Origin: Candidatus Kapaibacterium sp.
Lineage (GTDB): Bacteria > Bacteroidota > Ignavibacteria > Kapaibacteriales > Kapaibacteriaceae
DNA: 64,000 bases
Direction: 5' to 3'
Assembly (NCBI GenBank): GCA_044224925.1
Contig: JBGAJM010000001.1
Span: 113,021-177,020, forward strand
In this document: in pieces, positions 1 to 64,000 of the stretch
Layout of the letters: each line of letters opens with the position of its first letter
How positions within the stretch are numbered: the first letter of the stretch is position 1
Translations under genes and position numbers: made by a program
Notes under the pieces: model-generated
What the model was told of the DNA's origin: nothing
Databases searched by the model: none
Seen by the model: only the letters and a program-made list of their open reading frames with translations

Positions 1-1877
1 GATGACTGTCCGTCGGCATAGTAGACATCTCCATCACCATCGAACGAATACAACCGTTGTTGCGCGATCCCGTCGAACATCAACGGCACAGCATTCTTGG
101 AGGCGAAGATGTTGTTGCGCATGAAGAGCGACGTCCACGTCGGGTTCCACAAGTACAGACCAAACCCATACGTCCCTTCCGAGATGACCGTGTTGTTGAC
201 GAAGTGGATCGTCCCCGTTCCTCGCGTCGTATCACCGGCATTCAGTTTGAGGGCTGTGCTCCAGATAGATGTGGCCAATGAATTGTCGCAGTTCATGAAG
301 AACACATCGTTGTTGTGATTCATCCTATCGGTCATGCGGTACACATTGCGCATGATGAAGGTGGCCTGATAGGCATTGGAGATCAGTGATGTGCCAACCG
401 GACAGTCGAGGATCTGATTATTCCAGATACGTGCATTCATCGTTCCGCCACCGGCACCACCGATGCAATCGATGCCGTCATAGCAGTTCCGCACCACATT
501 ATCGTACACGTCGTGGTCACTCACCACAGCACGTGCAGAGATCCATCCCGCCGTGATCCCTCCCACCACTCCCGTCACCGAATTGTGATGGACATTGTTC
601 CCGCAGATCGAATCATCATTCGCGGGTGCAAAGGCAATGCCTGAGAGTTCGAGGTAGCGTCCGTACGACCCGCGGTCGATCATACTTGCATCGCGCGTTT
701 GCTTGAAGGCACCGTGCGACCAGTATCCCGTGCCATCCGTGATCGTGCAGTGGCGAACGGTGTTGCTGTTGCACGCACCTGAAAAAGCGATCGGTGCATT
801 GGAGTTCGTGAACGTACATCCGTCAACAATGGCATTGTTCACGTTCTCGAAGCGGAAGGTGAACGAGGGGTAGCAATCGATGATCAGACCTATCTCGTTC
901 TGTGTGCAGATATGCGCACCGTAGTCTTGCACGTGTATGCCCGAGAAGACCACGGAGGTGGAACGCGAATTGCCAACGATGGTCATGCAGCGAAATGTAA
1001 TGGAGGTGCGGACCTTGTGTCCGGTCGGATCCGTGCCATCCAGCATCTTCACATACAACGTATTGCCCATGCGATAGAAGCCCGAAACATCATAGCTCAG
1101 GTCCTGAAGGGAAGGGTAGGAAGGGAACAGGGCATTGGGCTGTAGGAAGGCATACGGATACAGGCGCTGTCCGTCGAATGAACAGAGCGACGTGAATTCG
1201 GACCGCGGATCGATCGACGTGGAGTACATGCCCGGTTGTCCCTGCACGGGTGTCCACGGTGTGGTGATCGTCTGTCCACCATCGAACACTACAGAGTCGC
1301 CGGGCCATGCCTTGAACACGATCTGCGACGAGTCGTCGCAACCATCCGGTAGTGTGACGGTCAGGTCGGCAACAGCATAGGTCCCGCCCTTCAGCATCAC
1401 GGTGGTCCCGCATGCAAGGCCGGCCTTGAGTAGGGTCGTCAGATCACCGGGCTCTGCTTCTGTATAGGCCGTGCCACTTCCCGTCGGACTCACCACCTTG
1501 ACGTGATCGCTCGCGTGAATCGTGGGCTCGGCACGTGTTATGATCGTGTCGACGAAGGGTGCGAATCGCCCCGTGGCCGACGTGAACATGGCCTCGACCA
1601 CATAGGCTGTTGCTGGTTCAAGCATCAGGATACTGCCGCGGAACTGATCGACACCACGCACAACACATCGCACGGGATGCGCAGCGGACATGAAGGTCTC
1701 CGATGATAGCGGACGATACCGCAAGGCCAGGCCAAACGTCGTATCCGTCCGTGCCGACCCCTGCAGCGGCACCGTATACCCGATGTTGTGCTGCGTAGCA
1801 CGGTAGAGTGGACGTGATTGCGCTGCGAGCGACACGCTCGACAAGCAAAGCAGGAGGAGAAGGGCAGGAAGGCGCAT
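1..1877 (-). CDS. secreted right-handed parallel beta-helix (PbH1) repeat protein; 5' portion only, reading frame runs off the window start
   Basis: ATG at 1877-1875 followed by a signal peptide, MRLPALLLLLCLSSVSLAAQ. My translation of this minus frame stays open to position 1 (checked down to coordinate 1), and no complete ORF is listed in this frame by the track, which fits a stop lying beyond the window. Repeated beta-helix turn motifs are present (NAIVDGCTFTNSNAPIAFSGACNSNTVRHCTITDG, CGNNVHHNSVTG, VYDNVVRNCYDGIDC, RIWNNQILDC). No other long ORF occupies these 1.9 kb. Confidence 0.55.
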   Translation of the reverse strand, partial: MRLPALLLLLCLSSVSLAAQSRPLYRATQHNIGYTVPLQGSARTDTTFGLALRYRPLSSETFMSAAHPVRCVVRGVDQFRGSILMLEPATAYVVEAMFTSATGRFAPFVDTIITRAEPTIHASDHVKVVSPTGSGTAYTEAEPGDLTTLLKAGLACGTTVMLKGGTYAVADLTVTLPDGCDDSSQIVFKAWPGDSVVFDGGQTITTPWTPVQGQPGMYSTSIDPRSEFTSLCSFDGQRLYPYAFLQPNALFPSYPSLQDLSYDVSGFYRMGNTLYVKMLDGTDPTGHKVRTSITFRCMTIVGNSRSTSVVFSGIHVQDYGAHICTQNEIGLIIDCYPSFTFRFENVNNAIVDGCTFTNSNAPIAFSGACNSNTVRHCTITDGTGYWSHGAFKQTRDASMIDRGSYGRYLELSGIAFAPANDDSICGNNVHHNSVTGVVGGITAGWISARAVVSDHDVYDNVVRNCYDGIDCIGGAGGGTMNARIWNNQILDCPVGTSLISNAYQATFIMRNVYRMTDRMNHNNDVFFMNCDNSLATSIWSTALKLNAGDTTRGTGTIHFVNNTVISEGTYGFGLYLWNPTWTSLFMRNNIFASKNAVPLMFDGIAQQRLYSFDGDGDVYYADGQS

Positions 1878-1886
1878 GGCGCCAAT

Positions 1887-3113
1887 CTAGGCAATCATCG
1901 TGGGATGAGCGATGACGGCCGCAAGCCGCTCTGCACAACGCATGGCCATCACTCCGGCTTCCAGCAACGAGTTCGATGCAAGGCGGTTGCTTCCATGCAT
2001 GCCCGTGCGTGCACATTCGCCAATGGCTGAGATCCGCTCGATGGATGTGGACCCATCGATCGTTGTCGCAATGCCACCACATTGATAGTGCGCAACGGGT
2101 CGTACGGGAACAAGGTCGACGGAAGGATCGATGTCCAATGCTCGACAGTTCTCGATAAACGTTGGGAAGTGCGTAACAAGATGCTGTCGGTCAAGATGCC
2201 GACAATCAAGCCACACACGGTCGACCTCTTCGCGCTGCATCTCCTGTCGCATGGCCGCCACCACCACGTCACGCGTGGCGAGTTCTGCGCGTGCATCGTA
2301 CCGCGGCATGAAGCGCTCACCGGCCGTGTTCCGCAACCACGCGCCGGCACCGCGAATGGCCTCGGTGATCAACGGTGCCGTCCCCGCACACGTCGACGTT
2401 GCAAAGGCCGTCGGATGGAACTGCATCCATTCGAGATCTCGCAACGGCAGTCCAAGTTCTTCAGCGATGCGAAGCGCATCACCCATGGCCGTTGGAGGGT
2501 TGGAGGTGTGTGTATAAAGCTGACCGGATCCGCCCATAGCAAGCACGACCCTTCGGGCGGTGAGCGTGATGTGGTCTCCATCGTGCACGTTCATGCAGGA
2601 GAGCAGTACGTGGTTCGGACGAACCCGCACGGACATGCATCGACAGTGTTCACGGATGCGTACGTTTCGCTGCCGACGGAGTTCGGCATGCAGCTTCTGC
2701 ATCACACGGGCCCCCGTCGCATCCGATGCACGCAGAACGCGCGCGCATTGATGTCCACCCTCGCATGCATACGACGGCGCGCCATGCACGTCGCGATCGA
2801 ATCGAACGCCAAGTGTTTCAAGGACGTGCACCAGGCGCGGTGCATCGCCAATGATGGACCGAACCACGTCGGCATCACAATGTCCATTCCCAGCCGCAAT
2901 TGTGTCGGCAACATGCACATCGGCATCATCGGCACGGTCCACACGTGGTACGGCCATGCCGCCTTGCGCCATCATACTAGCGCATATATCAAGCGACGAC
3001 GCTGTCAGCACCGAGATCGATGCCTCCGCACACCGTCGCGATAGTTCCAGTGCCGTAAGCGTACCGGCAAGACCGCCACCAACGATCACCACATCGTCAA
3101 CAGCGTTGTTCAT
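1887..3113 (-). CDS. nadB: L-aspartate oxidase
   Basis: N-terminal FAD fold VVIVGGGLAGTLTALEL. The C-terminal HYQCGGI...GMHGSNRLASNSLLE segment matches the NadB/succinate-dehydrogenase flavoprotein family. The start overlaps the nadA stop (ATGA). Confidence 0.9.
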   Translation of the reverse strand: MNNAVDDVVIVGGGLAGTLTALELSRRCAEASISVLTASSLDICASMMAQGGMAVPRVDRADDADVHVADTIAAGNGHCDADVVRSIIGDAPRLVHVLETLGVRFDRDVHGAPSYACEGGHQCARVLRASDATGARVMQKLHAELRRQRNVRIREHCRCMSVRVRPNHVLLSCMNVHDGDHITLTARRVVLAMGGSGQLYTHTSNPPTAMGDALRIAEELGLPLRDLEWMQFHPTAFATSTCAGTAPLITEAIRGAGAWLRNTAGERFMPRYDARAELATRDVVVAAMRQEMQREEVDRVWLDCRHLDRQHLVTHFPTFIENCRALDIDPSVDLVPVRPVAHYQCGGIATTIDGSTSIERISAIGECARTGMHGSNRLASNSLLEAGVMAMRCAERLAAVIAHPTMIA

Positions 3114-4039
3114 TGCACCAACTCGAACATGCGGTGGATCGGACGGACGGCACGTGCTGCTAGCTCTGCATCGATCTCGATGCGCGGTGCAAGTGTGCGC
3201 AAGGCGTTGCGCACACCATCAAGCGTGTTCATCTTCATGTGCGGACATGCACTGCAGGCACATTCTGTCACCTGAAGGGGAGGGGCAGGGATCAAGGTGG
3301 CAAGGGGAGCATGGTGGCGCATCTTGTGCAGAATGCCCACTTCCGTGGCCACAATGAAGGAGTCGTGCGGATGGTCCATCACATACGTCAGCAATGCCGA
3401 CGTCGATCCGATCACATCGGCACGTTCCAGCACGGGCGACGGACACTCCGGATGTGCGAGAATTCGCGCGTTCGGGTTTGCGAGTCGTAGGGTATCGAGC
3501 TGCTGTGCATCGAAGGCGGCATGCACTTCGCATTCCGCATTCCACAGGACCATGGGGCGTCCTGTGCGCTGCTGCAGCCAGGCTCCCAGATGTCGGTCCG
3601 GACCGAACACCAACGGTCGATCGTGGGGAAGAGCGGCGATCACACGTTCTGCATTCGCAGACGTGCAGACCACATCGCTCATGGCCTTCATCTCCAGTCC
3701 ACTGTTCACATAACTCACCACCGTATGATCGGCATGCGCTGCAAGGAATTCGCGATAGGCATCGGGCGGACTCTGTTCCACAAGCGAACACGATGCGTCG
3801 AGGGTTGGTGCAAGCACGATCGTGTCGGGGTTGAGCAGCTTTGCCGTCTCCGCCATGAAGCGCACACCGGCCAGCACGATCACATCGGCCTGCGTCTGTT
3901 GGGCAGCCAAGGCAAGTTGCAGACTATCGCCAACAGCATCGGCCACATCCTGGATCTCAGGTCGTTGATAATAGTGCGCCAACACCACAGCATTGTGTTG
4001 GTGCTTCAGTTCTGCGATCTCATCTACGGTCGACATCAT
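3110..4039 (-). CDS. nadA: quinolinate synthase A
   Basis: Characteristic NadA segments are present (LAHYYQRPEIQDVAD, YVNSGLEMKAMSDVVCTSANAERV, conserved Cys residues). The gene is translationally coupled to nadB downstream. Confidence 0.9.
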   Translation of the reverse strand: MMSTVDEIAELKHQHNAVVLAHYYQRPEIQDVADAVGDSLQLALAAQQTQADVIVLAGVRFMAETAKLLNPDTIVLAPTLDASCSLVEQSPPDAYREFLAAHADHTVVSYVNSGLEMKAMSDVVCTSANAERVIAALPHDRPLVFGPDRHLGAWLQQRTGRPMVLWNAECEVHAAFDAQQLDTLRLANPNARILAHPECPSPVLERADVIGSTSALLTYVMDHPHDSFIVATEVGILHKMRHHAPLATLIPAPPLQVTECACSACPHMKMNTLDGVRNALRTLAPRIEIDAELAARAVRPIHRMFELVQ

Positions 4040-4092
4040 GATTTCGGCTCCTGTTGTCCGAAATTACGATGAGGAGATGAAAGGCGCATAAC

Positions 4093-6369
4093 TTAATGTA
4101 CGACGTGAACCATGCTGTTGGTCGTCATGTTTCCAACTTGTACACGTAACAGGTACAAACCTGAAGGCAATTGATGCACATCAATGATGTGTTGATGTGT
4201 ACCAGCATCACGTGAGTTCTCGACAGAATTCTGCACCTCATTGCCCGTGACGTCGATCAATCGAAACGTCACACTACTGCGTTCTTGTAGCTGGTAGGTG
4301 ATCGTTGTAGATGACGCACATGGCGCAGGGCTAATGGAAAGGACGTTGCATGCCTGAACTCGTTGCGATGACTCTGGATGATCACTGTGTACTGACGTGA
4401 TCGAAGACATGCTTTGCTTCCAGATGTGCTCGCCATCAGTGAAGAGCTGTGAAGATCCATTGAGACGTGGCAAATACGCGACTGAATTCGCGCCAGGTTC
4501 TGAAACGACAGGCGATACCCGCCAAGTTCTACCATGATCCAAAGACAGAACCACCGCACCATGTGAAGTGCCAGAAGCTAATATGGTATCCCCTTCGGCG
4601 CTGATACATTCTAGAACACCGGTTAGGGGGTAGTCGATGCCGGGAGGGTGGACCGGTGTCCACGAGGCACCCATATCGGTGGACCGAAGGTATCCCGGTG
4701 TACTTGACATTGCAAGCAACTGCCATGTACCATTTGTGTCGTGAACGGCATTGATACCAGACAATCCAAGGCCATTGTAACCCGATGGTTCGGACCACTT
4801 GGTGCCATTGTTGGTAGAACGTACTACAACGCCGTTATAACAGGCGAACAAATTCGTTTCACCGGCATTGGTACGCAGGGCCACCATACCGGTCACAAAG
4901 CCTGCAAAGTCCGATCCCTTGTTTTCCAAGATCCATGTTGTGCCGTAGTCGGTGCTTCTGAAAATGACCATACCATATGCGCTAACGTAAACATCGGTGC
5001 CCCCACCGCCATCGCCCACAGTCGATATGCACTGAATGAAATTGATCGACGCTACTGGTTCCCACGTATCGCCATTTGTGCCACTGCGAAACACTTTGTC
5101 ATTGGTAGTTGCTAGGAGTATTTCTCCACCATTTGCTGTGCTGCAAACGGCGACACTTCGAAGACTCGTTGCGAAGTACGGAGCATGAAGATCGGTCCAA
5201 TGCGCTCCATCATCGTCACTACGAAACAATCCAAAGCCGTACACATGCATAAAGACACTAGGCCCGTTCACACCCTTTTGTGATGTGGCCATAAGGCGGT
5301 ATCCGATCACTTCAAAACCGCTATTCACCTTTAACCATGTTTTTCCTGCATCTGATGAGTGTAAGACCCCGCCTGCAGCATACAGGCCTGCATATATGTG
5401 CTGCTCACTCGTGGAATCCGTGCTTGCGCATATTCGAAAAATGGCCTGGCCAGAATTCACCCTTTGCACCAACTCCCAACTTGCTCCAAGGTCGGTTGAG
5501 CGGACGAGGCCGGCCCCGGTGCCTGCAATGATGCAGGTTCTTCCATCACGATCTGCTGTGATAACGATGGAAAACACCTGCAAGTCGTCAAGACCATCAT
5601 TCGACTTTGTCCACGTCACTCCATCATCATCCGACAGGTAGAATCCTGCAACATAGGTGCCCAGAACGTGCCTGAATCTGTTCGACCCCAGCTTGACCAT
5701 GGCAGATGCATTTACAGCGTTGCTTGGGATGCCAACGCATCGCGACCATGTGGCACCGCTATTCGTCGACCGAAAAGCTCCATACGTGCCAGTACATGCA
5801 TAGACAATCAATCCGCCTACGCCGTCCGGATAGCCGAACAGTTTGGTCCCGTAGAGACCACCTGAAGGTATGTCCAAATAACGCCAATGAGCGCCGTCAT
5901 CAAATGATTGAAATGCTGCGCCCGAGTCCAAACCGCAAAACAGTGTTCGCTCGAACGGTGAACGCTGAGCTACACTTACAGAGTGAACACCCATATTCAT
6001 TAACTGAATATCAACCGGACTGCTTCTACCATCACGCACAACATGATGTTCAATTCCACCTTCAGAGGCTACAAAGAGTTGAACATCACCATCAGCATCT
6101 AAAAAGGTGCATATGTCATTCCGAGTAACACTGCGGTTAGGCAGGCTGAGATCCCTCCATGACGATCCGTTATCTGAAGAACGAAATACCTTGCTATTTA
6201 TCAGAGCAAAGACAGATCCACCGGCTTCTGATATCGAGCGAACTGAGGCACCCTCTATGCTTTCGCATTTCATCCATTGTGCCCGCAAAGGTTGCACGGA
6301 CCAGAACAACGGTACAAGAAGCCAAAGAAAGAGAAGAGGTAAGTTGCGAGGTTGAGGGCAGGTGTTCAT
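4093..6369 (-). CDS. secreted BNR/Asp-box repeat (sortilin/Ycf48-like) protein with a T9SS C-terminal sorting domain
   Basis: Many S-x-D-x-G-x-T-W Asp-box motifs (SDDDGVTW, SDAGKTW, STDYGTTW, STNNGTKW, STDMGASW, SLDHGRTW). I chose the internal start at M40 (MNTCPQPRNLPLLFLWLLVPLFWSVQPLRAQ), which is followed by a signal peptide. The track ORF extends to 6486. The C-terminal about 80 aa have a Por/T9SS CTD pattern. Confidence 0.7.
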   Translation of the reverse strand: MNTCPQPRNLPLLFLWLLVPLFWSVQPLRAQWMKCESIEGASVRSISEAGGSVFALINSKVFRSSDNGSSWRDLSLPNRSVTRNDICTFLDADGDVQLFVASEGGIEHHVVRDGRSSPVDIQLMNMGVHSVSVAQRSPFERTLFCGLDSGAAFQSFDDGAHWRYLDIPSGGLYGTKLFGYPDGVGGLIVYACTGTYGAFRSTNSGATWSRCVGIPSNAVNASAMVKLGSNRFRHVLGTYVAGFYLSDDDGVTWTKSNDGLDDLQVFSIVITADRDGRTCIIAGTGAGLVRSTDLGASWELVQRVNSGQAIFRICASTDSTSEQHIYAGLYAAGGVLHSSDAGKTWLKVNSGFEVIGYRLMATSQKGVNGPSVFMHVYGFGLFRSDDDGAHWTDLHAPYFATSLRSVAVCSTANGGEILLATTNDKVFRSGTNGDTWEPVASINFIQCISTVGDGGGGTDVYVSAYGMVIFRSTDYGTTWILENKGSDFAGFVTGMVALRTNAGETNLFACYNGVVVRSTNNGTKWSEPSGYNGLGLSGINAVHDTNGTWQLLAMSSTPGYLRSTDMGASWTPVHPPGIDYPLTGVLECISAEGDTILASGTSHGAVVLSLDHGRTWRVSPVVSEPGANSVAYLPRLNGSSQLFTDGEHIWKQSMSSITSVHSDHPESSQRVQACNVLSISPAPCASSTTITYQLQERSSVTFRLIDVTGNEVQNSVENSRDAGTHQHIIDVHQLPSGLYLLRVQVGNMTTNSMVHVVH

Positions 6370-6433
6370 GGAACATCCTATGCGAAAAGTAACTGAGGAC
6401 TGTTCGCAACATAGGTCGTTGAGAGGTATAATG

Positions 6434-6584
6434 AACCTTAGCAAAACCTTAGCAAATAGGGAATCCGCACAATCAGACCACTTCATACTTCACGCAACTG
6501 ACCACAGGATGATAGAAGGTGTGATTCATGTAAGCTTAATGAAAGTTGGTGTGTGCCAAGGCTGCTAAGGTTCTGCTAAGGTTA
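6434..6584. promoter_or_regulatory. inverted pair of tandem 11-bp repeats flanking about 105 bp, in a divergent intergenic region
   Basis: Left arm AACCTTAGCAAAACCTTAGCAAA at about 6434-6456. Right arm CTGCTAAGGTTCTGCTAAGGTT at about 6563-6584, which is the reverse complement AACCTTAGCAGAACCTTAGCAG and matches the left arm at about 21 of 23 positions. The element lies between the divergent BNR-protein gene and the DUF1800 gene. Confidence 0.4.
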
Positions 6585-6604
6585 TCCGTAGGTGCGGAAG
6601 CGCT

Positions 6605-8164
6605 ATGATTGTACCGCGACGCAGACGAATCACCTGTTCACTTGAAGTTCTCCATATGCTGGATGTGTTTGACGAGACGAAAGACGGACCGTGGGGCCGG
6701 CCGCACGCAGCTCACCTGTTACGACGGATGATGATCGGCGCCACGCCGCTCGAGATCACTCGGGCTGTTGCCGAAGGCAGAGAGCGCACGATCGACCGAT
6801 TACTGCGACCGTGGGAAGTGCCAATGGATCACGTGGCGCAGCTCGTGGATGGCGATGTGATGGCAGAGATACAGCCGATCGACATTCCCGAGTACCGACA
6901 GTTCTTCGATACAAAGGACCGGCGCTACATCGAGACCGTGCAATGGTGGGCTGGCATCATGATCCGTGGTGAGTTCTCTGCACAGGAGCGTCTCACGCTA
7001 TGGTGGCACATGTGCATCCCTTCGTCGTTCAACGGATCGCATTTCGCAGAGAACATCATCGATCAGAACAAGACCATGCGACAGCACTGTATGGGCAATG
7101 TGCGGACGATGGTGGACGAGCTCGTGCATGGGATGGCGCTGCAGATCTATCTCAGCGGAACGGAGAATGTCTGGAAGCCGGACTACGATGGGATCAATGA
7201 GAACCTCGCGAGGGAACTTCTCGAGTTGTTCTTGCTGGGTCGGCGAGGATCGAACAACGAGCCAAACTATACGCAGTACGACATAACACAGATCGCCCGA
7301 GCGCTCAGCGGCCTCCGCATCCAGGAGTATCATCGTGTGGATGACAAGGGCATCGACTATCTCTATCGCAAGCGGCGGTTGCAATTCCGCGAAGATCATT
7401 GGGACCCGCAAGAGAAGACGATCTTCGGTCATCAAGGGGCTTTCAAGAGCACAGACGTCTTGGACATCCTCTTCACGACCAAGCAACAACAGATCGCCTA
7501 CCATATCTGTTCACGATGGTATCAGAGCTTTGTCAACGAAGTGCTTGCAGATGACGTTGTCGCAGCCATGGCAGACATTCTCCTTGCGAACGACATGAAC
7601 ATCGAACCCGTGATCCGTGCAGTCCTCAACAGTTCGCACTTCTACGAAGCATCTAATCGCATGTCCATTTCCACCCCTGCCTCCATTACCTTCCTTGGTC
7701 AGTTACGATACGCCGCCGTTGGATACATCCCGGATCTGGATGATGTGGAAGGTGGCAAGGAGGAAGACCTCTTCATTCGCCTTCGGAGTATGGGACAATG
7801 CATGTACTATCCGCCCAATGTGTCGGGATGGCCCACCGGCATGAGCACGGTATCGGGAAGTAGCATAGCGTGGCGACTGGAACAGCATCGCAGACTATGG
7901 CAAGGGAAGTTGTACTTCAAAGACTATCCGGGGGGACGTCAGGTGTATCCCATTGAAAGCGCCGACTTCAATGAAATGTACGGACGTGAGGTGTCCATTA
8001 AAGACCTTGCCGCCCTTGCAACCGTCGATCTCCTTGGCTTGAGTGAAGCAGAAGCGAAGCAAGCGGCGGAAGAGCTGTGCGCAGATCTCCCGGGAGATCA
8101 GGATGCTGCACTGCGACAGATCATGACGGCGGTAACGACTTCACCACGCATGTTGTTCTCATGA
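6605..8164 (+). CDS. DUF1800 family protein
   Basis: Contains the HLLRRMMIGATP motif typical of DUF1800 (H-L-L-R-R-x-G-F-G). It sits immediately upstream of a DUF1501 gene with an 8-bp gap, the canonical DUF1800/DUF1501 pairing. The true start may be the internal Met at about 6656. Confidence 0.8.
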   Translation: MIVPRRRRITCSLEVLHMLDVFDETKDGPWGRPHAAHLLRRMMIGATPLEITRAVAEGRERTIDRLLRPWEVPMDHVAQLVDGDVMAEIQPIDIPEYRQFFDTKDRRYIETVQWWAGIMIRGEFSAQERLTLWWHMCIPSSFNGSHFAENIIDQNKTMRQHCMGNVRTMVDELVHGMALQIYLSGTENVWKPDYDGINENLARELLELFLLGRRGSNNEPNYTQYDITQIARALSGLRIQEYHRVDDKGIDYLYRKRRLQFREDHWDPQEKTIFGHQGAFKSTDVLDILFTTKQQQIAYHICSRWYQSFVNEVLADDVVAAMADILLANDMNIEPVIRAVLNSSHFYEASNRMSISTPASITFLGQLRYAAVGYIPDLDDVEGGKEEDLFIRLRSMGQCMYYPPNVSGWPTGMSTVSGSSIAWRLEQHRRLWQGKLYFKDYPGGRQVYPIESADFNEMYGREVSIKDLAALATVDLLGLSEAEAKQAAEELCADLPGDQDAALRQIMTAVTTSPRMLFS

Positions 8165-8171
8165 GGAGACC

Positions 8172-9686
8172 ATGAAACGCAGACAGTTTCTCACATCGGT
8201 AGGGAAGGCAGGATTGGTGCTGCCGTGCATGCAGTCGGGTATGATGCGTGCATTTGCCGCACCAACGGATCAGATGGGACACCTTGCAACCGAGAGTCTC
8301 GGCGGCGAACGGATACTCGTCGTCCTGCGCATGTTCGGTGGGAACGATGGCTTGAACACCATCGTGCCGATTCACGATGACGAATACTATCGTATCCGTG
8401 GAGGAGGTCGACCATATGATCTCTCGATCCCGCGAGAACGCGTACTCCCCATACCCGATGTTGATGGCTATGGCATGCATCCATCGATGGCGCCCCTCAT
8501 GGAGTTGTACAACGAAGGGTCTGTTGCAATTGTGCAAGGGGTTGGCTATCCGAACATGGACCTGTCGCACTTTCGAGGCACGGACATATGGCTGTCGGCA
8601 AGTGATGCGAACGTCTATCAGCAATCGGGGTGGTTAGGACGAATGTTCGACATGGAGAAGTTCGAGAACGAGACGGATCCGTATGCGATAGAGTACGGCG
8701 ATGCTGTTGGGAGGTTGCTGCATGGAGCTCACGGCGTACATGGTCATACCTATCACGCCTCACATCAGTTTGCGGGAAATGAGGACGTACGAGGATTGAA
8801 CGACGGTCATATCGGCGCGAACGATTTCTCGTCGCGGTTCCAGCGGGCGCAAGTTCACGGTCGGTCGATCGAGCGGGCACTTTCTCTTGTCACACAACAG
8901 ACGCGGCCGTATGACAAGGACTCGCCACTAGCCGGCTCGTTGAGAACAACATCACGACTCATTCGCGCGGGTATGTCGACGCAGGTATACATCATCCACG
9001 CCGGTCAGTTCGATACGCATCACCGTCAGCAAGAGGTCCACGCCCAACAACTCGACGAGCTCTTTCAAGGCGTCCATTCGTTCTATCGCGAGTTGCAAGA
9101 TGCAGGCGATGCAGATCGCGTATGTGTGCTTGTCATCAGTGAGTTCGGACGTCGCGTAGAGCCCACCCAAACAGGCACCGACCACGGCACGGCCGCGCCC
9201 GTCTTTCTCATAGGAGGGAAGGTGCAGGGCGGCATGCACGGAACGGCACCGAGTGTCACCGAACTCGATGCTGACGGAAACCTGCTATGGAACGTCGACT
9301 TCCGACAGATCTATTCCTCGATCCTACGTCAATGGTTCCAAGCCTCACCATCAGCCATAGACGAAGTGATCCTACCACGACTCTTTCAACCGCTCCCACT
9401 CTTTGCAGTGTCGAGTCAGCCACGTCATCCATTCGAGCTCACACCCATTCCGTGCAGTGGTCACCTCACGGTCAACGGCACCGCCCTCACGCCGACGAGC
9501 GCATCGGCCGTCATTCGCGACATCAATGGCCGTCAGGTCCTGCAGACCACACTCGATCTTCAAGTGGCAACGCGCATCCCGTTGCCGTCGCTACCCTCCG
9601 GCGTTTACGTTCTCGACATCACAACAACCTCTGCACACTCTGCACCAATGCAGTACCGCACGGCTTTCCCGGTGGTGCGGGTGTGA
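8172..9686 (+). CDS. DUF1501 family protein with a twin-arginine signal and a T9SS C-terminal sorting domain
   Basis: N-terminus MKRRQFLTSVGKAGLVLP carries the Tat consensus RRxFL. FGGNDGLNT motif present. C-terminal about 80 aa (VIRDINGRQVLQ...LPSGVYVLDIT) match the T9SS CTD pattern. Confidence 0.85.
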   Translation: MKRRQFLTSVGKAGLVLPCMQSGMMRAFAAPTDQMGHLATESLGGERILVVLRMFGGNDGLNTIVPIHDDEYYRIRGGGRPYDLSIPRERVLPIPDVDGYGMHPSMAPLMELYNEGSVAIVQGVGYPNMDLSHFRGTDIWLSASDANVYQQSGWLGRMFDMEKFENETDPYAIEYGDAVGRLLHGAHGVHGHTYHASHQFAGNEDVRGLNDGHIGANDFSSRFQRAQVHGRSIERALSLVTQQTRPYDKDSPLAGSLRTTSRLIRAGMSTQVYIIHAGQFDTHHRQQEVHAQQLDELFQGVHSFYRELQDAGDADRVCVLVISEFGRRVEPTQTGTDHGTAAPVFLIGGKVQGGMHGTAPSVTELDADGNLLWNVDFRQIYSSILRQWFQASPSAIDEVILPRLFQPLPLFAVSSQPRHPFELTPIPCSGHLTVNGTALTPTSASAVIRDINGRQVLQTTLDLQVATRIPLPSLPSGVYVLDITTTSAHSAPMQYRTAFPVVRV

Positions 9687-9882
9687 ATGGTCCTTTACAA
9701 ACTGTCAACATCATTGGGTGAAGATCAGAATGAAGTTATTCTATGCTCAATAGTAAATTGTATTCATGTAAGCGTTGGGTACGGAGTTAAGTGGTCTCAC
9801 TAACGCGGTATCGTGTGGACAATGGACGCGGAATCTCCCAGGCAACGCCAATGAGTGATCAAATAGTTGAATCGGGGAAAGA

Positions 9883-10968
9883 ATGAGTTCCAATGTTGAA
9901 TCAATCGTTGTAAGGCTACTCGAAGATATTGACACCAATTTTGGGTCAAGTCGCGAGGCGCTAGATTTACTCAAAGAGAATACTCTGCTTGATGACGAGG
10001 TGTTTCTGCTTGAGGCAGGTCTGCTTGTTAGGCGAATAATTCATGGTAACAAAAGTGAAGCTATTCGGGTAATAGAACATTCAAACATTGTTCAACAGAC
10101 AAGTAACATGTCGTTTGTGTATGGATGCTTACTGAAATATGAAAATGGCAAGACCGATTACGATGAGCTTCTGACCTTGCAAAGAAACCTGAGAAATCAG
10201 TCTGGTTTCACCCCAATTGAGCGACGATTGACGGTGATCGCTTATGTTCTGGCACTTTTAAGCCTACAATTGCCAATCGTTTGTGTCAACTATTTGAGAC
10301 GGAATGAGGTCGACTCAAGTTGCTGTGTAATCCGACTTCTCTCGTGCGAAGTGTATTTTCAACTGTCGGAGTACAGCGTCCTTTCCGAGGAGTTGAAAAC
10401 TTTGCAACCCGGAGTTGGGGCGGATTGGCAGGCCCGAATCGCTGAATTGGCACTTATTAGGAGTGGGAATCTGGAAGATGCTGTAGCAATGGTGTCAAGT
10501 AAAAGCGATACGGGGCTGCCATTGAACGATGACGTTCTAATTGAGTATTGTATCATAAGCTATCGTCAACATTACTTCAACCCAAGATTTGAAGCATTAG
10601 TTGAATCTAGCCCATATGTAAGTAAACATGCACTCCAACTTTACAAAGCGGTGTGCCAATTCACTCAAGGGAATGTGAAGGATGGTCTCAACATACTTCG
10701 GGAAGTACTTGCGAAAATTGACGACTATCTCGTTCAGACTATGTATTTCGAAAATAGCGCAAAGGTGAATGGAGCAACAGTGCTAGCACGCGAAATAGCG
10801 GATTATAAAGAGCTGTACGGAGAAGATGTTTTTTGGTTTGCCGTAGTATGCGCCATTGAATCGGCGCCTGGCACGCTTGTTAACCCCTTCCTTGAAGATC
10901 CAAGCCTTCCATACGATCAGACCGAGTTTTTCACATACTACAGTATCATTAGTCAGGCACTTGGCTGA
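9883..10968 (+). CDS. hypothetical protein (AT-rich island ORF, likely all-alpha)
   Basis: 361-aa ORF in a markedly AT-richer stretch. Codon usage differs from the flanking genes. No motif recognised. Confidence 0.5.
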   Translation: MSSNVESIVVRLLEDIDTNFGSSREALDLLKENTLLDDEVFLLEAGLLVRRIIHGNKSEAIRVIEHSNIVQQTSNMSFVYGCLLKYENGKTDYDELLTLQRNLRNQSGFTPIERRLTVIAYVLALLSLQLPIVCVNYLRRNEVDSSCCVIRLLSCEVYFQLSEYSVLSEELKTLQPGVGADWQARIAELALIRSGNLEDAVAMVSSKSDTGLPLNDDVLIEYCIISYRQHYFNPRFEALVESSPYVSKHALQLYKAVCQFTQGNVKDGLNILREVLAKIDDYLVQTMYFENSAKVNGATVLAREIADYKELYGEDVFWFAVVCAIESAPGTLVNPFLEDPSLPYDQTEFFTYYSIISQALG

Positions 10969-11172
10969 GTGGAGATACCGCCGAATGTGACCACGAGATT
11001 CCGCTACAATGATTCGATTTAGACAGCACTCACATGTCAAAGCAACTGCAATATAGATCACGGTTTAGCCAATCAAGAAACGACATCGAATGGCGGTCAA
11101 CAGCGTGCGGAAAGAAGTGGTCATGGTGCAGGAATCTCCAATGAGGCGGACTTTGTTGAAAGGAGAGTTGCC

Positions 11173-11733
11173 GTGAGTTCTAAACTGAGAATATTCGAGC
11201 CTATTGTTGCCGATGGATGCGAGATTTGCCATCCAATGGATTCTGATGATTTTAACGTTTTTGCCAGGTTGATCAATTGTGTGTCTAGAGTATCCACCTG
11301 GAGGCCCATTCCGATGAAACTAGTTTCTCAAGACGAGGGTGTTGAAGCTTCATACTCAGACTCCCCTTGGTTGGGGGAGCATACACTAATATTTAGGACC
11401 CCATTGAAAGAGGCTCTGGGTGCGCTATTGATGGCGAATGGTGAACTTCTCCCGTTAGTCTGTTCTGAAGCTGATCTCGTTGTTTTCAACGCTACGAGAA
11501 TGATCGACGCACTCAATGAAGAAGAATCAACTTTGTCGCGATTTAGTGGAGGACAGATCTACTGGATCAAGCGCTATGTGTTTCGTCCGGACGTAGTCGA
11601 CGGTGTTGACATATTCAAGATACCCAACCTTACTGTTAGCCCCACGTTTGTAAGCGAACGATTTGTGGATACTTGGAATGCTTGTGGACTCGTTGGCCTT
11701 GACTTTCTACCTGTTTGGGAACCGCGTGGTTGA
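11173..11733 (+). CDS. putative polymorphic-toxin immunity protein (DUF1629 / Imm11-like)
   Basis: 186-aa ORF. The C-terminal segment IFKIPNLTVSPTFVSERFVDTWNACGLVGLDFLPVW resembles, from memory, the conserved C-terminus of DUF1629/Imm11 immunity proteins. It lies in the AT-rich island. Confidence 0.45.
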   Translation: MSSKLRIFEPIVADGCEICHPMDSDDFNVFARLINCVSRVSTWRPIPMKLVSQDEGVEASYSDSPWLGEHTLIFRTPLKEALGALLMANGELLPLVCSEADLVVFNATRMIDALNEEESTLSRFSGGQIYWIKRYVFRPDVVDGVDIFKIPNLTVSPTFVSERFVDTWNACGLVGLDFLPVWEPRG

Positions 11734-11920
11734 TCGATAGCCATTGCGGCAAGCAGGATTGTTCAGAAACTGTCAATGATCCAAAGATTCCCGATACTCA
11801 TGAAAGCACCACCATCACGTGATCAATCGAGGGCCTTTTGCCATGTAAACCTCCATCCGTAATATGAGAAATGAAGGCCATTGGATTGAAAATCAAACGG
11901 CGGAAATAACAAGGTGACTA

Positions 11921-12193
11921 ATGAGGAATACCCAACGAAGTGTCAGAGTTGAGTTTGTTGGAGACATCAATACTGAGTATCCATATCTGGAGGTCTTTTT
12001 GAATGAAGGTGTTGGGCCTTTTATAGAGATAGGTGTATCACCAAGTAAGGAATTGTATTTCAAGTATTGGGCCACTGACGAGGAGATTGTGCTATGTGCG
12101 GATGATATTGAGTATTTGTTATCTGAAGCAAGGGACTTTTTACCCTATGTCCTCAAGAATGAGGAGGATAATCGCCGTCACTATGGGTTGTGA
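11921..12193 (+). CDS. small hypothetical protein (island ORF, 90 aa)
   Basis: ORF with island-typical composition, on the same strand as its neighbours. No recognisable motif. Confidence 0.35.
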   Translation: MRNTQRSVRVEFVGDINTEYPYLEVFLNEGVGPFIEIGVSPSKELYFKYWATDEEIVLCADDIEYLLSEARDFLPYVLKNEEDNRRHYGL

Positions 12194-12335
12194 CTAGAGC
12201 CTCCGTACACGAAGATCAGCTCAATCCATGGGCAGTTGGCAAAGAGTGATGTAGGGTGCGATACTTCCTAGCTCATTGCTAGATTGCATTTGACTGAACG
12301 TCGAAGCGCAGTACTATATATTCACAGTGGTGTGA

Positions 12336-12938
12336 ATGTTAGTGCGCACACGACACGAAATCGACAATATCGGCTCGCCCGTCATAATAGTGAGAAAGAG
12401 AAACATGGATCAGTTAATTGACATAATGACCGACGTCGATCACTTACTGACTCGGCACGATTTTCAATTGCAAGAGCGATCGGACTTCCTCCTTTCGTAT
12501 GTCAAGAACAATTTGGAAATACGAATTGGTCACAATGTACGAGAGAACTCAAACATCTTTTTCTATGGTGTGCAAGGCTGCACTGCATTTGAGATCACTG
12601 ATCGACTCATTAAAGAGTGCTTTAAATCTGATGTTAGAGTTAATGATCTCACCCTGCCAAAGTTTGCTGAGAATTTGTATGTGTTGTTAAGTGGTGCAGG
12701 AAAAGTGCTCTTGGATGGTGATATAGACACTGTTCTTGGACTTTTACAATATCAAAGGCGAATAGCGACCGAGTACAGCAATGAGTTACTTCATCTTCAA
12801 TACGACCGTATTGTAGAGGAAGCATGGAGGGCAAGGGAGTATCAGAAAGTCATTGAGTATTTGTTGAAAATAGGCGAAGTCAATATGACAAGATCACAGG
12901 GGCTAAAGTTAGAAATAGCCAGACGCAGGGTCGAGTGA
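12336..12938 (+). CDS. hypothetical protein (island ORF, possible immunity-type protein)
   Basis: 200-aa ORF in the AT-rich island. An alternative start at the internal Met (MDQLIDIM) at about 12405 is possible. Confidence 0.45.
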   Translation: MLVRTRHEIDNIGSPVIIVRKRNMDQLIDIMTDVDHLLTRHDFQLQERSDFLLSYVKNNLEIRIGHNVRENSNIFFYGVQGCTAFEITDRLIKECFKSDVRVNDLTLPKFAENLYVLLSGAGKVLLDGDIDTVLGLLQYQRRIATEYSNELLHLQYDRIVEEAWRAREYQKVIEYLLKIGEVNMTRSQGLKLEIARRRVE

Positions 12939-13232
12939 AGCATCGTTTGCAAAGTGATCGTGTGCGACCGTATACGCCATCAGCCAAGATAGGACACACA
13001 AGAGAGCTCATGTTGAGTGAATTATGCCATCTCAGCATCGCATACGAATTCATCGCACTTCGTCAGAGAGTGCTCGTAAAGGCGTATGAAAGGCACGTTG
13101 CTCACGATAGGAGTCGACATCAACAAGACGGAGAATGGTCAAATGTTGTCGTAAATTCATGAGCACTACGCTTCCAGTGATCGTTGGCAGGTTCCGATCT
13201 CACTCGGTGTTTAGTCGAATATCACCACTTCT

Positions 13233-13499
13233 TTGGGTTACAGACTATCTGAACCAAAGTCTTTACTCACCGACAACTATATTGCCGGGAATTCAATGTG
13301 CTTTAAACAAATGTTGGCAATCGGACAAATGCAGTCAGATTATAGTCTGCGTAATCCGCCTGGAACGGTTTGGCACCACCCAGGCGACAATCCTGATGTG
13401 ATGCGTCTTTTGCGAGTGGAAGAGCTTGCCAACCTACATATACAACCGGTGCTTCATCCGAACGGCGCCGGTGGATACAGGAAAATCTATGTCCCCTGA
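13233..13499 (+). CDS. orphan polymorphic-toxin C-terminal module: WHH-type HNH/EndoVII-fold nuclease domain (no N-terminal delivery region)
   Basis: 88-aa ORF with a TTG start. It contains GTVWHHPGDNPDVMRLLRVEELANLHIQPVLHPNGAGG, which gives a WHH motif followed by Asn/His residues consistent with a beta-beta-alpha-Me fold. The frame opens only about 18 nt upstream (stop at 13212-13214). Its stop TGA at 13497-13499 overlaps the ATG at 13489 of the next gene. Confidence 0.5.
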   Translation: MGYRLSEPKSLLTDNYIAGNSMCFKQMLAIGQMQSDYSLRNPPGTVWHHPGDNPDVMRLLRVEELANLHIQPVLHPNGAGGYRKIYVP

Positions 13500-14112
13500 T
13501 CTCATTCGCAAGCAGTCAATTGAGACGGCATCGCGTCTCGGTTATTCAACTAACCACGCGTTGCCGCTCTTAGACGATGTTCAAAACTTGAGAACGATTG
13601 ATGAATCCGTCAACCGCCTCCTGTGCCTGAATGCAGTGGCTGCATGCGCGTACGGCTTCGATAGGCACAAGGCCGTGGAATGGCTGCGGCAGGAAGGCGT
13701 ATTTGATGAACTGGCGACATCAGAACGTCGGTTTATTGAGAACAGTGACGGTGATCCCATTCGCTTTCAAGTTCAGGTCGAAGGGTTATGGGCATTAGCG
13801 TGGGCACTTGGTATTGTGCCTCAACTTGACTTCGGGGAGTACTGTGACGACAATTTCGTCATCCTGATGCCGAATATAAGAAGCGGAGAAACAAGCGACG
13901 TCCTACGCTCGAAGATCAATCCTCGCACAACCGTCGAAGTCCTTGCGGCCTGTGATCTTGCGTATTGTCTTCATTGGGCGGCCAGAGAGGCTCTACTAAC
14001 CGGAGGCAAACTGCCTGGAGATGTGCAACTGTACGTCATCGAAGAAAGAAGGCGCATGCTAGAATGGTTAATTGGTGAAGAGGAATGGGATGAAGTAACA
14101 CTCGATACATAG
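13489..14112 (+). CDS. putative cognate immunity protein for the WHH toxin module
   Basis: ATG at 13489 overlaps the toxin stop (ATGTCCCCTGA). 207 aa. The track ORF starts earlier, at a TTG at 13426. No family assigned. Confidence 0.5.
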   Translation: MSPDLIRKQSIETASRLGYSTNHALPLLDDVQNLRTIDESVNRLLCLNAVAACAYGFDRHKAVEWLRQEGVFDELATSERRFIENSDGDPIRFQVQVEGLWALAWALGIVPQLDFGEYCDDNFVILMPNIRSGETSDVLRSKINPRTTVEVLAACDLAYCLHWAAREALLTGGKLPGDVQLYVIEERRRMLEWLIGEEEWDEVTLDT

Positions 14113-14488
14113 TCTGACGTTGCAATGTGCAGCGACGTCGAGCCGCTATTGTGTGAGGCAATGTCATTTAACTTAGACAACTGTCGATACGTCATTCAGT
14201 TAAGTGTCGCCACTTTCATTTATGCGCACAGGTAAGTCTCCAGGCCGGTCGCCCTCCATGGTAACTATGGATTGAATGAGATAGGGCAAAGGTCGATAGA
14301 TTGGCCAACACACTTCACCACGTAACACTTCGCCACGTGATGCATCGTGTAATTCTTCAATGCGCATTTCTAGATTTCATCTGCCTGGACGTTGATATGC
14401 AGTACTACGTGGTCATTGTGAGGCGGAAGATCGTTGGCATATGACGCAGAGTCGAGCTACTAGAACCCGAACAAAGAGGAAAAGACTG

Positions 14489-14995
14489 ATGAACAGAATG
14501 ATGAACAAGATGTTGTTCGTTCTCACAATTGCGGCTTTCTTCCCTCGAGAAGTAGAAACCTGCTCTTGTGTCGGTGGTGTGCCAAATATATCTAGATCGC
14601 TGAGCAACTTTGAAACAGCATTCATCGGAGTATGCCGTTCTTCAGAGGTGGATACCTTGATCACTTACATTCGAAAACCATTTCGCGATACGATCAAAAG
14701 CGTCGTGTCAACCTCACAGTTTGTCGTTAAGTATGGACTCAAGAATAGTCGGAGAATGGACAACATCACCGTCAGGTCACCGATTGAGAGTAATGCATGT
14801 GGCGTGCACTTTACGGTCGGTGGGTCGTACATTGTTTTCGGTGACGATACAAGGAGTCGCATGCGATATAGCCTGAATGACACAACCGTATTCGTTCTAG
14901 AGGTCAGCAAGTGCAGTGCGACTCAAGTCACCACGAAATCAGCGGTTGATACGTTGCGGAGGCTCACGGGAATGAAGATTGCATTTCCGAAATGA
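14489..14995 (+). CDS. hypothetical secreted protein (signal peptide MNRMMNKMLFVLTIAAFF)
   Basis: ORF 14441-14995, with a hydrophobic signal-like segment after the internal Met at 14489. Last ORF of the island before the tRNA-Lys terminator. Confidence 0.45.
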   Translation: MNRMMNKMLFVLTIAAFFPREVETCSCVGGVPNISRSLSNFETAFIGVCRSSEVDTLITYIRKPFRDTIKSVVSTSQFVVKYGLKNSRRMDNITVRSPIESNACGVHFTVGGSYIVFGDDTRSRMRYSLNDTTVFVLEVSKCSATQVTTKSAVDTLRRLTGMKIAFPK

Positions 14996-15236
14996 CATCA
15001 GATGAAGGTCTCTTCTTTTGTTGATGGCAAAGACCATCTCGGCCAACGAACCATCAGTCGAACTTTGTATTGTAGTATAGGGAGCAAACCCAAGACGAGG
15101 AAGTGATCGATAAGATCGAGCACATTGATTGGTGTGTGACATCTCGCATGTTCGTTGTTTCGCGCGTTCCTTCCAGAGTGACATGCAAACGGACTCTACG
15201 AAGTCAGGCCGTATTCGGAAGGTGCAGCGACAACGC

Positions 15237-15272
15237 AAAAAGCCGCACCAACAATGTTGATGCGGCTTTTCT
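15237..15272. terminator. bidirectional rho-independent terminator hairpin (AAAAA-GCCGCA-loop-TGCGGC-TTTT)
   Basis: A perfect 6-bp GC-rich stem flanked by an A-run upstream and a T-run downstream. It lies directly 3' of tRNA-Lys on the minus strand, and the + strand ORF 14441..14995 (last island ORF) ends about 240 nt upstream of it. Confidence 0.6.
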
Positions 15273-15275
15273 CTG

Positions 15276-15348
15276 TGACCCCGTTGGGACTCGAACCCAA
15301 GACCCTTTGATTAAAAGTCAAATGCTCTACCAGCTGAGCTACGGGATC
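15276..15348 (-). tRNA. tRNA-Lys (anticodon UUU)
   Basis: The reverse complement GATCCCGTAGCTCAGCTGGTAGAGCATTTGACTTTTAATCAAAGGGTCTTGGGTTCGAGTCCCAACGGGGTCA folds as a cloverleaf: 7-bp acceptor stem, D-loop AGCTGGTA, anticodon stem TTTGA/TCAAA with loop CTTTTAA, T-loop TTCGAGT. It closely resembles canonical bacterial tRNA-Lys. CCA is not encoded. Confidence 0.85.
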
Positions 15349-15392
15349 ATCCTTGTCAAAAAACAAGACTGCAAAGATACGAACATTGACCC

Positions 15393-17306
15393 TTAGCGCA
15401 GGGCGTGACGCATCACACTGTCGCTGAGGAAGTCCTTCGTGACGGCGGCGATGCCGGCGGCATCGAGTTGCAGGTCTGCATGGAGCTCTTCTTGTGTGCC
15501 GTGCTCGACGAAGACATCGGGGATGCCGTGAATGCGGAGATCGCAAGCGTGGTCGTGTCCTTGCGCGAGATGCTCGGCAACGGCAGAGCCGAAGCCGGCC
15601 TCGATCTGTCCGTCTTCGACGGTGATGATGCGACCGATGCGACGTGCCACATCGTCGATCATGGCTGTGTCCAGCGGCTTGACAAAACGTGCATTGATGA
15701 CCTCTGCCTTGATCCCTTCCGCCTCCAACAACTCCGCCGCCTTCATGGCATGCGAGACCATCTTACCGATGGCCACGATGGCAACATCGGTGCCGCTGCG
15801 AAGCGTCTCGCTCTTGCCGATCTCGACGGGTTGCATGGGACGCATGGGAATGCCCACGCCATTCCCGCGTGGATAGCGGATGGCAATGGGTCCGGCCGTA
15901 TACGAATACACGGCCGTGTAGAGCATGTCGCGCAGTTCCTGCTCATCCTTTGGTGCCATCACCACCATGCCCTGAATGGTGCGCAGGTAGCCGAGGTCGA
16001 GGACGCCGTGGTGAGTGGGACCGTCAGCGCCGACAAGACCCGATCGATCGAGCGCGAACACCACATGTAGGTGCTGAATGGCACAGTCGTGCACGATGTG
16101 ATCATAGGCACGTTGCAGGAAGGAACTGTAGATGGCCACCACGGGAACGATGCCCTGTGTGGCCAGACCGGCGGCGAAGGTGACGCCATGCCCTTCGGCA
16201 ATGCCCACGTCGTAGACCTTGTCCGGGAAATGCTTCTGCAGAATGTCGAGTCCCGTTCCATCCGGCATTGCCGCCGTGATGCCCACGACCTTCTTGTTCG
16301 TGGAACAGATCTCCACCATGGCCTCGCCGAACACCTTCTGATACGTGGGTGGCGGTGCAACGGCCGGTGGCTTGCTCAGGGACTTGCCCGTGATCTTGTC
16401 CACCTTGCCGATGGCGTGGAGGAATTGACTGTCTCGCTCGGCCGGACCGTAGCCCTTGCCCTTTTGCGTGATGGTGTGCAGGAGAATGGGACCCTTCATC
16501 TCGCGAATGCCTTGCAGCATCTTGACGAGCTGATTGATGTTGTGTCCGTTCACCGGACCGAAGTAGCGGAAGCCCAAGGCCTCGAACATCATGCCCGGCG
16601 TGATCACGGCCTTCACACCGCTTTCCATGCGATGAGCAATGCCGCGAATGCGATCGCCAAGGTTGTCCATCTTGTCGGTGACGCCAAGGATGCTTTCGCG
16701 CAGACGTCGACCGGTGGGTGAGGCGAAGATCTCGCTGAAGTAGTTCGACAAGGCCCATACGTTGGGTGCGATGGACATGTTATTGTCGTTGAGTACGACG
16801 AGGATGTCGCTCTTCAACACACCGCAATTGTTCATGGCCTCATACGCAAGACCACCCGTCATGGCACCATCGCCGATGACGGCCACTACCTTGTAGTTCT
16901 CCTTGAGCTGATCGCGTGCGGCGGCCATCCCAAGGGCGGCACTGATGGATGTGCTGGCATGTCCTGCACCGAAGGCATCGTAATCGCTTTCGGTGATCTT
17001 GAGAAAGCCGGAGAGGCCGTTCTTTTGACGGATGGACGGGAGCTGATCGCGCCGACCCGTGAGGATCTTGTGCGGATAGGCCTGATGCCCTGTGTCGAAC
17101 ACGATCTTGTCGTGCGGCGTGTTGTACACGTAGTGCAATGCCGTGGTGAGCTCGACCGTACCGAGGCCCGCTCCGAAGTGTCCGCCAACCTTGGTGATCG
17201 TGTCCACCAAGCATTCCCGTACTTCATTGGCCACATCACGCAATGCCGTTTCCGGTAAGGCGCGAAGGGCGGCAGGGGAATCGATGAGATCGAGATACCT
17301 ATACAC
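15393..17306 (-). CDS. dxs: 1-deoxy-D-xylulose-5-phosphate synthase
   Basis: 637 aa with the characteristic DXS N-terminus (DLIDSPAALRALPETALRDVANEVRE...GGHFGAGLGTVELT, DKIVFDTGHQAYPHKILTGRR), a TPP-binding region and a transketolase-like C-terminal domain. Confidence 0.9.
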   Translation of the reverse strand: MYRYLDLIDSPAALRALPETALRDVANEVRECLVDTITKVGGHFGAGLGTVELTTALHYVYNTPHDKIVFDTGHQAYPHKILTGRRDQLPSIRQKNGLSGFLKITESDYDAFGAGHASTSISAALGMAAARDQLKENYKVVAVIGDGAMTGGLAYEAMNNCGVLKSDILVVLNDNNMSIAPNVWALSNYFSEIFASPTGRRLRESILGVTDKMDNLGDRIRGIAHRMESGVKAVITPGMMFEALGFRYFGPVNGHNINQLVKMLQGIREMKGPILLHTITQKGKGYGPAERDSQFLHAIGKVDKITGKSLSKPPAVAPPPTYQKVFGEAMVEICSTNKKVVGITAAMPDGTGLDILQKHFPDKVYDVGIAEGHGVTFAAGLATQGIVPVVAIYSSFLQRAYDHIVHDCAIQHLHVVFALDRSGLVGADGPTHHGVLDLGYLRTIQGMVVMAPKDEQELRDMLYTAVYSYTAGPIAIRYPRGNGVGIPMRPMQPVEIGKSETLRSGTDVAIVAIGKMVSHAMKAAELLEAEGIKAEVINARFVKPLDTAMIDDVARRIGRIITVEDGQIEAGFGSAVAEHLAQGHDHACDLRIHGIPDVFVEHGTQEELHADLQLDAAGIAAVTKDFLSDSVMRHALR

Positions 17307-17333
17307 GTGAGGTCCGTAGGAAGTGCAGAGAGA

Positions 17334-19316
17334 TCAGCGACGTGGTGTTTCCACGATCACTTGAACGGTGCGCGAGAGTTGACGTCCGATGGGCATGTCG
17401 TTGGTGAAGATCTGTCGTGTCTCACCAACGCCCGATGCTGTGATGCTCGCGTCCTTTGCCCGAGATGCTAAGAACACGCGAACTGACTCTGCACGTTCCC
17501 GAGAGAGCTTGGCGTTGTAGTCGTCGTTGCCGATCCGGTCCGTATAGCCGATGATGGCCACCTTCGAATTGGACTTGATGGAGGGCAACACCATTTGTTC
17601 GAGGATGCGTTGATTGTCTTCGTTGATGGTGGACTTGTCGAAGTCGAAGAGGATGAGCGAGTACTTGTCGATGGTGCGGTCCGGAAGATTCTCGGTGCGC
17701 TTCTTCACGCTCGAGATATAGTCCACGGGGATCGAGCCACTCACACGTTGCGTGTCGCCTTCGACGGTCGACGCTGTGAACTCATAGTCGATGGGCACTT
17801 GCGCGGCCGAGAGCTCATTTGGCTTGATGGCCCATGTAAGCGCGCCCGGACGTCCTGCGCCGCGCAGGTCACGCAATGTGCGACCTGCTTGACCGATGTG
17901 CATCTGCCAACCGTTGAGCGAGTCCGACGTGGTGATCTTCGTGTGGAAGGCGATCACGTCGGGTGTTGCAATGCGCTGATTGTCGGCCGTGATCGTGAGC
18001 GGCGTGAGTACATCGGGCACGTTGCTCCTGAATTCGATGCGACGGTTCTCGGCAACACCGTCGGGATCGTTGCTGGTCGAGGGTCGTGCAGGAAGGGCAG
18101 ATGTGGTCGTGCTGATCCTGTCGGCCGCGATGTTGAAGGCCGTCACGAGATACGTCTTGGCAAAGTTCGCGCGTTGCGCTGCCAGGTCCTTCGTCTTCCC
18201 TTCCGCCTTGCCATCGGTGGTGCCGATGATGGTGAGCGTTGCCTGCGGATACTTGCGCATCCGTGCGCCAATGATGTTGAGCGTATTGCGATTCACTTCG
18301 ATGGCATCGAGCGGAAGTCCTTCGGGATTGAACTCGCCCTTCTCGGGGGCGATGCCGAGCATCTGCATGTCATCGGACGGTTCGCTCTTGTTCTCTTCGC
18401 AGAACACGTACGGGATCATGGGGAACATTTCGTTGTAGCGAACATCTTCGACGTTCACCACGGAAACGGGCTGCTCGCGACCGTCGCGATCGTAGGCCAC
18501 GATCTTTTCCATTTCCACCGAGAAGCCGCGCTTCGCTTCGGACGGCGGCTCGACAGGAGGGGCAATGGCGAAGAAGATGTTCACGCTCAGGCGGATCTGG
18601 CCGACCTTCCACGGGGTGAAGTTCGGGTCGGACGAGACGTTCGTGAGGGGCAGACGATACGTGAGCTCAGGCTGCAGATAGAACTTCTCGGAGAGCTTCA
18701 TGGTGTATCCCAGACCAAGCATCAGCGCGGCGCGCATGGTGGTGTTCGGGACCTCCCGTCCGTCCGGCAGATTGAGTGTCACGGCCGAGTCGCCATTGGG
18801 CAGCGACTTCTTATAGGCCATCGTTTGCGAGAGACTTGACGAAAGGGGAATGCCGAATTCGAGACCAACGAGCGGATGCAGACTGATACCCGAGAAGAGA
18901 TTGTAGAACTCCACACCGGGCGTGAACTCCAGAAGCGACGTGGATCCGGAGATGCTGTGCTGGATGGTGCCGCCATCTGTGGTGTTCTGTGTGGCCGTGC
19001 TGGACGAGTTGATGTTGTTGTAGCCGAGGCGACCGGTGAAGTGAATCGTCGAGGTGATCGGGAAGCCACCGATCAGACCGAAGGTCCCCGCCAACGTCGT
19101 GCTTCCATTCGCAAAGGAGAGCGAGTCGTTGACGTGCGATCCGAGTTGACCGCTCGTGAAATACGGGGAATTCCAGATCTTGCCGTTCATCGAGCTCATG
19201 TCGATCCCGAGTCCGCCATACAAGCCGATGCGTGCGGGGGGAATGACGTTTTCTTGAGCGATGGAGGACCGGACAAAGCAGAGAAGGGCCGCGAGGGCAA
19301 GGAGGGTTCGATTCAT
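17334..19316 (-). CDS. outer-membrane protein: N-terminal beta-barrel plus two OmpA-like peptidoglycan-binding domains
   Basis: Internal start at MNRTLLALAALLCFVRSSIAQ (signal peptide). The track ORF is N-terminally extended. Two OmpA-family segments are present (IIGTTDGKAEG...NRRIEF and IIGYTDRIGNDDYNAKLSRERAESV). Paralog of 22285..24288. Confidence 0.75.
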   Translation of the reverse strand: MNRTLLALAALLCFVRSSIAQENVIPPARIGLYGGLGIDMSSMNGKIWNSPYFTSGQLGSHVNDSLSFANGSTTLAGTFGLIGGFPITSTIHFTGRLGYNNINSSSTATQNTTDGGTIQHSISGSTSLLEFTPGVEFYNLFSGISLHPLVGLEFGIPLSSSLSQTMAYKKSLPNGDSAVTLNLPDGREVPNTTMRAALMLGLGYTMKLSEKFYLQPELTYRLPLTNVSSDPNFTPWKVGQIRLSVNIFFAIAPPVEPPSEAKRGFSVEMEKIVAYDRDGREQPVSVVNVEDVRYNEMFPMIPYVFCEENKSEPSDDMQMLGIAPEKGEFNPEGLPLDAIEVNRNTLNIIGARMRKYPQATLTIIGTTDGKAEGKTKDLAAQRANFAKTYLVTAFNIAADRISTTTSALPARPSTSNDPDGVAENRRIEFRSNVPDVLTPLTITADNQRIATPDVIAFHTKITTSDSLNGWQMHIGQAGRTLRDLRGAGRPGALTWAIKPNELSAAQVPIDYEFTASTVEGDTQRVSGSIPVDYISSVKKRTENLPDRTIDKYSLILFDFDKSTINEDNQRILEQMVLPSIKSNSKVAIIGYTDRIGNDDYNAKLSRERAESVRVFLASRAKDASITASGVGETRQIFTNDMPIGRQLSRTVQVIVETPRR

Positions 19317-19389
19317 GATGCAAAAATACCTTTTTCGCCGCTTCTGCGTCAGTGGAACATTCTTGGCATTCATTCGTTGGACGCGCACC

Positions 19390-20073
19390 ATGAACAACAT
19401 ATCCTCGCTCCTCGCCACCGTTCTTCTCTCATCCGTTCTTGTTGCAATGCCCATGCGTGCAGCAGACGGCGGATCGCCCGAAGGATTGAAGATCGGCGCA
19501 ACATTCGGTGTTGCCACCCCCAGCGATAAGATCGCCGACGTCTACGATTTCAACAACTCGGTCTCCGGCATGTACTCCGATGCATCGGCCATTGGCATGA
19601 GCCTCGGCGCCCGCTTCCGCTATGGAATGACGGAGCATCTGAGCTTCTGTGGCGGGATCGCCTACAACCGGTTCAATAACTCCGCACAAACGGCCACCAT
19701 CAGTGGCACCGGACAGACCTTTGTGGTGAACACGGCCACGAACATCATTCCGATCCATGCCGGTTTCGATTACTTCCTTCTCTCGTCGCTCATCCGTCCC
19801 TATGTTGGTGCAGAGCTCATGTACACGTATACGAGCACGACGATGATCTCCTCCACGGACGAATCCATTTTGACGTCGATCCTTGTTCCCGGACAGGAAC
19901 TCGAACCCAAGGTGTCGCGCTTTGGCGCAGGCCTGAGCGCAGGACTGGAACTGAACCTTGGTGGCCTGGCCCCGTTCTTCGAAGTGAAGTATGTGATGAG
20001 CAATCTTGTGGGTAAGACCACAGGAGAACCGGAGCGCAACTATCTGAACGTTACGCTCGGTCTGATGTTCTGA
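19390..20073 (+). CDS. small outer-membrane beta-barrel protein (OmpW/OmpA-TM-like)
   Basis: Signal peptide MNNISSLLATVLLSSVLVAMPMRA. Alternating amphipathic strands. C-terminal Phe (TLGLMF) is typical of OMP barrels. The start was moved to the internal Met. Confidence 0.55.
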   Translation: MNNISSLLATVLLSSVLVAMPMRAADGGSPEGLKIGATFGVATPSDKIADVYDFNNSVSGMYSDASAIGMSLGARFRYGMTEHLSFCGGIAYNRFNNSAQTATISGTGQTFVVNTATNIIPIHAGFDYFLLSSLIRPYVGAELMYTYTSTTMISSTDESILTSILVPGQELEPKVSRFGAGLSAGLELNLGGLAPFFEVKYVMSNLVGKTTGEPERNYLNVTLGLMF

Positions 20074-21508
20074 CGCGTTTGAACAGCCAATAGAACGGCA
20101 CGCCGGTCAGCAGCAGCACGGCACCGTACACCGTATTCAAGATCGGTTCTTCCCCAAGGGCCGATCTTGTGTTGTAATTATCCACGTCGGCCCAGATACT
20201 GAAGACCAGAAAGACCAAGGCGAACGTGATGAAGATGATGGGAACCCAAGGGTAGCCCCACACTTTGTACGGACGTGGTGCATCCGGCATGCGCTTGCGC
20301 AAGATGAACACGCCATAGGCCCCGAGTGCATAGAAGGCCCAGCTCACGAAGATGAGCATCTCCGTCAGCATATCGAACGTCCCCGTGAAGATCAACACAC
20401 ACGTCCACACACACTGCCAGATCAGGGAGCGGGAGGGAGTATGGAAGCGAGGGTGGACGTGGCCGACGGACCGAAAGAACATCTTCTCCTTGGCCATGGC
20501 ATAGTATACGCGCGAGCTCACAAGGATGGTGCCGTTCGAGGTGCCGAGTGTGGCCACCATCACGGCAATGCTCACGAAGGTGAGTCCCCATGCTCCAACG
20601 GAACGCAGCGCCGTATCCGCTGCAACACTTTGCGACGTGGCCATCTGATCGATGGGCATCACATAGAGATAGGCAAGATTGATCAGGATGTACACCACGA
20701 TCACTGTTCCGGTGCCGATCATCAAAGCCTTCGGTATGGTCTTCTGCGGCTCGCGGATCTCGCCCGCCACATAGGTGATGTTGTTCCATCCGTCGTAGGC
20801 CCAGAGCGCCTTGTTCATGGTAAGGACAATGGCGGCGAGGAGGGCCATGCCAATGGGTGGACCCGTCGTAGCGTCGAGCGTGAAGTGGGCCACGGAACCC
20901 GAGCCGAAGGCAAAGGCGCAGAACACGAGGAAGAGAATGGCCGCTACCTTGGCCACGGTGAAGAATCCTTGCACCCTGCCGCCTTCCCGCACTCCAAGGT
21001 AGTTCACCACGGTGAGCAGGATCACAATGCTGCAGGTGAGCAGCTTGATGCCGATCTCCTGTAGTGGATAGATGGTGCCAAAGGGAAGTCGAAGGGCGAT
21101 GGACGTGGCCACGTCGGGCGGGAACTCGGGCAAGGGCCACAACGTGTGGAAGTAGTAGCTGAAGACGTAGGTGATGGAGGCGATGCTGCCGCTCTGGATC
21201 ACGGCGAAGAGGGCCCAACCGTAGAGATATGCGGTGAAGTCGCCATACATGGTGCGGAAGTACTGGTACTGTCCGCCCGTTGCCGGAATGATGCTCGTGA
21301 CCTCTGCATTCGTGAGTGCGCCGAACACCGTGACGAGTCCGGCACCGACCCACACCAGTAGCAGGATCTCCGGCGAGCGGACAAGGGCAGCCATGGATGC
21401 GGGGTTCTTGAAGATCCCGGAGCCGATGATCCCACCGACCACGAGTGCCGTGGTGGTGAAGAGGCCAAGGGTGGGAAGGAGCGAGGCGGAAGATCGTGCG
21501 TCGGACAT
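20051..21508 (-). CDS. amino acid permease (APC superfamily)
   Basis: 486-aa protein with about 12 predicted TM segments and an APC-family pattern (GSGIFKNPASM, GAEVTSIIPATGGQYQYF). The track ORF 20051..22312 is N-terminally extended by about 268 codons of antisense read-through of the LysE gene, so the start was moved to MSDARSSAS at 21508. Confidence 0.8.
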   Translation of the reverse strand: MSDARSSASLLPTLGLFTTTALVVGGIIGSGIFKNPASMAALVRSPEILLLVWVGAGLVTVFGALTNAEVTSIIPATGGQYQYFRTMYGDFTAYLYGWALFAVIQSGSIASITYVFSYYFHTLWPLPEFPPDVATSIALRLPFGTIYPLQEIGIKLLTCSIVILLTVVNYLGVREGGRVQGFFTVAKVAAILFLVFCAFAFGSGSVAHFTLDATTGPPIGMALLAAIVLTMNKALWAYDGWNNITYVAGEIREPQKTIPKALMIGTGTVIVVYILINLAYLYVMPIDQMATSQSVAADTALRSVGAWGLTFVSIAVMVATLGTSNGTILVSSRVYYAMAKEKMFFRSVGHVHPRFHTPSRSLIWQCVWTCVLIFTGTFDMLTEMLIFVSWAFYALGAYGVFILRKRMPDAPRPYKVWGYPWVPIIFITFALVFLVFSIWADVDNYNTRSALGEEPILNTVYGAVLLLTGVPFYWLFKRVRTSDRA

Positions 21509-21544
21509 AGCGCCCAAGATAGATGCATTTTTGTAGATTATCAC

Positions 21545-22258
21545 ATGCTCCTCGCCCTCATTCTCGGTGCTGTGATCGGTTACGTCCTGGCAATCCCGCC
21601 CGGACCCATTGGTATGGCATCTATTCGCACGGGTGTGAACGACGGATGGCGTCAGGCCATGAAGCTCGCCATCGGAGCGGGCATCTTCGATCTGCTCTAT
21701 TGCGCCTTGGCCATGATGGCCACGTCGGCCATTGTTGGGATGATGGATGAATGGGGCACACAATGGCCACTCTTCCGACCCGGCTTTCAGGTGCTCGTCG
21801 TCGTGCTCATGATCGTCTTCGGTGTGCATCAGATGCGCGTGAAAGCGCCCGAAGCACGCCTCGTTCCGAGCAAGCGCGCGGGGTCCATCGTGTCGAAGGC
21901 GGCATCGCACGGACCGTTCTTTGTGGGCGTGGGGTTTGCCGTGGCGAACCTTGCCAATCCGACCTTCATCCCGTCGTTGGCCGCCATGACGGCCTTCGTG
22001 CAGAAGAGCGACCTCTACGAATCGACCGTGTTGAGTAACGTTGCCTTCTCTGTGGGGTTTGGCGTTGGCAATGTGCTTTGGCTGTTCACGCTCGTGCGCA
22101 TCGTTCTGGCCTTTCGTGAACGCATGACGCCGATGTTCATCAAGCGCATTCAGCAGATCTCCGGTGCCACACTCATCGGATTCGGCACGTTCTATGGTGT
22201 TCGCGTCTTGGTCATCACGAAATGGGCAGATCTTTTTCGACTGGCATTTGCCATCTAA
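21545..22258 (+). CDS. LysE/RhtB-family amino acid exporter
   Basis: 237-aa membrane protein with the N-terminal IPPGPIGM motif of LysE-type translocators and 6 predicted TM helices. Divergent from the permease. Confidence 0.7.
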   Translation: MLLALILGAVIGYVLAIPPGPIGMASIRTGVNDGWRQAMKLAIGAGIFDLLYCALAMMATSAIVGMMDEWGTQWPLFRPGFQVLVVVLMIVFGVHQMRVKAPEARLVPSKRAGSIVSKAASHGPFFVGVGFAVANLANPTFIPSLAAMTAFVQKSDLYESTVLSNVAFSVGFGVGNVLWLFTLVRIVLAFRERMTPMFIKRIQQISGATLIGFGTFYGVRVLVITKWADLFRLAFAI

Positions 22259-22284
22259 GTGCGCAGTAGCACTCGGAATCCTCC

Positions 22285-24288
22285 ATGCATCGTTCGTTCC
22301 GGCTTTGTACATCGATCATCGTCTTCCTGATTGCGGCCGTGCTGTCGGCGCAACCACCCATCATCGGTATCACCGGTGGGTACCACTACATCTGGAACAC
22401 ATCCCAGATGCCCATCCTGGCGGGTTCCACGGACTGTGGCACGTTTGAGAGCGGTACGTCCAACGGGTTCTTTGGCGGTCTGACCTTTGGGTATCCGTTC
22501 CTTGACGGACTCTTCGAAGCCTCGGCCGCCGTGATGTATTCATCCCGTCCCGCCACGCTCACGGCACGCAGTGCCGATAATGCACAAGTGCTCGATCCCG
22601 TCACCAATACCTACGTTCCCTTCGTGCGTGACCATGTCTACGAGGCCTCGCTTGGCTACGTGATGGTCGACCTCGGCATTCGCATCCGTCCGGTGGCAGA
22701 CCTTCCGTTCTACCTTCGCGTTGGTGGCGATGCGGGGAATCCGATCGTCGCGTCGACGTTCACGCAAACGGAACAGGTGGTCTCTCCGGAGAGTGTGTTG
22801 TTCCCGGGTGGACTCAAGCAGCGCGTCGTCGGCTCGGGCGACATTCCGCAAACGAACACATCGTATGGTGTGAGTGGAACACTCGGTGCAGAGTTCATGC
22901 TCTCGAAGAACGTGTCCATCGCACCCGAGATCTCGTACCGACGGGGATTGAACTCCATTGCCAAGAACACGGAGTGGACGCAGTCGTTCGCATCGGGCGG
23001 CATTCATCTGCGCTATCGTCTCGACTTCGACGAGGAGGTGCCCCCGCCGCCTCCACCCCCTCCACCGCCTCCTCCTCCCGTCGAAGCGCCTCCACCTCCG
23101 CCACCGCCTGTGGTGGCCGCCGTGGTCGTGCCTCCGGTGCTCATTCAGTCGCTCACCACCCAACCGCTCGAGATCAACGAGACGGTGGTCACGCAGACGT
23201 TCCCGTTGCTGCCATATCTGTTCTTCGATTCGGCATCGGCGGCCGTGCGCTCGCGGTACGTGAGCACGGAGTCGACGCAGACCTTCTCCGAACAAGCACT
23301 GCCAAAGCAGACGTTGCCGATCTACTATCGCATGCTCGACATCGTAGGCAAGCGCATGGCCACGTCACGCGCAACTCTCGTGGTGACCGGTACCACAGAT
23401 GGAATGGAAGGCGGCACGGCGGAAGGGCGGAAGAAGTTGGCCGAAGACAGGGCCAAGGCCGTTGTCGACGTGATGCGCCGCCGTTGGGGACTCGACGCCT
23501 CGCGCTTCGTGATCCGCGCCGTGGAGAAGCCAACGGTCTCGTCGAACGATGCCTATGCCGAAGGCGTGGCCGAGAATCGCAAGGTGGAGCTCTCCAGTGC
23601 CGATCCGGCGCTGCTGGCACCGGTGGTGCATACGCGGTTCAACGAGTATGTGCCGGTGCAGCGCCGACATGATTTCAGCGTAGCTGTAAAGAATCCGGAA
23701 CTCGCGGGTTCATGGACGCTGAACGTCCGACGTGCGGGCGTGCTGCTGGGAACCAAGCAGGGGACCGGGCAGCCACCGTCGACGGTCACGTTCGATCTCA
23801 CGCAGGAGATCACGGACAAGATCGGTCCGCTCATGGGACAAAGCGATACGCTCGAGGCAACGATGACCATTCTGCAGACAAGCGGAGAGCCCGTTGAGTC
23901 GGTTCGACGCTTCGCCGTGAACAAGTCGGTCAGTACGTACGAAGTGAGTAGATTGAGTCTGATCGTGTTCGACTTCGACCAGAGCACCATTTCGGATGTG
24001 AATCGCGACATGATGAAGAAGGTGATCGCCTCGTCGGCACAGCCTACGAGCGTGGCCACCATCAAGGGATCGACGGACAAGCTTGGAGAGCTTGCGCATA
24101 ACATGGACCTCTCGGCGGCGCGTGCACGAGCAGTGGAACAGTATCTGCGAACGACAGCGCCATTTGTGAAGATCGAGTCGGTGACCGGCATTGGTCCTTC
24201 CGAATTGCCCTACGACAATTCATTGCCCGAAGGCCGGTACTACTGTCGAACGGTTTCGTTGTTCATTAAAACGCCAATACTTCGATGA
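22285..24288 (+). CDS. outer-membrane protein: beta-barrel, poly-proline linker and two OmpA-like domains
   Basis: Signal peptide MHRSFRLCTSIIVFLIAAVLSAQ, then a linker PPPPPPPPPPPPPVEAPPPPPPPVV. OmpA-like segments are present (TGTTDGMEGGTAEGRKKLAEDRAKAV...ENRKVEL and KGSTDKLGELAHNMDLSAARARAVEQYL). The gap to the DUF1800 gene downstream is 18 bp. Confidence 0.75.
   Translation: MHRSFRLCTSIIVFLIAAVLSAQPPIIGITGGYHYIWNTSQMPILAGSTDCGTFESGTSNGFFGGLTFGYPFLDGLFEASAAVMYSSRPATLTARSADNAQVLDPVTNTYVPFVRDHVYEASLGYVMVDLGIRIRPVADLPFYLRVGGDAGNPIVASTFTQTEQVVSPESVLFPGGLKQRVVGSGDIPQTNTSYGVSGTLGAEFMLSKNVSIAPEISYRRGLNSIAKNTEWTQSFASGGIHLRYRLDFDEEVPPPPPPPPPPPPPVEAPPPPPPPVVAAVVVPPVLIQSLTTQPLEINETVVTQTFPLLPYLFFDSASAAVRSRYVSTESTQTFSEQALPKQTLPIYYRMLDIVGKRMATSRATLVVTGTTDGMEGGTAEGRKKLAEDRAKAVVDVMRRRWGLDASRFVIRAVEKPTVSSNDAYAEGVAENRKVELSSADPALLAPVVHTRFNEYVPVQRRHDFSVAVKNPELAGSWTLNVRRAGVLLGTKQGTGQPPSTVTFDLTQEITDKIGPLMGQSDTLEATMTILQTSGEPVESVRRFAVNKSVSTYEVSRLSLIVFDFDQSTISDVNRDMMKKVIASSAQPTSVATIKGSTDKLGELAHNMDLSAARARAVEQYLRTTAPFVKIESVTGIGPSELPYDNSLPEGRYYCRTVSLFIKTPILR
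23041..23110 (+). repeat. CCN-rich low-complexity tract encoding the poly-proline linker of the OmpA-like protein
   Basis: cccccgccgcctccaccccctccaccgcctcctcctccc...cctccacctccgccaccgcct. A simple-sequence tract prone to length variation. Confidence 0.8.
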
Positions 24289-24306
24289 ACTCACTATCCA
24301 AAGGGT

Positions 24307-25878
24307 GTGCCCATGAATAGGCGAGAGCTCTTCACGAGCTTACTCCGATCGAGCGCACAACGACAATCGATCGACGGTCCACCACTCGTGACCGCAACAG
24401 GAGTGGAACCCTATACATCGCCACTGACGCTCGACGAGGTCTACCACCTCTTGCGCAGACTTGGCTTCGGAGCAACGGTCCAGCAGGCCGCGGGCTATGT
24501 TGGCAAGACGGCCGACGTGGTCGTGGAGGAACTCCTCGGATCCAATACCGAAACGGAACCGGCCAAGCCGGGAACGTGGGTGGATGCGGTGACGGAGAAT
24601 CCTGCGGGAGCCGACCTGCAAACGCGAGGCTCCATTTGGTCGGCCTGGCGTTCCAACATGGCGGCCTTCTCGAACTGGTGGCTCAAGGCCATGGCGGCAG
24701 ACACGAAGGCCGTCGAACGCATTACCTCGTTCTGGAACGCACACTTCATTTCCGAGTTCTCCTTTGACTCGGAAACGATGATCCCGCCGCAATCGCTGTA
24801 CCGTCAGTACCTGATGTTCCGCAAGGACCGACTCGCAGACTTCAAGCAATTGGTCCTCGACGTGTCCATCGATAACTCCATGGTCTTCTACCTCGGCGGA
24901 AATCTCAACAAGGTTGGGAAGCCCAACGAGAACTATGCACGCGAGCTCATGGAACTCTTCACCACCGGCATCGGATGGTACACGGAAGGCGATGTGAAAG
25001 AGGCCGCACGTGTGCTCACCGGTTGGAAGTCCGCCTTCTTCAACGACGAGCCGGCGAACAACGGATACTACAGTTCGTACTTCGTTCCGACTGACCACGA
25101 CGCGGGTCAGAAGACCGTCCTGGGTACGTCGATCGCCGCACGCACAGCCGACAACAACACCGAGTATCAAGTGAAGATGGAAGAGGTGTTCAAGCTGGTG
25201 GAGATCATCCACGAAGCGAGACCCGAAGCCGTTTCACGGTTCATCGCGACGAAGCTGTACAAGTTCTTCATCTATGCATCACCCATCGATACGAACACAC
25301 AGTTCGTCGATGATCTCGCAAAGGTGTTCCGCGATAACAACTTCGCCATCCGTCCGATGCTCAAGGCATTGTTCACGAGCTCGCACTTCTTCGATCCTGC
25401 CTTCCGTGGTGCCCAGATCAAGACCCCTATCGAATGTGTGGCCGGTCTCATGCGGCAGCTTGGCGTGACGGTGAACGACGGAGCGTCATGGACGAGCAAG
25501 ATGGATCAGACCATCTACGATGCACCGAACGTTGCAGGATGGCCGGGCTATCACTACTGGATCAGCACGAACACCTATCCGGTGCGTCGGCAGTTCGCAC
25601 GGACGGTGATCATGGCCATGACCGATGCACAGGTGACCGCGTTCATCAAGCAGTTCCCGGACTACACGGACGTGCACAAGTTCACCAAGAACGTGTGTGC
25701 CTATCTGTTGCCACTGCCGCTTTCGAGCGAGCGGTACAAGAACTACGAGAACTCGCTCTTGAGCGGTGCTCCCGATTACGACTGGCCCTCGATCGTCAAC
25801 GATCAGGCAACGGCCGCTGCGCGCGTGCGCAATTTCCTCGTGGCGATCTCCAAGGCGCCCGACTTTCAGCTCTGCTAA
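24307..25878 (+). CDS. DUF1800 family protein (second copy)
   Basis: YHLLRRLGFGATVQQ motif. The N-terminus MNRRELFTSLL has a weak RR motif. Followed 20 bp later by a DUF1501 gene. Confidence 0.85.
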   Translation: MPMNRRELFTSLLRSSAQRQSIDGPPLVTATGVEPYTSPLTLDEVYHLLRRLGFGATVQQAAGYVGKTADVVVEELLGSNTETEPAKPGTWVDAVTENPAGADLQTRGSIWSAWRSNMAAFSNWWLKAMAADTKAVERITSFWNAHFISEFSFDSETMIPPQSLYRQYLMFRKDRLADFKQLVLDVSIDNSMVFYLGGNLNKVGKPNENYARELMELFTTGIGWYTEGDVKEAARVLTGWKSAFFNDEPANNGYYSSYFVPTDHDAGQKTVLGTSIAARTADNNTEYQVKMEEVFKLVEIIHEARPEAVSRFIATKLYKFFIYASPIDTNTQFVDDLAKVFRDNNFAIRPMLKALFTSSHFFDPAFRGAQIKTPIECVAGLMRQLGVTVNDGASWTSKMDQTIYDAPNVAGWPGYHYWISTNTYPVRRQFARTVIMAMTDAQVTAFIKQFPDYTDVHKFTKNVCAYLLPLPLSSERYKNYENSLLSGAPDYDWPSIVNDQATAAARVRNFLVAISKAPDFQLC

Positions 25879-25898
25879 TAACCGAGATGTGGTGAACC

Positions 25899-27473
25899 AT
25901 GAAGCGTCGCAATTTTCTCAAGACAACAGCAGCAGCGGCCGTCGGAACGCAAGTGCTTGGCGGTATCCCGCTGCGCGCCTTCTCTCCGGTGCAGTTGCTC
26001 AACACATTGAATGCGGACGGAGATCAGATCCTGATCGTGATCCAGTTGTTCGGAGGGAACGATGGTCTGAACACGATCATCCCTGCCGACGACTCGGCCT
26101 ATTACGACATCCGACCTGATATCGCCGTTCCGAAGGACAAGACCGTTCCGGTGCTTGGCAAGGTCTACATGCACCCTGCGCTCGATCCGAAGAACACGTA
26201 CAACTTCCGTCGCATGATGGAAGACGGCAGACTTGCCGTGATCCAAGGCGTGGGATATGAGAATCCGAACCTCTCGCACTTCCGCTCCACGGACATCTGG
26301 CTCAGTGGTCTGAATCCGAAGCCGTGGGAAGACACGAAGCTGATCTATGGATGGCTTGGCAACTTCTTTGCCAACACGCAACCGGGGTTCCCGGACGTGC
26401 TGCCACCGGATCCGCTTGCCGTGCAGATCGGCGGATCGCTGTCCATGCTCTTCCAGAGTCCGAAGGGAGATGTGGGCATAGCGTTGACGGATCCGGACAA
26501 GTTCTTTGAACTTGGTCAAGGTCTGTCGCCCGACATGGATCCGATGTCCGATGAAACCTTCTACGGCAAGGAGTTCAACTTCGTACGTCTCGTCGCCGAG
26601 AAGTCCGACTTCTATTCGGCCAGCGTGAAGAATGCCTTCGACAAGGGCAAGAACATGGCCACGTACGATCAGACGAATGGCTTCGTACGTCAGATGCAAC
26701 TCGTTGCACGACTGATCAGCGGTGGACTGAAGTCGAAGGTCTACATGGTCTACATGGGTGGCTTCGATACGCACGTGCAACAACAGAACGTCGACCTCAC
26801 CGGTCTGCATCCCTTCCTCCTTGAATCCCTCTCAAAGGGCGTTGGAACGTTCATGCAGGACATGCTCTTGCAAGGACAGGCAGAACGCATCGTTGGCTAT
26901 ACGGCCTCCGAGTTCGGTCGACGTCCCTACGAGAACGGCTCGCGCGGTACCGATCACGGTGCTTCGTCCGTGCAGTTCGTCTTCGGTAATCGCGTGCGCT
27001 CCGGCGTGTTCGGGAACAACCCTGATCTGAAGAACCTTGATGGCAATGGCGATCTTCGGTATCAGTACGACTTCCGTCGTGTCTATGCCGATGTGATGGA
27101 AACATGGTTCGGTGGTTCGCCCGCCGACACCGAGGCCATCTTCGGTGAGCGGATCCTTCCGCTTGGCGTGCTCACGAATCCTGTGAGTGTGCACGACGCA
27201 TATCGCGGCAACGAACCGGTGAACATCTCGGTGCGCGCCTATCCGAATCCGACAGCATCGATGGCAACGCTCGAATGGCAGCAGGCCGTGCCGGCATCGG
27301 TGAGCGTGGAACTCTACAGCACCGAAGGTCGCTACGTCGAACGTGTCTTTACCGGCAATGTGGATGTTGGCACGGTGCGCATGCCGATCAAGGCAACAAC
27401 GTCGGGCGTGTACGAATGTGTGGTCACGGTCAATGGCTTGCGGAACGTTGTTCCTGTAGCATTCTTGCGATAA
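25899..27473 (+). CDS. DUF1501 family protein with a Tat signal and a T9SS C-terminal domain (second copy)
   Basis: MKRRNFLKTTAAAAVG carries the consensus Tat motif RRNFLK. FGGNDGLNT motif present. The C-terminus YPNPTASMATLEW...VELYSTEGRYVERVF...SGVYECVVTVNG is a textbook T9SS CTD. Confidence 0.85.
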   Translation: MKRRNFLKTTAAAAVGTQVLGGIPLRAFSPVQLLNTLNADGDQILIVIQLFGGNDGLNTIIPADDSAYYDIRPDIAVPKDKTVPVLGKVYMHPALDPKNTYNFRRMMEDGRLAVIQGVGYENPNLSHFRSTDIWLSGLNPKPWEDTKLIYGWLGNFFANTQPGFPDVLPPDPLAVQIGGSLSMLFQSPKGDVGIALTDPDKFFELGQGLSPDMDPMSDETFYGKEFNFVRLVAEKSDFYSASVKNAFDKGKNMATYDQTNGFVRQMQLVARLISGGLKSKVYMVYMGGFDTHVQQQNVDLTGLHPFLLESLSKGVGTFMQDMLLQGQAERIVGYTASEFGRRPYENGSRGTDHGASSVQFVFGNRVRSGVFGNNPDLKNLDGNGDLRYQYDFRRVYADVMETWFGGSPADTEAIFGERILPLGVLTNPVSVHDAYRGNEPVNISVRAYPNPTASMATLEWQQAVPASVSVELYSTEGRYVERVFTGNVDVGTVRMPIKATTSGVYECVVTVNGLRNVVPVAFLR

Positions 27474-27476
27474 CAC

Positions 27477-29078
27477 ATGGCGTCACGTCGCGACTTCATT
27501 CGAACAATAGTTCTTGGCACAGGGGCGATCTACACGGTCGCCCTTGGTGCATGTGAACGTCCGCGTCCGTCCGTCACCAAGCGCTCGACACCACCACTTC
27601 GAACCTCGGCACAACGGTTTCGTGATGCACATGCCTACCTGCGTGATCACGGTGCGGCCGCTGCCATCACGACACAACGCACGAGTGATGTGATCGTGGT
27701 CGGCGGGGGACTCTCCGGTCTTGCCGCCACACATCTGCTGCGAAGCGAAGGACGACACGTCACCCTCATCGAGAACGAACCACGCATCGGTGGTGCGGCC
27801 GTGTCCGAGCTCGTGGCCGGAGTGCCGACGTCACTTGGATCCGTGTACTTCGTGGATCGCTCTCCATTGTTGATGGATCTCATGAAGGCGGCATCGGTTG
27901 TCGACGTGGTCTGTCCCACCGATGGCTACATGCTGCATGGCACCTTGCATGCGAACATCTGGCGCGACGCCGACATCATGCGCTTTGCCACGTCCGAGCA
28001 AGACCGCACAGCGATGCGTCGGTTCCGCGACGATCTGCTGGCAATGTCCGATACCGATCTTCCTTCGTATCCGTTGCCGGCAACTCTTCCTGCGAAGTGG
28101 GCCGCCTACGATGCCATGTCCGGTGCCGACTTCCTCGCCCCCTACAACTCACCGCTCCTCTCCACCGTGCTCGATGCCTATGCGCGTTCGTCCATGGGTG
28201 CGGGCATTGACACGGTCAACGCCTACTGTCTGCTCAACTTCTATGCATCCGAGTTCGATCTCACCGAGATCGTTGAACGCTACACGTTCGATGGCGGCAT
28301 GGGTGGACTCACGCGCGGACTCGCCAACGTCATGCACGATTCCGTGCATACGAACGAGGTCGTCATCCGCGTGGAGAACACAGGCACCGGCGTTCGCGTG
28401 CTCTCCGTCGACGCGCACGGCGCTGTGATCGAGACCACGGCAGCACGCGCCATCGTGGCCACGCAGAAGTTCATGGCACCGTTCCTCATTCCTGAACTTG
28501 GCACGGCACAGCGCGATGCCATGCGTGGACTTTCCTATGCGCCATATGCGACCATTCATCTGCATTCCACGCGACCATTGGTGGATGCGTCGACCATCGA
28601 TACATGGTATCTGCCAACATCGCCACTCTTCTCCGATGTGATCAATCCGCAGGCAGTGTGGAAGGGCGGCACGGAGGGATATGTGTGTTCCATCTATGCA
28701 CCCATGCCACGCGATGCACGGGCGATGTTGCAAGACGATGCATCGTTCGCAGCACACGTGGCCGATGTGGTGCGGGCATTTCTTGCGCACGTCGACGATG
28801 CAACGGCCGAGAGCGTCACGGAGATCTATGCATGGGCGTGGGGACACAGTCTCGTGATCCCGACCCGCGGTTCACACAATGGTCCGGCACAACTGGCGTC
28901 TGCACCCGTAGGGAACATCTTCTTTGCCAACACAGATAACGACGCATCACCGGCCGTGGAGAGCGCGCTGGCAAGCGCCACGGCAGCAGCAGAGGGAACT
29001 CTGCGATCGCTCGCGCACTCTACCGGACGCGCAACAGCGTACGCTCCTAACCACTCACATTCAAGGATCTCACAATGA
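27477..29078 (+). CDS. FAD-dependent amine oxidase-like oxidoreductase with a Tat / lipoprotein-type signal
   Basis: MASRRDFIRTIVLGTGAIYTVALGAC has an RRDF Tat motif and a possible lipobox. The dinucleotide-binding motif VIVVGGGLSGLAATHLL...LIENEPRIGG is typical of flavin amine oxidases. It starts 3 bp after the DUF1501 stop. Confidence 0.7.
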   Translation: MASRRDFIRTIVLGTGAIYTVALGACERPRPSVTKRSTPPLRTSAQRFRDAHAYLRDHGAAAAITTQRTSDVIVVGGGLSGLAATHLLRSEGRHVTLIENEPRIGGAAVSELVAGVPTSLGSVYFVDRSPLLMDLMKAASVVDVVCPTDGYMLHGTLHANIWRDADIMRFATSEQDRTAMRRFRDDLLAMSDTDLPSYPLPATLPAKWAAYDAMSGADFLAPYNSPLLSTVLDAYARSSMGAGIDTVNAYCLLNFYASEFDLTEIVERYTFDGGMGGLTRGLANVMHDSVHTNEVVIRVENTGTGVRVLSVDAHGAVIETTAARAIVATQKFMAPFLIPELGTAQRDAMRGLSYAPYATIHLHSTRPLVDASTIDTWYLPTSPLFSDVINPQAVWKGGTEGYVCSIYAPMPRDARAMLQDDASFAAHVADVVRAFLAHVDDATAESVTEIYAWAWGHSLVIPTRGSHNGPAQLASAPVGNIFFANTDNDASPAVESALASATAAAEGTLRSLAHSTGRATAYAPNHSHSRISQ

Positions 29079-29782
29079 AGGTACTCGCATCTGGTCTCCT
29101 CGTTGGAGCACTCGCCATTGGCATGATGTCCTGCAAGTCTTCCACGAACCCTGCAGGCGAAGGTTCGCTCTCGATGGAAACATCGATCCCAACAGCCACC
29201 GTCCAGTCCATGACGATCAAGGGCGAACACGCTGAAGCATTGAACTGCGATAGCGTTCGTATCTCCCGTGTACGACTTCTTCTGTCGCGCATCAAGCTTC
29301 AGGCGATCAACGACGATTCGGGTACGGGTGGACGTGACGTGAAGGCCGGACCGGCCGTGATCACGTTCGAACGCGGCAAGGTCACATCGGTCTTCGCAAC
29401 CACCGTCCCTGTCGGCAAGTACGATCGCATCAAGCTGGAATCCCATCGATTCACACCACCGGAAGTGACCACATGGGCCGGTGATGCCGTCTTCGGCGAC
29501 TTCGCAACAGCTGATCGTCCAACGGTGATCATCGAAGGTACCGTCTGGAATGGCGGCGTGGCAACAGACTTCGTGCAGACGAGCGATAACACGGAGAACC
29601 TGACCATCAAGGCCGAACCGTACTTCGAGATCACGGAATCCACGGCGACAACATTGAAGATCAACTTCGATGCTGTTGAGTGGCTCAAGGTTGGCGGCAA
29701 GATCCGCGACCCGCGTGATAGCGACAACAAGAACGACATGAAGCTTCGCCTGAAGTCCTTCTTCAAGCTGATGCGCAAGTAA
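29075..29782 (+). CDS. lipoprotein of unknown function
   Basis: MKVLASGLLVGALAIGMMSCKSS has a lipobox-like motif ending in Cys. The start overlaps the preceding stop by 4 bp. Followed by a strong terminator. Confidence 0.6.
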   Translation: MKVLASGLLVGALAIGMMSCKSSTNPAGEGSLSMETSIPTATVQSMTIKGEHAEALNCDSVRISRVRLLLSRIKLQAINDDSGTGGRDVKAGPAVITFERGKVTSVFATTVPVGKYDRIKLESHRFTPPEVTTWAGDAVFGDFATADRPTVIIEGTVWNGGVATDFVQTSDNTENLTIKAEPYFEITESTATTLKINFDAVEWLKVGGKIRDPRDSDNKNDMKLRLKSFFKLMRK

Positions 29783-29796
29783 ACGGACCTTCGTCC

Positions 29797-29842
29797 AAAA
29801 AAAAACGGGTACGACCATTTGGTCGTACCCGTTTTTCGTTTC
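29797..29842. terminator. bidirectional rho-independent terminator (A9 - ACGGGTACGACC - ATTT - GGTCGTACCCGT - T5)
   Basis: Perfect 12-bp stem flanked by a poly-A run upstream and a poly-T run downstream. It lies between the + strand lipoprotein gene and the minus-strand tRNA-Leu. Confidence 0.7.
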
Positions 29843-29846
29843 GATG

Positions 29847-29930
29847 TGCGGAAGACGGGACTTGAACCCGTACGCCCTTGCGAGCGCCACCCCCTCAAGA
29901 TGGTGCGTCTGCCAATTTCGCCACTTCCGC
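29847..29930 (-). tRNA. tRNA-Leu (anticodon GAG), type II with a long variable arm
   Basis: The reverse complement GCGGAAGTGGCGAAATTGGCAGACGCACCATCTTGAGGGGGTGGCGCTCGCAAGGGCGTACGGGTTCAAGTCCCGTCTTCCGCA has a 7-bp acceptor stem, anticodon loop TTGAGGG, a 15-nt variable arm and T-arm ACGGG-TTCAAGT-CCCGT. Length is 84 nt. Confidence 0.8.
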
Positions 29931-29958
29931 ATCGAGGGATTACAAATATAGGGAAATC

Positions 29959-31059
29959 TCAGAAAACGCGACGCGTTCGAAGTGCAAGAAAGATGGGAAC
30001 GGCCGCGGAGACGACAACAGAGATGGCGATATAGGTGGTCCGGTCCACAAGATCCCGCTGCGAGTACAGTGGATGCAAGGCCGCCAACAGTGCTGTCGCC
30101 ACCAGGAAGACCACCGTGACGGCGTCCATGCGCACCCAACGCTGGAGGATCACCGCCAACAGACCGTAGAAGGCCACAAACGTCGGAGCCACCAGTCGCT
30201 CCACGTCCTTCCCCGCAAAACTGGCCACCACCACGAGGGCGACGAGGACGGCAAGGTGCATGTTCTTGCGCACAAGGTCCGGCAGACGGGATGCGGCGAC
30301 AACGGGCAGGAGCGTGAACGGGATCATGCAGTTCACGCACAACCGATACCATGCCACCGGATCCGTGAGCTTCCATGCATACACCGCATAGTTGCCGATC
30401 AGGTCCCATCCCTGATTCTCGGGCGACATCATGCTGCGCAATGCGAAGAAGGGCACCATGGCCGGTGCTGACGCGGCCAGTGCCATGCGCCATTGGCGCG
30501 ACGGCCATGCGACGATGATGGCAACAGGGACCATGAGCATGCACGTTTCCCGCGTGGCCGCACCAATGCACAACAGCACGGCATAACGCCACCATGCACC
30601 ACGTTCGATGGCGATGATCGAGGCCATGATCACCAACAACGAAAGTGCGTCGGTGAGCTGATAGGGATTGAAGAGGGAGGCGCCGACCACATGGGGTGAG
30701 GCGGCAAGGAGGCATGTGACGAACAACGATGTGCGCGCATCGATGTCGCGGCTGAGCAACCACCGACGGAACAGAAGCAGACAACAAAGCAGCGACGCAA
30801 CGGTCAGCAAACGGAACGCTTGCACCTGCGAACCAACGAGCGGTGTGAGCGTTCCTGCAAGAAGCGGTGGAAGGACGCGATAGACGAAGGGGGCAGGGAC
30901 GTGCGGATCGATGTGCGGAGCCGCCGTGGCCATGCGCTGGTAGTGCACCAGATCCAACTCGCTCTGCGATGCAAAGGCAGAGGGGTCGATCTCTCCATAC
31001 CATGCCACCATGATCCCGACCACACAGACCACGATCAGATCGTACCAGTGTGGCTTCAT
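29959..31059 (-). CDS. polytopic integral membrane protein (function unknown)
   Basis: Start at MKPHWYDLIVVCVVGIMVAWYG, the internal Met of track ORF 29959..31218. About 10 hydrophobic helices. The overlapping 725-aa track ORF 28826..31003 is rejected. Confidence 0.55.
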   Translation of the reverse strand: MKPHWYDLIVVCVVGIMVAWYGEIDPSAFASQSELDLVHYQRMATAAPHIDPHVPAPFVYRVLPPLLAGTLTPLVGSQVQAFRLLTVASLLCCLLLFRRWLLSRDIDARTSLFVTCLLAASPHVVGASLFNPYQLTDALSLLVIMASIIAIERGAWWRYAVLLCIGAATRETCMLMVPVAIIVAWPSRQWRMALAASAPAMVPFFALRSMMSPENQGWDLIGNYAVYAWKLTDPVAWYRLCVNCMIPFTLLPVVAASRLPDLVRKNMHLAVLVALVVVASFAGKDVERLVAPTFVAFYGLLAVILQRWVRMDAVTVVFLVATALLAALHPLYSQRDLVDRTTYIAISVVVSAAVPIFLALRTRRVF

Positions 31060-31069
31060 GATGCGCGTA

Positions 31070-33316
31070 TTATCGCGTGACGGCGAGCTTGCCCACGGCT
31101 GCTTCCTTGGTGGAAGCCGAGAGAGCATGGATGATGTAGACGCCGGGTGGGACGGTGCGACCTTGCACGTCCTTACCGTTCCACAGTGCCTGACGTCCGT
31201 TCGTTTGCACGGCGGCAACCAGTTCGCCGGCCGCCGTCATGATGCGCACGTCGGAATCGGCGGCAAGTCCATCGATGGTGATCACACCATCGGCGTCGGG
31301 TCTAAACGGCTGCGGATAACAGCGAATGGCGTAGGAGTCGAGCGGCTTGACGCTCTGCGTGAGAACCGACGAACAACCGCTCATCGTTCCGAAGTAGGCG
31401 CGTCCGGTCCGATCGTCCACGACAACGCTCTTCACGTTGTCCGTCAGCAGAGGAGAGTTGTTCTGCGTGATGATGGAGAGCACTTCCGTGCCGTCTTCGT
31501 TCAAGACATAGACGCCATTCGATGTGGCGATCCACTTGTTGTTGACAGCGTCAACGAAGATGTCGTTCACATTCAATGCCGAGAGTGCCGTGATGCGACG
31601 AACGAAGGGAATGGTCGTGTTGGACACGGTGGAAGGTGAAGCGATCACGGACACACCGCGCGCCGTGCCGATCCACAGAGCACCATTCTTATCGATGCGC
31701 AAGGCGCGGATCACATTGTCCTGGAGTTGCGTGTTGGACGAGCGGAGCATTTGACAGACATCGTCCGCTTCGTTGTTCGGTGTGTTCTTATCGTGGAAGG
31801 CAAGCAGACCGTTGCCGGTGGGACCGGCCATCCATTTCGTCCCGCCGTTATCGATGGCGATCACGCGATACTGATTGGCGCGCAGATCGTAGCAGTTCTT
31901 GAAGTAGCCGAAGTTCTGATCCTTGTCGCGCGTGACGAGCAATCGATCCGCGCCAAGTTCATTCACGATCCAAAGCTTGCCGTTGCGATCCGTGATGGCA
32001 TCGCTGGTGACCACGTAGTTCGCATCGTTACTGATGCCCACGAGGGGACTGTTCGTGTTGTTCCACTTTTGCAGGACCACGCCGCCTTCTGCCTTCTTGG
32101 CCTCGACAATGCCATAGCCCCAGCTTGACAGCCACACACTTCCATCGGGTTGTGCATTCACGCGGTGATAGGAGTTCGAACCCATCTCGGCATTTGCTTC
32201 CTTGGTGAACTCGAACCACGTGGTCCCATCGAAGGCCATCACGCCTTGTCCCGTGCGGAACGGTTCTTCGTCGGTGGCAGACCACAGCCAGCCATCGCGG
32301 TCGATGGTCAGGTGTGAGAACTGATTCGTGCGTGGTGAGTTCACAAAGACGTCTTGTCGGTCCGTACCATCGACGATGGCAAGCGGAAGGTTGACCACAA
32401 AGGCGATCACCACGGTACGTCCGTTTCGTGTGGTGGTGGCATGGCCGTTCACTTGGCCGGGGAAGGAGACGGGAAGCGGACCTGACAAGGTGCGCACGAA
32501 CGACTCTTCCGATGCATAGACCTCGGTCGCCGTGGTCGTGAGTCCAACAAGTGTTGCGCCACCGGAGTATACCGTACGGAACGACGAACCTTCGGCGATC
32601 AGAATGGCGCCCGCAGCCGTTGCAAAGACATCGTTGGCGGTGGCACGTACGAACGACACGGCAGGCACCGGAAGGCCATTGGACGTACCGAAGAGCTTCC
32701 AGACGCTTGGAAGACGCAACGTTTCGGATGAGAGCGGTGCGACCACGATGCCGGAATCAGTCGAGGCCCAAATGGAATCGCGCAATGTTGTTAGCGAGGT
32801 GACGCGAGTCTTCTCTTGCAAGGGACCGATGCGATCGACGGTCTCGCGGAACACATCGTTGGCGGGATCGAAGGACACGATGCCGAAGTCCGTGGCGATG
32901 TAGAGCAGACCGTTCTTCAACAGGAAGTCGTTGATCCGTCGACGTTGATACACCGTGGCACGACGGATGTCGGTGATGTTCTTGAACTGCAGGTCTTCGG
33001 TGACGATGGTGAGCGATCCGTCGAAGCATCCAACGAAGACGCGCTTCGAAGCTGTGTCGCACAGGATGGCCGTCACATCCAGGTTCAACAACGCGCCAAC
33101 GTTGCGATACTCCTGAATGGAACTGTCGGCAGCGCTATACACAAAAAGACCGCCCGGAGTGGCGGCCCAGATGCGACCTTTGGAATCGACAGATGCGGCG
33201 CGTACGGTGCGCATGGTCGAGAATGTTTGCCAGTCGCTCAAACTGATGGTCGATTGCGCCGAGAGGGTCACGGCGGCAAGGAGCAAGGCACAGAGGATGC
33301 TGATACGTGTGGTCAT
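31070..33316 (-). CDS. secreted two-component-regulator-propeller (Reg_prop) repeat protein with a T9SS C-terminal domain
   Basis: Signal peptide MTTRISILCALLLAAVTLSAQ. Many beta-propeller blade repeats (GGLFVY, GLLYIATDFGIVSFD, DGSVWLSSWGYGIV, GALWIGTARGVSVI, NKWIATSNGVYVL). C-terminal CTD with GRTVPPGVYIIHAL. Confidence 0.7.
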   Translation of the reverse strand: MTTRISILCALLLAAVTLSAQSTISLSDWQTFSTMRTVRAASVDSKGRIWAATPGGLFVYSAADSSIQEYRNVGALLNLDVTAILCDTASKRVFVGCFDGSLTIVTEDLQFKNITDIRRATVYQRRRINDFLLKNGLLYIATDFGIVSFDPANDVFRETVDRIGPLQEKTRVTSLTTLRDSIWASTDSGIVVAPLSSETLRLPSVWKLFGTSNGLPVPAVSFVRATANDVFATAAGAILIAEGSSFRTVYSGGATLVGLTTTATEVYASEESFVRTLSGPLPVSFPGQVNGHATTTRNGRTVVIAFVVNLPLAIVDGTDRQDVFVNSPRTNQFSHLTIDRDGWLWSATDEEPFRTGQGVMAFDGTTWFEFTKEANAEMGSNSYHRVNAQPDGSVWLSSWGYGIVEAKKAEGGVVLQKWNNTNSPLVGISNDANYVVTSDAITDRNGKLWIVNELGADRLLVTRDKDQNFGYFKNCYDLRANQYRVIAIDNGGTKWMAGPTGNGLLAFHDKNTPNNEADDVCQMLRSSNTQLQDNVIRALRIDKNGALWIGTARGVSVIASPSTVSNTTIPFVRRITALSALNVNDIFVDAVNNKWIATSNGVYVLNEDGTEVLSIITQNNSPLLTDNVKSVVVDDRTGRAYFGTMSGCSSVLTQSVKPLDSYAIRCYPQPFRPDADGVITIDGLAADSDVRIMTAAGELVAAVQTNGRQALWNGKDVQGRTVPPGVYIIHALSASTKEAAVGKLAVTR

Positions 33317-33343
33317 GCGGAATGCCGACGAGTCAGTTCCCAT

Positions 33344-33838
33344 TTATAGTGTACGGATCTGTTCGTAGATCGAGATCATCTCCAATGCGGCCACGGCCGC
33401 CTCGTATCCTTTGTTGTCGCCCTTCACCCCTGCGCGCTCCATGGCCTGGTCGACGGTGTTCACCGTGAGCACGCCGAAGATGCAGGGAATGCCGGTTTGC
33501 ATGGCCACGGAGGCAATGCCGGTGGAGACCGGACCGGAGACGTATTCGAAATGCGGTGTGTCGCCACGGATCACCGCACCGAGGGTGATGATGGCATCGG
33601 GGCGCAAGGTCTGCGCAGCGTGCAGCGCCACCGAAGGGACCTCGTAGCTGCCCGGACAGTACACGATGGTGATATCGGCATCATCCACACCGTTCGCGCG
33701 AAGTGCCTCGAGGGCACCTTCTTGCAAACGGTTCACGATGAACTCATTCCAACGCGCGGCAACGATCACGATGCGACGTCCGGCTCCCTGCAAGGTGCCG
33801 TGAACACTACGAGGCATGGACCTTCTCCTGGATGGCAT
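33344..33838 (-). CDS. ribH: 6,7-dimethyl-8-ribityllumazine synthase
   Basis: GAVIRGDTPHFEYVSGPVSTGIASVAMQTGIPCIFGVLTVNTVDQAMERAG is a close match to the RibH core. The start may be the internal Met at 33817. Confidence 0.85.
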   Translation of the reverse strand: MPSRRRSMPRSVHGTLQGAGRRIVIVAARWNEFIVNRLQEGALEALRANGVDDADITIVYCPGSYEVPSVALHAAQTLRPDAIITLGAVIRGDTPHFEYVSGPVSTGIASVAMQTGIPCIFGVLTVNTVDQAMERAGVKGDNKGYEAAVAALEMISIYEQIRTL

Positions 33839-34649
33839 TGAGATGCTCTTGCGTCACACCGAACACGCCAAGATTACGCTCGTCATACTCACGCGAACCA
33901 TGATAGTCGCTGCCGCCTGTGATCAAGAGTCCGTGCTGTAGAGCGAGCGCCTTGTAGTATTCGCGTGTGACGTACCAATGCGATGGGTGATAGACCTCGA
34001 CACCGTCGATGCCACTGGTGCGCAGTCCCAAAAACAGTCGCGGATCGTGATAGGTCTTGCCGGGATGGGCGATCACGGCGATACCACCGGCACCATGGAT
34101 CATGTCGGCGGCCATCTTCACGGAATACGGCGCCTTCGACACAAAGGCAGGCTTGCCCGTGTCGAGGTAGACGTCGAAGGCATTCTGGAGGTTCTTCGAA
34201 AACCCGCGCTGAACCATAACGGCAGCAACATGCGGACGTCCGATGGGTGCCGTTCCTGCATGGTCTTGCACTTCGTCGAACGAGATGTTCACGCGTAGAC
34301 GTTGCAGACGTTCCACCATCTCGCGAGCACGACGCTCACGGTCCGTCTTGAAGAAGTCGATGTAAGCACGGAGCGTTGGGTCTTTGTGGTCGATGTAGTA
34401 GCCCAGCACGTGCACATCGCGTCGGTCTTCCGTACACGATACTTCGATGCCGGGGATCAACTTCACCGGTCCGTTATATCCTTCCATGCGCAGGACATCG
34501 TAGGCCGCAAGGGTGTCGTGGTCCGTGATGGAGATGGCACCCAGTCCAACGGCCTCTGCCTTCTCCATCAGTCGCGATGGGGTGAGCAGTCCGTCGGAGC
34601 ACGTCGTGTGACAGTGCATATCGGCAACGATGTCGACAAGGTTGTTCAT
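33807..34649 (-). CDS. PHP-domain metal-dependent phosphoesterase
   Basis: N-terminal ADMHCHTTCSDGLLTP...ISITDHDT PHP motifs. Overlaps proS by 4 nt. Confidence 0.75.
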   Translation of the reverse strand: MNNLVDIVADMHCHTTCSDGLLTPSRLMEKAEAVGLGAISITDHDTLAAYDVLRMEGYNGPVKLIPGIEVSCTEDRRDVHVLGYYIDHKDPTLRAYIDFFKTDRERRAREMVERLQRLRVNISFDEVQDHAGTAPIGRPHVAAVMVQRGFSKNLQNAFDVYLDTGKPAFVSKAPYSVKMAADMIHGAGGIAVIAHPGKTYHDPRLFLGLRTSGIDGVEVYHPSHWYVTREYYKALALQHGLLITGGSDYHGSREYDERNLGVFGVTQEHLNAIQEKVHAS

Positions 34650-36358
34650 GCGAGTCCATTCAAGAGTGATCGAACGTCGGCGCGCACCTCGTCGAGTGCC
34701 ACGATGCGACGCTCGCCCGTCCGTCGAACTTTCACTTCAATGTTTCCGGCCGAGAGGTTCTTATCGCCAACGATCACCTGCAAGGGCATGCCCAACAGAT
34801 CGGCATCGTTGAACTTCACACCCGGCGATTCATCACGGTCGTCGAACAGCACATCGATCCCTGCCGCCATAAAGGCCTTCTCGAGTTCTTCACAGACGGC
34901 GCGCACCGACTCGCTCTTCTTCATGCCGAGGCCGAGCAGGTGGACGTGATAGGGTGCGAGCGACATGGACCATGTGATGCCGCGCTCGTCGTGGTTCTGC
35001 TCGATGAAGCAGGCCATGATGCGCTCGATACCGATGCCATAGCTTCCCATGATGATCGGATGTTCTTTTCCGTTCTCGTCAAGGAAGGTGGCTCCAAGTG
35101 CTGTTGAATACTTCGTGCCAAGCTTGAAGATGTGACCGACCTCGATGGCATTCACCACGCGAAGTTCCTTGCCGCATCCTGTCGGACAGAGTTCGCCGGC
35201 ACGCACAGTGCGCACGTCGTGATAGCCTTCGATGGTGGCATCACGATCGAGATCGATGTTGCGCAAATGGAAACCGTCCTTGTTGGCACCACTCACGAGA
35301 CCGTTCAGGTGTTGCAGTCGTTGATCGGCGATCACGCGCATCGGTGTGCGCAGACCGATCGGACCGATCGATCCGGCATGGGCACCGGTCCATGCGAACA
35401 ACTCCTCTGCCTCTGCCGGACGGAGCGCTGTGGCTCCAAGCACACCTTGCAGCTTCGATTCATTGAGCTCGTCGTTGCCGCACATGAGAACAAGGATGGG
35501 CTGATCGTCGGCCACATAGACCACGCTCTTCGCGCAACGCTCTTCGGGAATGGAGTACTTCTGAATGAGATCGTCGATCGTCTTCGCGCCCGGCGTTGCG
35601 AACTCTTCGATGGAAGGGTTCTCGGCAAGGCGGGGAATGGCGGCAAGGATGGACGTGGCCACTTCGATGTTCGCTGCATAGGAGAGGTCGTCGCACACGG
35701 CACAGGTGTCTTCGCCGAAGGGCGACTCCACCATGAACTCTTGCGACTTGCTTCCGCCCATGGCACCACTGGATGCACCGACGATGAAGAAGCGCAGACC
35801 GCAACGTGTGTAGATGTTGCGATACGCTTGCTCATGCTTGTCGTAGGCGGCATCGAGTCCTTCCGTCGTGGAATCGAGCGAGTAGGCATCCTTCATCGTG
35901 AACTGACGTCCGCGAAGCACGCCACTCTTTGGCCGTGGCTCGTTGCGGAACTTCGTCTGGATCTGATACCAGATCTGCGGCATGTCGCGATACGAGTGCA
36001 CGTGCTGACGTGCATGGAAGGTGATGATCTCTTCGTGCGTTGGTGCGAGGACCAGACCTTCGCGATTCTTGATGTGGAACATCACGTCGCCCATGGCCTC
36101 GACACGACCTGTCTGTTCCCAGATCTCGATCGGATTGAGGGCCGGCATGTGGAATTCCTGTCCACCGATCGCATCCATCTCCTGACGTACGATGTCGCAG
36201 ATCTTCTTGTGGACGCGATAGCCCAAGGGCAGGAAGCTGAAGACGCCGGCAGCGAGCTGACGGACCATGGCTGCCCGAACCATCAATTGATGCGATGGGA
36301 TCTGTGCCTCGTTCGGAACTTCCTTGAGCGTTGGGAGGAATTGTGTGGACTGACGCAT
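34646..36358 (-). CDS. proS: proline--tRNA ligase
   Basis: 570 aa. Bacterial-type ProRS N-terminus (QLMVRAAMVRQLAAGVFSFLPLGYRV, class II motifs) with an editing-domain insertion. Confidence 0.9.
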   Translation of the reverse strand: MRQSTQFLPTLKEVPNEAQIPSHQLMVRAAMVRQLAAGVFSFLPLGYRVHKKICDIVRQEMDAIGGQEFHMPALNPIEIWEQTGRVEAMGDVMFHIKNREGLVLAPTHEEIITFHARQHVHSYRDMPQIWYQIQTKFRNEPRPKSGVLRGRQFTMKDAYSLDSTTEGLDAAYDKHEQAYRNIYTRCGLRFFIVGASSGAMGGSKSQEFMVESPFGEDTCAVCDDLSYAANIEVATSILAAIPRLAENPSIEEFATPGAKTIDDLIQKYSIPEERCAKSVVYVADDQPILVLMCGNDELNESKLQGVLGATALRPAEAEELFAWTGAHAGSIGPIGLRTPMRVIADQRLQHLNGLVSGANKDGFHLRNIDLDRDATIEGYHDVRTVRAGELCPTGCGKELRVVNAIEVGHIFKLGTKYSTALGATFLDENGKEHPIIMGSYGIGIERIMACFIEQNHDERGITWSMSLAPYHVHLLGLGMKKSESVRAVCEELEKAFMAAGIDVLFDDRDESPGVKFNDADLLGMPLQVIVGDKNLSAGNIEVKVRRTGERRIVALDEVRADVRSLLNGLA

Positions 36359-36382
36359 TGTGTTCTTTCTGTCGTTTCGTTG

Positions 36383-36724
36383 TTATTCTCGGATGAACCA
36401 GGCACGTGTGATCCGGTCGTTCGCCGTTTCATACGTGGCAATGGCATGGACATTCCCGTCGCTGCGCAGACCGGCCACTTGCTCTTCGTCGATGACCATG
36501 GTGCCGCACACCATGCGATGCACAAGCGTGCAGTGCAGGAGCGGGTGTTGCTCGAACATCGCACCATAGCGCTCACGCATGGCGTCGATCCCCGTGCACG
36601 TGGCCTTGCCGCTCACGAGGTCGTACAAGACCACGTCGTCGGCATACACCGCACAGAAGGCCTCGATATCTCGCGCATTGTAGGCGTCGAGCTGTGCTTG
36701 GGCCAGATCGGATGGAGAACGCAT
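36383..36724 (-). CDS. NTF2/SnoaL-like small protein (DUF4440-like)
   Basis: 113-aa protein (MRSPSDLAQAQLDAYNARDIEAFCAVYADDVVLYD) with an NTF2-like fold signature. Confidence 0.5.
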   Translation of the reverse strand: MRSPSDLAQAQLDAYNARDIEAFCAVYADDVVLYDLVSGKATCTGIDAMRERYGAMFEQHPLLHCTLVHRMVCGTMVIDEEQVAGLRSDGNVHAIATYETANDRITRAWFIRE

Positions 36725-36762
36725 AGGCGGCAAAGATACGAACTTCGTTGAGCTATAAGGGC

Positions 36763-37773
36763 TTAGCTCATGATGCGCACAAGCATCGATTGCAAGACGA
36801 GGGTGGGGTCGGTCGACGAGGACTTGATCGTGGCGTCGGCCGCACTCAAGGCAGCAATGGCCGCTTCGATGTGGGCAGGATGATAGCGCTGCAACACATC
36901 CAGGTATTCATTCACGAAGTAGGGTGGGATGCCAACGGTCCGCGCGATCTCGCCATTGTCGTTGATCACGCCGCGCACATCGGTCAGTCGAAAGAGGGTG
37001 ACGAAGTAGCGTGTGAGCATCGTGATGATCAACATGTCGAGTCGCTCCGCCTCCATCATCTTCGTGCAGATGGTCATGGCGGCAGGGAGGTCACGTCGAC
37101 CGATGGCCTTCTGCAATTCGAAGATCGTATACGTCTTTCCTGAACCGGCGATCTCGTTCACATCATCGACGGTCACGTCGGTGCGATCGCCCATGTACAA
37201 CGTGAGCTTGTCGAGCTCCATCGACAGGTCGCGGAGCGACGTGCCGCATCGTGCGACGAGGTAGTCCGATGCATCGGGTGTGATGGTCCGACCAAGTGCC
37301 TTCGCACGATCGCGTACCCATGCGGCCACCTGATGTTCGCGCATGCGCGGATACTCGATCACCGATGCATGCTGGAACAAGGCATTCCAAGGGAACTTTG
37401 CCGTGGACTTGTTCTTGACGGGTGGAAGGGTGGCGGTGAGCAAGAGGAAGGTCGACTCAAGCGGCTGCTTCACATACTGCAACAGCGGATGATCGCCCTT
37501 CTTGCCTTCCCGCCCTACCGACACCTTTTCGAATCGGCGGACCCAGAGCACGCGTCGTTCCGACATCATGGGATAGGAGCGTGCGACGGAGAGGATGGCA
37601 TCAAGCGCAACGTCTTCGCCATCCATCATGTCGGCATTCATGCCCGTGGTATCAAGCGTGGAGGCGGCGGCGAAGAGTTGCTCGGCCGCGTGATCGATCA
37701 GATATTCCTCTTCGCCACAGATGAGCAACACCGGTGGGAAGATCTTCTTCGAGATCATCGTTTGCAGGTCCAT
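36763..37773 (-). CDS. holA: DNA polymerase III subunit delta
   Basis: PVLLICGEEEYLIDHAAEQL matches the typical HolA N-terminus. Length about 336 aa. The start was taken at the ATG at 37773, 2 nt after the permease stop. The track ORF extends to 37938 across the upstream gene. Confidence 0.7.
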   Translation of the reverse strand: MDLQTMISKKIFPPVLLICGEEEYLIDHAAEQLFAAASTLDTTGMNADMMDGEDVALDAILSVARSYPMMSERRVLWVRRFEKVSVGREGKKGDHPLLQYVKQPLESTFLLLTATLPPVKNKSTAKFPWNALFQHASVIEYPRMREHQVAAWVRDRAKALGRTITPDASDYLVARCGTSLRDLSMELDKLTLYMGDRTDVTVDDVNEIAGSGKTYTIFELQKAIGRRDLPAAMTICTKMMEAERLDMLIITMLTRYFVTLFRLTDVRGVINDNGEIARTVGIPPYFVNEYLDVLQRYHPAHIEAAIAALSAADATIKSSSTDPTLVLQSMLVRIMS

Positions 37774-37775
37774 GC

Positions 37776-38822
37776 TCACCGCTGCATGGTCTTTGGATCG
37801 AGCGCATCGCGAAGTCCGTCGCCAAAGAGATTCAAGGCGAACACGGCAATGGCCATGGCGAACGATGGATAGAGCGCCATGCCGAAGTTGGTGCCAACGG
37901 CAATGTAGCCGTAGCCATCGCGGATCATCTGTCCCCACGACGGCATCGGTGGCTGCACGCCGAGTCCGATGAAGGAGAGCGATGCTTCACTGATGATGGC
38001 CGTGGCAAAGCCGGCCGTGGCGATCACGATGATCGGACCGGCGGCATTGGGAAGCATGTGCCGGAAGATCACACGGAACGTTCCAAAGCCGAAGGCGCGT
38101 GTTGCTTCGACGTACTCTTGCTCGCGGATCGAGAAGAACTGTCCGCGAACGATACGCGCAATGTCGACCCACGACGAGATCCCGATGGCCACGAAGGCCT
38201 GCCAGTATCCTTGTCCAAGGATGACGCTGAAGGCGATGACGAGAAGGATGGTCGGGAACGACCACACCACATTCGTCACATACATGATGGCATCGTCCAC
38301 CTTGCCGCGATAGAATCCGGCCAGCGCTCCAAGCAGGATGCCGATGGTAAGCGCGATGGACTCCGAGATCAGGCCCACACTCAACGACACGCGCATGCCA
38401 TAGACGAGACGCGTGAACATGTCGCGACCGAATCGATCGGTGCCAAGCAGGAACAAGGGCTGTCGATGCCAATCCGATTCCGATGTGCCGTAGAGCGTCG
38501 ACGTTGCAATGCGATAGGGCATTCCCGTCGGGTCCTTGTAATGCACGCTGTCACCGCGGATCTCGAACGTCGACACGGCAATGATGGACGGACGATCAGG
38601 ATCGGCGATGTTCTTCTTCATGATCACGTTGCCACGAAAGCCGGACGGCTTCACGGCATACTCAAGGATCTGCGTGGTCGGGTCGAAGGGCGTGATCAAC
38701 GGAGCGAAGACGGCCATCACGATCATGATGCCAAGCACGCCAAGTCCGAGCACGGAACCTTTGTTCTTCTTCAACCGACGCCACGCGATGTGACTCAGGC
38801 TCTCAACTTCGTTGTTGCTCAT
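37776..38822 (-). CDS. ABC transporter permease (DppC/OppC type)
   Basis: Binding-protein-dependent transport inner-membrane motif (EASLSFIGLG, EAA loop). About 6 TM helices. Confidence 0.85.
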   Translation of the reverse strand: MSNNEVESLSHIAWRRLKKNKGSVLGLGVLGIMIVMAVFAPLITPFDPTTQILEYAVKPSGFRGNVIMKKNIADPDRPSIIAVSTFEIRGDSVHYKDPTGMPYRIATSTLYGTSESDWHRQPLFLLGTDRFGRDMFTRLVYGMRVSLSVGLISESIALTIGILLGALAGFYRGKVDDAIMYVTNVVWSFPTILLVIAFSVILGQGYWQAFVAIGISSWVDIARIVRGQFFSIREQEYVEATRAFGFGTFRVIFRHMLPNAAGPIIVIATAGFATAIISEASLSFIGLGVQPPMPSWGQMIRDGYGYIAVGTNFGMALYPSFAMAIAVFALNLFGDGLRDALDPKTMQR

Positions 38823-39739
38823 CCTAGTCGCACCTTGGGATCGATGAATGCATAGACAATGTCGGCAATGGTGTTCACGACAACGAAGATCACAGCCGAG
38901 AACAGCACCACACCTTGGATCATGGGATAGTCAAGCTTTTCAATGGCGGAGAAGGCGGCAAGGCCAACACCGGGCCAGTTGAAGATGAACTCGATGAAGT
39001 AGGTGCCGGCCAGCAATCCTGCGAACCAGGCACTGACGGTGGTGACCACAGGATTCAGTGCGTTGCGAAGTGCATGACGGATGAAGACGGTGGTGTTGCT
39101 CAGACCCTTGGCGCGTGCGGTGCGCACATAATCTTGTCCGAGCACGTCGAGCATGCTCGATCGCGTCACACGAGCAACGATGGAGAGCGGTCGAATGGCT
39201 AGCGTGATCATCGGCAACACGAGATGCTCGATGCCACGATCGATGTAGCCCGAGATCGGGAACCAGTCGAGCACGATGCCGAACACCAGCACCATGAGCA
39301 GACCAACGACGAAGGCCGGAAGCGAGATGCCGAAGAGTGCCGTGCCCATCGTCAACGAGTCGAGCCAAGAGTTCGGTCGCAACGATGCCACTACACCAAG
39401 CGCAATACCCAAGAGTGTTGCAATGCCCATGGCCGTGAACGCAAGGAGTGCCGTCGGAGGAATGCGTTCGACGATCGTTTCGAGCACATCGCGATTCGTT
39501 GCAATGGAGCGACCCATGTTGCCCTGTGCAAGGTTGAGCATGTACTTGCCGACCTGGACAGGGAGAGGTTTATCGAGTCCGAGTTGCTGACGTAATGCGG
39601 CCACGGAGGAAGAGTCAGCACGCTGTCCAAGAAGAACGCGTGCAGGATCACCCGGCGGACGGATGAAGAACGTGAGGACGACCACACCTGCGAGGACCGG
39701 AATGGCGTACAGGATCTTGCGAAGGAGGAACATGAACAT
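38819..39739 (-). CDS. ABC transporter permease (DppB/OppB type)
   Basis: LGLDKPLPVQ...GNMGRSI signature and an EAA motif. Overlaps the downstream permease by 4 nt. Confidence 0.85.
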   Translation of the reverse strand: MFMFLLRKILYAIPVLAGVVVLTFFIRPPGDPARVLLGQRADSSSVAALRQQLGLDKPLPVQVGKYMLNLAQGNMGRSIATNRDVLETIVERIPPTALLAFTAMGIATLLGIALGVVASLRPNSWLDSLTMGTALFGISLPAFVVGLLMVLVFGIVLDWFPISGYIDRGIEHLVLPMITLAIRPLSIVARVTRSSMLDVLGQDYVRTARAKGLSNTTVFIRHALRNALNPVVTTVSAWFAGLLAGTYFIEFIFNWPGVGLAAFSAIEKLDYPMIQGVVLFSAVIFVVVNTIADIVYAFIDPKVRLG

Positions 39740-39744
39740 GGTCG

Positions 39745-40590
39745 TTAGGACTCCTCGTGTTCGATGTGTGGCAATGTGAGGTGGTCCACGCTCACGCGGA
39801 CCGGTTCGTTCACCGAGATGCCCAGGAACTGCCGTGCGAGAATGGGGAACGACGGCGTGTTGTCGGTCAGGTAGAAGTAGATGGACGGCGTTGATGTGAT
39901 CGGCTCATCATCGACCGAACCATTCATCTCTGCTGCTACGGTGGCCGTGCACTCGCCGCAATCGATCAGTCGCACATCGGGTAGCATCGACGTGAGCATG
40001 GGCTTGAGCAGGGGATAGTGCGTGCATCCCAGCACGAGCGTGTCGATCCGATTGGCCACCAACGGACGCAGGTACTCACCGGCGATCAGACGTGTGGCGG
40101 GCGTATCCAACCATCCTTCTTCGACAAGGGGGACGAAGAGCGGACATGGTTGACTGTGGACGATGATGTTCTTGTCGGGCGCGGCCTGTTCAATGGCGCG
40201 AGCATAGGAGTTCGACGAGATCGTGGCACGTGTGCCGATCACGCCCACCATGCGAGATGTGGTCGCTCGTGCTGCTTCGGCTGCGGCAGGCTCGATCACG
40301 CCGAGCACGGGAACAGACACGTCGCGACGCAACACGTCCAGTGCGAGGGCCGATGCCGTGTTGCAGGCCACCACGATCATCTTCACGTTGTGCTGCAAGA
40401 GGAAGGCCGCACACTGCATGCTGTAGGCCTGCACGGTCTCTGCGGACTTGTTCCCGTACGGAACACGGGCCGTATCGCCCAGATACACGAATCGCTCGCC
40501 GGGCATCAGGCGCACGAGGTGCTTGAGCACGCTCAGTCCGCCAATGCCGGAATCGAAAACGCCGATCGGTCGTTGATCTTCTGCCATCAT
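39745..40590 (-). CDS. murI: glutamate racemase
   Basis: IGVFDSGIGGLSV hallmark plus VVACNTASA and GCTHYP motifs. The start was moved to Met27 of the track ORF. Confidence 0.85.
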   Translation of the reverse strand: MMAEDQRPIGVFDSGIGGLSVLKHLVRLMPGERFVYLGDTARVPYGNKSAETVQAYSMQCAAFLLQHNVKMIVVACNTASALALDVLRRDVSVPVLGVIEPAAAEAARATTSRMVGVIGTRATISSNSYARAIEQAAPDKNIIVHSQPCPLFVPLVEEGWLDTPATRLIAGEYLRPLVANRIDTLVLGCTHYPLLKPMLTSMLPDVRLIDCGECTATVAAEMNGSVDDEPITSTPSIYFYLTDNTPSFPILARQFLGISVNEPVRVSVDHLTLPHIEHEES

Positions 40591-40639
40591 GGCGTTCAAG
40601 ATACGGAAGGAAGACCTTCCGCTTCGTACCTTTGGCGCC

Positions 40640-42175
40640 ATGATCCTTTCCCTGCGCATCCGTCTCACCTTGATGTACAGTGCACTCGTTGCACTGACCG
40701 TGATGGCGTTTGCCGTGGTGGCCTACTATACGGTATCGAACGAGCTCAGCACCAACCTCGACGCCTCGCTGTCGCGCGTTGCTCAGTCGCTACACTCCGT
40801 CATCAAGAAGGAACAACAGTCCGTCAAACGTCCGCTCACTCCCGTCAAGAAGGAGAAGCGTGGCAAGGGGCAGGGGGCCGACTATTTCGAATTCCTTCGC
40901 AAGAGTTCGTTGCGCGACTTCGTTGGTCCGATCCCACCCATCGACACGGTGGAAACGAGCGAGACCGATCCCGTGTGGTCGGCCGTGTACGAGCACATGC
41001 TGCTCAACTCGTCGAACTATCTCATCCAGGTGTCGGATCAGAGCGGTCGGACGGTGTGGAGGACGGAGAATCTTACCGTCGACAGTCTACCCACCTTCAA
41101 GCAGTTCTCCGCTCGCGGCGCCACGGTGATCGACGATCGCATCTACTCCTATTACATGATGCGTGGCACGCGGTATCGCATGGTGATGTACCGCGGCGAT
41201 GTGGCCGAGGTCACGGCGGCCTATCCTGCCGACGAAGTGGATGCAACGTTGCGCAAGCTCTTTGGCTATCTGCTCTATGCACTCCCGTCGACGTTGTTCA
41301 TCTCGCTCTTCGCAGGATACATCCTTGCGCAGCGGTCGTTACGTCCGGTGGACGTGATCACGCGCTCGGCCCGACAGATCACGGCGCGCAATCTTGCCCA
41401 ACGTCTGCCCATGCCGCCAACCAACGACGAGATCGCGCGACTCACCGAGACGCTCAACGAGATGATCGCCCGACTCGAAACATCGTTCGCGCAGATCCGC
41501 CAGTTCACGTCCGATGCATCGCACGAACTCAAGACACCACTGGCCATCCTCATGGGCGAGCTCGAGATCGCCATGCGCAAACCACTCAGCACCGAAGAGT
41601 ATCGCGCAACGCTCACCAGCTGTCTGGAAGAGGTGGAGCGACTCACGAGTGTGGTCCAAGGTCTGCTCGATCTCTCGCGCGCCGACACAGGTCAGTTCCA
41701 CATCGATCTCCGCCCTGTCAACCTTTCCTCCATGCTCAACGACATCACGGACGATGTGCTCATCCTTGCGGATCAGCAGCATGTGGACGTCGACAGTGCC
41801 ATTGCATCCGGCGTGGTGGTGGCTGGCGATAAGGTGCGTCTGCATCAGGCATTGCTCAACGTGTTGGAGAATGCCGTCAAATACACACCCGAAAAGGGCC
41901 ACGTCTCGGTCACCCTCACCACATCCGGCACCGATGCCGTTGTGACCATTCGTGATACCGGCATCGGCATACCGGCCGATGAGCTGCCCTTCATCTACGA
42001 TCGGTTCTATCGCGTCGACAAGGCCCGCTCGCGTGGAACGCAGGGAGCCGGTCTCGGTCTGTCCATCGTCAAATGGATCGTCGACGCACATCACGGCACC
42101 ATCGGCGTGACAAGCGAAGAGGGAAGCGGCACGACCTTCGTGATCCGTTTACCCCTTCACGCAGATGTTCCGTAA
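40640..42175 (+). CDS. sensor histidine kinase (TM - HAMP - HisKA - HATPase_c)
   Basis: H-box SHELKTPLA, N-box NAVKYT, G-boxes DTGIGI and GLGLSIVK. Two N-terminal TM segments. No response regulator gene is adjacent. Confidence 0.8.
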   Translation: MILSLRIRLTLMYSALVALTVMAFAVVAYYTVSNELSTNLDASLSRVAQSLHSVIKKEQQSVKRPLTPVKKEKRGKGQGADYFEFLRKSSLRDFVGPIPPIDTVETSETDPVWSAVYEHMLLNSSNYLIQVSDQSGRTVWRTENLTVDSLPTFKQFSARGATVIDDRIYSYYMMRGTRYRMVMYRGDVAEVTAAYPADEVDATLRKLFGYLLYALPSTLFISLFAGYILAQRSLRPVDVITRSARQITARNLAQRLPMPPTNDEIARLTETLNEMIARLETSFAQIRQFTSDASHELKTPLAILMGELEIAMRKPLSTEEYRATLTSCLEEVERLTSVVQGLLDLSRADTGQFHIDLRPVNLSSMLNDITDDVLILADQQHVDVDSAIASGVVVAGDKVRLHQALLNVLENAVKYTPEKGHVSVTLTTSGTDAVVTIRDTGIGIPADELPFIYDRFYRVDKARSRGTQGAGLGLSIVKWIVDAHHGTIGVTSEEGSGTTFVIRLPLHADVP

Positions 42176-42183
42176 ATTGCGCG

Positions 42184-45100
42184 ATGTTCGAACCACTCCC
42201 TGACGATCTGTCCTATCCCGTACTTGAAGAAGAGGTCCTCTCCTTCTGGGATGCCAACAACATTTTTGCAACGTCGCTTGAGCAACGTGCCGGTGCGCCG
42301 ACCTTCAGTTTCTTCGAAGGTCCGCCCACGGTGAACGGAAAGCCTGGCATTCACCATCTGCTTGCCCGCACCATTAAAGACATTGCATGTCGGTACAAGA
42401 CCATGCAAGGGTTCCTCGTACGGCGGCAGGGCGGCTGGGATACGCATGGTCTGCCCGTGGAGCTTGCTGTTGAGAAAGAACTCGGCATCACGGACAAGTC
42501 GCAGATCGATGCACTTGGCGTGGACGTCTTCAATGCGAAGTGCAAGGAGTTCGTGTATCGCAACATCTCCGACGATATGGGATGGCGCACGTTCACCCGT
42601 CGCATGGGCTATTGGCTCGACATGGACACGGCCTACATCACGTGCACGAACGACTACATCGAATCCGTGTGGTGGGCCCTTGCCCAGTTCCATGCAAAGG
42701 GACTCATCTATAAAGGCTACAAGGTCGTTCCGCAATCGCCAACGCTGGGAACGCCACTCTCATCGCACGAGCTCTCGCAGAACTATAAGGACGTTCGCGA
42801 TCCAAACGTCTACCTGAAACTCAAGATCACGGGATCGCCCATCGCTGCTGTTGTTGGTGCGAGTGTGATGGTGTGGACGACCACGCCATGGACACTGTTC
42901 GCCAACGTTGCCTTGGCCGTGGGCGCGAACATCACGTATGTGCTCGTGCGCAACACGCGAACGGTCGGCGAGACCTCGGTCGCCGAGTTGCTCGTGCTTG
43001 CAGAGTCACGTCTGTCCATCCTCGAAGGAGATGTCGAGGTCCTTGCCACCTTCCCCGGCTCCGACCTTGTTGGATCTGCCTATGAGCAGATCTTCTCCGA
43101 TGTGGTGCTCGATGCGGTCAAGCATCCCAATGTGTTGCATGTGTTGGCGGGTGATTTTGTGTCGACGGAGGACGGCTCCGGCGTCGTCCACCTTGCCCCT
43201 GCCTTCGGTCAGGACGACTTCGAAATGTCGAAGCGCTACAACCTTCCTGTCCCTCAACCCGTCACGCCGCACGGTCGGTTCACCAACGAGATCAAGGCCT
43301 TTGCCGGTCGAGTGGTCAAGACCTTCACGTATGCCGATCACAAGGAAGAGGGGAGCGACCGGGACATCGTCAAGCAACTCAAGCTCGACGGAAAGATCTA
43401 TCGCGCGGCCTTCGATTATCTGCACTCCTATCCGCATTGCTGGCGCACGGACAATCCTGTGATCTACTATGCGCGGGATTCGTGGTTCATCCGATCGCCG
43501 GAATACAAAGACAAGCTCATCGCGCTCAACAAGACCATTAACTGGCATCCCGAAGACATCGGTAGCGGTCGCTTCGGCAACTGGCTCGACGAGGTCAAGG
43601 AATGGTCGCTCTCGCGCGATCGGTATTGGGGCACGCCGCTTCCGCTCTGGGTCAGCGAAGACGGCACGGATGTCTTCGCCGTCGGCTCCATCGCCGAACT
43701 CTCGGAAGGACTCTATGAGACAGAGGGTGGGAAGCGCGTACCGGTGAAGGAGGCAGGGATCCCTGTCGACCTGCATCGTCCCTTTGTGGATAACGTTGTC
43801 TTCGAGCGCAACGGTACCACGTATCGTCGCACGAAGGAAGTCATCGACGTATGGTTCGATTCCGGTTCGATGCCCTTTGCACAGTTCCATTATCCGTTCG
43901 AGAACAAGGAGCTCTTCGAGCAGTCGTTCCCGGCCGATGTGATCGCCGAGGGGATCGACCAGACGCGCGGATGGTTCTACACGCTGCATAATATCTCGAC
44001 GGCGCTCTTCGATTCGGTGGCGTACAAGAACGTCGTCGTGAACGATCTGGTGCTCGACAAGAGCGGACAGAAGATGTCGAAGTCGAAGGGCAACACCGTC
44101 GATCCGTACGACATCATGTCGCGCTTCGGTGCCGATGCCGTGCGTTGGTTCTTCATGGTGAGCTCGCCCATCTGGAAGCCGAAGCTCTTCAACGAAGAGG
44201 ACATTGCGAAGACCGTCATCGCCGATTTCTTCCGCTCGCTCACGAACACGTATGAGTTCTTCGCCATGTATGCGAAGATCGACGGACACACGTCGGATGC
44301 GCCACTGGTGCCGGTTGCAGAGCGACCGGAGATCGATCGATGGATCATCTCCAAGCTCAACACCGTGCTTGCCGAGTATCGTACGGCCATGGATGAATAC
44401 GAGTACACGAAGGCATGTCGCGCCGTACAAGACTTCGCCATCAACGATGTATCGAACTGGTATGTGCGTCGCAATCGACGTCGATTCTGGAAAGGCGAGT
44501 ACGACGACGACAAGCGTGCTGCGTATCAAACATTGCACGAAGTGTTGTTCTCCATCGCGCAGATGATCGCACCGATCACTCCATTCCTCGGTGAATTTAT
44601 TTTTCAACGTCTACGTTCACCTCTTGACAATGTGAGTGTTCATTGTAGTATATTGCAAACGTCGGATTCAGGATTGATCGATAATGATCTTGAACGCCGA
44701 ATGTGGCAAGCACAACAGATCGTTTTTCTTGCCCGTTCTTTGAGAGAGAAAGCGAAGATCAAAACGCGACAACCACTTCGTCGCATTCTTCTTCCGGTTG
44801 ATTCACCAACAGTTCGCCGACAAGTGCAAACGGTTGAGGACATCATCCTCGAAGAGATCAACGTGAAGGCCATCGAATACGTGAGCGACGACACGAACAT
44901 CGTGCAACGCTCCGCTCGACCGAACTTCAAAGTGATCGGGAAGAAGTATGGCGGACTGACGCAGGCAGTTGCGAATGCGATCAAAGCGCTTTCAACCGAA
45001 CAGGTGCGCAGGCTCGAACAGTCTTCGGTATTGGCACTCGTCATCAATGACGAAACCGTGCAGATCGATTTCGAAGACGTTGAGATCGTAAGCGAGGACA

Positions 45101-45423
45101 TCGAAGGATGGCTCGTTGCATCGGACCAGGGGATCACCGTGGCATTGGATACGGAGATCGACGAAGGTCTGGAACAGGAGGGCCTGGCACGCGAGTTCGT
45201 AAGTAAGATCCAAAAAGTTCGCAAGGACTCAGGATTTGAAGTGACGGACAGGATCACCATCCTGTTCAGCGCGGATGATCAGATGAAGTTGGCGCTGCAG
45301 TCCATGCGTTCGTACATTTCGACGGAAACACTTGCTGATCGGATCGAGGAATCCTCCCAGTCTCTCGATACCGAACTCGACATCAATGGTCGAACGGTGA
45401 GTGTGCGCGTTCAGCGCATATGA
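42184..45423 (+). CDS. ileS: isoleucine--tRNA ligase (long, type-2 form)
   Basis: PTVNGKPGIHHLLARTIKDI provides the HIGH motif (the P-x-x-N-G-x-P-H-x-G-H signature). KMSKS motif present. 1079 aa from MFEPLPDDLSYP. The track ORF is N-terminally extended. Confidence 0.9.
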   Translation: MFEPLPDDLSYPVLEEEVLSFWDANNIFATSLEQRAGAPTFSFFEGPPTVNGKPGIHHLLARTIKDIACRYKTMQGFLVRRQGGWDTHGLPVELAVEKELGITDKSQIDALGVDVFNAKCKEFVYRNISDDMGWRTFTRRMGYWLDMDTAYITCTNDYIESVWWALAQFHAKGLIYKGYKVVPQSPTLGTPLSSHELSQNYKDVRDPNVYLKLKITGSPIAAVVGASVMVWTTTPWTLFANVALAVGANITYVLVRNTRTVGETSVAELLVLAESRLSILEGDVEVLATFPGSDLVGSAYEQIFSDVVLDAVKHPNVLHVLAGDFVSTEDGSGVVHLAPAFGQDDFEMSKRYNLPVPQPVTPHGRFTNEIKAFAGRVVKTFTYADHKEEGSDRDIVKQLKLDGKIYRAAFDYLHSYPHCWRTDNPVIYYARDSWFIRSPEYKDKLIALNKTINWHPEDIGSGRFGNWLDEVKEWSLSRDRYWGTPLPLWVSEDGTDVFAVGSIAELSEGLYETEGGKRVPVKEAGIPVDLHRPFVDNVVFERNGTTYRRTKEVIDVWFDSGSMPFAQFHYPFENKELFEQSFPADVIAEGIDQTRGWFYTLHNISTALFDSVAYKNVVVNDLVLDKSGQKMSKSKGNTVDPYDIMSRFGADAVRWFFMVSSPIWKPKLFNEEDIAKTVIADFFRSLTNTYEFFAMYAKIDGHTSDAPLVPVAERPEIDRWIISKLNTVLAEYRTAMDEYEYTKACRAVQDFAINDVSNWYVRRNRRRFWKGEYDDDKRAAYQTLHEVLFSIAQMIAPITPFLGEFIFQRLRSPLDNVSVHCSILQTSDSGLIDNDLERRMWQAQQIVFLARSLREKAKIKTRQPLRRILLPVDSPTVRRQVQTVEDIILEEINVKAIEYVSDDTNIVQRSARPNFKVIGKKYGGLTQAVANAIKALSTEQVRRLEQSSVLALVINDETVQIDFEDVEIVSEDIEGWLVASDQGITVALDTEIDEGLEQEGLAREFVSKIQKVRKDSGFEVTDRITILFSADDQMKLALQSMRSYISTETLADRIEESSQSLDTELDINGRTVSVRVQRI

Positions 45424-45428
45424 AGGTG

Positions 45429-45460
45429 GCATACCGGGGGGTATGCTAGTTTTCATGTTT
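45429..45460. terminator. putative ileS terminator hairpin (GCATACC-GGGG-GGTATGC followed by a T-rich tract)
   Basis: 7-bp perfect stem 6 nt after the ileS stop. The downstream T tract is interrupted (TAGTTTTCATGTTT). Confidence 0.4.
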
Positions 45461-45482
45461 AATTTTCTGTGAGGTACGTCCT

Positions 45483-45731
45483 ATGGCAGCAGCAAAGAAG
45501 GCAGCAGCCAAGAAACCGGCAGCCAAGAAGCCGGCAAAGAAGGCAGCCAAGAAGGCAGCCAAGAAGACAGCGGCTAAGAAGCCAGCTGTAAAGAAGGCCG
45601 CGGCTAAGAAGCCAGCAGCGAAGAAGGCAGCCAAGAAGGCCGCCAAGAAGCCTGCAGCGAAGAAGGCAGCCAAGAAGGCCGCCAAGAAGCCGGCCAAGAA
45701 GGCCGCTGCAAAAAAAAAAGCAGCCAAGTAA
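45483..45731 (+). CDS. histone H1-like lysine/alanine-repeat basic protein; likely the N-terminal part of a longer gene (see A10 frameshift finding)
   Basis: 82 aa, composed entirely of (A)AKK(P)AAKK repeats. It ends 3 codons after an A10 homopolymer. Confidence 0.55.
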   Translation: MAAAKKAAAKKPAAKKPAKKAAKKAAKKTAAKKPAVKKAAAKKPAAKKAAKKAAKKPAAKKAAKKAAKKPAKKAAAKKKAAK

Positions 45732-45850
45732 GGCCTAGCCGTACTACTGCTAGTCCTACGAAGGCTTCGAAAGCGACTTCATCTTCAGCGTCCAAAAAGC
45801 GTACGGCAAAGAGTAATCCCGCAAAGTCCAAGTCAGCATCAAGTAGGAAC

Positions 45851-46708
45851 GTGACGACAAAGAAGTCTCCCAAGAAGTCTTCCGGGACAGTAAAAACTGC
45901 TGCTCCGGTAGTGAAAAAAGCTGCCGGAGCAGCTTCTGTTTCCAAGAAGGCAACCGCCGCGAAGAAACCCGCACCTGCGACCACTAAGGCCGTAGCTAAA
46001 AAGTCCGTTCCGGCTCCGAAGCCCGAAGCGGCAAAACCTGCAAGTAAGCCTGCAGCCAAGAAGTCCGTCGCTGCAAAACCTGCTGCGCCGGCACCTTCAC
46101 CAGCTCCTGCCCCAAAGCCCATTACAACTGCCGGTCCGAAGCCGCGCACGCAAGGAAAGACCAAGGCACAACTTCGTGGTATCACGAACTTGCCTACGCC
46201 TGCAAAGGTCGGTCCGATCCCGCAAGCCGTGCCGATGCAAAAGGCAGTTGCGCCGAAACAATTGGTGCCGATCCCGCCGAAGCCGGGTACGAAGTACTCT
46301 GAGAAGGACCTGACCATGTTCAAGGGCATCATCGAGAAGGCTCGAGTTGATGCGCTTGAAGAGCTTCGTATGCTCCGTGAGCGTCTCGAAGATCTCACGA
46401 ATAGCGAGGCCGCCGAAGAAAGTGCCATCTATTCAATGCACATGGCAGAGCAAGGTTCCGAGGCGATAGAGAAAGAGAAGACCTATGCGCAGATCCAACG
46501 CATCCAGGACTATATCCGCAAGCTTGACGAGTCGATGCAGCGCATCGCCGACAAGACCTACGGTATCTGTCGGATGTGCGGTATCCTGATCGCCAAGGAA
46601 CGACTTCTCGCCGTACCGATCACCACGCTCTCCGCTTCGTATAAGATCCATCAGAAGTGTCCGTCCGACGGCGTTGATCGTATCGTGGCCAAAGACGCTC
46701 TGAAGTGA
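45851..46708 (+). CDS. DksA/TraR-family C4-type zinc-finger protein with a Lys/Ala/Pro-rich N-terminal extension
   Basis: C-terminal coiled coil plus YGICRMCGILIAKERLLAVP...HQKC TraR/DksA signature. The track start is a GTG. The frame stays open and K/A/S/T-rich upstream through 45722 into the A10 run (I verified codon by codon to 45722), so the real N-terminus is uncertain. Confidence 0.7.
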   Translation: MTTKKSPKKSSGTVKTAAPVVKKAAGAASVSKKATAAKKPAPATTKAVAKKSVPAPKPEAAKPASKPAAKKSVAAKPAAPAPSPAPAPKPITTAGPKPRTQGKTKAQLRGITNLPTPAKVGPIPQAVPMQKAVAPKQLVPIPPKPGTKYSEKDLTMFKGIIEKARVDALEELRMLRERLEDLTNSEAAEESAIYSMHMAEQGSEAIEKEKTYAQIQRIQDYIRKLDESMQRIADKTYGICRMCGILIAKERLLAVPITTLSASYKIHQKCPSDGVDRIVAKDALK

Positions 46709-46718
46709 GCGCCGTTCC

Positions 46719-47348
46719 ATGCGTGCGATAGCGAATCGGGCCTTCCTCCTTGCCGCCTTCCTCATCGTGATCGATCAGATCACGAAGGTGTGGGTGCATA
46801 CCAACATGTTCCTGGGTGAGTCGTTCCCGCTTCTCGGTGAAGTGGTTCGCTGTACCTATGTGCAGAATCCCGGAATGGCCTTCGGCATCAGCTTTGGTGC
46901 CGGAAAGATCCTGCTCACGCTGTTCACCATCGTGATCTCCGTCCTGCTGGCATGGTATCTGCGTCGCCTTCGACCGTTCCATCCGCTCGTACGCGTGGCC
47001 GTGATGCTGATCTTCGCAGGGGCCGTCGGGAATTTGATCGACCGAATGTTCTACGGGGTGATCTTTGGAGAAGACCCACTGATGTTCGGCAAAGTGGTGG
47101 ACTTCATACAAGTGGACATTCCCGATGTGTCGTGGTTTGGAGAGATCTACACGCACTATCCCGTCTTCAACATCGCCGACTCATGCGTGTCGTGCGGCGT
47201 GGTTCTGCTCATCTTCGTGAGCAAGTACATGCCAACAGCAGCAGAGTTGAAGCTCGGTGCCTATCTGTCCAAGGAGCAACACGACGATGGAATCAACAAC
47301 GCAACCCAACCCCTCGGACTTTCTGGAGAAGATCGAGAAGGTCTATGA
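46719..47348 (+). CDS. lspA: lipoprotein signal peptidase II
   Basis: NPGMAFGI and NLIDRM...FNIADS motifs with 4 TM helices. Conserved ileS-dksA-like-lspA linkage. Confidence 0.85.
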   Translation: MRAIANRAFLLAAFLIVIDQITKVWVHTNMFLGESFPLLGEVVRCTYVQNPGMAFGISFGAGKILLTLFTIVISVLLAWYLRRLRPFHPLVRVAVMLIFAGAVGNLIDRMFYGVIFGEDPLMFGKVVDFIQVDIPDVSWFGEIYTHYPVFNIADSCVSCGVVLLIFVSKYMPTAAELKLGAYLSKEQHDDGINNATQPLGLSGEDREGL

Positions 47349-48393
47349 GTTCACGATCCCGGCAAAGCAAAAGCCGGAGCGACTCGATGCATTCCTGACG
47401 CATGCCGTAGAAAATGCAACGCGTACCAAGGTGCAGAAGGGGATCGAGTCCGGCAACGTCCTCGTGAACGGTGCTCCATCGCGCGCCAACTACAAGATCA
47501 AGCCGCATGATGTGATCACATGCACCGTGATGCGCATGCCGCCGATCCAGCTGATCCCCGAAGACATCCCGCTCGACATTCGCTATGAGGACGATGATCT
47601 TGTGGTCATCGAAAAGCCCGCCGGTATCTCCGTCCACCCCGGACTCGGACATCGTAGCGGTACCATCGTGAATGCCATGCTCTATCACATGGGCATCCGA
47701 GAAGCGATCGACGTGTCGACGGACATTGTGCCTTGGGATGAAGAGGATGAATCGGTCGACACGACGGAAGAAGCATCCGAAGCATCGATCTTCGCATCGG
47801 CTGAAGTACGTCCGGGCATCGTCCACCGTCTCGATCGTGATACCACCGGACTCCTTGTCGTTGCCAAGAACTATGGCGCCTCGCTTGCCTTGGCCACGCA
47901 GTTCAAAGACCGCACGGTGCACCGTGAATACGTGGCCCTCGTCTGGGGCGTGATGCGCGACGATTCCGGTCTGATCGAAACACAGATCGGCTACAACTCA
48001 CGCAATCGAAAACTGCGTGCCGTCGTCGACAAAGGCGGCAAGGACGCAGCCACGGAATACACCGTGCTCGAGCGCTATGAATGCGCAACCCTCGTGCGAT
48101 TGAAGCTTCGCACCGGCAGAACACATCAGATCCGCGTCCACATGGCCCACTTGCATCATCCTGTTGTGGGTGATAAGGATTATGGCGGCAGGGATCAGGC
48201 CATTCAAGGTGTGTATCATGCCTATCGGAAGTTGGCCAAGGATATCCTTGCGCATCTCGACCGACAAGCCCTGCATGCACGGACCATCGGGTTCACGCAT
48301 CCCGTGACGAAAAAGGTCATCGACGTTCAGAGCGAGCTGCCCGCCGATATGCAGGCTGCCATCGACCTCTGTCGTGCATCCGCTACGGCCTGA
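47287..48393 (+). CDS. RluA/RluD-family 23S rRNA pseudouridine synthase (S4 domain plus catalytic domain)
   Basis: S4-like KPERLDAFLTHAV...NGAPSRANYKIKPHDVI. Catalytic HRLDRDTTGLLVVAKN with Asp. Unusual acidic insertion (WDEEDESVDTTEEASEAS). The start was set at the internal ATG, 62 nt into lspA. Confidence 0.8.
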   Translation: MESTTQPNPSDFLEKIEKVYEFTIPAKQKPERLDAFLTHAVENATRTKVQKGIESGNVLVNGAPSRANYKIKPHDVITCTVMRMPPIQLIPEDIPLDIRYEDDDLVVIEKPAGISVHPGLGHRSGTIVNAMLYHMGIREAIDVSTDIVPWDEEDESVDTTEEASEASIFASAEVRPGIVHRLDRDTTGLLVVAKNYGASLALATQFKDRTVHREYVALVWGVMRDDSGLIETQIGYNSRNRKLRAVVDKGGKDAATEYTVLERYECATLVRLKLRTGRTHQIRVHMAHLHHPVVGDKDYGGRDQAIQGVYHAYRKLAKDILAHLDRQALHARTIGFTHPVTKKVIDVQSELPADMQAAIDLCRASATA

Positions 48394-48395
48394 CC

Positions 48396-49085
48396 TTACT
48401 TTGGCAGCGGCATTCCTCGCATCCGTCCCGCAATGAACGAAGCGCGCTTGCGCGTATAGGCCGAAGGTGCATCGGCATGGAACCGACGTGGATTGGGCAC
48501 CACAGCCGCTAACAATGCGGCATCGGCGTTCGTGAGTTCCGATGCGGGTTTGTGGAAATAGTATCGCGACGCAGCATCCACTCCGTACAGTCCGTCGCCC
48601 CACTCGATCATGTTCACATACACCTCAAGGATGCGCTGCTTGCCCCAGATCGCTTCGATGAGATAGACGAAGTACACTTCAAATGCCTTGCGCACCATCG
48701 ACCGCCAGGGGACGAGGAAGACGTTCTTCGATGTTTGCATCGTGATGGTGCTTGCCCCCAATGGCGGCTTGCCACGCTTGACCCGTCCCGCATTCACATG
48801 CTTGGCGCGCTCCACGGCCTTCCAGTCGATACCGTTGTGACGGAGGAACTTCCCGTCCTCTCCACTCTGCACCGCACGAAAGATGGCGGGCGAGCAACTC
48901 CCGTACGAGATCCACGAATGTGCCATCGTCATGCGATGTCCGGTGAACGGTGCCTGCACAAAACGCATGGCCATCAAGGGCGTGATGGCGGGAGGGACGA
49001 TGCGGAAAATGGCCACGACCAGCACGGATCCCACGAGGAAGGCCACGATCGTCCGCCATGTCCACACGAAAAAGTTTTTCACCAT
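48396..49085 (-). CDS. mtgA: monofunctional biosynthetic peptidoglycan transglycosylase
   Basis: GT51 motifs GEDGKFLRHNGIDW, GASTITMQTSKN and RILEVYVNMIEWG. N-terminal TM anchor. Confidence 0.85.
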   Translation of the reverse strand: MVKNFFVWTWRTIVAFLVGSVLVVAIFRIVPPAITPLMAMRFVQAPFTGHRMTMAHSWISYGSCSPAIFRAVQSGEDGKFLRHNGIDWKAVERAKHVNAGRVKRGKPPLGASTITMQTSKNVFLVPWRSMVRKAFEVYFVYLIEAIWGKQRILEVYVNMIEWGDGLYGVDAASRYYFHKPASELTNADAALLAAVVPNPRRFHADAPSAYTRKRASFIAGRMRGMPLPK

Positions 49086-49161
49086 ACTTGCGCCAATCCC
49101 TTAAAGAAATTAGGTTTGCAGTGCCCAGAGGTTAAGAATCTAAAGAAACGCCGACCAAAAC

Positions 49162-49614
49162 ATGCTCAAAGACCTAGACCGACAGATCTGTGAACTCCTC
49201 CAGACGAATGCCCGGACCAGCTTGAGCGAGATCGCCGAGAGTGTGGGAACATCCATCCCCACCGTGAGCGACCATGTGCGAAAACTCGAAGAGGCGGGCT
49301 TCATCCACGGATACACGGTCGTCCTCGACGCTGCCCAATGCGGCTTCGACGTCACGGCCTTCATCTTCGTCGACATGGACTCGAGCTCTCACTACGAATC
49401 CTTCCGCAAGAGCTGCCGCCAACGCGCCGACATTCTGGAATGTCATGCCATCACCGGAACTGCCTCGCACCTGATCAAGGTACGCGTTAAAAATACAGCA
49501 GCGCTCGAGCAACTCCTATCGGCCATTCAACTTTGGAAAGGTGTCACGCGCACTCTCACCAACGTCGTCCTCAGCACCCACAAGGAATCACTCGCCCTGC
49601 CGCTTTCGTCATAA
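49162..49614 (+). CDS. Lrp/AsnC-family transcriptional regulator
   Basis: N-terminal HTH ([44 protein letters not shown]) plus a C-terminal RAM domain. 150 aa. Confidence 0.8.
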
Positions 49615-49616
49615 AC

Positions 49617-49672
49617 TCGTCACTCGTCACTCGTCACTCGTTACTCGTCACTTGTCACTCGTCACTTTTAAC
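49617..49672. repeat. heptanucleotide microsatellite (TCGTCAC) with 7 copies plus one degenerate copy, between the lrp stop and the glnN start
   Basis: tcgtcac tcgtcac tcgtcac tcgttac tcgtcac ttgtcac tcgtcac ttttaac, read directly. The glnN ATG is at 49682. Confidence 0.85.
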
Positions 49673-49681
49673 TCTCTTCCT

Positions 49682-51856
49682 ATGTCTTCCTTCCACGAAT
49701 TCGACGTGATCTCCGCAGCCCGCACGTGGCGCAATGATGCAACAGCGGATCCCTTGCCAACATCGACGCTCAAGGACGTCTTCGCCGACGATGTCCTCAC
49801 GGCCGATCAGCTTCGACAGCGGCTTTCCAAGCCCGTCTGGAAGTCGCTTCAGGCCACGATGGAGAAGGGAAGCACCATCGACCCGGCCATTGCCGATACC
49901 GTGGCCCTGGCCATGATGACGTGGGCACTTGAGAAAGGGGCCACGCACTACACGCACTGGTTCCAACCACTCACGGGCAGCACAGCAGAGAAGCACGACA
50001 GTTTCGTGATGCCGACATCCGATGGAAATGCGATCGCGCAGTTCCACGGCAAGGAGCTCATTCAGGGTGAGCCGGATGCATCGTCGTTCCCGAGCGGTGG
50101 ACTCCGTGCAACGTTCGAAGCGCGTGGGTACACGGCATGGGATCCAACGTCGCCCGCCTTCATCATGCGACACTCGAACGGCGCAACGCTTTGCATCCCG
50201 ACGGCCTTTGCATCGTGGACGGGAGAAGCGCTCGACCTGAAGACGCCATTGCTTCGCTCGCTCGAGTGCTTGAACACAAGCGCACTGCGAGCGATGAAGT
50301 TGTTCGGTCATGACGACGTGTCCAAGGTCTCGTCCACCGTTGGTGTGGAGCAAGAGTACTTTCTCATCGACGAAGAATTCTATTTCCGTCGGTCCGACCT
50401 GGTGATGAGCGGACGGACGTTGTTCGGTGCGAAGCCACCACGTGGACAGGAACTCGAGGACCATTACTTCGGCTCCATTCCGGACCGCGTGCTGAGCTTC
50501 ATGGCCGACGCAGAACATCAGCTCTACAAGCTTGGCATTCCGATCCGAACACGACATAACGAAGTGGCACCCGGTCAGTACGAAGTGGCACCGCTCTTCG
50601 AGGGCAGCAACATCGCTGCCGATCATCAGCAACTCATCATGCAGGTGCTGAAGAACACAGCACGCAAGTTCGGTCTGGTCTGCTTGCTCCACGAAAAGCC
50701 CTTTGCCGGTGTGAACGGAAGCGGCAAGCATGTGAACTGGTCGATGAGCACCGACACAGGATTGAACCTGCTGGAGCCGGGCGAGACGCCACATGAGAAC
50801 ATGATCTTCCTGTTCTTCTGCGCCGCGGTGATCCGCGCCGTCGATACCCATCAAGACCTTCTGCGCGCAAGCGTTGCATCGGCACCGAACGATCATCGTC
50901 TGGGTGCCAACGAAGCACCACCGGCCATCATCTCGATGTTCCTTGGCGATCAACTCACGGAGATCTACGATCGCATCGAGTCCGGCAAGGGCGGCTCCTC
51001 CAAGCGCGCCGGCTTGCTCGGCCTTGGAACACCAGTGCTGCCAACGCTTCCACGTCATGCCGGCGATCGCAACCGCACATCGCCCTTTGCCTTCACCGGC
51101 AACAAGTTCGAATTCCGCGCACCGGGTTCATCTCAGTCCGTCTCGTTCCCGATCACGGTACTCAATACCATCGTCGCCGAATCCATCGATGCGCTTTCGC
51201 GCTCCATCGAGGCACGACTCAAGAAGAAGCAAACCTTCGAGGTCGCTTTGCAAGAGACGCTTCGCGAAGTGTATGCATCGCACAAGCGCATCATCTTCAA
51301 TGGCGACGGATATGCGGCGAAGTGGCATCGCGAAGCAGAGAAGCGCGGACTCTTGAATCTGCCGACGACCCTTTCCGCCCTTCATCACCTTACGAGCGAC
51401 AAGAACACGAAGCTCTTCTCCGACTATGGCGTGCTGTCGCATCGCGAGATCGAAGCACGTGCAGAAGTGATGTACGACCAGTACTTCAAGACGGTGAACA
51501 TCGAAGGGGAGACCACGGAATGGGTGGCGCAAACGCAGATCCTGCCGGGTGTGCTGCAGTACTTGCAAGACCTCGCACAAACGTCCGTGGCCATGCATGG
51601 CGGTTCGCTCGCAACGACGCGCACCATCGAGCAGATCTCGCAAGGTGCGGATCAACTCTCGCATGCATTGGAACATCTGCGCTCGATGAATCTCGAGCTC
51701 GGCGGTGATACATTGCTGGAGAAGGCCCAACACATGCACGAGAACGTGTTGCCGGCCATGTTGGCTGTGCGCAAGGCCGCCGACCAATTGGAGCGCGTGA
51801 TGGCCTATAAGCACTGGCCGCTTCCGGGCTATCGCGAAATGCTATTCGTGAAGTAG
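49682..51856 (+). CDS. glnN: glutamine synthetase, type III
   Basis: 724 aa from [15 protein letters not shown]. The length and the GSIII-specific N-terminal domain plus catalytic core ([20 protein letters not shown]) fit type III GS. The track ORF start at 49541 runs through the heptamer repeat and is rejected. Confidence 0.85.
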
Positions 51857-54055
51857 GATCGGCACCGATCGCACACTGAACGGCGATAGCAGTTGCAACA
51901 GATACAGTCCATGTGCCAGCGATGTTCGCGGCATGTGGACTGTATGCGTTTCAGCAGCATCCGACGTGTGATCGAACGCTGCGCTTGCAACGAGTCCGCC
52001 ATCGATCGATCGAAGGTCGATCCGATGCATGCCGCGCTCTTGCGTGAGCACGTCAACATCGATCACATCGGCATCGTCCACATGCAATCGTTCGATGCGC
52101 AGTGGTTGCAGGAAGCGCACCATCCGCCCTTCGAGAAAACACGTCGTGACCGTGCACGATCCATCCTGCGTGCGCACCGGATGAGAGCCGGCAGGGGAGA
52201 TCGTGATCGACTCGAACGTCAGCGGCGTTGACGATGGCACGTCGAGCAGCGTGTTGACGATCAGGTCCGTCACATGCGATGAACGCGCCGGATGCACATC
52301 GAGCACGCGGAACTGCACACGCCGCACGGAATCGTCCATGCTTTCACTGATGTACAGTCCGTTGCTCACACCGCGCGAGATCAACAACGTGCGCTTGAAG
52401 CGGATCATCCCCTCAACGTCGATCGCCTCGCCGCCCTCCATGGTCCCTTCGACCGTCACGGAGATCGGCAAGGCCACGGTCGTACCCGCTGCGACGGTGG
52501 TATCAGGCAAGGAGAAGAGCAAGGTGGCAGGGGGCGGGGCATCGATGGCCGATGCAATGATGGTCGACGTGAGATCTGTTGCACAGTCGGACAGCAGTTC
52601 GCACTGCATGCGGAGTGTGGTGGTGTCGACAACCGTGGGAGACCATTCGAGCGTGAGCGTCACGGTGCGTCCGGGATCGACGAGGCGTGGAAGTGTTGGA
52701 GCGATCACGCGTATCGGTGGCACCGATGGCGTGAAGGAGATGTTCATGATGCTGAAGGGCGTGGTGCCTGTGTTCTGCACGTCGACGTTGATGCGGGCCG
52801 TGCTGCCCACCGTCGTCGGACCGAGGACCACCGGATCTGCAATGGTGGCCGTTGGTGTTGCACCGGCCAACACTTCGAAGAAGGCCGTGTCCGAACAGTT
52901 CTCAAGTGTTGTGGCGATCACGCGATAGATACCGGCGGCGTTCACATCGATCGATGGTGTGCGATCTCCGGTGTTCCATGCATAGATGGCAATACCCGGT
53001 GTGGCGGAGAGGGTGAAGCGGTCGCCCGGACAGACGATGCGTGGACCCGTGATGTCGACGGATGGCAGGGGATGAACGAAGACCTCAAGTGTGTCCGACG
53101 TTCCGGTGCACCCGCTGGAGTCAACAAGGTCCACCCAATACATGCCGGATCGCGAAACGTGGATCGTCGACGTGGTGTCACCCGAGTTCCATCGATACGA
53201 CAGGTAGCCATTGCCAACACGAAGCTCCGTGGAGTCACCTTCGCAGATGTTCCGTCGGTTGAAGAGCAACTCCGGTCGCAGTCGCGCACCTACGCGCACG
53301 GCATACTGTGCCACCGATGCACATACCTGTGCATCCGGTCGCGGCAGTGACGTGGTGAGCTCCACCTGTCCGCTCCCATTCCACCGCACACGAATGGCCC
53401 GCGTGTTCTGTCCTTGCAGGATCGTCCCGCCCACCACATTCCACGCATAGGAGGCGCCGGGCACGTTGTTCGCCACATAGGTGGCCTCGGAGCCTCTGCA
53501 TGCAGCGTTGGGTCCGTTGATGGCCGACGTGGGCACGGGTAGGAACTCGACCACCAGACTGTCGCTGCTTCCCACACATCCGTTGCTATCCATCACCGTC
53601 ACTCGGAACACGCCGTTCTTCGTGATGGAGATCGTTCGCGTTGTATCGCCGGTGTTCCATCGATACCACACGAACAGGTCGGGCGCTTGCAGGGCGGCCA
53701 CATCACCTTCGCACAGATACTGCCGTCCGTTCCCGATGAACGGATGCGGCTTGGGCACGTCGCGGATCACGATACGCCCCGAATCAAGCGAACCGTTCCG
53801 GTTGATGGCATAGACCACATAGGTGCCACCCACATTCACGTAGATCGTCTGCCCTCGTTCACCGGTGCTCCACACGTAGTTACTGTAGCCGGAATCCGCC
53901 GTGATCGCTTGTGCACTCGACCCCTCGCAGATATGCTGCGGACCGGACAGACCGATCCCCGCCGCCTTGCCGCCGTAGGGGACAAGACAGAACAAAAGCA
54001 TGATCATGACGGCGGCGTGCGACAGCAACGTTCTCCTTCCTATATTCGGCATCAA
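51842..54055 (-). CDS. secreted multi-Ig/SprB-like repeat protein with a T9SS C-terminal domain
   Basis: Repeated units of about 75-85 aa with conserved Cys/Gly/Trp ([31 protein letters not shown]...[29 protein letters not shown]). C-terminal [23 protein letters not shown]. The alternative start at Met17 (54007) gives a better signal peptide. Confidence 0.65.
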
Positions 54056-54083
54056 GTTACCGAGATTTCACCGAGGGCATTCC

Positions 54084-57000
54084 ATGCGTCAAGGATACCT
54101 GTTCCTGATCCTCCTGCTGGCAACGTTCCTGCCCCTGCACGCCCATCGCGGATGCATGCTCAAGCCCTTGCCCCTGCACGACCGACTTCGCAGTGCCCAT
54201 GCCATTGTAGAGGGTGTGGTGGGCACGTCGACCACCGAGATCATCAACGATCGCATTCACACACGATGGCACATCGATGTGGTGCGTGCATGGGACCTGC
54301 CCGTTGCACGTCCATCGATCGACGTCGTCATCGAAGGTGGGACCTATCAGCAACAACGCCTTGTCGTGATCCCCAATGCCAGTGTGCACAGCGGTGAACA
54401 TGTGGTGTTGATGCTCGATCCGTTCGATGCACAAACGAACACGTATGTGATCTCGAGCGGACCGCAAGGCGTGATGACCGATCGCGAAGGATCGTTCGTC
54501 GATGCCATCGGCACCCGCGTTGCCGACATGGATCTCTTCGCACAGGTCTCCGCTGTACGCGGACGTATGCCGAGCTTCCCCGGTGGTGGCGTGATGTTCT
54601 CCGAACCCATCATGCGTTCATCCAAGCAGCACGAATCAACGCAGGCGCTTGCCGTTACCAGCTTGAGCCCGACAACCTTCAATGCGGGCACGTTGACCAG
54701 CCTCACCATCAAGGGCACGGGCTTCGGAGTGAAGGGTGCGAACAGCACGGTCAGATTCGTCAGCGCTGATGAGGGTGGCGAGGTGTTCGGAACATTGCCG
54801 CCGTTCCATATTCAATCATGGAACGACACGATCATCGTTGTCCACGTTCCGTGTACCGCCGATGACAATCCGACAGCCGGGACCGGAAAGGTTCGCGTGA
54901 TCACGGATGGCAATGAGATCCTCACAACAACACAGACCATCAACGTCAACTGGGCACAGTTCACGAATCAGAACACAGCGGGTGCGCAGGTGGATCAATG
55001 GTCACCGGTGGAGTTGGTGAACGATAACGGACAGAACGGATACACCTTCACTCTGAATGCCGGACTCGCTGCACAGAATGCGGCCAACCTTGCCGTGCGT
55101 CGTGCACTGTCGACGTGGCGATGCAAGACGGGCGCCAACCTTGCCGTTGCAGCCGGCACCACGAACGTTGCCTGTACGAATGGTGCCGACGGTATCAATG
55201 TGATCACGTTCGACGGTGCAGCCTGTCAGTTGCCCAACGGCGTTCTTGGCGTGTGTTACTTCTACTATGCAGCATGCACACAAGGCGGTACACAGTATTG
55301 GCGCGTCGATGATATCGACCTGATCATGGACGGCGGAACGAACTGGCAGTATGGGCCGGCCGCTCCGGTGGCCCCGCAAGTGGACTTTGAAACGGTCGTC
55401 CTCCATGAGATCGGACACGGACTTGGTCTTGGTCATGTGCGCGACGCCGCGGCCGTGATGTACTGGGCACTTGCTGCCGGCGATCAACGACGCACGCCCT
55501 TGGCCTCGAGCGATAGTACCGGTGGTCGGTCCATCGTGAACAGATCGACCGTGGCCCATGCATGCGGTCCTACTGCCATGAACGCCGTTGGCGCGGGCGT
55601 ATGCAACCTGGCTCCTCCCGCTGCCTCGTTCACGACCAACGTTGTGCGCGGCTGTTCGCCACTGACGGTGACGTTCACGAATACGAGCACCAACGAACCG
55701 ACCAACACGAACTGGGATGTCAACAACGATGGCGTTGTGGACTACACGTCGACGAATTGTACGCACACCTATACAACGTCCGGCACCTACACCGTACGGA
55801 TGGCCGTATCGAATGCCTTTGGCACCGACGAGATCATCAAAACGAATTTGATCGTTGCGCTGAGCGTACCACTCGTGAATGCGGGACCGGACGATACCGT
55901 CTGTCTTGGATCTTCAGCGACACTGGGTGCAACGCCCGTTGCGACGGGGAACACACCATTCGTGTATCGTTGGCGACCAGGCAACGTGTTGAACGATTCA
56001 ACGGTTGCCAATCCTATAGCCACCATCACCACGACGACCACATTCTCCGTTACCGTCACCGATGTGAACGGATGCGTCCGTGCAGACACGATGGTGCTTA
56101 CGGTGATCCCTCGTCCGATCGTGAACACCGGTGCCGATACGTCGCTCTGTCAAGGTGATGCAAAGACACTCAATGCCGTTGTGACGAGCGGTCTCGCTCC
56201 GTACCAATTCCAGTGGACGCCGGCTGCAGGACTGAACGACCCAACGATCCAGAAGCCTGTTGCGACGCCATCAACAACAACGTCCTATGTGCTGACGGTG
56301 ACCGATGTTCGCGGCTGCGTGCAGGCGGACACGATGAAGATCACGGTGCATCCGTTGCCAGTGGTGAATGCGGGACCGGACACGGTGATCATCTGCGCCG
56401 GTGGTTCGATCCAACTCCAGCCCACGATCGTGTCAACAGCACTGCCGCTTTCATATCAATGGGAACCATCGGCAGGGTTGTCTGCTGTGAACACGCCGAA
56501 TCCGATCGCATCGCCGATATCATCGCAGGTGTATACGCTCACCGTGACCGACAACAACGGTTGTTCGAAGAGCGACCAACTGTTGATCCGCGTGATCGAG
56601 CTTCCGAAGCCCGTGATCACGACGCCCACCACGGGCACGCTTTGCGAAGGACAGACCGTGCGCCTTGATGCGGGTGCCGGATTCGCAACCTATCTATGGT
56701 CCACCGGTGCCACGACGCGCACCATCGATGTGACGACATCCGGATCGTACACCGTCCGCGTGACGAATTCCTTCGACTGTGAAGGGCAGTCCGTTCCCTA
56801 TGTCTTGACGTTCAACAGAACACCAGCACCGCAGGTCACGGGCCCATCGCAGACATGTGTGAATGCAACGGCTGTGTATTCCGTGACGGCCGTGAGTGGC
56901 GACGCGTATGCATGGACGGTCACGAACGGCACCATTCGGAATGGAGCGGGCACGCCGACGATCTCTGTGCAATGGGGAAGTACCGGCACAGGTACCGTTG

Positions 57001-57758
57001 CCTGTACACAAACGTCGGCAGCGGGATGCGTGGGGACGTCGACGACCATGAACGTCACCTTCGGCTCCGTCATCGTTCCAACGATCACAGTGTCGGGTTC
57101 CACCTCGCTCTGCGACGGCGAGAGCATCGAGCTCGACGCAGGTGTCTACAACACCTATCAATGGTCAACAGGAGCCACGACGCGCAAGATCACGGTCAAC
57201 AAGGCAGGCTCATACACCGTCACCGTCTCCGAACCCGGCGGCTGCACGGGTACGTCGACACCGATCGTCGTGACCACGAAACCCGCACCGGCCACACCTT
57301 CCATCGTTCGCACACAGAACACCTTGGAATGCAGTGTCGTGGGTGCCGCCTATCAATGGTCGGAGTCCAACACACCCATTCCCTTTGCAACGCAGCGCAC
57401 CTACACGGTGGTGACACCGGGCTCCTATCGCGTGCGTGTGACGGCCGAGAATGCCTGTTCGGCAACATCGGAACCGTTCGTCGTGAATACGGTCGGTGTT
57501 CGTGAAGAAGAGGTCGTGGATGACGTGACCATCTCACCAAACCCTGTGACGGATCAATGCATGATCACGACGCAGGGAAGGTGGCAGGGAGGCGAGGCCA
57601 TCATTGTGGATGCACGCGGCGTGCGCCGTGCCTCCCTTGTTCTTCCGAGTGGCACATCGGAGTTCGCCTTCGATACTTCATTCCTCGATGCCGGCGTGTA
57701 CACCATGATGGTGCAGCACGATGGACGGAGCCTTCGCCTTCGATTCGTGAAGCTGTAG
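54084..57758 (+). CDS. secreted metzincin-type zinc metalloprotease with a PKD domain, about 9 SprB-like Ig repeats and a T9SS C-terminal domain
   Basis: Signal peptide MRQGYLFLILLLATFLPLHA. HEIGHGLGLGH matches the metzincin HExxHxxGxxH zinc site. PKD-like segment (NWDVNNDGVVDYTSTNCTHTYTTSGTYTVRMAVSN). Repeats of the form VNAGPD..C.G....L.A..G.PY.Y.W.P...L.........P......Y.VTVTD.NGC. The C-terminus ISPNPVTDQCMI... is a T9SS CTD. Confidence 0.75.
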   Translation: MRQGYLFLILLLATFLPLHAHRGCMLKPLPLHDRLRSAHAIVEGVVGTSTTEIINDRIHTRWHIDVVRAWDLPVARPSIDVVIEGGTYQQQRLVVIPNASVHSGEHVVLMLDPFDAQTNTYVISSGPQGVMTDREGSFVDAIGTRVADMDLFAQVSAVRGRMPSFPGGGVMFSEPIMRSSKQHESTQALAVTSLSPTTFNAGTLTSLTIKGTGFGVKGANSTVRFVSADEGGEVFGTLPPFHIQSWNDTIIVVHVPCTADDNPTAGTGKVRVITDGNEILTTTQTINVNWAQFTNQNTAGAQVDQWSPVELVNDNGQNGYTFTLNAGLAAQNAANLAVRRALSTWRCKTGANLAVAAGTTNVACTNGADGINVITFDGAACQLPNGVLGVCYFYYAACTQGGTQYWRVDDIDLIMDGGTNWQYGPAAPVAPQVDFETVVLHEIGHGLGLGHVRDAAAVMYWALAAGDQRRTPLASSDSTGGRSIVNRSTVAHACGPTAMNAVGAGVCNLAPPAASFTTNVVRGCSPLTVTFTNTSTNEPTNTNWDVNNDGVVDYTSTNCTHTYTTSGTYTVRMAVSNAFGTDEIIKTNLIVALSVPLVNAGPDDTVCLGSSATLGATPVATGNTPFVYRWRPGNVLNDSTVANPIATITTTTTFSVTVTDVNGCVRADTMVLTVIPRPIVNTGADTSLCQGDAKTLNAVVTSGLAPYQFQWTPAAGLNDPTIQKPVATPSTTTSYVLTVTDVRGCVQADTMKITVHPLPVVNAGPDTVIICAGGSIQLQPTIVSTALPLSYQWEPSAGLSAVNTPNPIASPISSQVYTLTVTDNNGCSKSDQLLIRVIELPKPVITTPTTGTLCEGQTVRLDAGAGFATYLWSTGATTRTIDVTTSGSYTVRVTNSFDCEGQSVPYVLTFNRTPAPQVTGPSQTCVNATAVYSVTAVSGDAYAWTVTNGTIRNGAGTPTISVQWGSTGTGTVACTQTSAAGCVGTSTTMNVTFGSVIVPTITVSGSTSLCDGESIELDAGVYNTYQWSTGATTRKITVNKAGSYTVTVSEPGGCTGTSTPIVVTTKPAPATPSIVRTQNTLECSVVGAAYQWSESNTPIPFATQRTYTVVTPGSYRVRVTAENACSATSEPFVVNTVGVREEEVVDDVTISPNPVTDQCMITTQGRWQGGEAIIVDARGVRRASLVLPSGTSEFAFDTSFLDAGVYTMMVQHDGRSLRLRFVKL

Positions 57759-57767
57759 ATCGGTCGA

Positions 57768-60088
57768 TCAGCTTGACGTTTTCTTTGCGGCCTTCTTCGC
57801 TGCGGGTTTCTTCGCGGCAGTTTTCTTTGCGGCCTTCTTCGCTGCCGGCTTCTTCGCGGCGGTCTTCTTTGCAGCAGCTTTCTTGGCGGCAGCGGGTGAC
57901 ACCTTTGGTGCCTGTTGCGCTGCAAGGGCAAGACAGTCTTCCAACGTCAGCGACGTTGGTTCAGTGCCCTTCGGAATGCGCACGTTCTGCTTGCCAACGA
58001 CCACAAAGGCTCCCCATCTGCCTTTCAGCACCTTCACGGATGGATCTTCAGGGAAGGTCTTGATCGTGCGGTCGATGATGGACTGTCGCTTCAATTGGAT
58101 CAGTTCAATGCCGCGTGCTGCTTCGATGGTATGGATGTCGTCGGTCTTGGGGATCGAATAGAACGATCCTGCATGTTCGATGTAGGGACCGAACCTTCCC
58201 ACCTTCACCTCCATCACACTGCCTTCGAACTCGCCAATGGGACGTGGGAATTTGAAGAGCTCCATGGCCTGTTCGAGCGTGATGGTCGCGATCGACAGCG
58301 TGCCGGGAAGTCCCTTCTGACGTTTGTCTTCGTCGTCCTGATCGCCGATCTGCACAAGCGGACCAAAGCGTCCGAGACGCACCGATACGCGACGTCCCGA
58401 CACGGGGTCCACACCAAGCTCGCGCTCACCGCTTTGACGTTCGGCCGTGGCGCTTGTGAGTTTGAGGCGTTCTTCGAACGGACCGTAGAAGTCACGGATC
58501 ATGTCGTTCCACTTCACATGACCTTGCGCGATCTCGTCGAACTGCTTCTCGACACTGGCCGTGAAGTTGTAGTCGAGGATGCTGTCGAAATGCTTCGTCA
58601 AGAAATCGGTGACCACCATACCGATGTCGGTAGGGAAGAGCTTCGACTTCTCGGCACCCGTGTTCTCCGTTTCGACCACGCGCGAGATCTTGTCGTTCAC
58701 AAGTGTGAACATCCGCACTTGACGTGTCCATCCGTCGCGGTCCTCCTTGACCACGTACTTGCGTGCCTGGATGGTGGAGATCGTTGGCGCATACGTGGAA
58801 GGACGGCCGATGCCAAGCTCTTCGAGCTTCTTCACCAGCGATGCTTCCGTGTAGCGGGATGGCGGTCGTGCATAGCGTTCTTGCGCCTGCATCTGCACCA
58901 ATTGAAGCAATTCGCCAACGCTCAGCGGTGGCAGCATCTTCGAACTGTCCTCGTCCTGTTCTTCATCGGTCGACTCAAGGTAGACCTTCAAGAATCCGTC
59001 GAACACCAACACTTCGCCCGTTGCCGTGAGCGTATCGGGCAGTGTGCTCACACTGATCGTTGCGATCGTGCGCTCAAGCTTCGCATCGGACATCTGTGAT
59101 GCCAACGAACGCTTGTAGATCAAGTCGTAGAGCCGCTTCTCGGGGTCGCCCCCGGGCACGGTCCGCTTCGACAGATCCGTTGGTCGAATGGCCTCGTGTG
59201 CTTCTTGTGCACTGGCAACCTTCGTGGTGTAGTTGCGCGGATTCGAATAGCCATCGCCGTACGTTGTGAGGATCTCTGTGCGTGCGGCATCGATAGCGAA
59301 CTCCGAAAGGTTCACAGAGTCGGTACGCATGTACGTGATATGTCCGCCCTCATACAGATCCTGCGCCAGCTTCATCGTTCGTGCCAGCGAATAGCCCAGC
59401 TTCCTGCTGGCCTCTTGTTGCAGGGTAGAGGTCGTGAAGGGCGGCGAGGGACTCTTCTTGGCGGGCTTGACCTCGAGGGCCGTGATGGCAAAGGATGCAC
59501 CCTTGCAGCGCTCGAGGAAGTCGCGTGCTTCTTCTTCGGTGTCGAACCGACGTGGCAGTTCGGCCACGAGCGACTTGCCGTTCACATCGAAGGTCGCCGT
59601 GACCTTGAACTGACTCGTCGACGTGAAGTTCTGAATGTCGCGCTCACGCTCGACCACGAGACGCACGGCCACGCTCTGCACACGTCCGGCCGAAAGGTTC
59701 TTCTGCACCTTGCGCCACAACACGGGCGAGAGACCATAGCCGACGAGACGGTCCAGCACACGACGTGCCTGCTGCGCATCGACCAAGTGCTGGTCGATCT
59801 GCCGCGGGTGGTCGATAGCGTTGAGAATGGCCTTCTTCGTGATCTCGTGAAACACGATCCGACGTGTCTTCTCGGCCGGAAGGTCGAGAGCCTCTGCGAG
59901 GTGCCAGGCGATCTGTCTTCAGAAACCTCGTAGACCGGTTCGAAATTGCCCTTGGTGTCGATCGCCTGATCGTTCCCCGGCAGGTCTCGAATGTGGCCCA
60001 TGCAGGAAGTGACCACGTATTGGTCGTCCAGGAACTTCTGGATGGTCTTGGCCTTCGAGGGTGACTCTACGATCACGAGATTCTTCAT
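57768..60088 (-). pseudogene. topA: DNA topoisomerase I, disrupted (frame change with about 27-33 codons missing, including the Toprim DxDxE motif); lysine/alanine-rich C-terminal tail
   Basis: Frame A from ATG 60088 gives [37 protein letters not shown]...[10 protein letters not shown] (58 aa), then non-homologous sequence. Frame B opens after a TGA at 59919-59921 and reads [31 protein letters not shown]..., continuing as TopA to 57768. The conserved ...K.VV..L....K.AD.VYLATDxDREGEA... segment between them is absent. The C-terminus is AAKKAAAKKTAAKKPAAKK... Confidence 0.6.
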
Positions 60089-60564
60089 GCTTCGTCGCCT
60101 TTATTGTGTTCGCAGGTGACCGGATCGGGGCACACAGCGAAGATCTGCAGTGAGTGATTGACGGCCGTCATACCGAGGCCCTGGGCCACGCGTTCACCGA
60201 TATCGTCGATGCCGCGCTCGCGGAACTCGACGATGCGCCCGCATTCAACGCAGATCAGGTGGTCGTGGTCCGGCATTCTGCTCGACAGCTCGTAGTGCGC
60301 GCTTTCGCCCTGGAAGCGGTGCTTCATCAGGATCGTGCACTTCGTGAGCAGATCGAGCGTGGAATAGACGGTCGCCCGGGAGATCCGATCTCCCTTGGCA
60401 TTCATGGTCACATAGAGCTCATCGGCCGAGAAATGGCGGTCCATTTCGGCGATCCGATCGAGCACTTTTCCCCGTTCCGGAGTGTTCCGGTATTGCTTCC
60501 GTCGCAGGAATTCTGCGAACTGATGTTTGAGCGTTTCGATGTCGGTTTGTGGTGCCATGAACAT
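60085..60564 (-). CDS. Fur-family metalloregulator
   Basis: 159 aa with a DNA-binding winged helix and metal-binding [15 protein letters not shown]...C motifs. Its stop overlaps the topA ATG (ATGA). Confidence 0.8.
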
Positions 60565-60635
60565 CTAATATACGATAGCCCTCCACTTTCGTTAATTTTG
60601 GGGCTGTTTTTCTCCACGCTAACCGGAAATAGCCC

Positions 60636-62531
60636 ATGCGCAAATGGCGGACCGAAGATTCGATGGAATTGTATAACGTCTCAGGGTGGGGCATCGGATA
60701 CTTCGGCATCAACTCGAAAGGCAACGTCGTTGCCGCGCCTCGGAAGGCAAAGGGCTCCCAGATCGACCTCAAGGAACTCGTGGACGAGCTGGTGCTGCGC
60801 GACGTGAGCGCCCCGGTGCTGCTCCGGTTCCCCGACATCCTGGACGACCGGATCGAGAAGATCTCCGGTTGCTTCACGAAGGCGGCTGAGGAATACGACT
60901 ATCACGGCAAGTACTACAGCGTCTATCCGATCAAGGTGAACCAGCAACGTCCGGTGGTGGAAGAGCTGGTCCGCCACGGCAAGAAGTTCAACATCGGACT
61001 GGAAGCAGGCTCGAAGCCCGAACTCCATGCCGTGCTGGCCATCATGGACAATTCGGAAGCGCTGATCGTTTGCAACGGCTACAAGGACGAAGAGTTCATC
61101 GAACTGGCCTTGCTGGCGCAGAAGATGGGCAAGCGCGTCTACATCGTGGCCGAGAAGCTGAACGAGCTCAAGCTGATCAAGACCGTCGCCGAACGCGTCA
61201 AGGTGCGCCCGAACATCGGCATTCGCATCAAGCTCTCGGCCTCGGGCTCGGGCAAATGGGAAGAGTCCGGCGGCGATCTCAGCAAGTTCGGTCTGAATGC
61301 CTCCGAATTGCTGGAGGCCGTGGACTATGCTCGCGACAACGATCTGTTGGACTGTGTGAAACTGATCCACTTCCACCTCGGGTCGCAGATCACGAACATT
61401 CGGAAGATCAAGGCCGGCTTGCGCGAAGTATCGCAGTTCTATGTGCAGCTCATGAACATGGGCTGTGCTGTGGAATTCGTCGACATTGGCGGCGGTCTTG
61501 GCGTGGATTACGACGGCTCCCGTTCCTCGGTGGCCTCGAGCATCAACTACTCCATCCAGGAATATGCCAACGATGCCATCTCGACGATGGCGGACGCGGC
61601 ACAGAAGCACAACCTTCCGCATCCGAATGTGATCACGGAATCCGGTCGTGCCCTCACGGCCCACCACTCAGTGCTCGTCTTCAACGTGTTGGAGACCACG
61701 AGCGTGCCACTGTGGGGTCGGAAGGACAAGATCTCGAAGAAGGACCACGAGATCGTGCAGGAGATGCACAACCTGTTGAACGGCCTGAACACACGCAACA
61801 TGCTGGAGTCGTGGCACGATGCGCAGCAACTGCGCGAAGAAGCGCTTGACCGATTCTCGCTGGGCTTGCTCGATCTACGTTCCCGTGCACAAACGGAGAA
61901 GTTGTACTGGTCCATCGCCCAGCAAGTGTGCGATGTGAGTGCAGATCTCAAGGCCATGCCCGAAGAGTTCCGTGCGCTGCCGAAGATGCTCGCCGACAAA
62001 TACTTCTGCAACTTCTCGCTGTTCCAGTCACTTCCGGACTCATGGGCCATCGATCAGCTCTTTCCGATCATGCCCATCCATCGGTTGAACACCAAGCCCA
62101 CGCGTGCCGCAACACTGCAGGACATCACGTGCGATTCCGATGGGAAGATCGATCACTTCATCGGCGTGCGCGACCTTGCCCACTCGCTGCCCTTGCATGA
62201 CCTTCGCGAAGACGAGCCCTACTACCTTGCCGTCTTCCTTGTGGGTGCCTATCAGGAGATCCTTGGCGATCTGCACAATCTGTTCGGCGATACCAATGCC
62301 GTGCACGTTGTGTGCACCGACAAGGGCTATGAGATCGAACAGGTGATCGATGGTGAATCGGTGGCCGATGTGTTGGACTATGTGCAGTTCAACGCCAAGA
62401 AGCTCGTGCGCACCATGGAGGCATGGGTGAGTGCGTCGGTGAAGGAAAAGCGCATCACCATTCACGAAGGCAAGGAATTCCTGGCCATCTATCGAAGCGG
62501 ACTCTACGGCTACACGTATCTGGAGGAGTGA
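60636..62531 (+). CDS. speA: biosynthetic arginine decarboxylase
   Basis: 631 aa. The SpeA-specific N-terminus (YNVSGWGIGYFGINSKGNV), the PLP-binding Lys region (YPIKVNQQ) and the C-terminal domain match. Confidence 0.9.
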   Translation: MRKWRTEDSMELYNVSGWGIGYFGINSKGNVVAAPRKAKGSQIDLKELVDELVLRDVSAPVLLRFPDILDDRIEKISGCFTKAAEEYDYHGKYYSVYPIKVNQQRPVVEELVRHGKKFNIGLEAGSKPELHAVLAIMDNSEALIVCNGYKDEEFIELALLAQKMGKRVYIVAEKLNELKLIKTVAERVKVRPNIGIRIKLSASGSGKWEESGGDLSKFGLNASELLEAVDYARDNDLLDCVKLIHFHLGSQITNIRKIKAGLREVSQFYVQLMNMGCAVEFVDIGGGLGVDYDGSRSSVASSINYSIQEYANDAISTMADAAQKHNLPHPNVITESGRALTAHHSVLVFNVLETTSVPLWGRKDKISKKDHEIVQEMHNLLNGLNTRNMLESWHDAQQLREEALDRFSLGLLDLRSRAQTEKLYWSIAQQVCDVSADLKAMPEEFRALPKMLADKYFCNFSLFQSLPDSWAIDQLFPIMPIHRLNTKPTRAATLQDITCDSDGKIDHFIGVRDLAHSLPLHDLREDEPYYLAVFLVGAYQEILGDLHNLFGDTNAVHVVCTDKGYEIEQVIDGESVADVLDYVQFNAKKLVRTMEAWVSASVKEKRITIHEGKEFLAIYRSGLYGYTYLEE

Positions 62532-62547
62532 TCGCGAAAGCGATCAC
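62528..62547. terminator. perfect palindrome GTGATCGC-GAAA-GCGATCAC between the convergent speA and rqcH-like genes (possible bidirectional terminator; no U-tract)
   Basis: 8-bp stem with a GNRA tetraloop. It overlaps the speA stop codon. No T-run follows on either strand. Confidence 0.3.
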
Positions 62548-62557
62548 AAACTCGCGA

Positions 62558-64000
62558 TTACTCAGCAGAGCCCGCGGGTAGCGACGGCGAGACCATGATC
62601 ACGCGTTCCCGCTCGAGCGTGACGGCGCCAACGTTCGCACCCTTGGGCTTGCGAACGTACTTGCGTAGCGTGTAGACCACGGGCGTGTACGATGCATTGC
62701 GTGCATTGGAGTAGTACGCGGCGATCGCTGCCGCCTGCTCGAGGATCTTCTTGGGCGGATGCTCCGTGTCGGGTCCACGAAGAATGGCATGCGAGCCGCT
62801 CACACCGCGCGCATGGAACCAGAGGTCGTTCTGCTTCGCAAAGCGCATCGTGAGTTCGTCGTTGTTGGCGGCACTCTTCCCAACGTAGACGGTATGGTCA
62901 TCGTCGAGCACGAAGACGCGATACTTCTTGACAACGTCGTCGGCACTGACGGCGTTCTTCTTCTTGGGATCGGGTGCAGTGGTCATGGTGTCGATCTCAT
63001 CCAAAGTTGCTGATCGCAAACGCTCCAACTGTCGCTCAAGCTGTTCGCATTGTTTCTGCAGTGCCGGCAAACGAATGGCACGCACACGTGCCGCCTCGTC
63101 CGATGCACGGGCCTTCGCAAAATAGGCGTGGGCGTTCTCGATCACGGTCTTCCTCGCATCGAGGGCAATGGTGAGCATGGTGCCATCGTGGTCCTCGACG
63201 TCGATGCTCGTCCGTCCGGTATCGCGACTCACCGGCAGTGAAAGGAGCAGAGAGCCTTTGTGCCGATACAGCGTGGACCGATCTGCTGTGGCCGCATCGC
63301 TCGTCATGCCGCGAATGCTTCGTTGTGCTCGATGGAGCTGACGTTCCACATCGTCGATGGCCTTCTTGCGTTGTTGCAGGATGCGCTCGATCGATCGACG
63401 TCGACCGATCACCGTGCGTAACATCATGAAGATGTTGTCGGAGGTGCGCACCACGTCGTAGCCTTGCAATGGAAGCAACGAGAAGACCACGTCGGTAGAG
63501 CGTTGCAGCATGTAGTACGTCGACGTTGCACGGGCTTCATCACGTACTTTCTCGCCTTGCTCCCATGCCGCCTTGCGAAGACCTTCCTCCATGGCGCTGA
63601 GCGGCGTGGCGGTGTCGATGTTCAATCGCTCGCAGACCTCATGTGCATAGTAGGGACCGAGCAACAACTCGCACGAGGCAAGTGCACGCTCGATGGTGGT
63701 GCTCGTTGGCAGTTCGACGAATGGCGTCGGACGATACGGCGTGATGGTGAACGGTGTGCCGATCAGCTCGCGCTCACGCAGGACATCGGTGATCGTTCCG
63801 TTCTCCACGGCCACGATGTTGCCACGTCCGGCACTGAAGAAGAGCACATGCAATTGATGCGTTGTGAACCACAGCGTGATGATGCGATCGTCGGGATGCT
63901 TCGTGACCATGGCGAGGCTCTGACCGCAGAGAGCGGGGAACACGTCGAGCGTGTTCTTGCGCGCGCGATTGGCCGCATCGTGCATCGTAAGACAGCCCAT
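62558..64000 (-). CDS. RqcH / fibronectin-binding protein A-like (NFACT family) protein; 3' portion, extends beyond the window end
   Basis: C-terminal DUF814/NFACT-R motif (HARGVSGSHAILRGP...) and a coiled-coil middle region. The ORF runs to the last base of the window. Confidence 0.7.
   Translation of the reverse strand: MGCLTMHDAANRARKNTLDVFPALCGQSLAMVTKHPDDRIITLWFTTHQLHVLFFSAGRGNIVAVENGTITDVLRERELIGTPFTITPYRPTPFVELPTSTTIERALASCELLLGPYYAHEVCERLNIDTATPLSAMEEGLRKAAWEQGEKVRDEARATSTYYMLQRSTDVVFSLLPLQGYDVVRTSDNIFMMLRTVIGRRRSIERILQQRKKAIDDVERQLHRAQRSIRGMTSDAATADRSTLYRHKGSLLLSLPVSRDTGRTSIDVEDHDGTMLTIALDARKTVIENAHAYFAKARASDEAARVRAIRLPALQKQCEQLERQLERLRSATLDEIDTMTTAPDPKKKNAVSADDVVKKYRVFVLDDDHTVYVGKSAANNDELTMRFAKQNDLWFHARGVSGSHAILRGPDTEHPPKKILEQAAAIAAYYSNARNASYTPVVYTLRKYVRKPKGANVGAVTLERERVIMVSPSLPAGSAE

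Follow-up and report, generated by a model that had tools for sequence, protein, structure and literature searches.

A run of ten A residues that closes a short Lys/Ala-repeat gene of a Candidatus Kapaibacterium genome is likely to be a functional site of programmed -1 recoding, and what is annotated around it as two genes is probably one. The run, its codon phase, the stop codon that follows it, two downstream hairpins and an open -1 reading frame are all conserved across a clade of relatives. Standard decoding would stop at the TAA and give an H1-like DNA-binding protein of about 80 residues made of Lys/Ala repeats; a fraction of expression would enter the -1 frame at the A10 run, and this shifted translation would cross a linker into a DksA/TraR-like domain and yield a 408-aa H1-like/DksA-like fusion, whose expression we infer from the comparison of sequences. 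The sequence-only reading that preceded this work had offered such a slip, yielding the KA protein alone as well as the longer fusion, beside two other readings, sequencing error and phase variation; the comparative data favour the slip and argue strongly against the other two.

Layout of the locus

Positions are those of the window, the whole 64,000-nucleotide stretch of DNA that was analysed, and every feature described here lies on its plus strand. ORF1 (45483-45731), the standard decoding product, encodes an 82-aa Lys/Ala-repeat, histone-H1-like protein and ends GCT GCA AAA AAA AAA GCA GCC AAG TAA. The slip site, GC[A AAA AAA AAA], occupies 45710-45719 and contains two in-phase A_AAA_AAA heptamers, and the 0-frame TAA (45729-45731) stands 9 nt 3' of the run. 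Relative to ORF1, the downstream DksA-like frame is -1; from 45608 onwards it stays open until its stop at 46706-46708, and ATG, GTG and TTG are all absent from it upstream of the GTG at 45851. Either a -1 slip or one additional A would join the two frames into a 408-aa product free of internal stops, whose predicted junction peptide is ...AAKKKSSQVRPSR... and whose junction stretch reads ...AAAKKKSSQVRPSRTTASPTK.... The run, the start-free open frame and a fusion of about 410 aa had all been described from the sequence before, and that description is accurate.

Base composition predicts about 0.015 A10 runs per strand in 64 kb, and the run is beyond chance expectation in the window; the one other homopolymer of at least 7 nt there is an intergenic A9 at 29797. 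The gene order is ileS - KA ORF - DksA-like - lspA - rluD, with the lspA start at 46719, 10 nt past the DksA-frame stop. Profile matches of ORF1 to HC2/H1-like families are weak, all below cut-off, and its pN/pS across the clade is 0.24 in its own frame. An exact look-up of the window's two proteins in a protein collection returned neither.

Conservation of the run

The loci compared were 80 from GTDB species representatives, those on JGI contigs for two close proteins, and 28 metagenome matches retrieved with the pattern GC-A8-N(0-7)-GCCAAGTAAGG. Three loci with masked N runs (L060, L073 and L052) were left unjudged. The metagenome scan also returned L112 (A8) and L105 (A10), which are unrelated chance matches.

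The run closes a KA-rich ORF in 42 of the 80 GTDB species loci, as A10 in 41 and as A11 in one. It is A10 in 21 of 22 homologous metagenome contigs and A12 in the remaining contig, and A10 again in all of the JGI loci (L001-L005); independent assemblies 83-97% identical to the window DNA keep A10. Its codon phase is NNA AAA AAA AAA in 57/57 analysed loci, where its length is likewise constant bar the one A11, and in all loci the 0-frame stop comes 0-9 nt past the run. Elsewhere in ORF1, lysine is encoded by AAG 1665 times and by AAA 136 times (92% AAG), which argues that the AAA AAA AAA of the run is under selection at the nucleotide level.

Linker and candidate internal start

Between the 0-frame stop and the annotated start of the DksA-like ORF lies an S/T/K/A-rich linker (45732-45850) that has no start codon and is readable in the -1 frame only. 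Across 41 unique sequences, the -1 frame holds 0 stops in 1876 codons from the 0-frame stop to the first conserved start, the other two frames hold 43 and 130, and shuffled sequences would be expected to contain about 82. The stop-rich spacer that the sequence-only reading had named as telling against a fusion is thus not what the orthologues have. The DksA frame is constantly -1 relative to ORF1 over spacer lengths of 116 to 161 nt, so that the accepted indels are all multiples of three; the window and L001, for example, differ by a 3-nt indel. Purifying selection on the linker is weak: pN/pS values of 0.64 for the fusion frame and of 0.73 and 1.66 for the other two do not discriminate the frames, and position-wise differences are only weakly periodic. 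The case for a coding linker therefore comes from the avoidance of stops and the constancy of the frame.

The annotated DksA start, a conserved GTG at 45851-45853, may also permit internal initiation. The column reads GTG in 32 sequences, ATG in six and GCG in eight; other valine codons never occur, which makes a DksA-only product plausible. AGT AGG AAC precedes the column in 30 of 46 sequences, and the product from 45851 would begin M/V-T-T-K-K, resembling the N-termini of single-ORF relatives. Initiation here leaves the open frame upstream of it unexplained.

Two conserved hairpins

The sequence-only reading had suggested that a stimulatory structure be sought downstream of the run, and a conserved candidate lies directly 3' of it. 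Hairpin 1 (45720-45750), a candidate frameshift stimulator, encloses the 0-frame stop. The fold begins 0-3 nt past the run in 40/40 unique sequences, with a mean dG of -10.8 kcal/mol against -7.2 kcal/mol in control windows from the same loci (p ~1e-9). In the hand-named structure, 78% of cells are paired, compared with 21-50% when the partner is slid, and 31 cells have changed on both sides, a number matched by 0/500 shuffles. The stems differ by lineage (GCC.AGU.AGGG, CGGGA, UGAGCU or UAGAGCU), and RNAalifold alone gave no consensus structure for the 46-nt stretch after the run. The strand test is ambiguous, with 36 G-U against 41 A-C cells; the reverse complement folds more stably, and the minus strand scores as a hairpin + T10 terminator. 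Stimulatory structures usually stand 5-9 nt from the slip site, and hairpin 1 is closer to the run than that; measured from the first heptamer, should the slip occur there, the fold begins after 3-6 nt.

Hairpin 2 (45899-45943) lies within the fusion frame and consists of a 14-bp stem (45899-45933) and a U-rich tail, TTCTGTTTCC. It is found 171-212 nt past the run in every A10-clade locus, with a dG of -23 to -43 kcal/mol. Pairing holds in 97.4% of cells, compared with 25-52% after sliding; both sides have changed in 52 cells (0/500 shuffles), and compensatory changes occur in 8 of 11 pairs. G-U cells outnumber A-C cells (37 vs 8), and hairpin 2 would accordingly be favoured to act as plus-strand RNA. 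The 10 nt that follow it average 5.7 T in 47 loci; the residues that the tail encodes vary among S, F, V, I, L and Y, all with U-rich codons, a pattern that fits selection for a U-tract. With a G+C-rich stem-loop, a U-tract and covariation, hairpin 2 has, as judged from sequence, the anatomy of an intrinsic (Rho-independent) terminator, and a conserved terminator-like hairpin in the shifted frame is an unusual companion of a recoding site.

Of 47 loci, 13 lack any in-frame start between hairpin 2 and the DksA-like domain, and none of the starts that do occur in this interval is conserved, which argues that the domain must be translated by ribosomes that pass the hairpin. We found no comparable hairpin in single-ORF relatives, so that all three elements, the run and both hairpins, are restricted to the A10 clade. 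No Rfam family matches within 45300-46300. The conserved GTG/ATG column at 45851 and the terminator-like hairpin at 45899-45943 are features beyond those that the sequence-only reading had described.

Alternative explanations

Could the locus simply hold two independent genes? The KA gene would then end at the TAA and the DksA-like gene begin at GTG/ATG 45851; the A10 run and hairpin 1 would have some other role, for example as an mRNA 3' stabiliser or as a minus-strand hairpin+T10 terminator, and hairpin 2 would attenuate the downstream gene. Such an arrangement would suit a start column in which 38 of 46 sequences have GTG or ATG and no valine codon but GTG occurs, the likeness of the M/V-T-T-K-K start to the N-termini of single-ORF relatives, and the terminator score of hairpin 1 on the minus strand, with its more stable reverse complement. 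It leaves unexplained, however, why stops are absent from 1876 codons in the -1 frame only, why the -1 relation is invariant despite spacer indels, and why the run is strictly an in-phase AAA AAA AAA in a gene that otherwise writes lysine as AAG at 92%. Moreover, no minus-strand gene in the window ends at hairpin 1, and the start column is GCG in eight loci. We consider two independent genes improbable.

The constancy of run length bears on the two other readings. If DNA slippage of the A tract switched the fusion ON (A11/A8) and OFF (A10) within populations, lengths should be mixed across strains, as they normally are at contingency loci, yet A10 is the consensus in essentially every species and contig. 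Homopolymers this long are mutable, and one 1.6-kb contig (L090) does carry A12 between flanks identical to those of the A10 contigs; this variant, however, does not restore the fusion frame, and in-frame alleles (A11 or A8 restoring the fusion) number zero among more than 60 loci. A protein database search with an alignment of junction peptides returned no naturally fused alleles, but low-complexity words had saturated its candidate list and the result carries no weight here. With the run fixed in length and not polymorphic, phase variation is very unlikely. A homopolymer error hiding a true A11 and a plain 408-aa ORF is scarcely credible: long homopolymers are error-prone in some sequencing chemistries, but one and the same mistake, in one codon phase, would be needed in more than 60 independent assemblies produced by various projects and assemblers (SPAdes, MEGAHIT, JGI), 42 GTDB species loci, 21 of 22 metagenome contigs and the assemblies 83-97% identical to the window among them, and in lineages whose spacers have diverged by as much as ~50%, while a 0-frame stop is kept 0-9 nt downstream and the one locus that does have A11 (L011), where the next codon begins with A and accounts for the additional residue, is still split.

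Origin of the split

Homologues of the DksA-like protein are annotated in MAGs of Candidatus Kapabacteria / Kapaibacterium, Chlorobiota or Ignavibacteria, and their K/A/S/T-rich N-terminal tails differ widely in length, some being all but absent and others exceeding 300 aa. Neighbour-joining analysis of the DksA domain groups all the run-bearing loci in one clade, and the sister and outer clades have one ORF of ~300-465 aa with a K/A-rich N-terminus, in which an ATG occurs within a few codons of the upstream stop. Because the A10 loci are monophyletic and their sister clades are single-ORF, the split arose, on this tree, once from a fused, one-ORF ancestor and has been maintained since. Some single-ORF proteins, such as P0092, bear both PF07382 (HC2, H1-like) and PF01258.

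The DksA/TraR-like domain

The domain, with its stop codon, occupies 46280-46708 and is of C2 type, with a CxxC and a replaced second Cys pair. Between hairpin 2 and the domain, the DksA-frame ORF contains a K/A/P-rich segment (45944-46279) specific to the lineage of the window; it is confined to L001, L006 (94.3% identical to the window), L086, L089, L092 and L093, and other A10-clade loci are without it. ORF2 scores 26.7 bits against Pfam zf-dskA_traR (PF01258), just over the curated gathering cut-off of 24.9, in a match that spans only profile positions 2-27 of 36. The NCBIfam equivalog scores lie under cut-off (NF033459, 43.8 vs 105; TIGR02420, 41 vs 115.5), as does that for the yteA subfamily (68.1 vs 134.4). 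Compared by eye with the motif of E. coli DksA, the window domain retains the CRMC pair and reads S..Y at the second-pair positions; the four-Cys zinc finger (CxxC-x17-CxxC) does not occur in it, and a conserved Cys stands 7 residues beyond those positions, in ...HQKCP. The coiled-coil tip reads HMAEQGSE, not DxxDxA. With a pN/pS of 0.16, the domain has as its nearest PDB entry by sequence 6PTG, Chlamydia DksA (E = 1e-8). The equivalog scores far under cut-off, the lost second Cys pair and the different tip motif together mark it, by sequence, as a member of the DksA/TraR superfamily that is not a canonical DksA.

Discussion

How would expression reach the -1 frame? One route is ribosomal: tRNA-Lys(UUU), a gene for which lies within the window, would slip -1 on A_AAA_AAA, with help from hairpin 1 and from the proximity of the 0-frame stop. 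In favour of this route are the two heptamers in phase, a hairpin 3' of the run, a stop codon close by and the tRNA gene itself. The other is transcriptional: copying the T10 template, RNA polymerase would insert one A too many. In Thermus dnaX, the insertion of one A is the dominant slipped species, and at the window locus +1 A would give exactly the fusion frame. The transcriptional route is further suggested by the strict maintenance of ten A's, not seven, by the efficiency of RNA-polymerase slippage at 9 A/T or more (PMC5009743), and by the precedent of Chlorobi dnaX, which is split at A10 runs and for which transcriptional realignment has been proposed (PMC3711429). Ribosomal and transcriptional slips might both contribute.

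The dnaX genes are the closest parallels in mechanism. E. coli dnaX makes tau and gamma by -1 programmed frameshifting on A_AAA_AAG with a 3' hairpin, and transcriptional slippage operates on an A9 run in Thermus and has been proposed for an A10 run in Chlorobi (PMC5009743, PMC3711429). The locus described here would share with dnaX a chromosomal setting and two nested products from a poly-A site, and with Chlorobi dnaX in particular a long product that needs a shift, a 0-frame stop after the site, a run of 10 and a host of a related phylum. It differs in belonging to another gene family, in having a conserved hairpin that abuts the run, and in the terminator-like hairpin ~180 nt downstream within the shifted frame. 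The OrfA/OrfAB genes of the IS3 family, which shift on A_AAA_AAG or A_AAA_AAA, upstream of a stem-loop or pseudoknot and close to the orfA stop, offer a second likeness: an in-phase A-heptamer, a 3' structure, a close 0-frame stop, and, as predicted products, a short DNA-binding protein accompanied by a fusion. In the window, by contrast, there is no mobile element at the site, the run is 10 nt and not 7, and the surroundings are a housekeeping ileS-X-lspA-rluD cluster. Few programmed frameshifts are known to be conserved in non-mobile bacterial genes, namely those of dnaX, prfB, copA, csoS2 and a handful more, and our literature search found no report of recoding in the DksA family or in Kapabacteria.

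An H1-like tail joined to a DksA/TraR-like domain had been thought unusual in itself, a view that single-ORF Kapabacteria relatives such as P0092 and a Streptomyces precedent do not bear out. DdbA (SCO2075) of Streptomyces coelicolor is a bifunctional histone-H1-like / DksA-like nucleoid protein, with an H1-like DNA-binding N-domain, a tail shown to bind and condense DNA, and a DksA-like C-domain, and it affects stress transcription (PMC3643593). Its gene adjoins SCO2074, the lipoprotein signal peptidase gene lsp (PMC3643593, PMC4941574), just as lspA (46719) neighbours the window locus. The likeness is one of architecture and neighbourhood: one ORF encodes the whole of DdbA, which has a C4 zinc finger along with conserved equivalents of D71/D74, whereas in the window the two domains lie in different frames that only the A10 site can join, and the domain has HMAEQGSE at its tip and is without the second Cys pair. 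The combination of H1 and DksA in one polypeptide is direct in the single-ORF relatives; in the window it would arise only if the A10 run shifts.

Why, then, place a terminator-like hairpin inside the shifted frame? We speculate, tentatively, that the A10 slip gates transcription too, through a recoding-gated attenuator. A ribosome that halts at the 0-frame TAA would leave the linker RNA bare, hairpin 2 would terminate transcription, and a short mRNA for the H1-like protein only would result. On an A11 transcript, or after a -1 shift, the ribosome would trail the polymerase through the linker and block the terminator hairpin, so that shifted events alone would extend the mRNA into the DksA-like domain and lspA-rluD. 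By analogy, translation-coupled attenuation would be the most economical idea for the role of hairpin 2. It is known from E. coli pyrE/rph, where the rph-1 frameshift affects read-through. There, too, a terminator hairpin lies within or just after an upstream frame, and the reading frame decides whether ribosomes arrive and hence whether transcription reads through; that frameshift, however, is a laboratory mutation and not programmed, whereas the logic proposed for the window is drawn from sequence features. If real, the attenuator would govern how much nucleoid protein is made relative to its RNA-polymerase-binding fusion. The co-evolved, putative intragenic terminator makes a testable case of recoding tied to attenuation.

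The probable recoding site sits in a transcription-factor gene, and no fewer than 42 species-level lineages, members of an uncultured group, have kept it. It would give one locus two functional states: the H1-like nucleoid protein on its own, and that tail attached to a DksA-like domain that binds RNA polymerase. Such a pair would be a natural experiment in how chromatin-like DNA binding can be linked to the control of transcription, a link already proposed for Streptomyces DdbA. MAG annotations currently call two unrelated short genes here, which means that the annotated DksA start is probably wrong or incomplete.

A last parallel concerns the downstream domain and its neighbour. Chlamydia DksA (6PTG) has no H1-like tail and no recoding, but it shares with the window domain a reduced Cys motif, and its gene, like the DksA-like ORF here, lies directly upstream of lspA (PMC9126822).

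The DksA-frame ORF

Downstream of the Lys/Ala-repeat gene ORF1, the DksA-frame ORF carries hairpin 2 (45899-45943, + strand), an intrinsic-terminator-like element composed of a 14-bp G+C-rich stem and a U-rich tail, which lies inside the reading frame, 48 nt 3' of the annotated GTG. Hairpin 2 is kept, with many compensatory changes, in all loci of the A10 clade, the Kapabacteria loci split at the A10 run, and is absent in the single-ORF relatives. Hairpin 2 is separated from the DksA domain by a K/A/P-rich insertion of ~110 aa (45944-46279, +) that is restricted to the window's lineage (L001, L006, L086, L089, L092 and L093); the remaining A10-clade loci have 12-30 residues at the equivalent site. 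In the DksA-like domain, the stretch at 46556-46660 (+) retains CxxC, has S..Y in place of the second Cys pair (C2-type) and carries a conserved Cys beyond it, in HQKCP; the coiled-coil tip reads HMAEQGSE, not DxxDxA.

Run variants and unusual frames in homologous loci

A12 replaces A10 in one homologous locus, L090 (Ga0255308_1005136, ~1036), with flanks identical to those of the A10 contigs L095 and L108. The additional length does not restore the fusion frame, and this allele reflects either faulty assembly or rare variation within the population. A single-ORF homologue from an outer clade, L054, contains an in-frame A9 run (2445-2453) that may be slippage-prone; the gene itself is not split. 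In a further homologous locus, L047 (JAJRTW010000107.1), a frame of 505 codons is open from 1900 to 3417; ~310 of these codons form KA/T-rich repeats that share the frame of the DksA domain, and no ATG, GTG or TTG occurs ahead of codon 311. This may point to a start codon of non-canonical type or to some other feature missing from the annotation.

Flanking genes and other features of the window

Upstream, a terminator-like hairpin (45427-45448, +) directly follows the ileS stop; just ~35 nt separate it from the ORF1 ATG. The homologous locus L002 has a hairpin in the equivalent place, with a different stem sequence. Downstream, the longest rluD-like ORF, starting at GTG 47257, shares 92 nt with the end of lspA (47257-47348, +), and in L001 too the gene calls overlap at this junction, with 59 nt in common; rluD itself probably starts at a more downstream position. 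Besides the A10 run, the sole other long homopolymer in the window is an intergenic A9 (29797-29805), situated just downstream of tRNA-Leu(GAG) (29846-29930) on the minus strand and probably part of a hairpin+T9 terminator.

Follow-up and report, generated by a model that had tools for sequence, protein, structure and literature searches.

The window (the whole 64-kb stretch of DNA analysed here) carries on its + strand an Lrp/AsnC-family transcription regulator gene, lrp (49162–49614; 150 aa; stop TAA at 49612–49614), followed in the same orientation by glnN (49682–51856), which encodes a 724-aa type III glutamine synthetase. Both identities, as given in an earlier note made from the sequence, agree with the Pfam matches: AsnC_trans_reg (1.2e-14), HTH_24 (7e-14) and HTH_AsnC-type (7e-11) for lrp; GSIII_N (5.6e-75), Gln-synt_C-ter (4e-37) and Gln-synt_C (1e-19) for glnN. 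Every relative, even at 45% Lrp identity, has the two genes side by side. The 67 nt between them (49615–49681, + strand), which we analysed for composition and RNA folding, are filled almost completely by a tandem repeat at 49617–49672. A 771-aa ORF that opens at GTG 49541 and reads through this array was considered as an extended form of glnN and rejected, because it overlaps lrp, because spacer lengths among relatives differ by non-multiples of three (45 versus 37 nt, 71 versus 37 nt) and because the homologues start with MSSFHEF, as does every member of the 90% GlnN cluster, all of them 724 aa long.

Read directly from the lrp stop to the glnN start (49612–49684), the sequence consists of TAA, AC, three copies of TCGTCAC, then TCGTTAC, TCGTCAC, TTGTCAC, TCGTCAC and TTTTAAC, followed by TCTCTTCCT and ATG. 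The seven tandem heptamers (49617–49665, + strand) form an interrupted SSR in which five units are perfect TCGTCAC (starting at 49617, 49624, 49631, 49645 and 49659) and two are single-base variants (TCGTTAC at 49638 and TTGTCAC at 49652). The degenerate eighth unit, TTTTAAC (49666–49672, + strand), has its counterparts at the same place in relatives as TTATAAC, TTAAC or GTAAC. From the end of the array to the glnN ATG (49682) there are 9 nt, occupied by the pyrimidine tract TCTCTTCCT (49673–49681, + strand), in which no Shine–Dalgarno sequence can be recognized. Similar CT-rich ends are found in two relatives introduced below, TTCCTCCT in L004 and CCTTCCTCCT in L001, but the 3′ flank varies among relatives from 4 to 9 nt after a common TAAC, so that its constancy cannot be asserted. 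The earlier note had described seven heptamers (two variants) and a degenerate eighth, ending 9 bp before the glnN start and taking up nearly the whole gap; sequence reading and TRF bear this out exactly.

TRF reports the array with period 7, 7.4 copies, 91% matches and a score of 90. A double unit, with up to two mismatches allowed, occurs six times, always within the array, against 1.55 expected, and six occurrences were reached in none of 100 shuffles; together with the TRF score, this places the head-to-tail succession of short units beyond chance. The single heptamer is at chance level in the window (19 found, 19.8 expected), and TRF found no second period-7 array of at least three copies in the 64 kb, so that the further TCGTCAC arrays for which the earlier note had suggested a search are absent from the window. 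The same heptamers form arrays elsewhere, in viral contigs, and these offer no functional clue for the lrp–glnN locus. The array is neither palindromic nor AT-rich, and no inverted repeat was found in it. Per-position conservation of the unit was dropped as a measure: the segmentation rule forces positions 1, 6 and 7, and per-position counts are uninformative on constraint, as slippage amplifies a few founder variants.

Copy number among relatives

Related loci were obtained by exact-protein look-ups and one scan of a genome collection, and were grouped by the percentage of identical nucleotides over the 1.2 kb that end with the lrp stop codon. In clade A, the window allele (7+1 units, 67-nt spacer) is found with an identical array and 100% flank identity in two Logan assemblies, L002 and L003, whose run accessions are adjacent and which possibly stem from the window's own population, so that the confirmation they provide is not fully independent. 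Five units (two TCGTCAC, two TTGTCAC and one TAATCAC) in a 45-nt spacer are present in L106, L117 and L118 (94.7% flank identity, GlnN different by 1 aa). The closest named genome, the MAG "Bacteroidetes bacterium SZAS-90" (L004; 93.8%, GlnN 98% identical), has 3+1 units (TCGTCAC, TTGTCAC, TCGTCAC and TTATAAC) in 37 nt; these are the counterparts of the window's last three units plus its degenerate one, which leaves the window with four extra units on the 5′ side. At least 4+1 units occur in L153 and L110, two loci from one sample that were assigned to clade A by GlnN (8 aa different) and unit sequence rather than by flank identity, and whose contigs both stop within the array. L001 (95.9%), with an Lrp identical to the window's, has a single unit and then an unrelated CT-rich tract in a spacer of 71 nt, including a duplication of its own with a 22-nt period (CTTCTCTTTTCCTTC twice), and L104, with an Lrp that differs by at least 1 aa, also has one unit followed by a CT-rich tract, of which only the first 20 nt of spacer are visible.

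Clade B (~84% flank identity) has a long TTCTCAC/TTGTCAC array, seen from the lrp side in L111–L116 and from the glnN side in L107–L109, and spanned by no contig. It extends over at least 242 nt in L111 (at least 34.9 units by TRF), and in L107 includes a higher-order unit of 33 nt repeated three times. In clade C (~81%; L119 and L120) there are five units plus TTAAC in 45 nt. Among the outgroups, L105 (77.9% flank identity, GlnN 88%) has a 28-nt spacer with TCAC motifs that are vestigial at most, and the array is absent from L023 (GlnN 77%) and from L005, L006 and L007 (GlnN 65–68%; spacers of 21–103 nt, with 21 nt in L006). The next relatives with lrp–glnN synteny are Chlorobiota and Candidatus Kapaibacterium MAGs (GlnN ~65–68%). 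None of ~80 unrelated glnN loci has a repeat on the 5′ side of the gene, a metagenome scan with the GlnN N-terminus yielded no match above 77% identity and no array in front of any other glnN gene, and no further arrays were found in the flanks of the related loci.

Close relatives thus differ by whole units at one and the same site (1, 3+1, 5, 7+1 and at least ~35 units), and the length of the spacer accordingly ranges from 37 nt to over 250 nt. It is established that whole units are gained or lost by slipped-strand mispairing, and since copy number varies at the same site among relatives, the array is a slippage-driven heptanucleotide SSR. The earlier note had named the array a slipped-strand substrate, to be refuted by invariant copy number; the comparison among relatives revealed variation instead, with whole 7-nt changes also between strains whose 1.2-kb flanks are 99.8–100% identical. 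The unit sequence itself drifts (TCGTCAC, TTGTCAC and TTCTCAC, with an overall form T-Y-S-T-C-A-C) and shortened units (TTGAC, TTTAC, TCAC) occur, while the repeat is retained at one site across lineages at 81–84% flank identity. As read from these alleles, the repeat goes back to the common ancestor of a small clade, since when it has been expanded, contracted and remodelled in 7-nt steps.

How fast this happens appears to depend on the allele. In clade B, flank identity is 100% between L111 and L116 and 99.8% for L112, yet the first TTCTCAC block contains 9, 16 and 7 units respectively, with differences also in the later parts, although counts of long pure runs in short-read assemblies lie near the assembler resolution limit, above all the count of 16 for L116, obtained with k=141. 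Judged by these sequences, the clade B differences are strain-level variation, found in long pure runs. In the output of different assemblers (Logan unitigs, k141 assemblies and JGI assemblies), twelve contigs that come from at least seven samples stop inside the array, which is compatible with high-frequency, reversible change inside clonal populations, but array length alone could explain it. Short interrupted alleles, on the other hand, are the same across samples (the window, L002 and L003; L106 and L118; L119 and L120), and the window allele may therefore be stable in practice. Slippage depends on the length of the uninterrupted run, and the constancy of the short alleles fits this dependence. 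The window allele, which is interrupted and has a longest pure run of fewer than four units, is expected to mutate far less readily than the sister clade's long pure runs, and its mutability is probably only moderate.

The variation is also local. Across clades A–C, the mtgA–lrp intergenic region (76 bp, at a distance of 450 nt) hardly varies, its TAGGTTTG box included, and on this sequence comparison hypervariability is restricted to the lrp–glnN spacer.

Transcription and RNA character of the spacer

The TAGGTTTG box (49111–49118, + strand), located by motif scan and conservation 43 nt upstream of the lrp ATG, is a candidate Bacteroidetes-type −7 element of the form TAnnTTTG, which we take to be the −7 promoter consensus of Bacteroides and Flavobacterium. 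TAnnTTTG has eight matches in the window, four of them intergenic (0.93 expected) and five at promoter-like positions, which include 24 and 13 nt upstream of two tRNA genes besides the 43 nt upstream of lrp. The lrp-upstream element is kept in relatives as TAGGTTTG or TAAGTTTG to 77% flank identity (down to L023), and by its position and conservation is likely to be the promoter of an lrp–glnN transcript. The lrp–glnN spacer contains no TAnnTTTG; the promoter and terminator scan of 48900–50100 gave neither a sigma-70-like promoter nor a terminator on the + strand; inspection by eye revealed no NtcA, sigma-54 or CRP-like motif; and no Shine–Dalgarno sequence is visible before lrp or glnN. Given the TAnnTTTG distribution and the lack of Shine–Dalgarno sequences at both genes, we read the organism as belonging to the Bacteroidota/Chlorobiota group, with Bacteroidetes-style promoters and Shine–Dalgarno-independent initiation.

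The shortest spacers, 21 nt in L006 and 28 nt in L105, leave no room for a promoter. This, together with synteny, the conservation of TAnnTTTG upstream of lrp only and the lack of a + strand terminator, leads us to infer a single transcription unit for lrp and glnN; the two genes are probably co-transcribed, with the repeat in the mRNA between the cistrons. A near-match to the element within the 3′-terminal part of lrp, CAACTTTG (~49527), may act as an internal promoter, in which case the repeat would still lie in the leader. The earlier note had expected copy-number change to alter promoter or ribosome-binding-site spacing, but no sigma-70-like or Bacteroidetes-type element lies in or near the array and no Shine–Dalgarno sequence is visible; copy-number change mainly makes the untranslated leader or intercistronic spacer longer or shorter.

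The spacer is unusual in composition (C 25, T 25, A 10, G 7): among 70-nt windows it ranks within the top 0.1% both for its pyrimidine content and for its low G, and within the top 0.4% by C minus G. Its RNA folds poorly, with an MFE of −7.4 kcal/mol compared to −12.35 ± 2.7 kcal/mol in shuffles (z = +1.83); 195 of 200 shuffles fold at least as well, and the centroid of the spacer is wholly unpaired. No Rfam match was obtained for the region at E ≤ 1, and two tRNAs were the only matches at gathering score in the whole window, so that, with the unpaired centroid, nothing points to a structured leader such as a glutamine riboswitch. On composition alone, the spacer has the character of a rut site (at least ~70 nt of untranslated, unstructured, C-rich, G-poor RNA), with C:G counts of 25:7 in the window, 92:10 in L111 and 26:1 in L001. 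Where the repeat has been replaced, in L001, a purine-poor tract of similar length is retained (71 versus 67 nt).

We propose, with a probability of about 0.55, that the array is a slippage-prone heptanucleotide SSR that forms the untranslated spacer between lrp and glnN, is transcribed as a leader of variable length, and by its unit number tunes glnN. In the mRNA, the repeat would constitute an unstructured, C/U-rich, G-poor leader, and unit number, by setting leader length, would by analogy with known 5′-UTR repeats tune glnN expression quantitatively, as a rheostat rather than an on/off frameshift. Two routes can be envisaged. Longer untranslated C-rich, G-poor RNA is a better loading site for Rho, and more units may thereby increase Rho loading and polarity and reduce the transcription of glnN compared with that of lrp. 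Ribosomal protein S1 is recruited by single-stranded leaders rich in pyrimidines, and unit number may instead alter recruitment of the ribosome and S1 where there is no Shine–Dalgarno pairing, possibly with more initiation. The direction of any effect would thus be ambiguous, as Rho polarity predicts less glnN expression with more units and S1 predicts more. In Haemophilus influenzae hmw1A, a 5′-ATCTTTC heptamer SSR lies in the 5′ UTR of an active promoter and more repeats give less expression (PMC8262952). By this analogy a negative, graded effect is favoured also for glnN, and a graded decrease with more units is the reading that we favour.

A stronger version would make the locus a true contingency locus, in which slippage produces subpopulations that differ in leader length and, through Rho polarity or S1-dependent initiation, in the amount of glutamine synthetase III, as bet-hedging against fluctuating nitrogen. 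We put this forward as speculative and rather unlikely.

Competing explanations

The main rival to tuning by leader length is a neutral microsatellite, that is, a tolerated, hypermutable spacer whose copy number drifts without effect on glnN, in a gap that needs only low G and low structure. We take it to be a serious possibility, though a less likely one than such tuning. Relatives function with repeat-free spacers of 21–28 nt, the L001 lineage swapped the repeat for an unrelated CT-rich duplication, the searches for a conserved motif, a structure and a known RNA family all found none, and the array is unique in the 64-kb window and hence not part of a genome-wide signal, all of which a neutral spacer would readily accommodate. 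Bacterial genomes tend, however, to lose long repeats, and persistence at the same site down to ~81–84% flank identity (16–19% divergence) is then unexpected under neutrality. Arrays longer than 240 nt before a central metabolic gene are, moreover, unlikely to be without effect on the leader RNA, and purine-poor composition and length were kept in L001 even after the repeat was replaced.

We consider it improbable that the repeat is a protein-binding array, with each unit a site for Lrp on the DNA or for S1, a cold-shock protein or a HutP- or TRAP-like protein on the RNA, and with unit number setting occupancy. HutP binds period-7 triplet arrays, so that arrays of this kind bound by a protein do exist, and the regulator gene is directly adjacent to the repeat here and syntenic with glnN over a wide range. 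In haloarchaea, an Lrp-family gene likewise adjoins a glutamine synthetase gene, glnA, which is regulated by Lrp and in Halobacterium salinarum is activated by it, but the two haloarchaeal genes point in opposite directions and have separate promoters, the enzyme is of type I and there is no repeat, in contrast to the co-oriented genes here with only the repeat between them (PMC8229911). On the RNA side, S1, Csp and CsrA have been suggested as binders of TAACTGA arrays before start codons (PMC4679880).

Binding by Lrp in particular, with the adjacent gene as the candidate regulator in the earlier note, is disfavoured by the relatives: L001, whose Lrp is identical, has one unit, which makes a conserved Lrp operator unlikely, L104 with a nearly identical Lrp has one unit as well, and more distant lrp–glnN pairs are array-free. 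Sites for Lrp/AsnC proteins are imperfect palindromes, AT-rich and about 13–15 bp long, and the array has neither dyad symmetry nor the AT-rich core that these proteins bind. Its units, moreover, drift freely (as from TCGTCAC to TTGTCAC and TTCTCAC) and lose bases, against what would be expected of an array of sites.

Phase variation through promoter spacing, with the repeat between or upstream of the elements of a dedicated glnN promoter that unit changes switch on and off, is very improbable. TTGTCA and TCGTCA do resemble a −35 hexamer, TATAAC, TTTAAC and TTAAC near the 3′ end resemble a −10 element placed for a leaderless transcript, and some unit always stands at 16-nt spacing; but because the units are periodic, the distance to the 3′ element would be constant at any copy number, leaving no switch, and the sigma-70 scan was empty, while the organism appears to use the TAnnTTTG type, absent here. 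That the array or its variation is an assembly artefact, as frequent contig breaks in the array and the uncertain pure-run counts near k-mer size (L116) might suggest, can practically be dismissed, since the window allele recurs base for base in two other assemblies (perhaps of the same population), alleles of up to 56 nt are interrupted and have unique flanks, and related arrays occur in NCBI, JGI, ENA and Logan assemblies made by different software.

Known heptamer arrays and significance

The earlier note recognized no known cis-element in the array, a statement that stands only in part, as heptamer arrays before genes are a described class (PMC4679880, PMC8262952); a full-text literature search found no link of glnN to tandem repeats, and nothing usable was found on cyanobacterial STRR heptamers. 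The array is a slippage SSR of an already described kind (hmw1A-type or long-SSR heptamers) at a new locus. By analogy, we would liken it in function to the 5′-UTR SSRs of hmw1A/hmw2A and uspA2, and in anatomy to the TAACTGA-type arrays. Like hmw1A/hmw2A, it has a 7-nt pyrimidine-rich tandem unit before the start codon with copy number variable among strains. The hmw1A/hmw2A array lies between an active promoter and the start codon, with 13–24 copies in constructs and isolates and a graded rather than on/off effect (PMC8262952); it belongs to a surface adhesin of a host-adapted pathogen and its effect was shown experimentally, whereas the glnN array is found in an uncultured environmental bacterium at a nitrogen-assimilation gene, is intercistronic after an upstream stop and ranges from 1 to ~35 or more units. 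The AGAT repeat in the 5′ UTR of Moraxella catarrhalis uspA2, as summarized in PMC4679880, has 6–23 copies, is strain-variable and modulates expression, and it differs from the array here in being a tetranucleotide, in belonging to a pathogen surface protein and in having an optimum copy number shown by mutagenesis.

TAACTGA and other intergenic heptamer direct repeats occur in Beggiatoaceae, Cyanobacteria and some Bacteroidetes, with up to 43 copies of a heptamer in Bacteroidetes and Cyanobacteria, and the TAACTGA-type arrays have 7-nt indels between strains, close relatives that are repeat-free with shorter gaps, and contigs that end inside them (MacGregor 2015, PMC4679880). The glnN array resembles this type in its forward orientation directly before a start codon that lacks a Shine–Dalgarno sequence and in the lack of RNA structure. 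The TAACTGA type is, in contrast, a genome-wide family of one heptamer, with 169 sets in one genome (PMC4679880). Because its unit differs and the 64-kb window holds one array, with the single heptamer at chance level, the glnN repeat falls outside that family. According to Mrazek et al. 2007, as cited in PMC4679880, most of the SSR-rich prokaryotic genomes in their survey have heptamers as the commonest unit of long SSRs, and polymerase slippage has been proposed as the cause, possibly as ~7 nt interact with the polymerase (PMC4679880; also PMC4692102). The LSSR class (units of 5–11 nt; Mrazek et al. 2007, as cited in PMC4679880) is a statistical one without assigned function, to which the glnN locus adds a natural allelic series at one gene.

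Heptamer long SSRs have a known function at a few pathogen adhesin genes. The notable points of the locus described here are an extreme copy-number range at a core-metabolism gene and a ready-made series for testing heptamer SSR function: the natural alleles at this one site have 0, 1, 3, 5, 7, 16 and ~35 or more units, and the site precedes an enzyme whose expression and activity are easily measured, in a lineage lacking Shine–Dalgarno-based initiation. The systematic breaking of metagenome assemblies at the array is, besides, a practical warning. Should unit number have no effect on glnN, the locus would be a clean example of the evolutionary speed of a neutral bacterial microsatellite. If it does change glnN output, core nitrogen assimilation would be under stochastic, heritable tuning in an environmental bacterium. 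Were the locus, beyond that, a true contingency locus, SSR-based phase or rheostat variation would extend from pathogen surface antigens to core metabolism, and heptamer long SSRs would gain a defined function.

A second expansion in the lrp–glnN spacer

The closest non-identical relative of the window (L001; 95% nucleotide identity) has, in place of the heptamer array that lies between lrp (Lrp/AsnC-family regulator) and glnN (type III glutamine synthetase, GS III), a nearly pure CT tract at its positions 2066–2136 (71 nt, with one G and three A). This tract contains an internal duplication, with two copies of CTTCTCTTTTCCTTC 22 nt apart, and is a second, independent expansion within the spacer. 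The window also has imperfect tandem repeats at two other places, 45485–45711 (+) and 57778–57890; their periods are 12–42 nt, their units are of the GCAGCCAAGAAG type or its complement, and if within genes, they would encode Lys/Ala-rich low-complexity stretches.

Period-7 arrays at other loci

Period-7 arrays were very few in ~450 kb of unrelated loci. Among them is a GGTCGCC array (12 copies, 97% matches) at 932–1016 of L024 (JAABUS010000933.1), with an unrelated glnN 1.5 kb downstream. On L078 (Ga0070681_10018952), two AGTCGTC/AGTCTTC heptamer arrays in inverted orientation (4668–4803 and 4917–5063) lie a short distance downstream of an unrelated, 59% identical glnN, and their unit differs by one base from the ACTCGTC of the window.

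Seven IMG/VR viral contigs (L122, L124, L126, L130, L141, L147 and L150) all contain (TCGTCAC)x3 or (TTCTCAC)x4, and each carries numerous heptamer tandem arrays of ~3–11 copies, whose 7-mer differs from array to array; there are twelve in L150, and those at 4465–4504 and 6782–6847 are examples from L126. Many apparently occupy short gaps, from a few to ~30 nt upstream of ORF starts, although by a crude ORF call a good share of the arrays falls within ORFs. Because the viral arrays are many, each has its own 7-mer and many apparently lie upstream of ORFs, gene-preceding period-7 arrays seem to be a feature of some phage genomes that is independent of unit sequence.

Promoter elements and the region upstream of lrp

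Elements of the TAnnTTTG type on the (−) strand precede two tRNA genes, TATCTTTG (15372–15379) lying 24 nt upstream of tRNA-Lys and TATATTTG (29943–29950) 13 nt upstream of tRNA-Leu, which indicates that Bacteroidetes-type promoters are in use in this organism. Ahead of lrp, the putative −7 promoter element sits between the two copies of an exact direct repeat, TAAAGAAA, at 49102–49109 and 49141–49148 (39 nt apart). Mostly retained across clades A–C (the window and its closer relatives, grouped by flank identity), this direct repeat is a candidate autoregulatory site of the Lrp-like protein.

Conservation of the lrp–glnN pair

Well outside the repeat-bearing clade, lrp followed by a co-oriented glnN is kept in L005–L007, L023, L042 and L045, loci from other assemblies, and the pair persists at identities as low as 45% for Lrp and 58% for GlnN. 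Conservation of gene order over such distances suggests that this Lrp-type regulator and GS III are functionally linked.

Follow-up and report, generated by a model that had tools for sequence, protein, structure and literature searches.

A topA copy without its Toprim DxDxE motif in an assembled Candidatus Kapaibacterium genome, and an intact allele in the same strain

Introduction

Does a disrupted topA in an assembled genome mean that the organism lives without TopA, or does it record something about the sampled population or about the assembly? The question is raised by the topA locus of Candidatus Kapaibacterium sp., which lies in a 64-kb stretch of DNA (the window). topA is normally essential, and compensated null mutants are known in Escherichia coli and Bacillus subtilis (PMC10969213). 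An original prediction, made by reading the letters of the window, held that this copy of topA is broken by a change of frame together with the loss of an estimated 27-33 codons, among them the Toprim DxDxE motif. We have followed up this prediction by comparing the locus with its closest relatives, with database proteins and with contigs from independent assemblies.

Results

Translation from the ATG at 60088 on the minus strand gives a TopA N-terminus of 58 codons, 100% identical to the intact alleles on contigs L083 and L086, and then 110 out-of-frame residues rich in Arg, Ser and Pro (RSPGTSQRL...) up to a stop at 59582-59584. A third frame, which opens at a TGA at 59919-59921, continues with 714 TopA codons down to the stop at 57768-57770 (Table 1). 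One continuous frame from Toprim to the cleavage domain is absent from this copy, its 5' and 3' parts lying in different frames on the two sides of the junction at 59913/59914. In the C-terminal part, Pfam detected Topoisom_bac (PF01131, E = 9e-115) and three Toprim_C_rpt repeats but no Toprim. The catalytic Tyr282 (TAC, 59331-59333, in GHITYMRTDS) is retained, and this part of the protein shares 98.5% identity over 663 aa with the database protein P0001. The original prediction had described a canonical TopA N-terminus followed by junk, a second frame carrying the rest of TopA and an otherwise intact gene with a KA-rich tail, and its description of the locus holds in each of these respects.

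Table 1 Position of the topA features and of the adjoining fur gene in the window
Feature	Coordinates	Strand	Evidence
fur (159 aa), TGA stop overlapping the topA ATG as ATGA	60085..60564	-	Pfam FUR, E = 1.6e-31
topA 5' fragment, M1 to D58 (codons 1-58), with E8 of VIVESP as the first Toprim glutamate	59915..60088	-	translation
168-aa ORF encoded by the broken topA from its own ATG (58 TopA plus 110 out-of-frame residues)	59582..60088	-	ORF translation
Deletion junction, GAAGACA/GATCGCC, 88 nt missing between the two bases	59913..59914	-	blastn and MAFFT against L081, L083, L086 and L087
topA 3' part, codons I89 to S802 and stop, in a frame other than that of the 5' fragment	57768..59912	-	translation, Pfam
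695-aa ORF from an internal GTG	57768..59855	-	form of the gene in the public protein set (P0122)
Lys/Ala-rich C-terminal tail (AAAKKAAAKKTAAKKPAAKK...KKTSS)	57771..57893	-	translation

The Lys/Ala-rich tails of several TopA homologues match the HC2-type Pfam family PF07382. Elsewhere in the window, a stand-alone ORF of 82 aa (45483-45731, plus strand) consists almost entirely of AAKK/PAKK repeats (MAAAKKAAAKKPAAKK...), with TRF periods of 12, 15 and 39 nt and the only repeated 31-mers in the window. Because its composition is the same as that of the TopA C-terminal tail, this ORF may encode a histone H1/HC2-like DNA-binding protein.

The extent of the loss was determined by DNA alignment with four intact relatives (L081, L083, L086 and L087), against which exactly 88 nt are absent from the window after base 59914. 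By blastn, the window and L081 align in two colinear blocks that abut at 59914/59913 in the window and lie 88 nt apart in L081. Where the window runs directly from GAAGACA into GATCGCC, all four relatives read GAAGACA-AGAAGAAACTCGTCTCC...GGGAGAGGC-GATCGCC. The 88 nt amount to 29 codons plus 1 nt, so that K59 to E87 and two bases of the A88 codon are lost and the frame is shifted. This agrees with the estimate of 27-33 codons, and the alignment with TopA orthologues that had been proposed along with it gave the exact 88-nt gap against every relative aligned.

The lost peptide, KKKLVSELKKQAKSADMVWLASDEDREGE(A), aligns with ...KKSTVTELKGLLKDVDELYLATDGDREGEA (...LATDGDREGEA) of the mycobacterial TopA in PDB entry 6pcm and therefore contains the Toprim DxDxE residues D81, D83 and E85. 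A complete Toprim domain is accordingly wanting in the window copy, which keeps E8 and has D81-x-D83-x-E85 within the missing 88 nt. The Pfam Toprim model has 96 positions, of which the N-terminal fragment of the window matches 2-37 only, compared with 2-96 in the intact P0001. The proposed breakage of topA by a frame change and loss of the Toprim DxDxE motif was thus confirmed by alignment, by Pfam and by comparison with 6pcm. The acidic residues of Toprim bind Mg2+ and are required for cleavage and religation (PMC2241903; PMC10969213). Judged from the alignment, the deletion takes out the predicted Toprim strands and loops that hold the DxD(xE) Mg2+-binding residues. Because these residues are lost and the frame is shifted, the products of the locus are predicted to be catalytically dead, and neither the 168-aa product nor any restart product, such as that of the 695-aa ORF, would be able to cleave and religate DNA. 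Programmed frameshifting or translational bypass was rejected as a way of restoring the enzyme, since the 88 nt are absent and a protein made by any shift would lack DxD all the same.

The intact gene was found in every close relative in which it was looked for. The closest database protein, P0001 (98% identity, 802 aa), is annotated as a type I DNA topoisomerase. It is encoded on L081 (GCA_018266735.1), where the gene order is that of the window: arginine decarboxylase, fur, topA and M10 peptidase. Among the matches listed, the eight closest proteins (788-802 aa, 90-98% identity to the query) all contain Toprim, Topoisom_bac and Toprim_C_rpt, and the lost segment is present in all six sequences that were read, namely five of these eight and the more distant P0009. 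It is equally present in P0121, a JGI protein that differs from the window TopA by four residues. Looking up the window Fur protein retrieved four Logan contigs, of which three (L083, L086 and L087) cross the site, all of them intact. In L086, from run SRR28480387, the flanking 1,012 nt on the left and 161 nt on the right (1,173 nt) are 100% identical to the window and the 88 nt are present; the same strain therefore has an intact topA. The loss of topA is not fixed in this lineage, the intact segment occurring in the same strain in the sister run.

For the deleted junction, in turn, no other contig or protein record was found. The truncated 695-aa ORF (P0122) was seen on a single contig, an NCBI contig of 950,151 nt from which the window evidently derives. 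An exact look-up of the 168-aa product gave no record elsewhere, and protein searches with this product and with the 120 residues that follow the junction returned unrelated short TopA fragments only, with no second instance of the lesion. As far as can be seen from these records, the lesion appears to be specific to the assembly of the window. One exact look-up of the 695-aa topA product gave no match, although that ORF is P0122 in the public protein set. Exact look-ups of the 714-aa topA product, of the 1,224-aa and 817-aa peptidase products and of the 724-aa glutamine synthetase were also without match, and a contig of run SRR28480386 to the right of the breakpoint was not recovered. An exact search for the junction among JGI metagenome contigs gave no match and is uninformative, since the intact-allele control was unmatched as well. 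A TopA protein scan of genome contigs returned distant Bacteroidota only (52-62% identity), the patterns being too common, and a literature search by the four SRA run numbers found no paper.

The overlap of the fur stop with the topA ATG (ATGA), from which the original prediction had derived co-transcription of the two genes, is present at 60085-60088. The overlap is conserved in the close relatives, for example in L081 (fur 5531-6004, topA 6001-8409). Only in these relatives (L081-L087) is topA directly preceded by fur, which is absent from the 4-kb flanks of 80 more distant Bacteroidota topA loci. On account of the ATGA overlap, we suggest that fur and topA may be translationally coupled or co-transcribed in this lineage.

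Other loci in the window were noted in passing. A block of short ORFs at 9883-15348 has a low third-position GC (0.43-0.52 versus ~0.7 in its neighbours) and has a tRNA-Lys(ttt) gene (15275-15348) at its end. Among its ORFs are one for an Imm11 immunity-protein homologue (11173-11733) and one for a DUF4272 protein (13426-14112), and the block may be an island inserted beside the tRNA or a polymorphic-toxin immunity gene cluster. A tRNA-Leu(gag) on the minus strand (29846-29930) lies inside a mechanically listed 725-aa ORF (28826-31003, GC3 0.51), which is for this reason probably not a gene.

The age of the lesion was assessed from the rest of the gene and its surroundings. Over the remaining 714 codons, the window and L081 are colinear with zero gaps, with dS 0.40, dN 0.009 and dN/dS 0.023, values which indicate that strong purifying selection acted on topA essentially up to now. 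No other frame-breaking indel was found in the 12 kb shared with L081, where the other indels are compensated 1-nt alignment pairs, a 3-nt indel and a gap cluster at ~62557-62559 between two predicted ORFs. Taken together, the low dN/dS, the lack of a second lesion and the clean 12 kb indicate that the lesion is recent and that the assembly is not generally noisy. An old, decaying pseudogene was rejected on the same dN/dS, on the single lesion and on the 100% identity of the flanks to an intact allele.

We then considered the junction itself. The two deletion edges share no bases and have neither a direct repeat nor microhomology. Direct repeats of 7-16 nt occur nearby, none of them at the breakpoints, and no repeated 31-mer is found at the site; the 64-kb window contains no N, and the missing 88 nt are not present anywhere in it. 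Assembly collapse, which the original prediction had offered as a possible cause, is not borne out by a junction of this kind. Repeat collapse was rejected because there is no repeat and there are no shared bases at the edges, slippage because the edges are without repeats, site-specific excision because flanking repeats are missing, and a move of the segment within the window because the 88 nt are absent from its 64 kb. A 10-nt inverted repeat (9/10 complementary) lies 11 nt outside each edge (L086 992-1001 and 1112-1121; window ~59925-59934 and 59893-59902). It is probably due to chance, because the region folds no better than its shuffles (z = -0.6), and hairpin-mediated deletion was rejected on this weak repeat and fold. 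The right edge adjoins a GATC site (GACA/GATC, 59913-59916). A Hi-C or restriction-ligation junction was rejected, GATC standing at the right edge only and the left edge having no matching site. A deletion without homology is what the joining of broken ends, or a rare accident during replication, would leave, and an in-vitro chimera could also produce it.

Contigs of run SRR28480386, in which the strain of the window is present, provide a further observation at the breakpoint. One of them (L082/L084, 17,273 nt) matches the window at 100% identity over 59914-64000 (4,087 nt), and another (L088, 4,252 nt) does so over 51082-55333. L082 (SRR28480386_384152 in Logan) terminates at 59914, on the base that immediately precedes the deletion. 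Contigs drawn from a k-mer graph stop wherever the following base is ambiguous. After 59914 the next base is A in the intact and G in the deleted form, and a branch of the graph is therefore expected exactly at the end of L082. Given contigs of 4.2 and 17.3 kb, chance would place a contig end on that exact base roughly once in several thousand cases. The first variable site among the five intact relatives compared lies about ten bases beyond the breakpoint base, and a strain SNP at that base itself, which would be a first-position change in the conserved K59 codon, is unlikely. From the exact contig end, and not from the reads, we infer that both alleles would be present in the reads of SRR28480386. 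An intact allele in an identical background in SRR28480387, together with a contig end at the breakpoint in SRR28480386, is what was found with regard to a polymorphism within the population.

Discussion

Our favoured reading, which we hold to be probable though well short of certain, is that the window carries a recent deletion that makes a null allele of topA, that this allele co-exists with an intact one in the sampled population, and that the assembler chose it. A single, very recent 88-bp deletion would have created the null allele, presumably in vivo and, without homology between its ends, through end joining or a replication accident. It would have removed the DxD(xE) residues and shifted the frame, leaving no active product. 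The deleted allele would not have become fixed but would occur beside the strain's own intact allele, and it is the deleted path that the assembler would have happened to take for the consensus. For a gene that is normally essential, a null allele at a coverage that an assembler can select is unexpected unless the loss is compensated.

It is quite unlikely that the deletion is purely an artefact of assembly or consensus, in which case no molecule with the deletion would exist and contig ends would have been butt-joined, or the 88 nt dropped, by the assembler, scaffolder or polisher. Such an error would agree with a deletion known from one assembly only, with the intact state of each independent contig that crosses the site and with the identity of the gene that was hit, which is normally essential (PMC10969213) and is otherwise under strong purifying selection; yet the junction offers no repeat, microhomology or N run to account for a collapse or for the closing of a gap, and frame-breaking indels are otherwise absent from the 12 kb that were compared. 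The contig end in the independent assembly can be taken in two ways. It may mark a site that is difficult to assemble, but a contig end or gap caused by low coverage would not be expected at the same nucleotide in two assemblers with different k, and a branch at that nucleotide needs either the deleted junction in the reads or the unlikely first-position variant of K59.

Distinctly improbable is a deletion that has become fixed in a viable sub-lineage without TopA, compensated by Topo III, Topo IV or, as in E. coli topA null strains, less gyrase activity, with the intact copies coming from sister cells of the same strain. Any such lineage would have to be extremely young, since its flanks match those of the intact allele at 100% identity and the rest of the gene is undecayed, and the broken contig in SRR28480386 points to an intact allele in that same sample; nor does the 64-kb window contain a second type IA topoisomerase. 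What speaks for fixation is that the deleted path was chosen for the 950-kb contig, as would fit a majority allele, and that compensated topA nulls have been documented in E. coli and B. subtilis (PMC10969213). We regard it as rather doubtful, too, that a sub-population with a true topA null allele occurs at high frequency in one sample, with the loss of TopA tolerated in nature by means of another topoisomerase or an altered gyrase. The names given to its TopA relatives would place this uncultured bacterium in a Bacteroidota/Kapabacteria-like lineage.

An in-vitro library artefact (an amplification chimera, as from whole-genome amplification) or a large duplication with one intact and one deleted copy is very improbable: both would put two alleles into one read set and make the graph branch at the breakpoint, and a chimera is compatible with the homology-free junction, but standard shotgun libraries do not yield one specific deletion at assembly-level coverage, and a duplicated segment would need to be longer than the 17-kb contig, which is identical to the window and shows no further branch; the 64-kb window contains neither the missing 88 nt nor a second topA.

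Returning to the recent deletion allele that we favour, the locus can be compared with known systems. The intact relatives share with mycobacterial TopA (PDB 6pcm, 5d5h) the order of Toprim, Topoisom_bac (with the Tyr in ITYMRTDS), three PF13368 repeats and a Lys-rich tail. By this domain order, topA here is the gene of an ordinary TopA with a basic tail and Toprim_C_rpt repeats, like those of actinobacteria. The window copy, in contrast, lacks residues 59-87 (including D81, D83 and E85), is split over two frames and could not be active. As in the documented topA nulls (PMC10969213), the lesion would abolish all catalytic function, and viability would need compensation; unlike them, this allele comes from an uncultured population and has an intact counterpart in the same strain background. 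The locus also resembles the strain-level indels and consensus errors of MAGs, in that a conserved and otherwise clean gene is interrupted by a single disruptive indel, at a base where an independent assembly also stops, and in that other samples have the intact sequence, although the indel here is not at a homopolymer or repeat, where such changes usually occur. The lesion is an ordinary loss-of-function deletion and does not represent a new kind of system.

The locus is a very recent variant or an assembly artefact, and not the mark of a bacterium that has lost topA. Annotators of this genome would list topA as absent or pseudogenised, and might conclude that the set of topoisomerases is unusual. 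The evidence points to an intact topA in the strain, and absence of the gene should not be scored for the organism without read-level confirmation. Unless the deleted allele proves to be in the majority, it would amount to an assembly blemish or to ordinary variation at the strain level. If it does, the population would offer a rare natural example of tolerated TopA loss.
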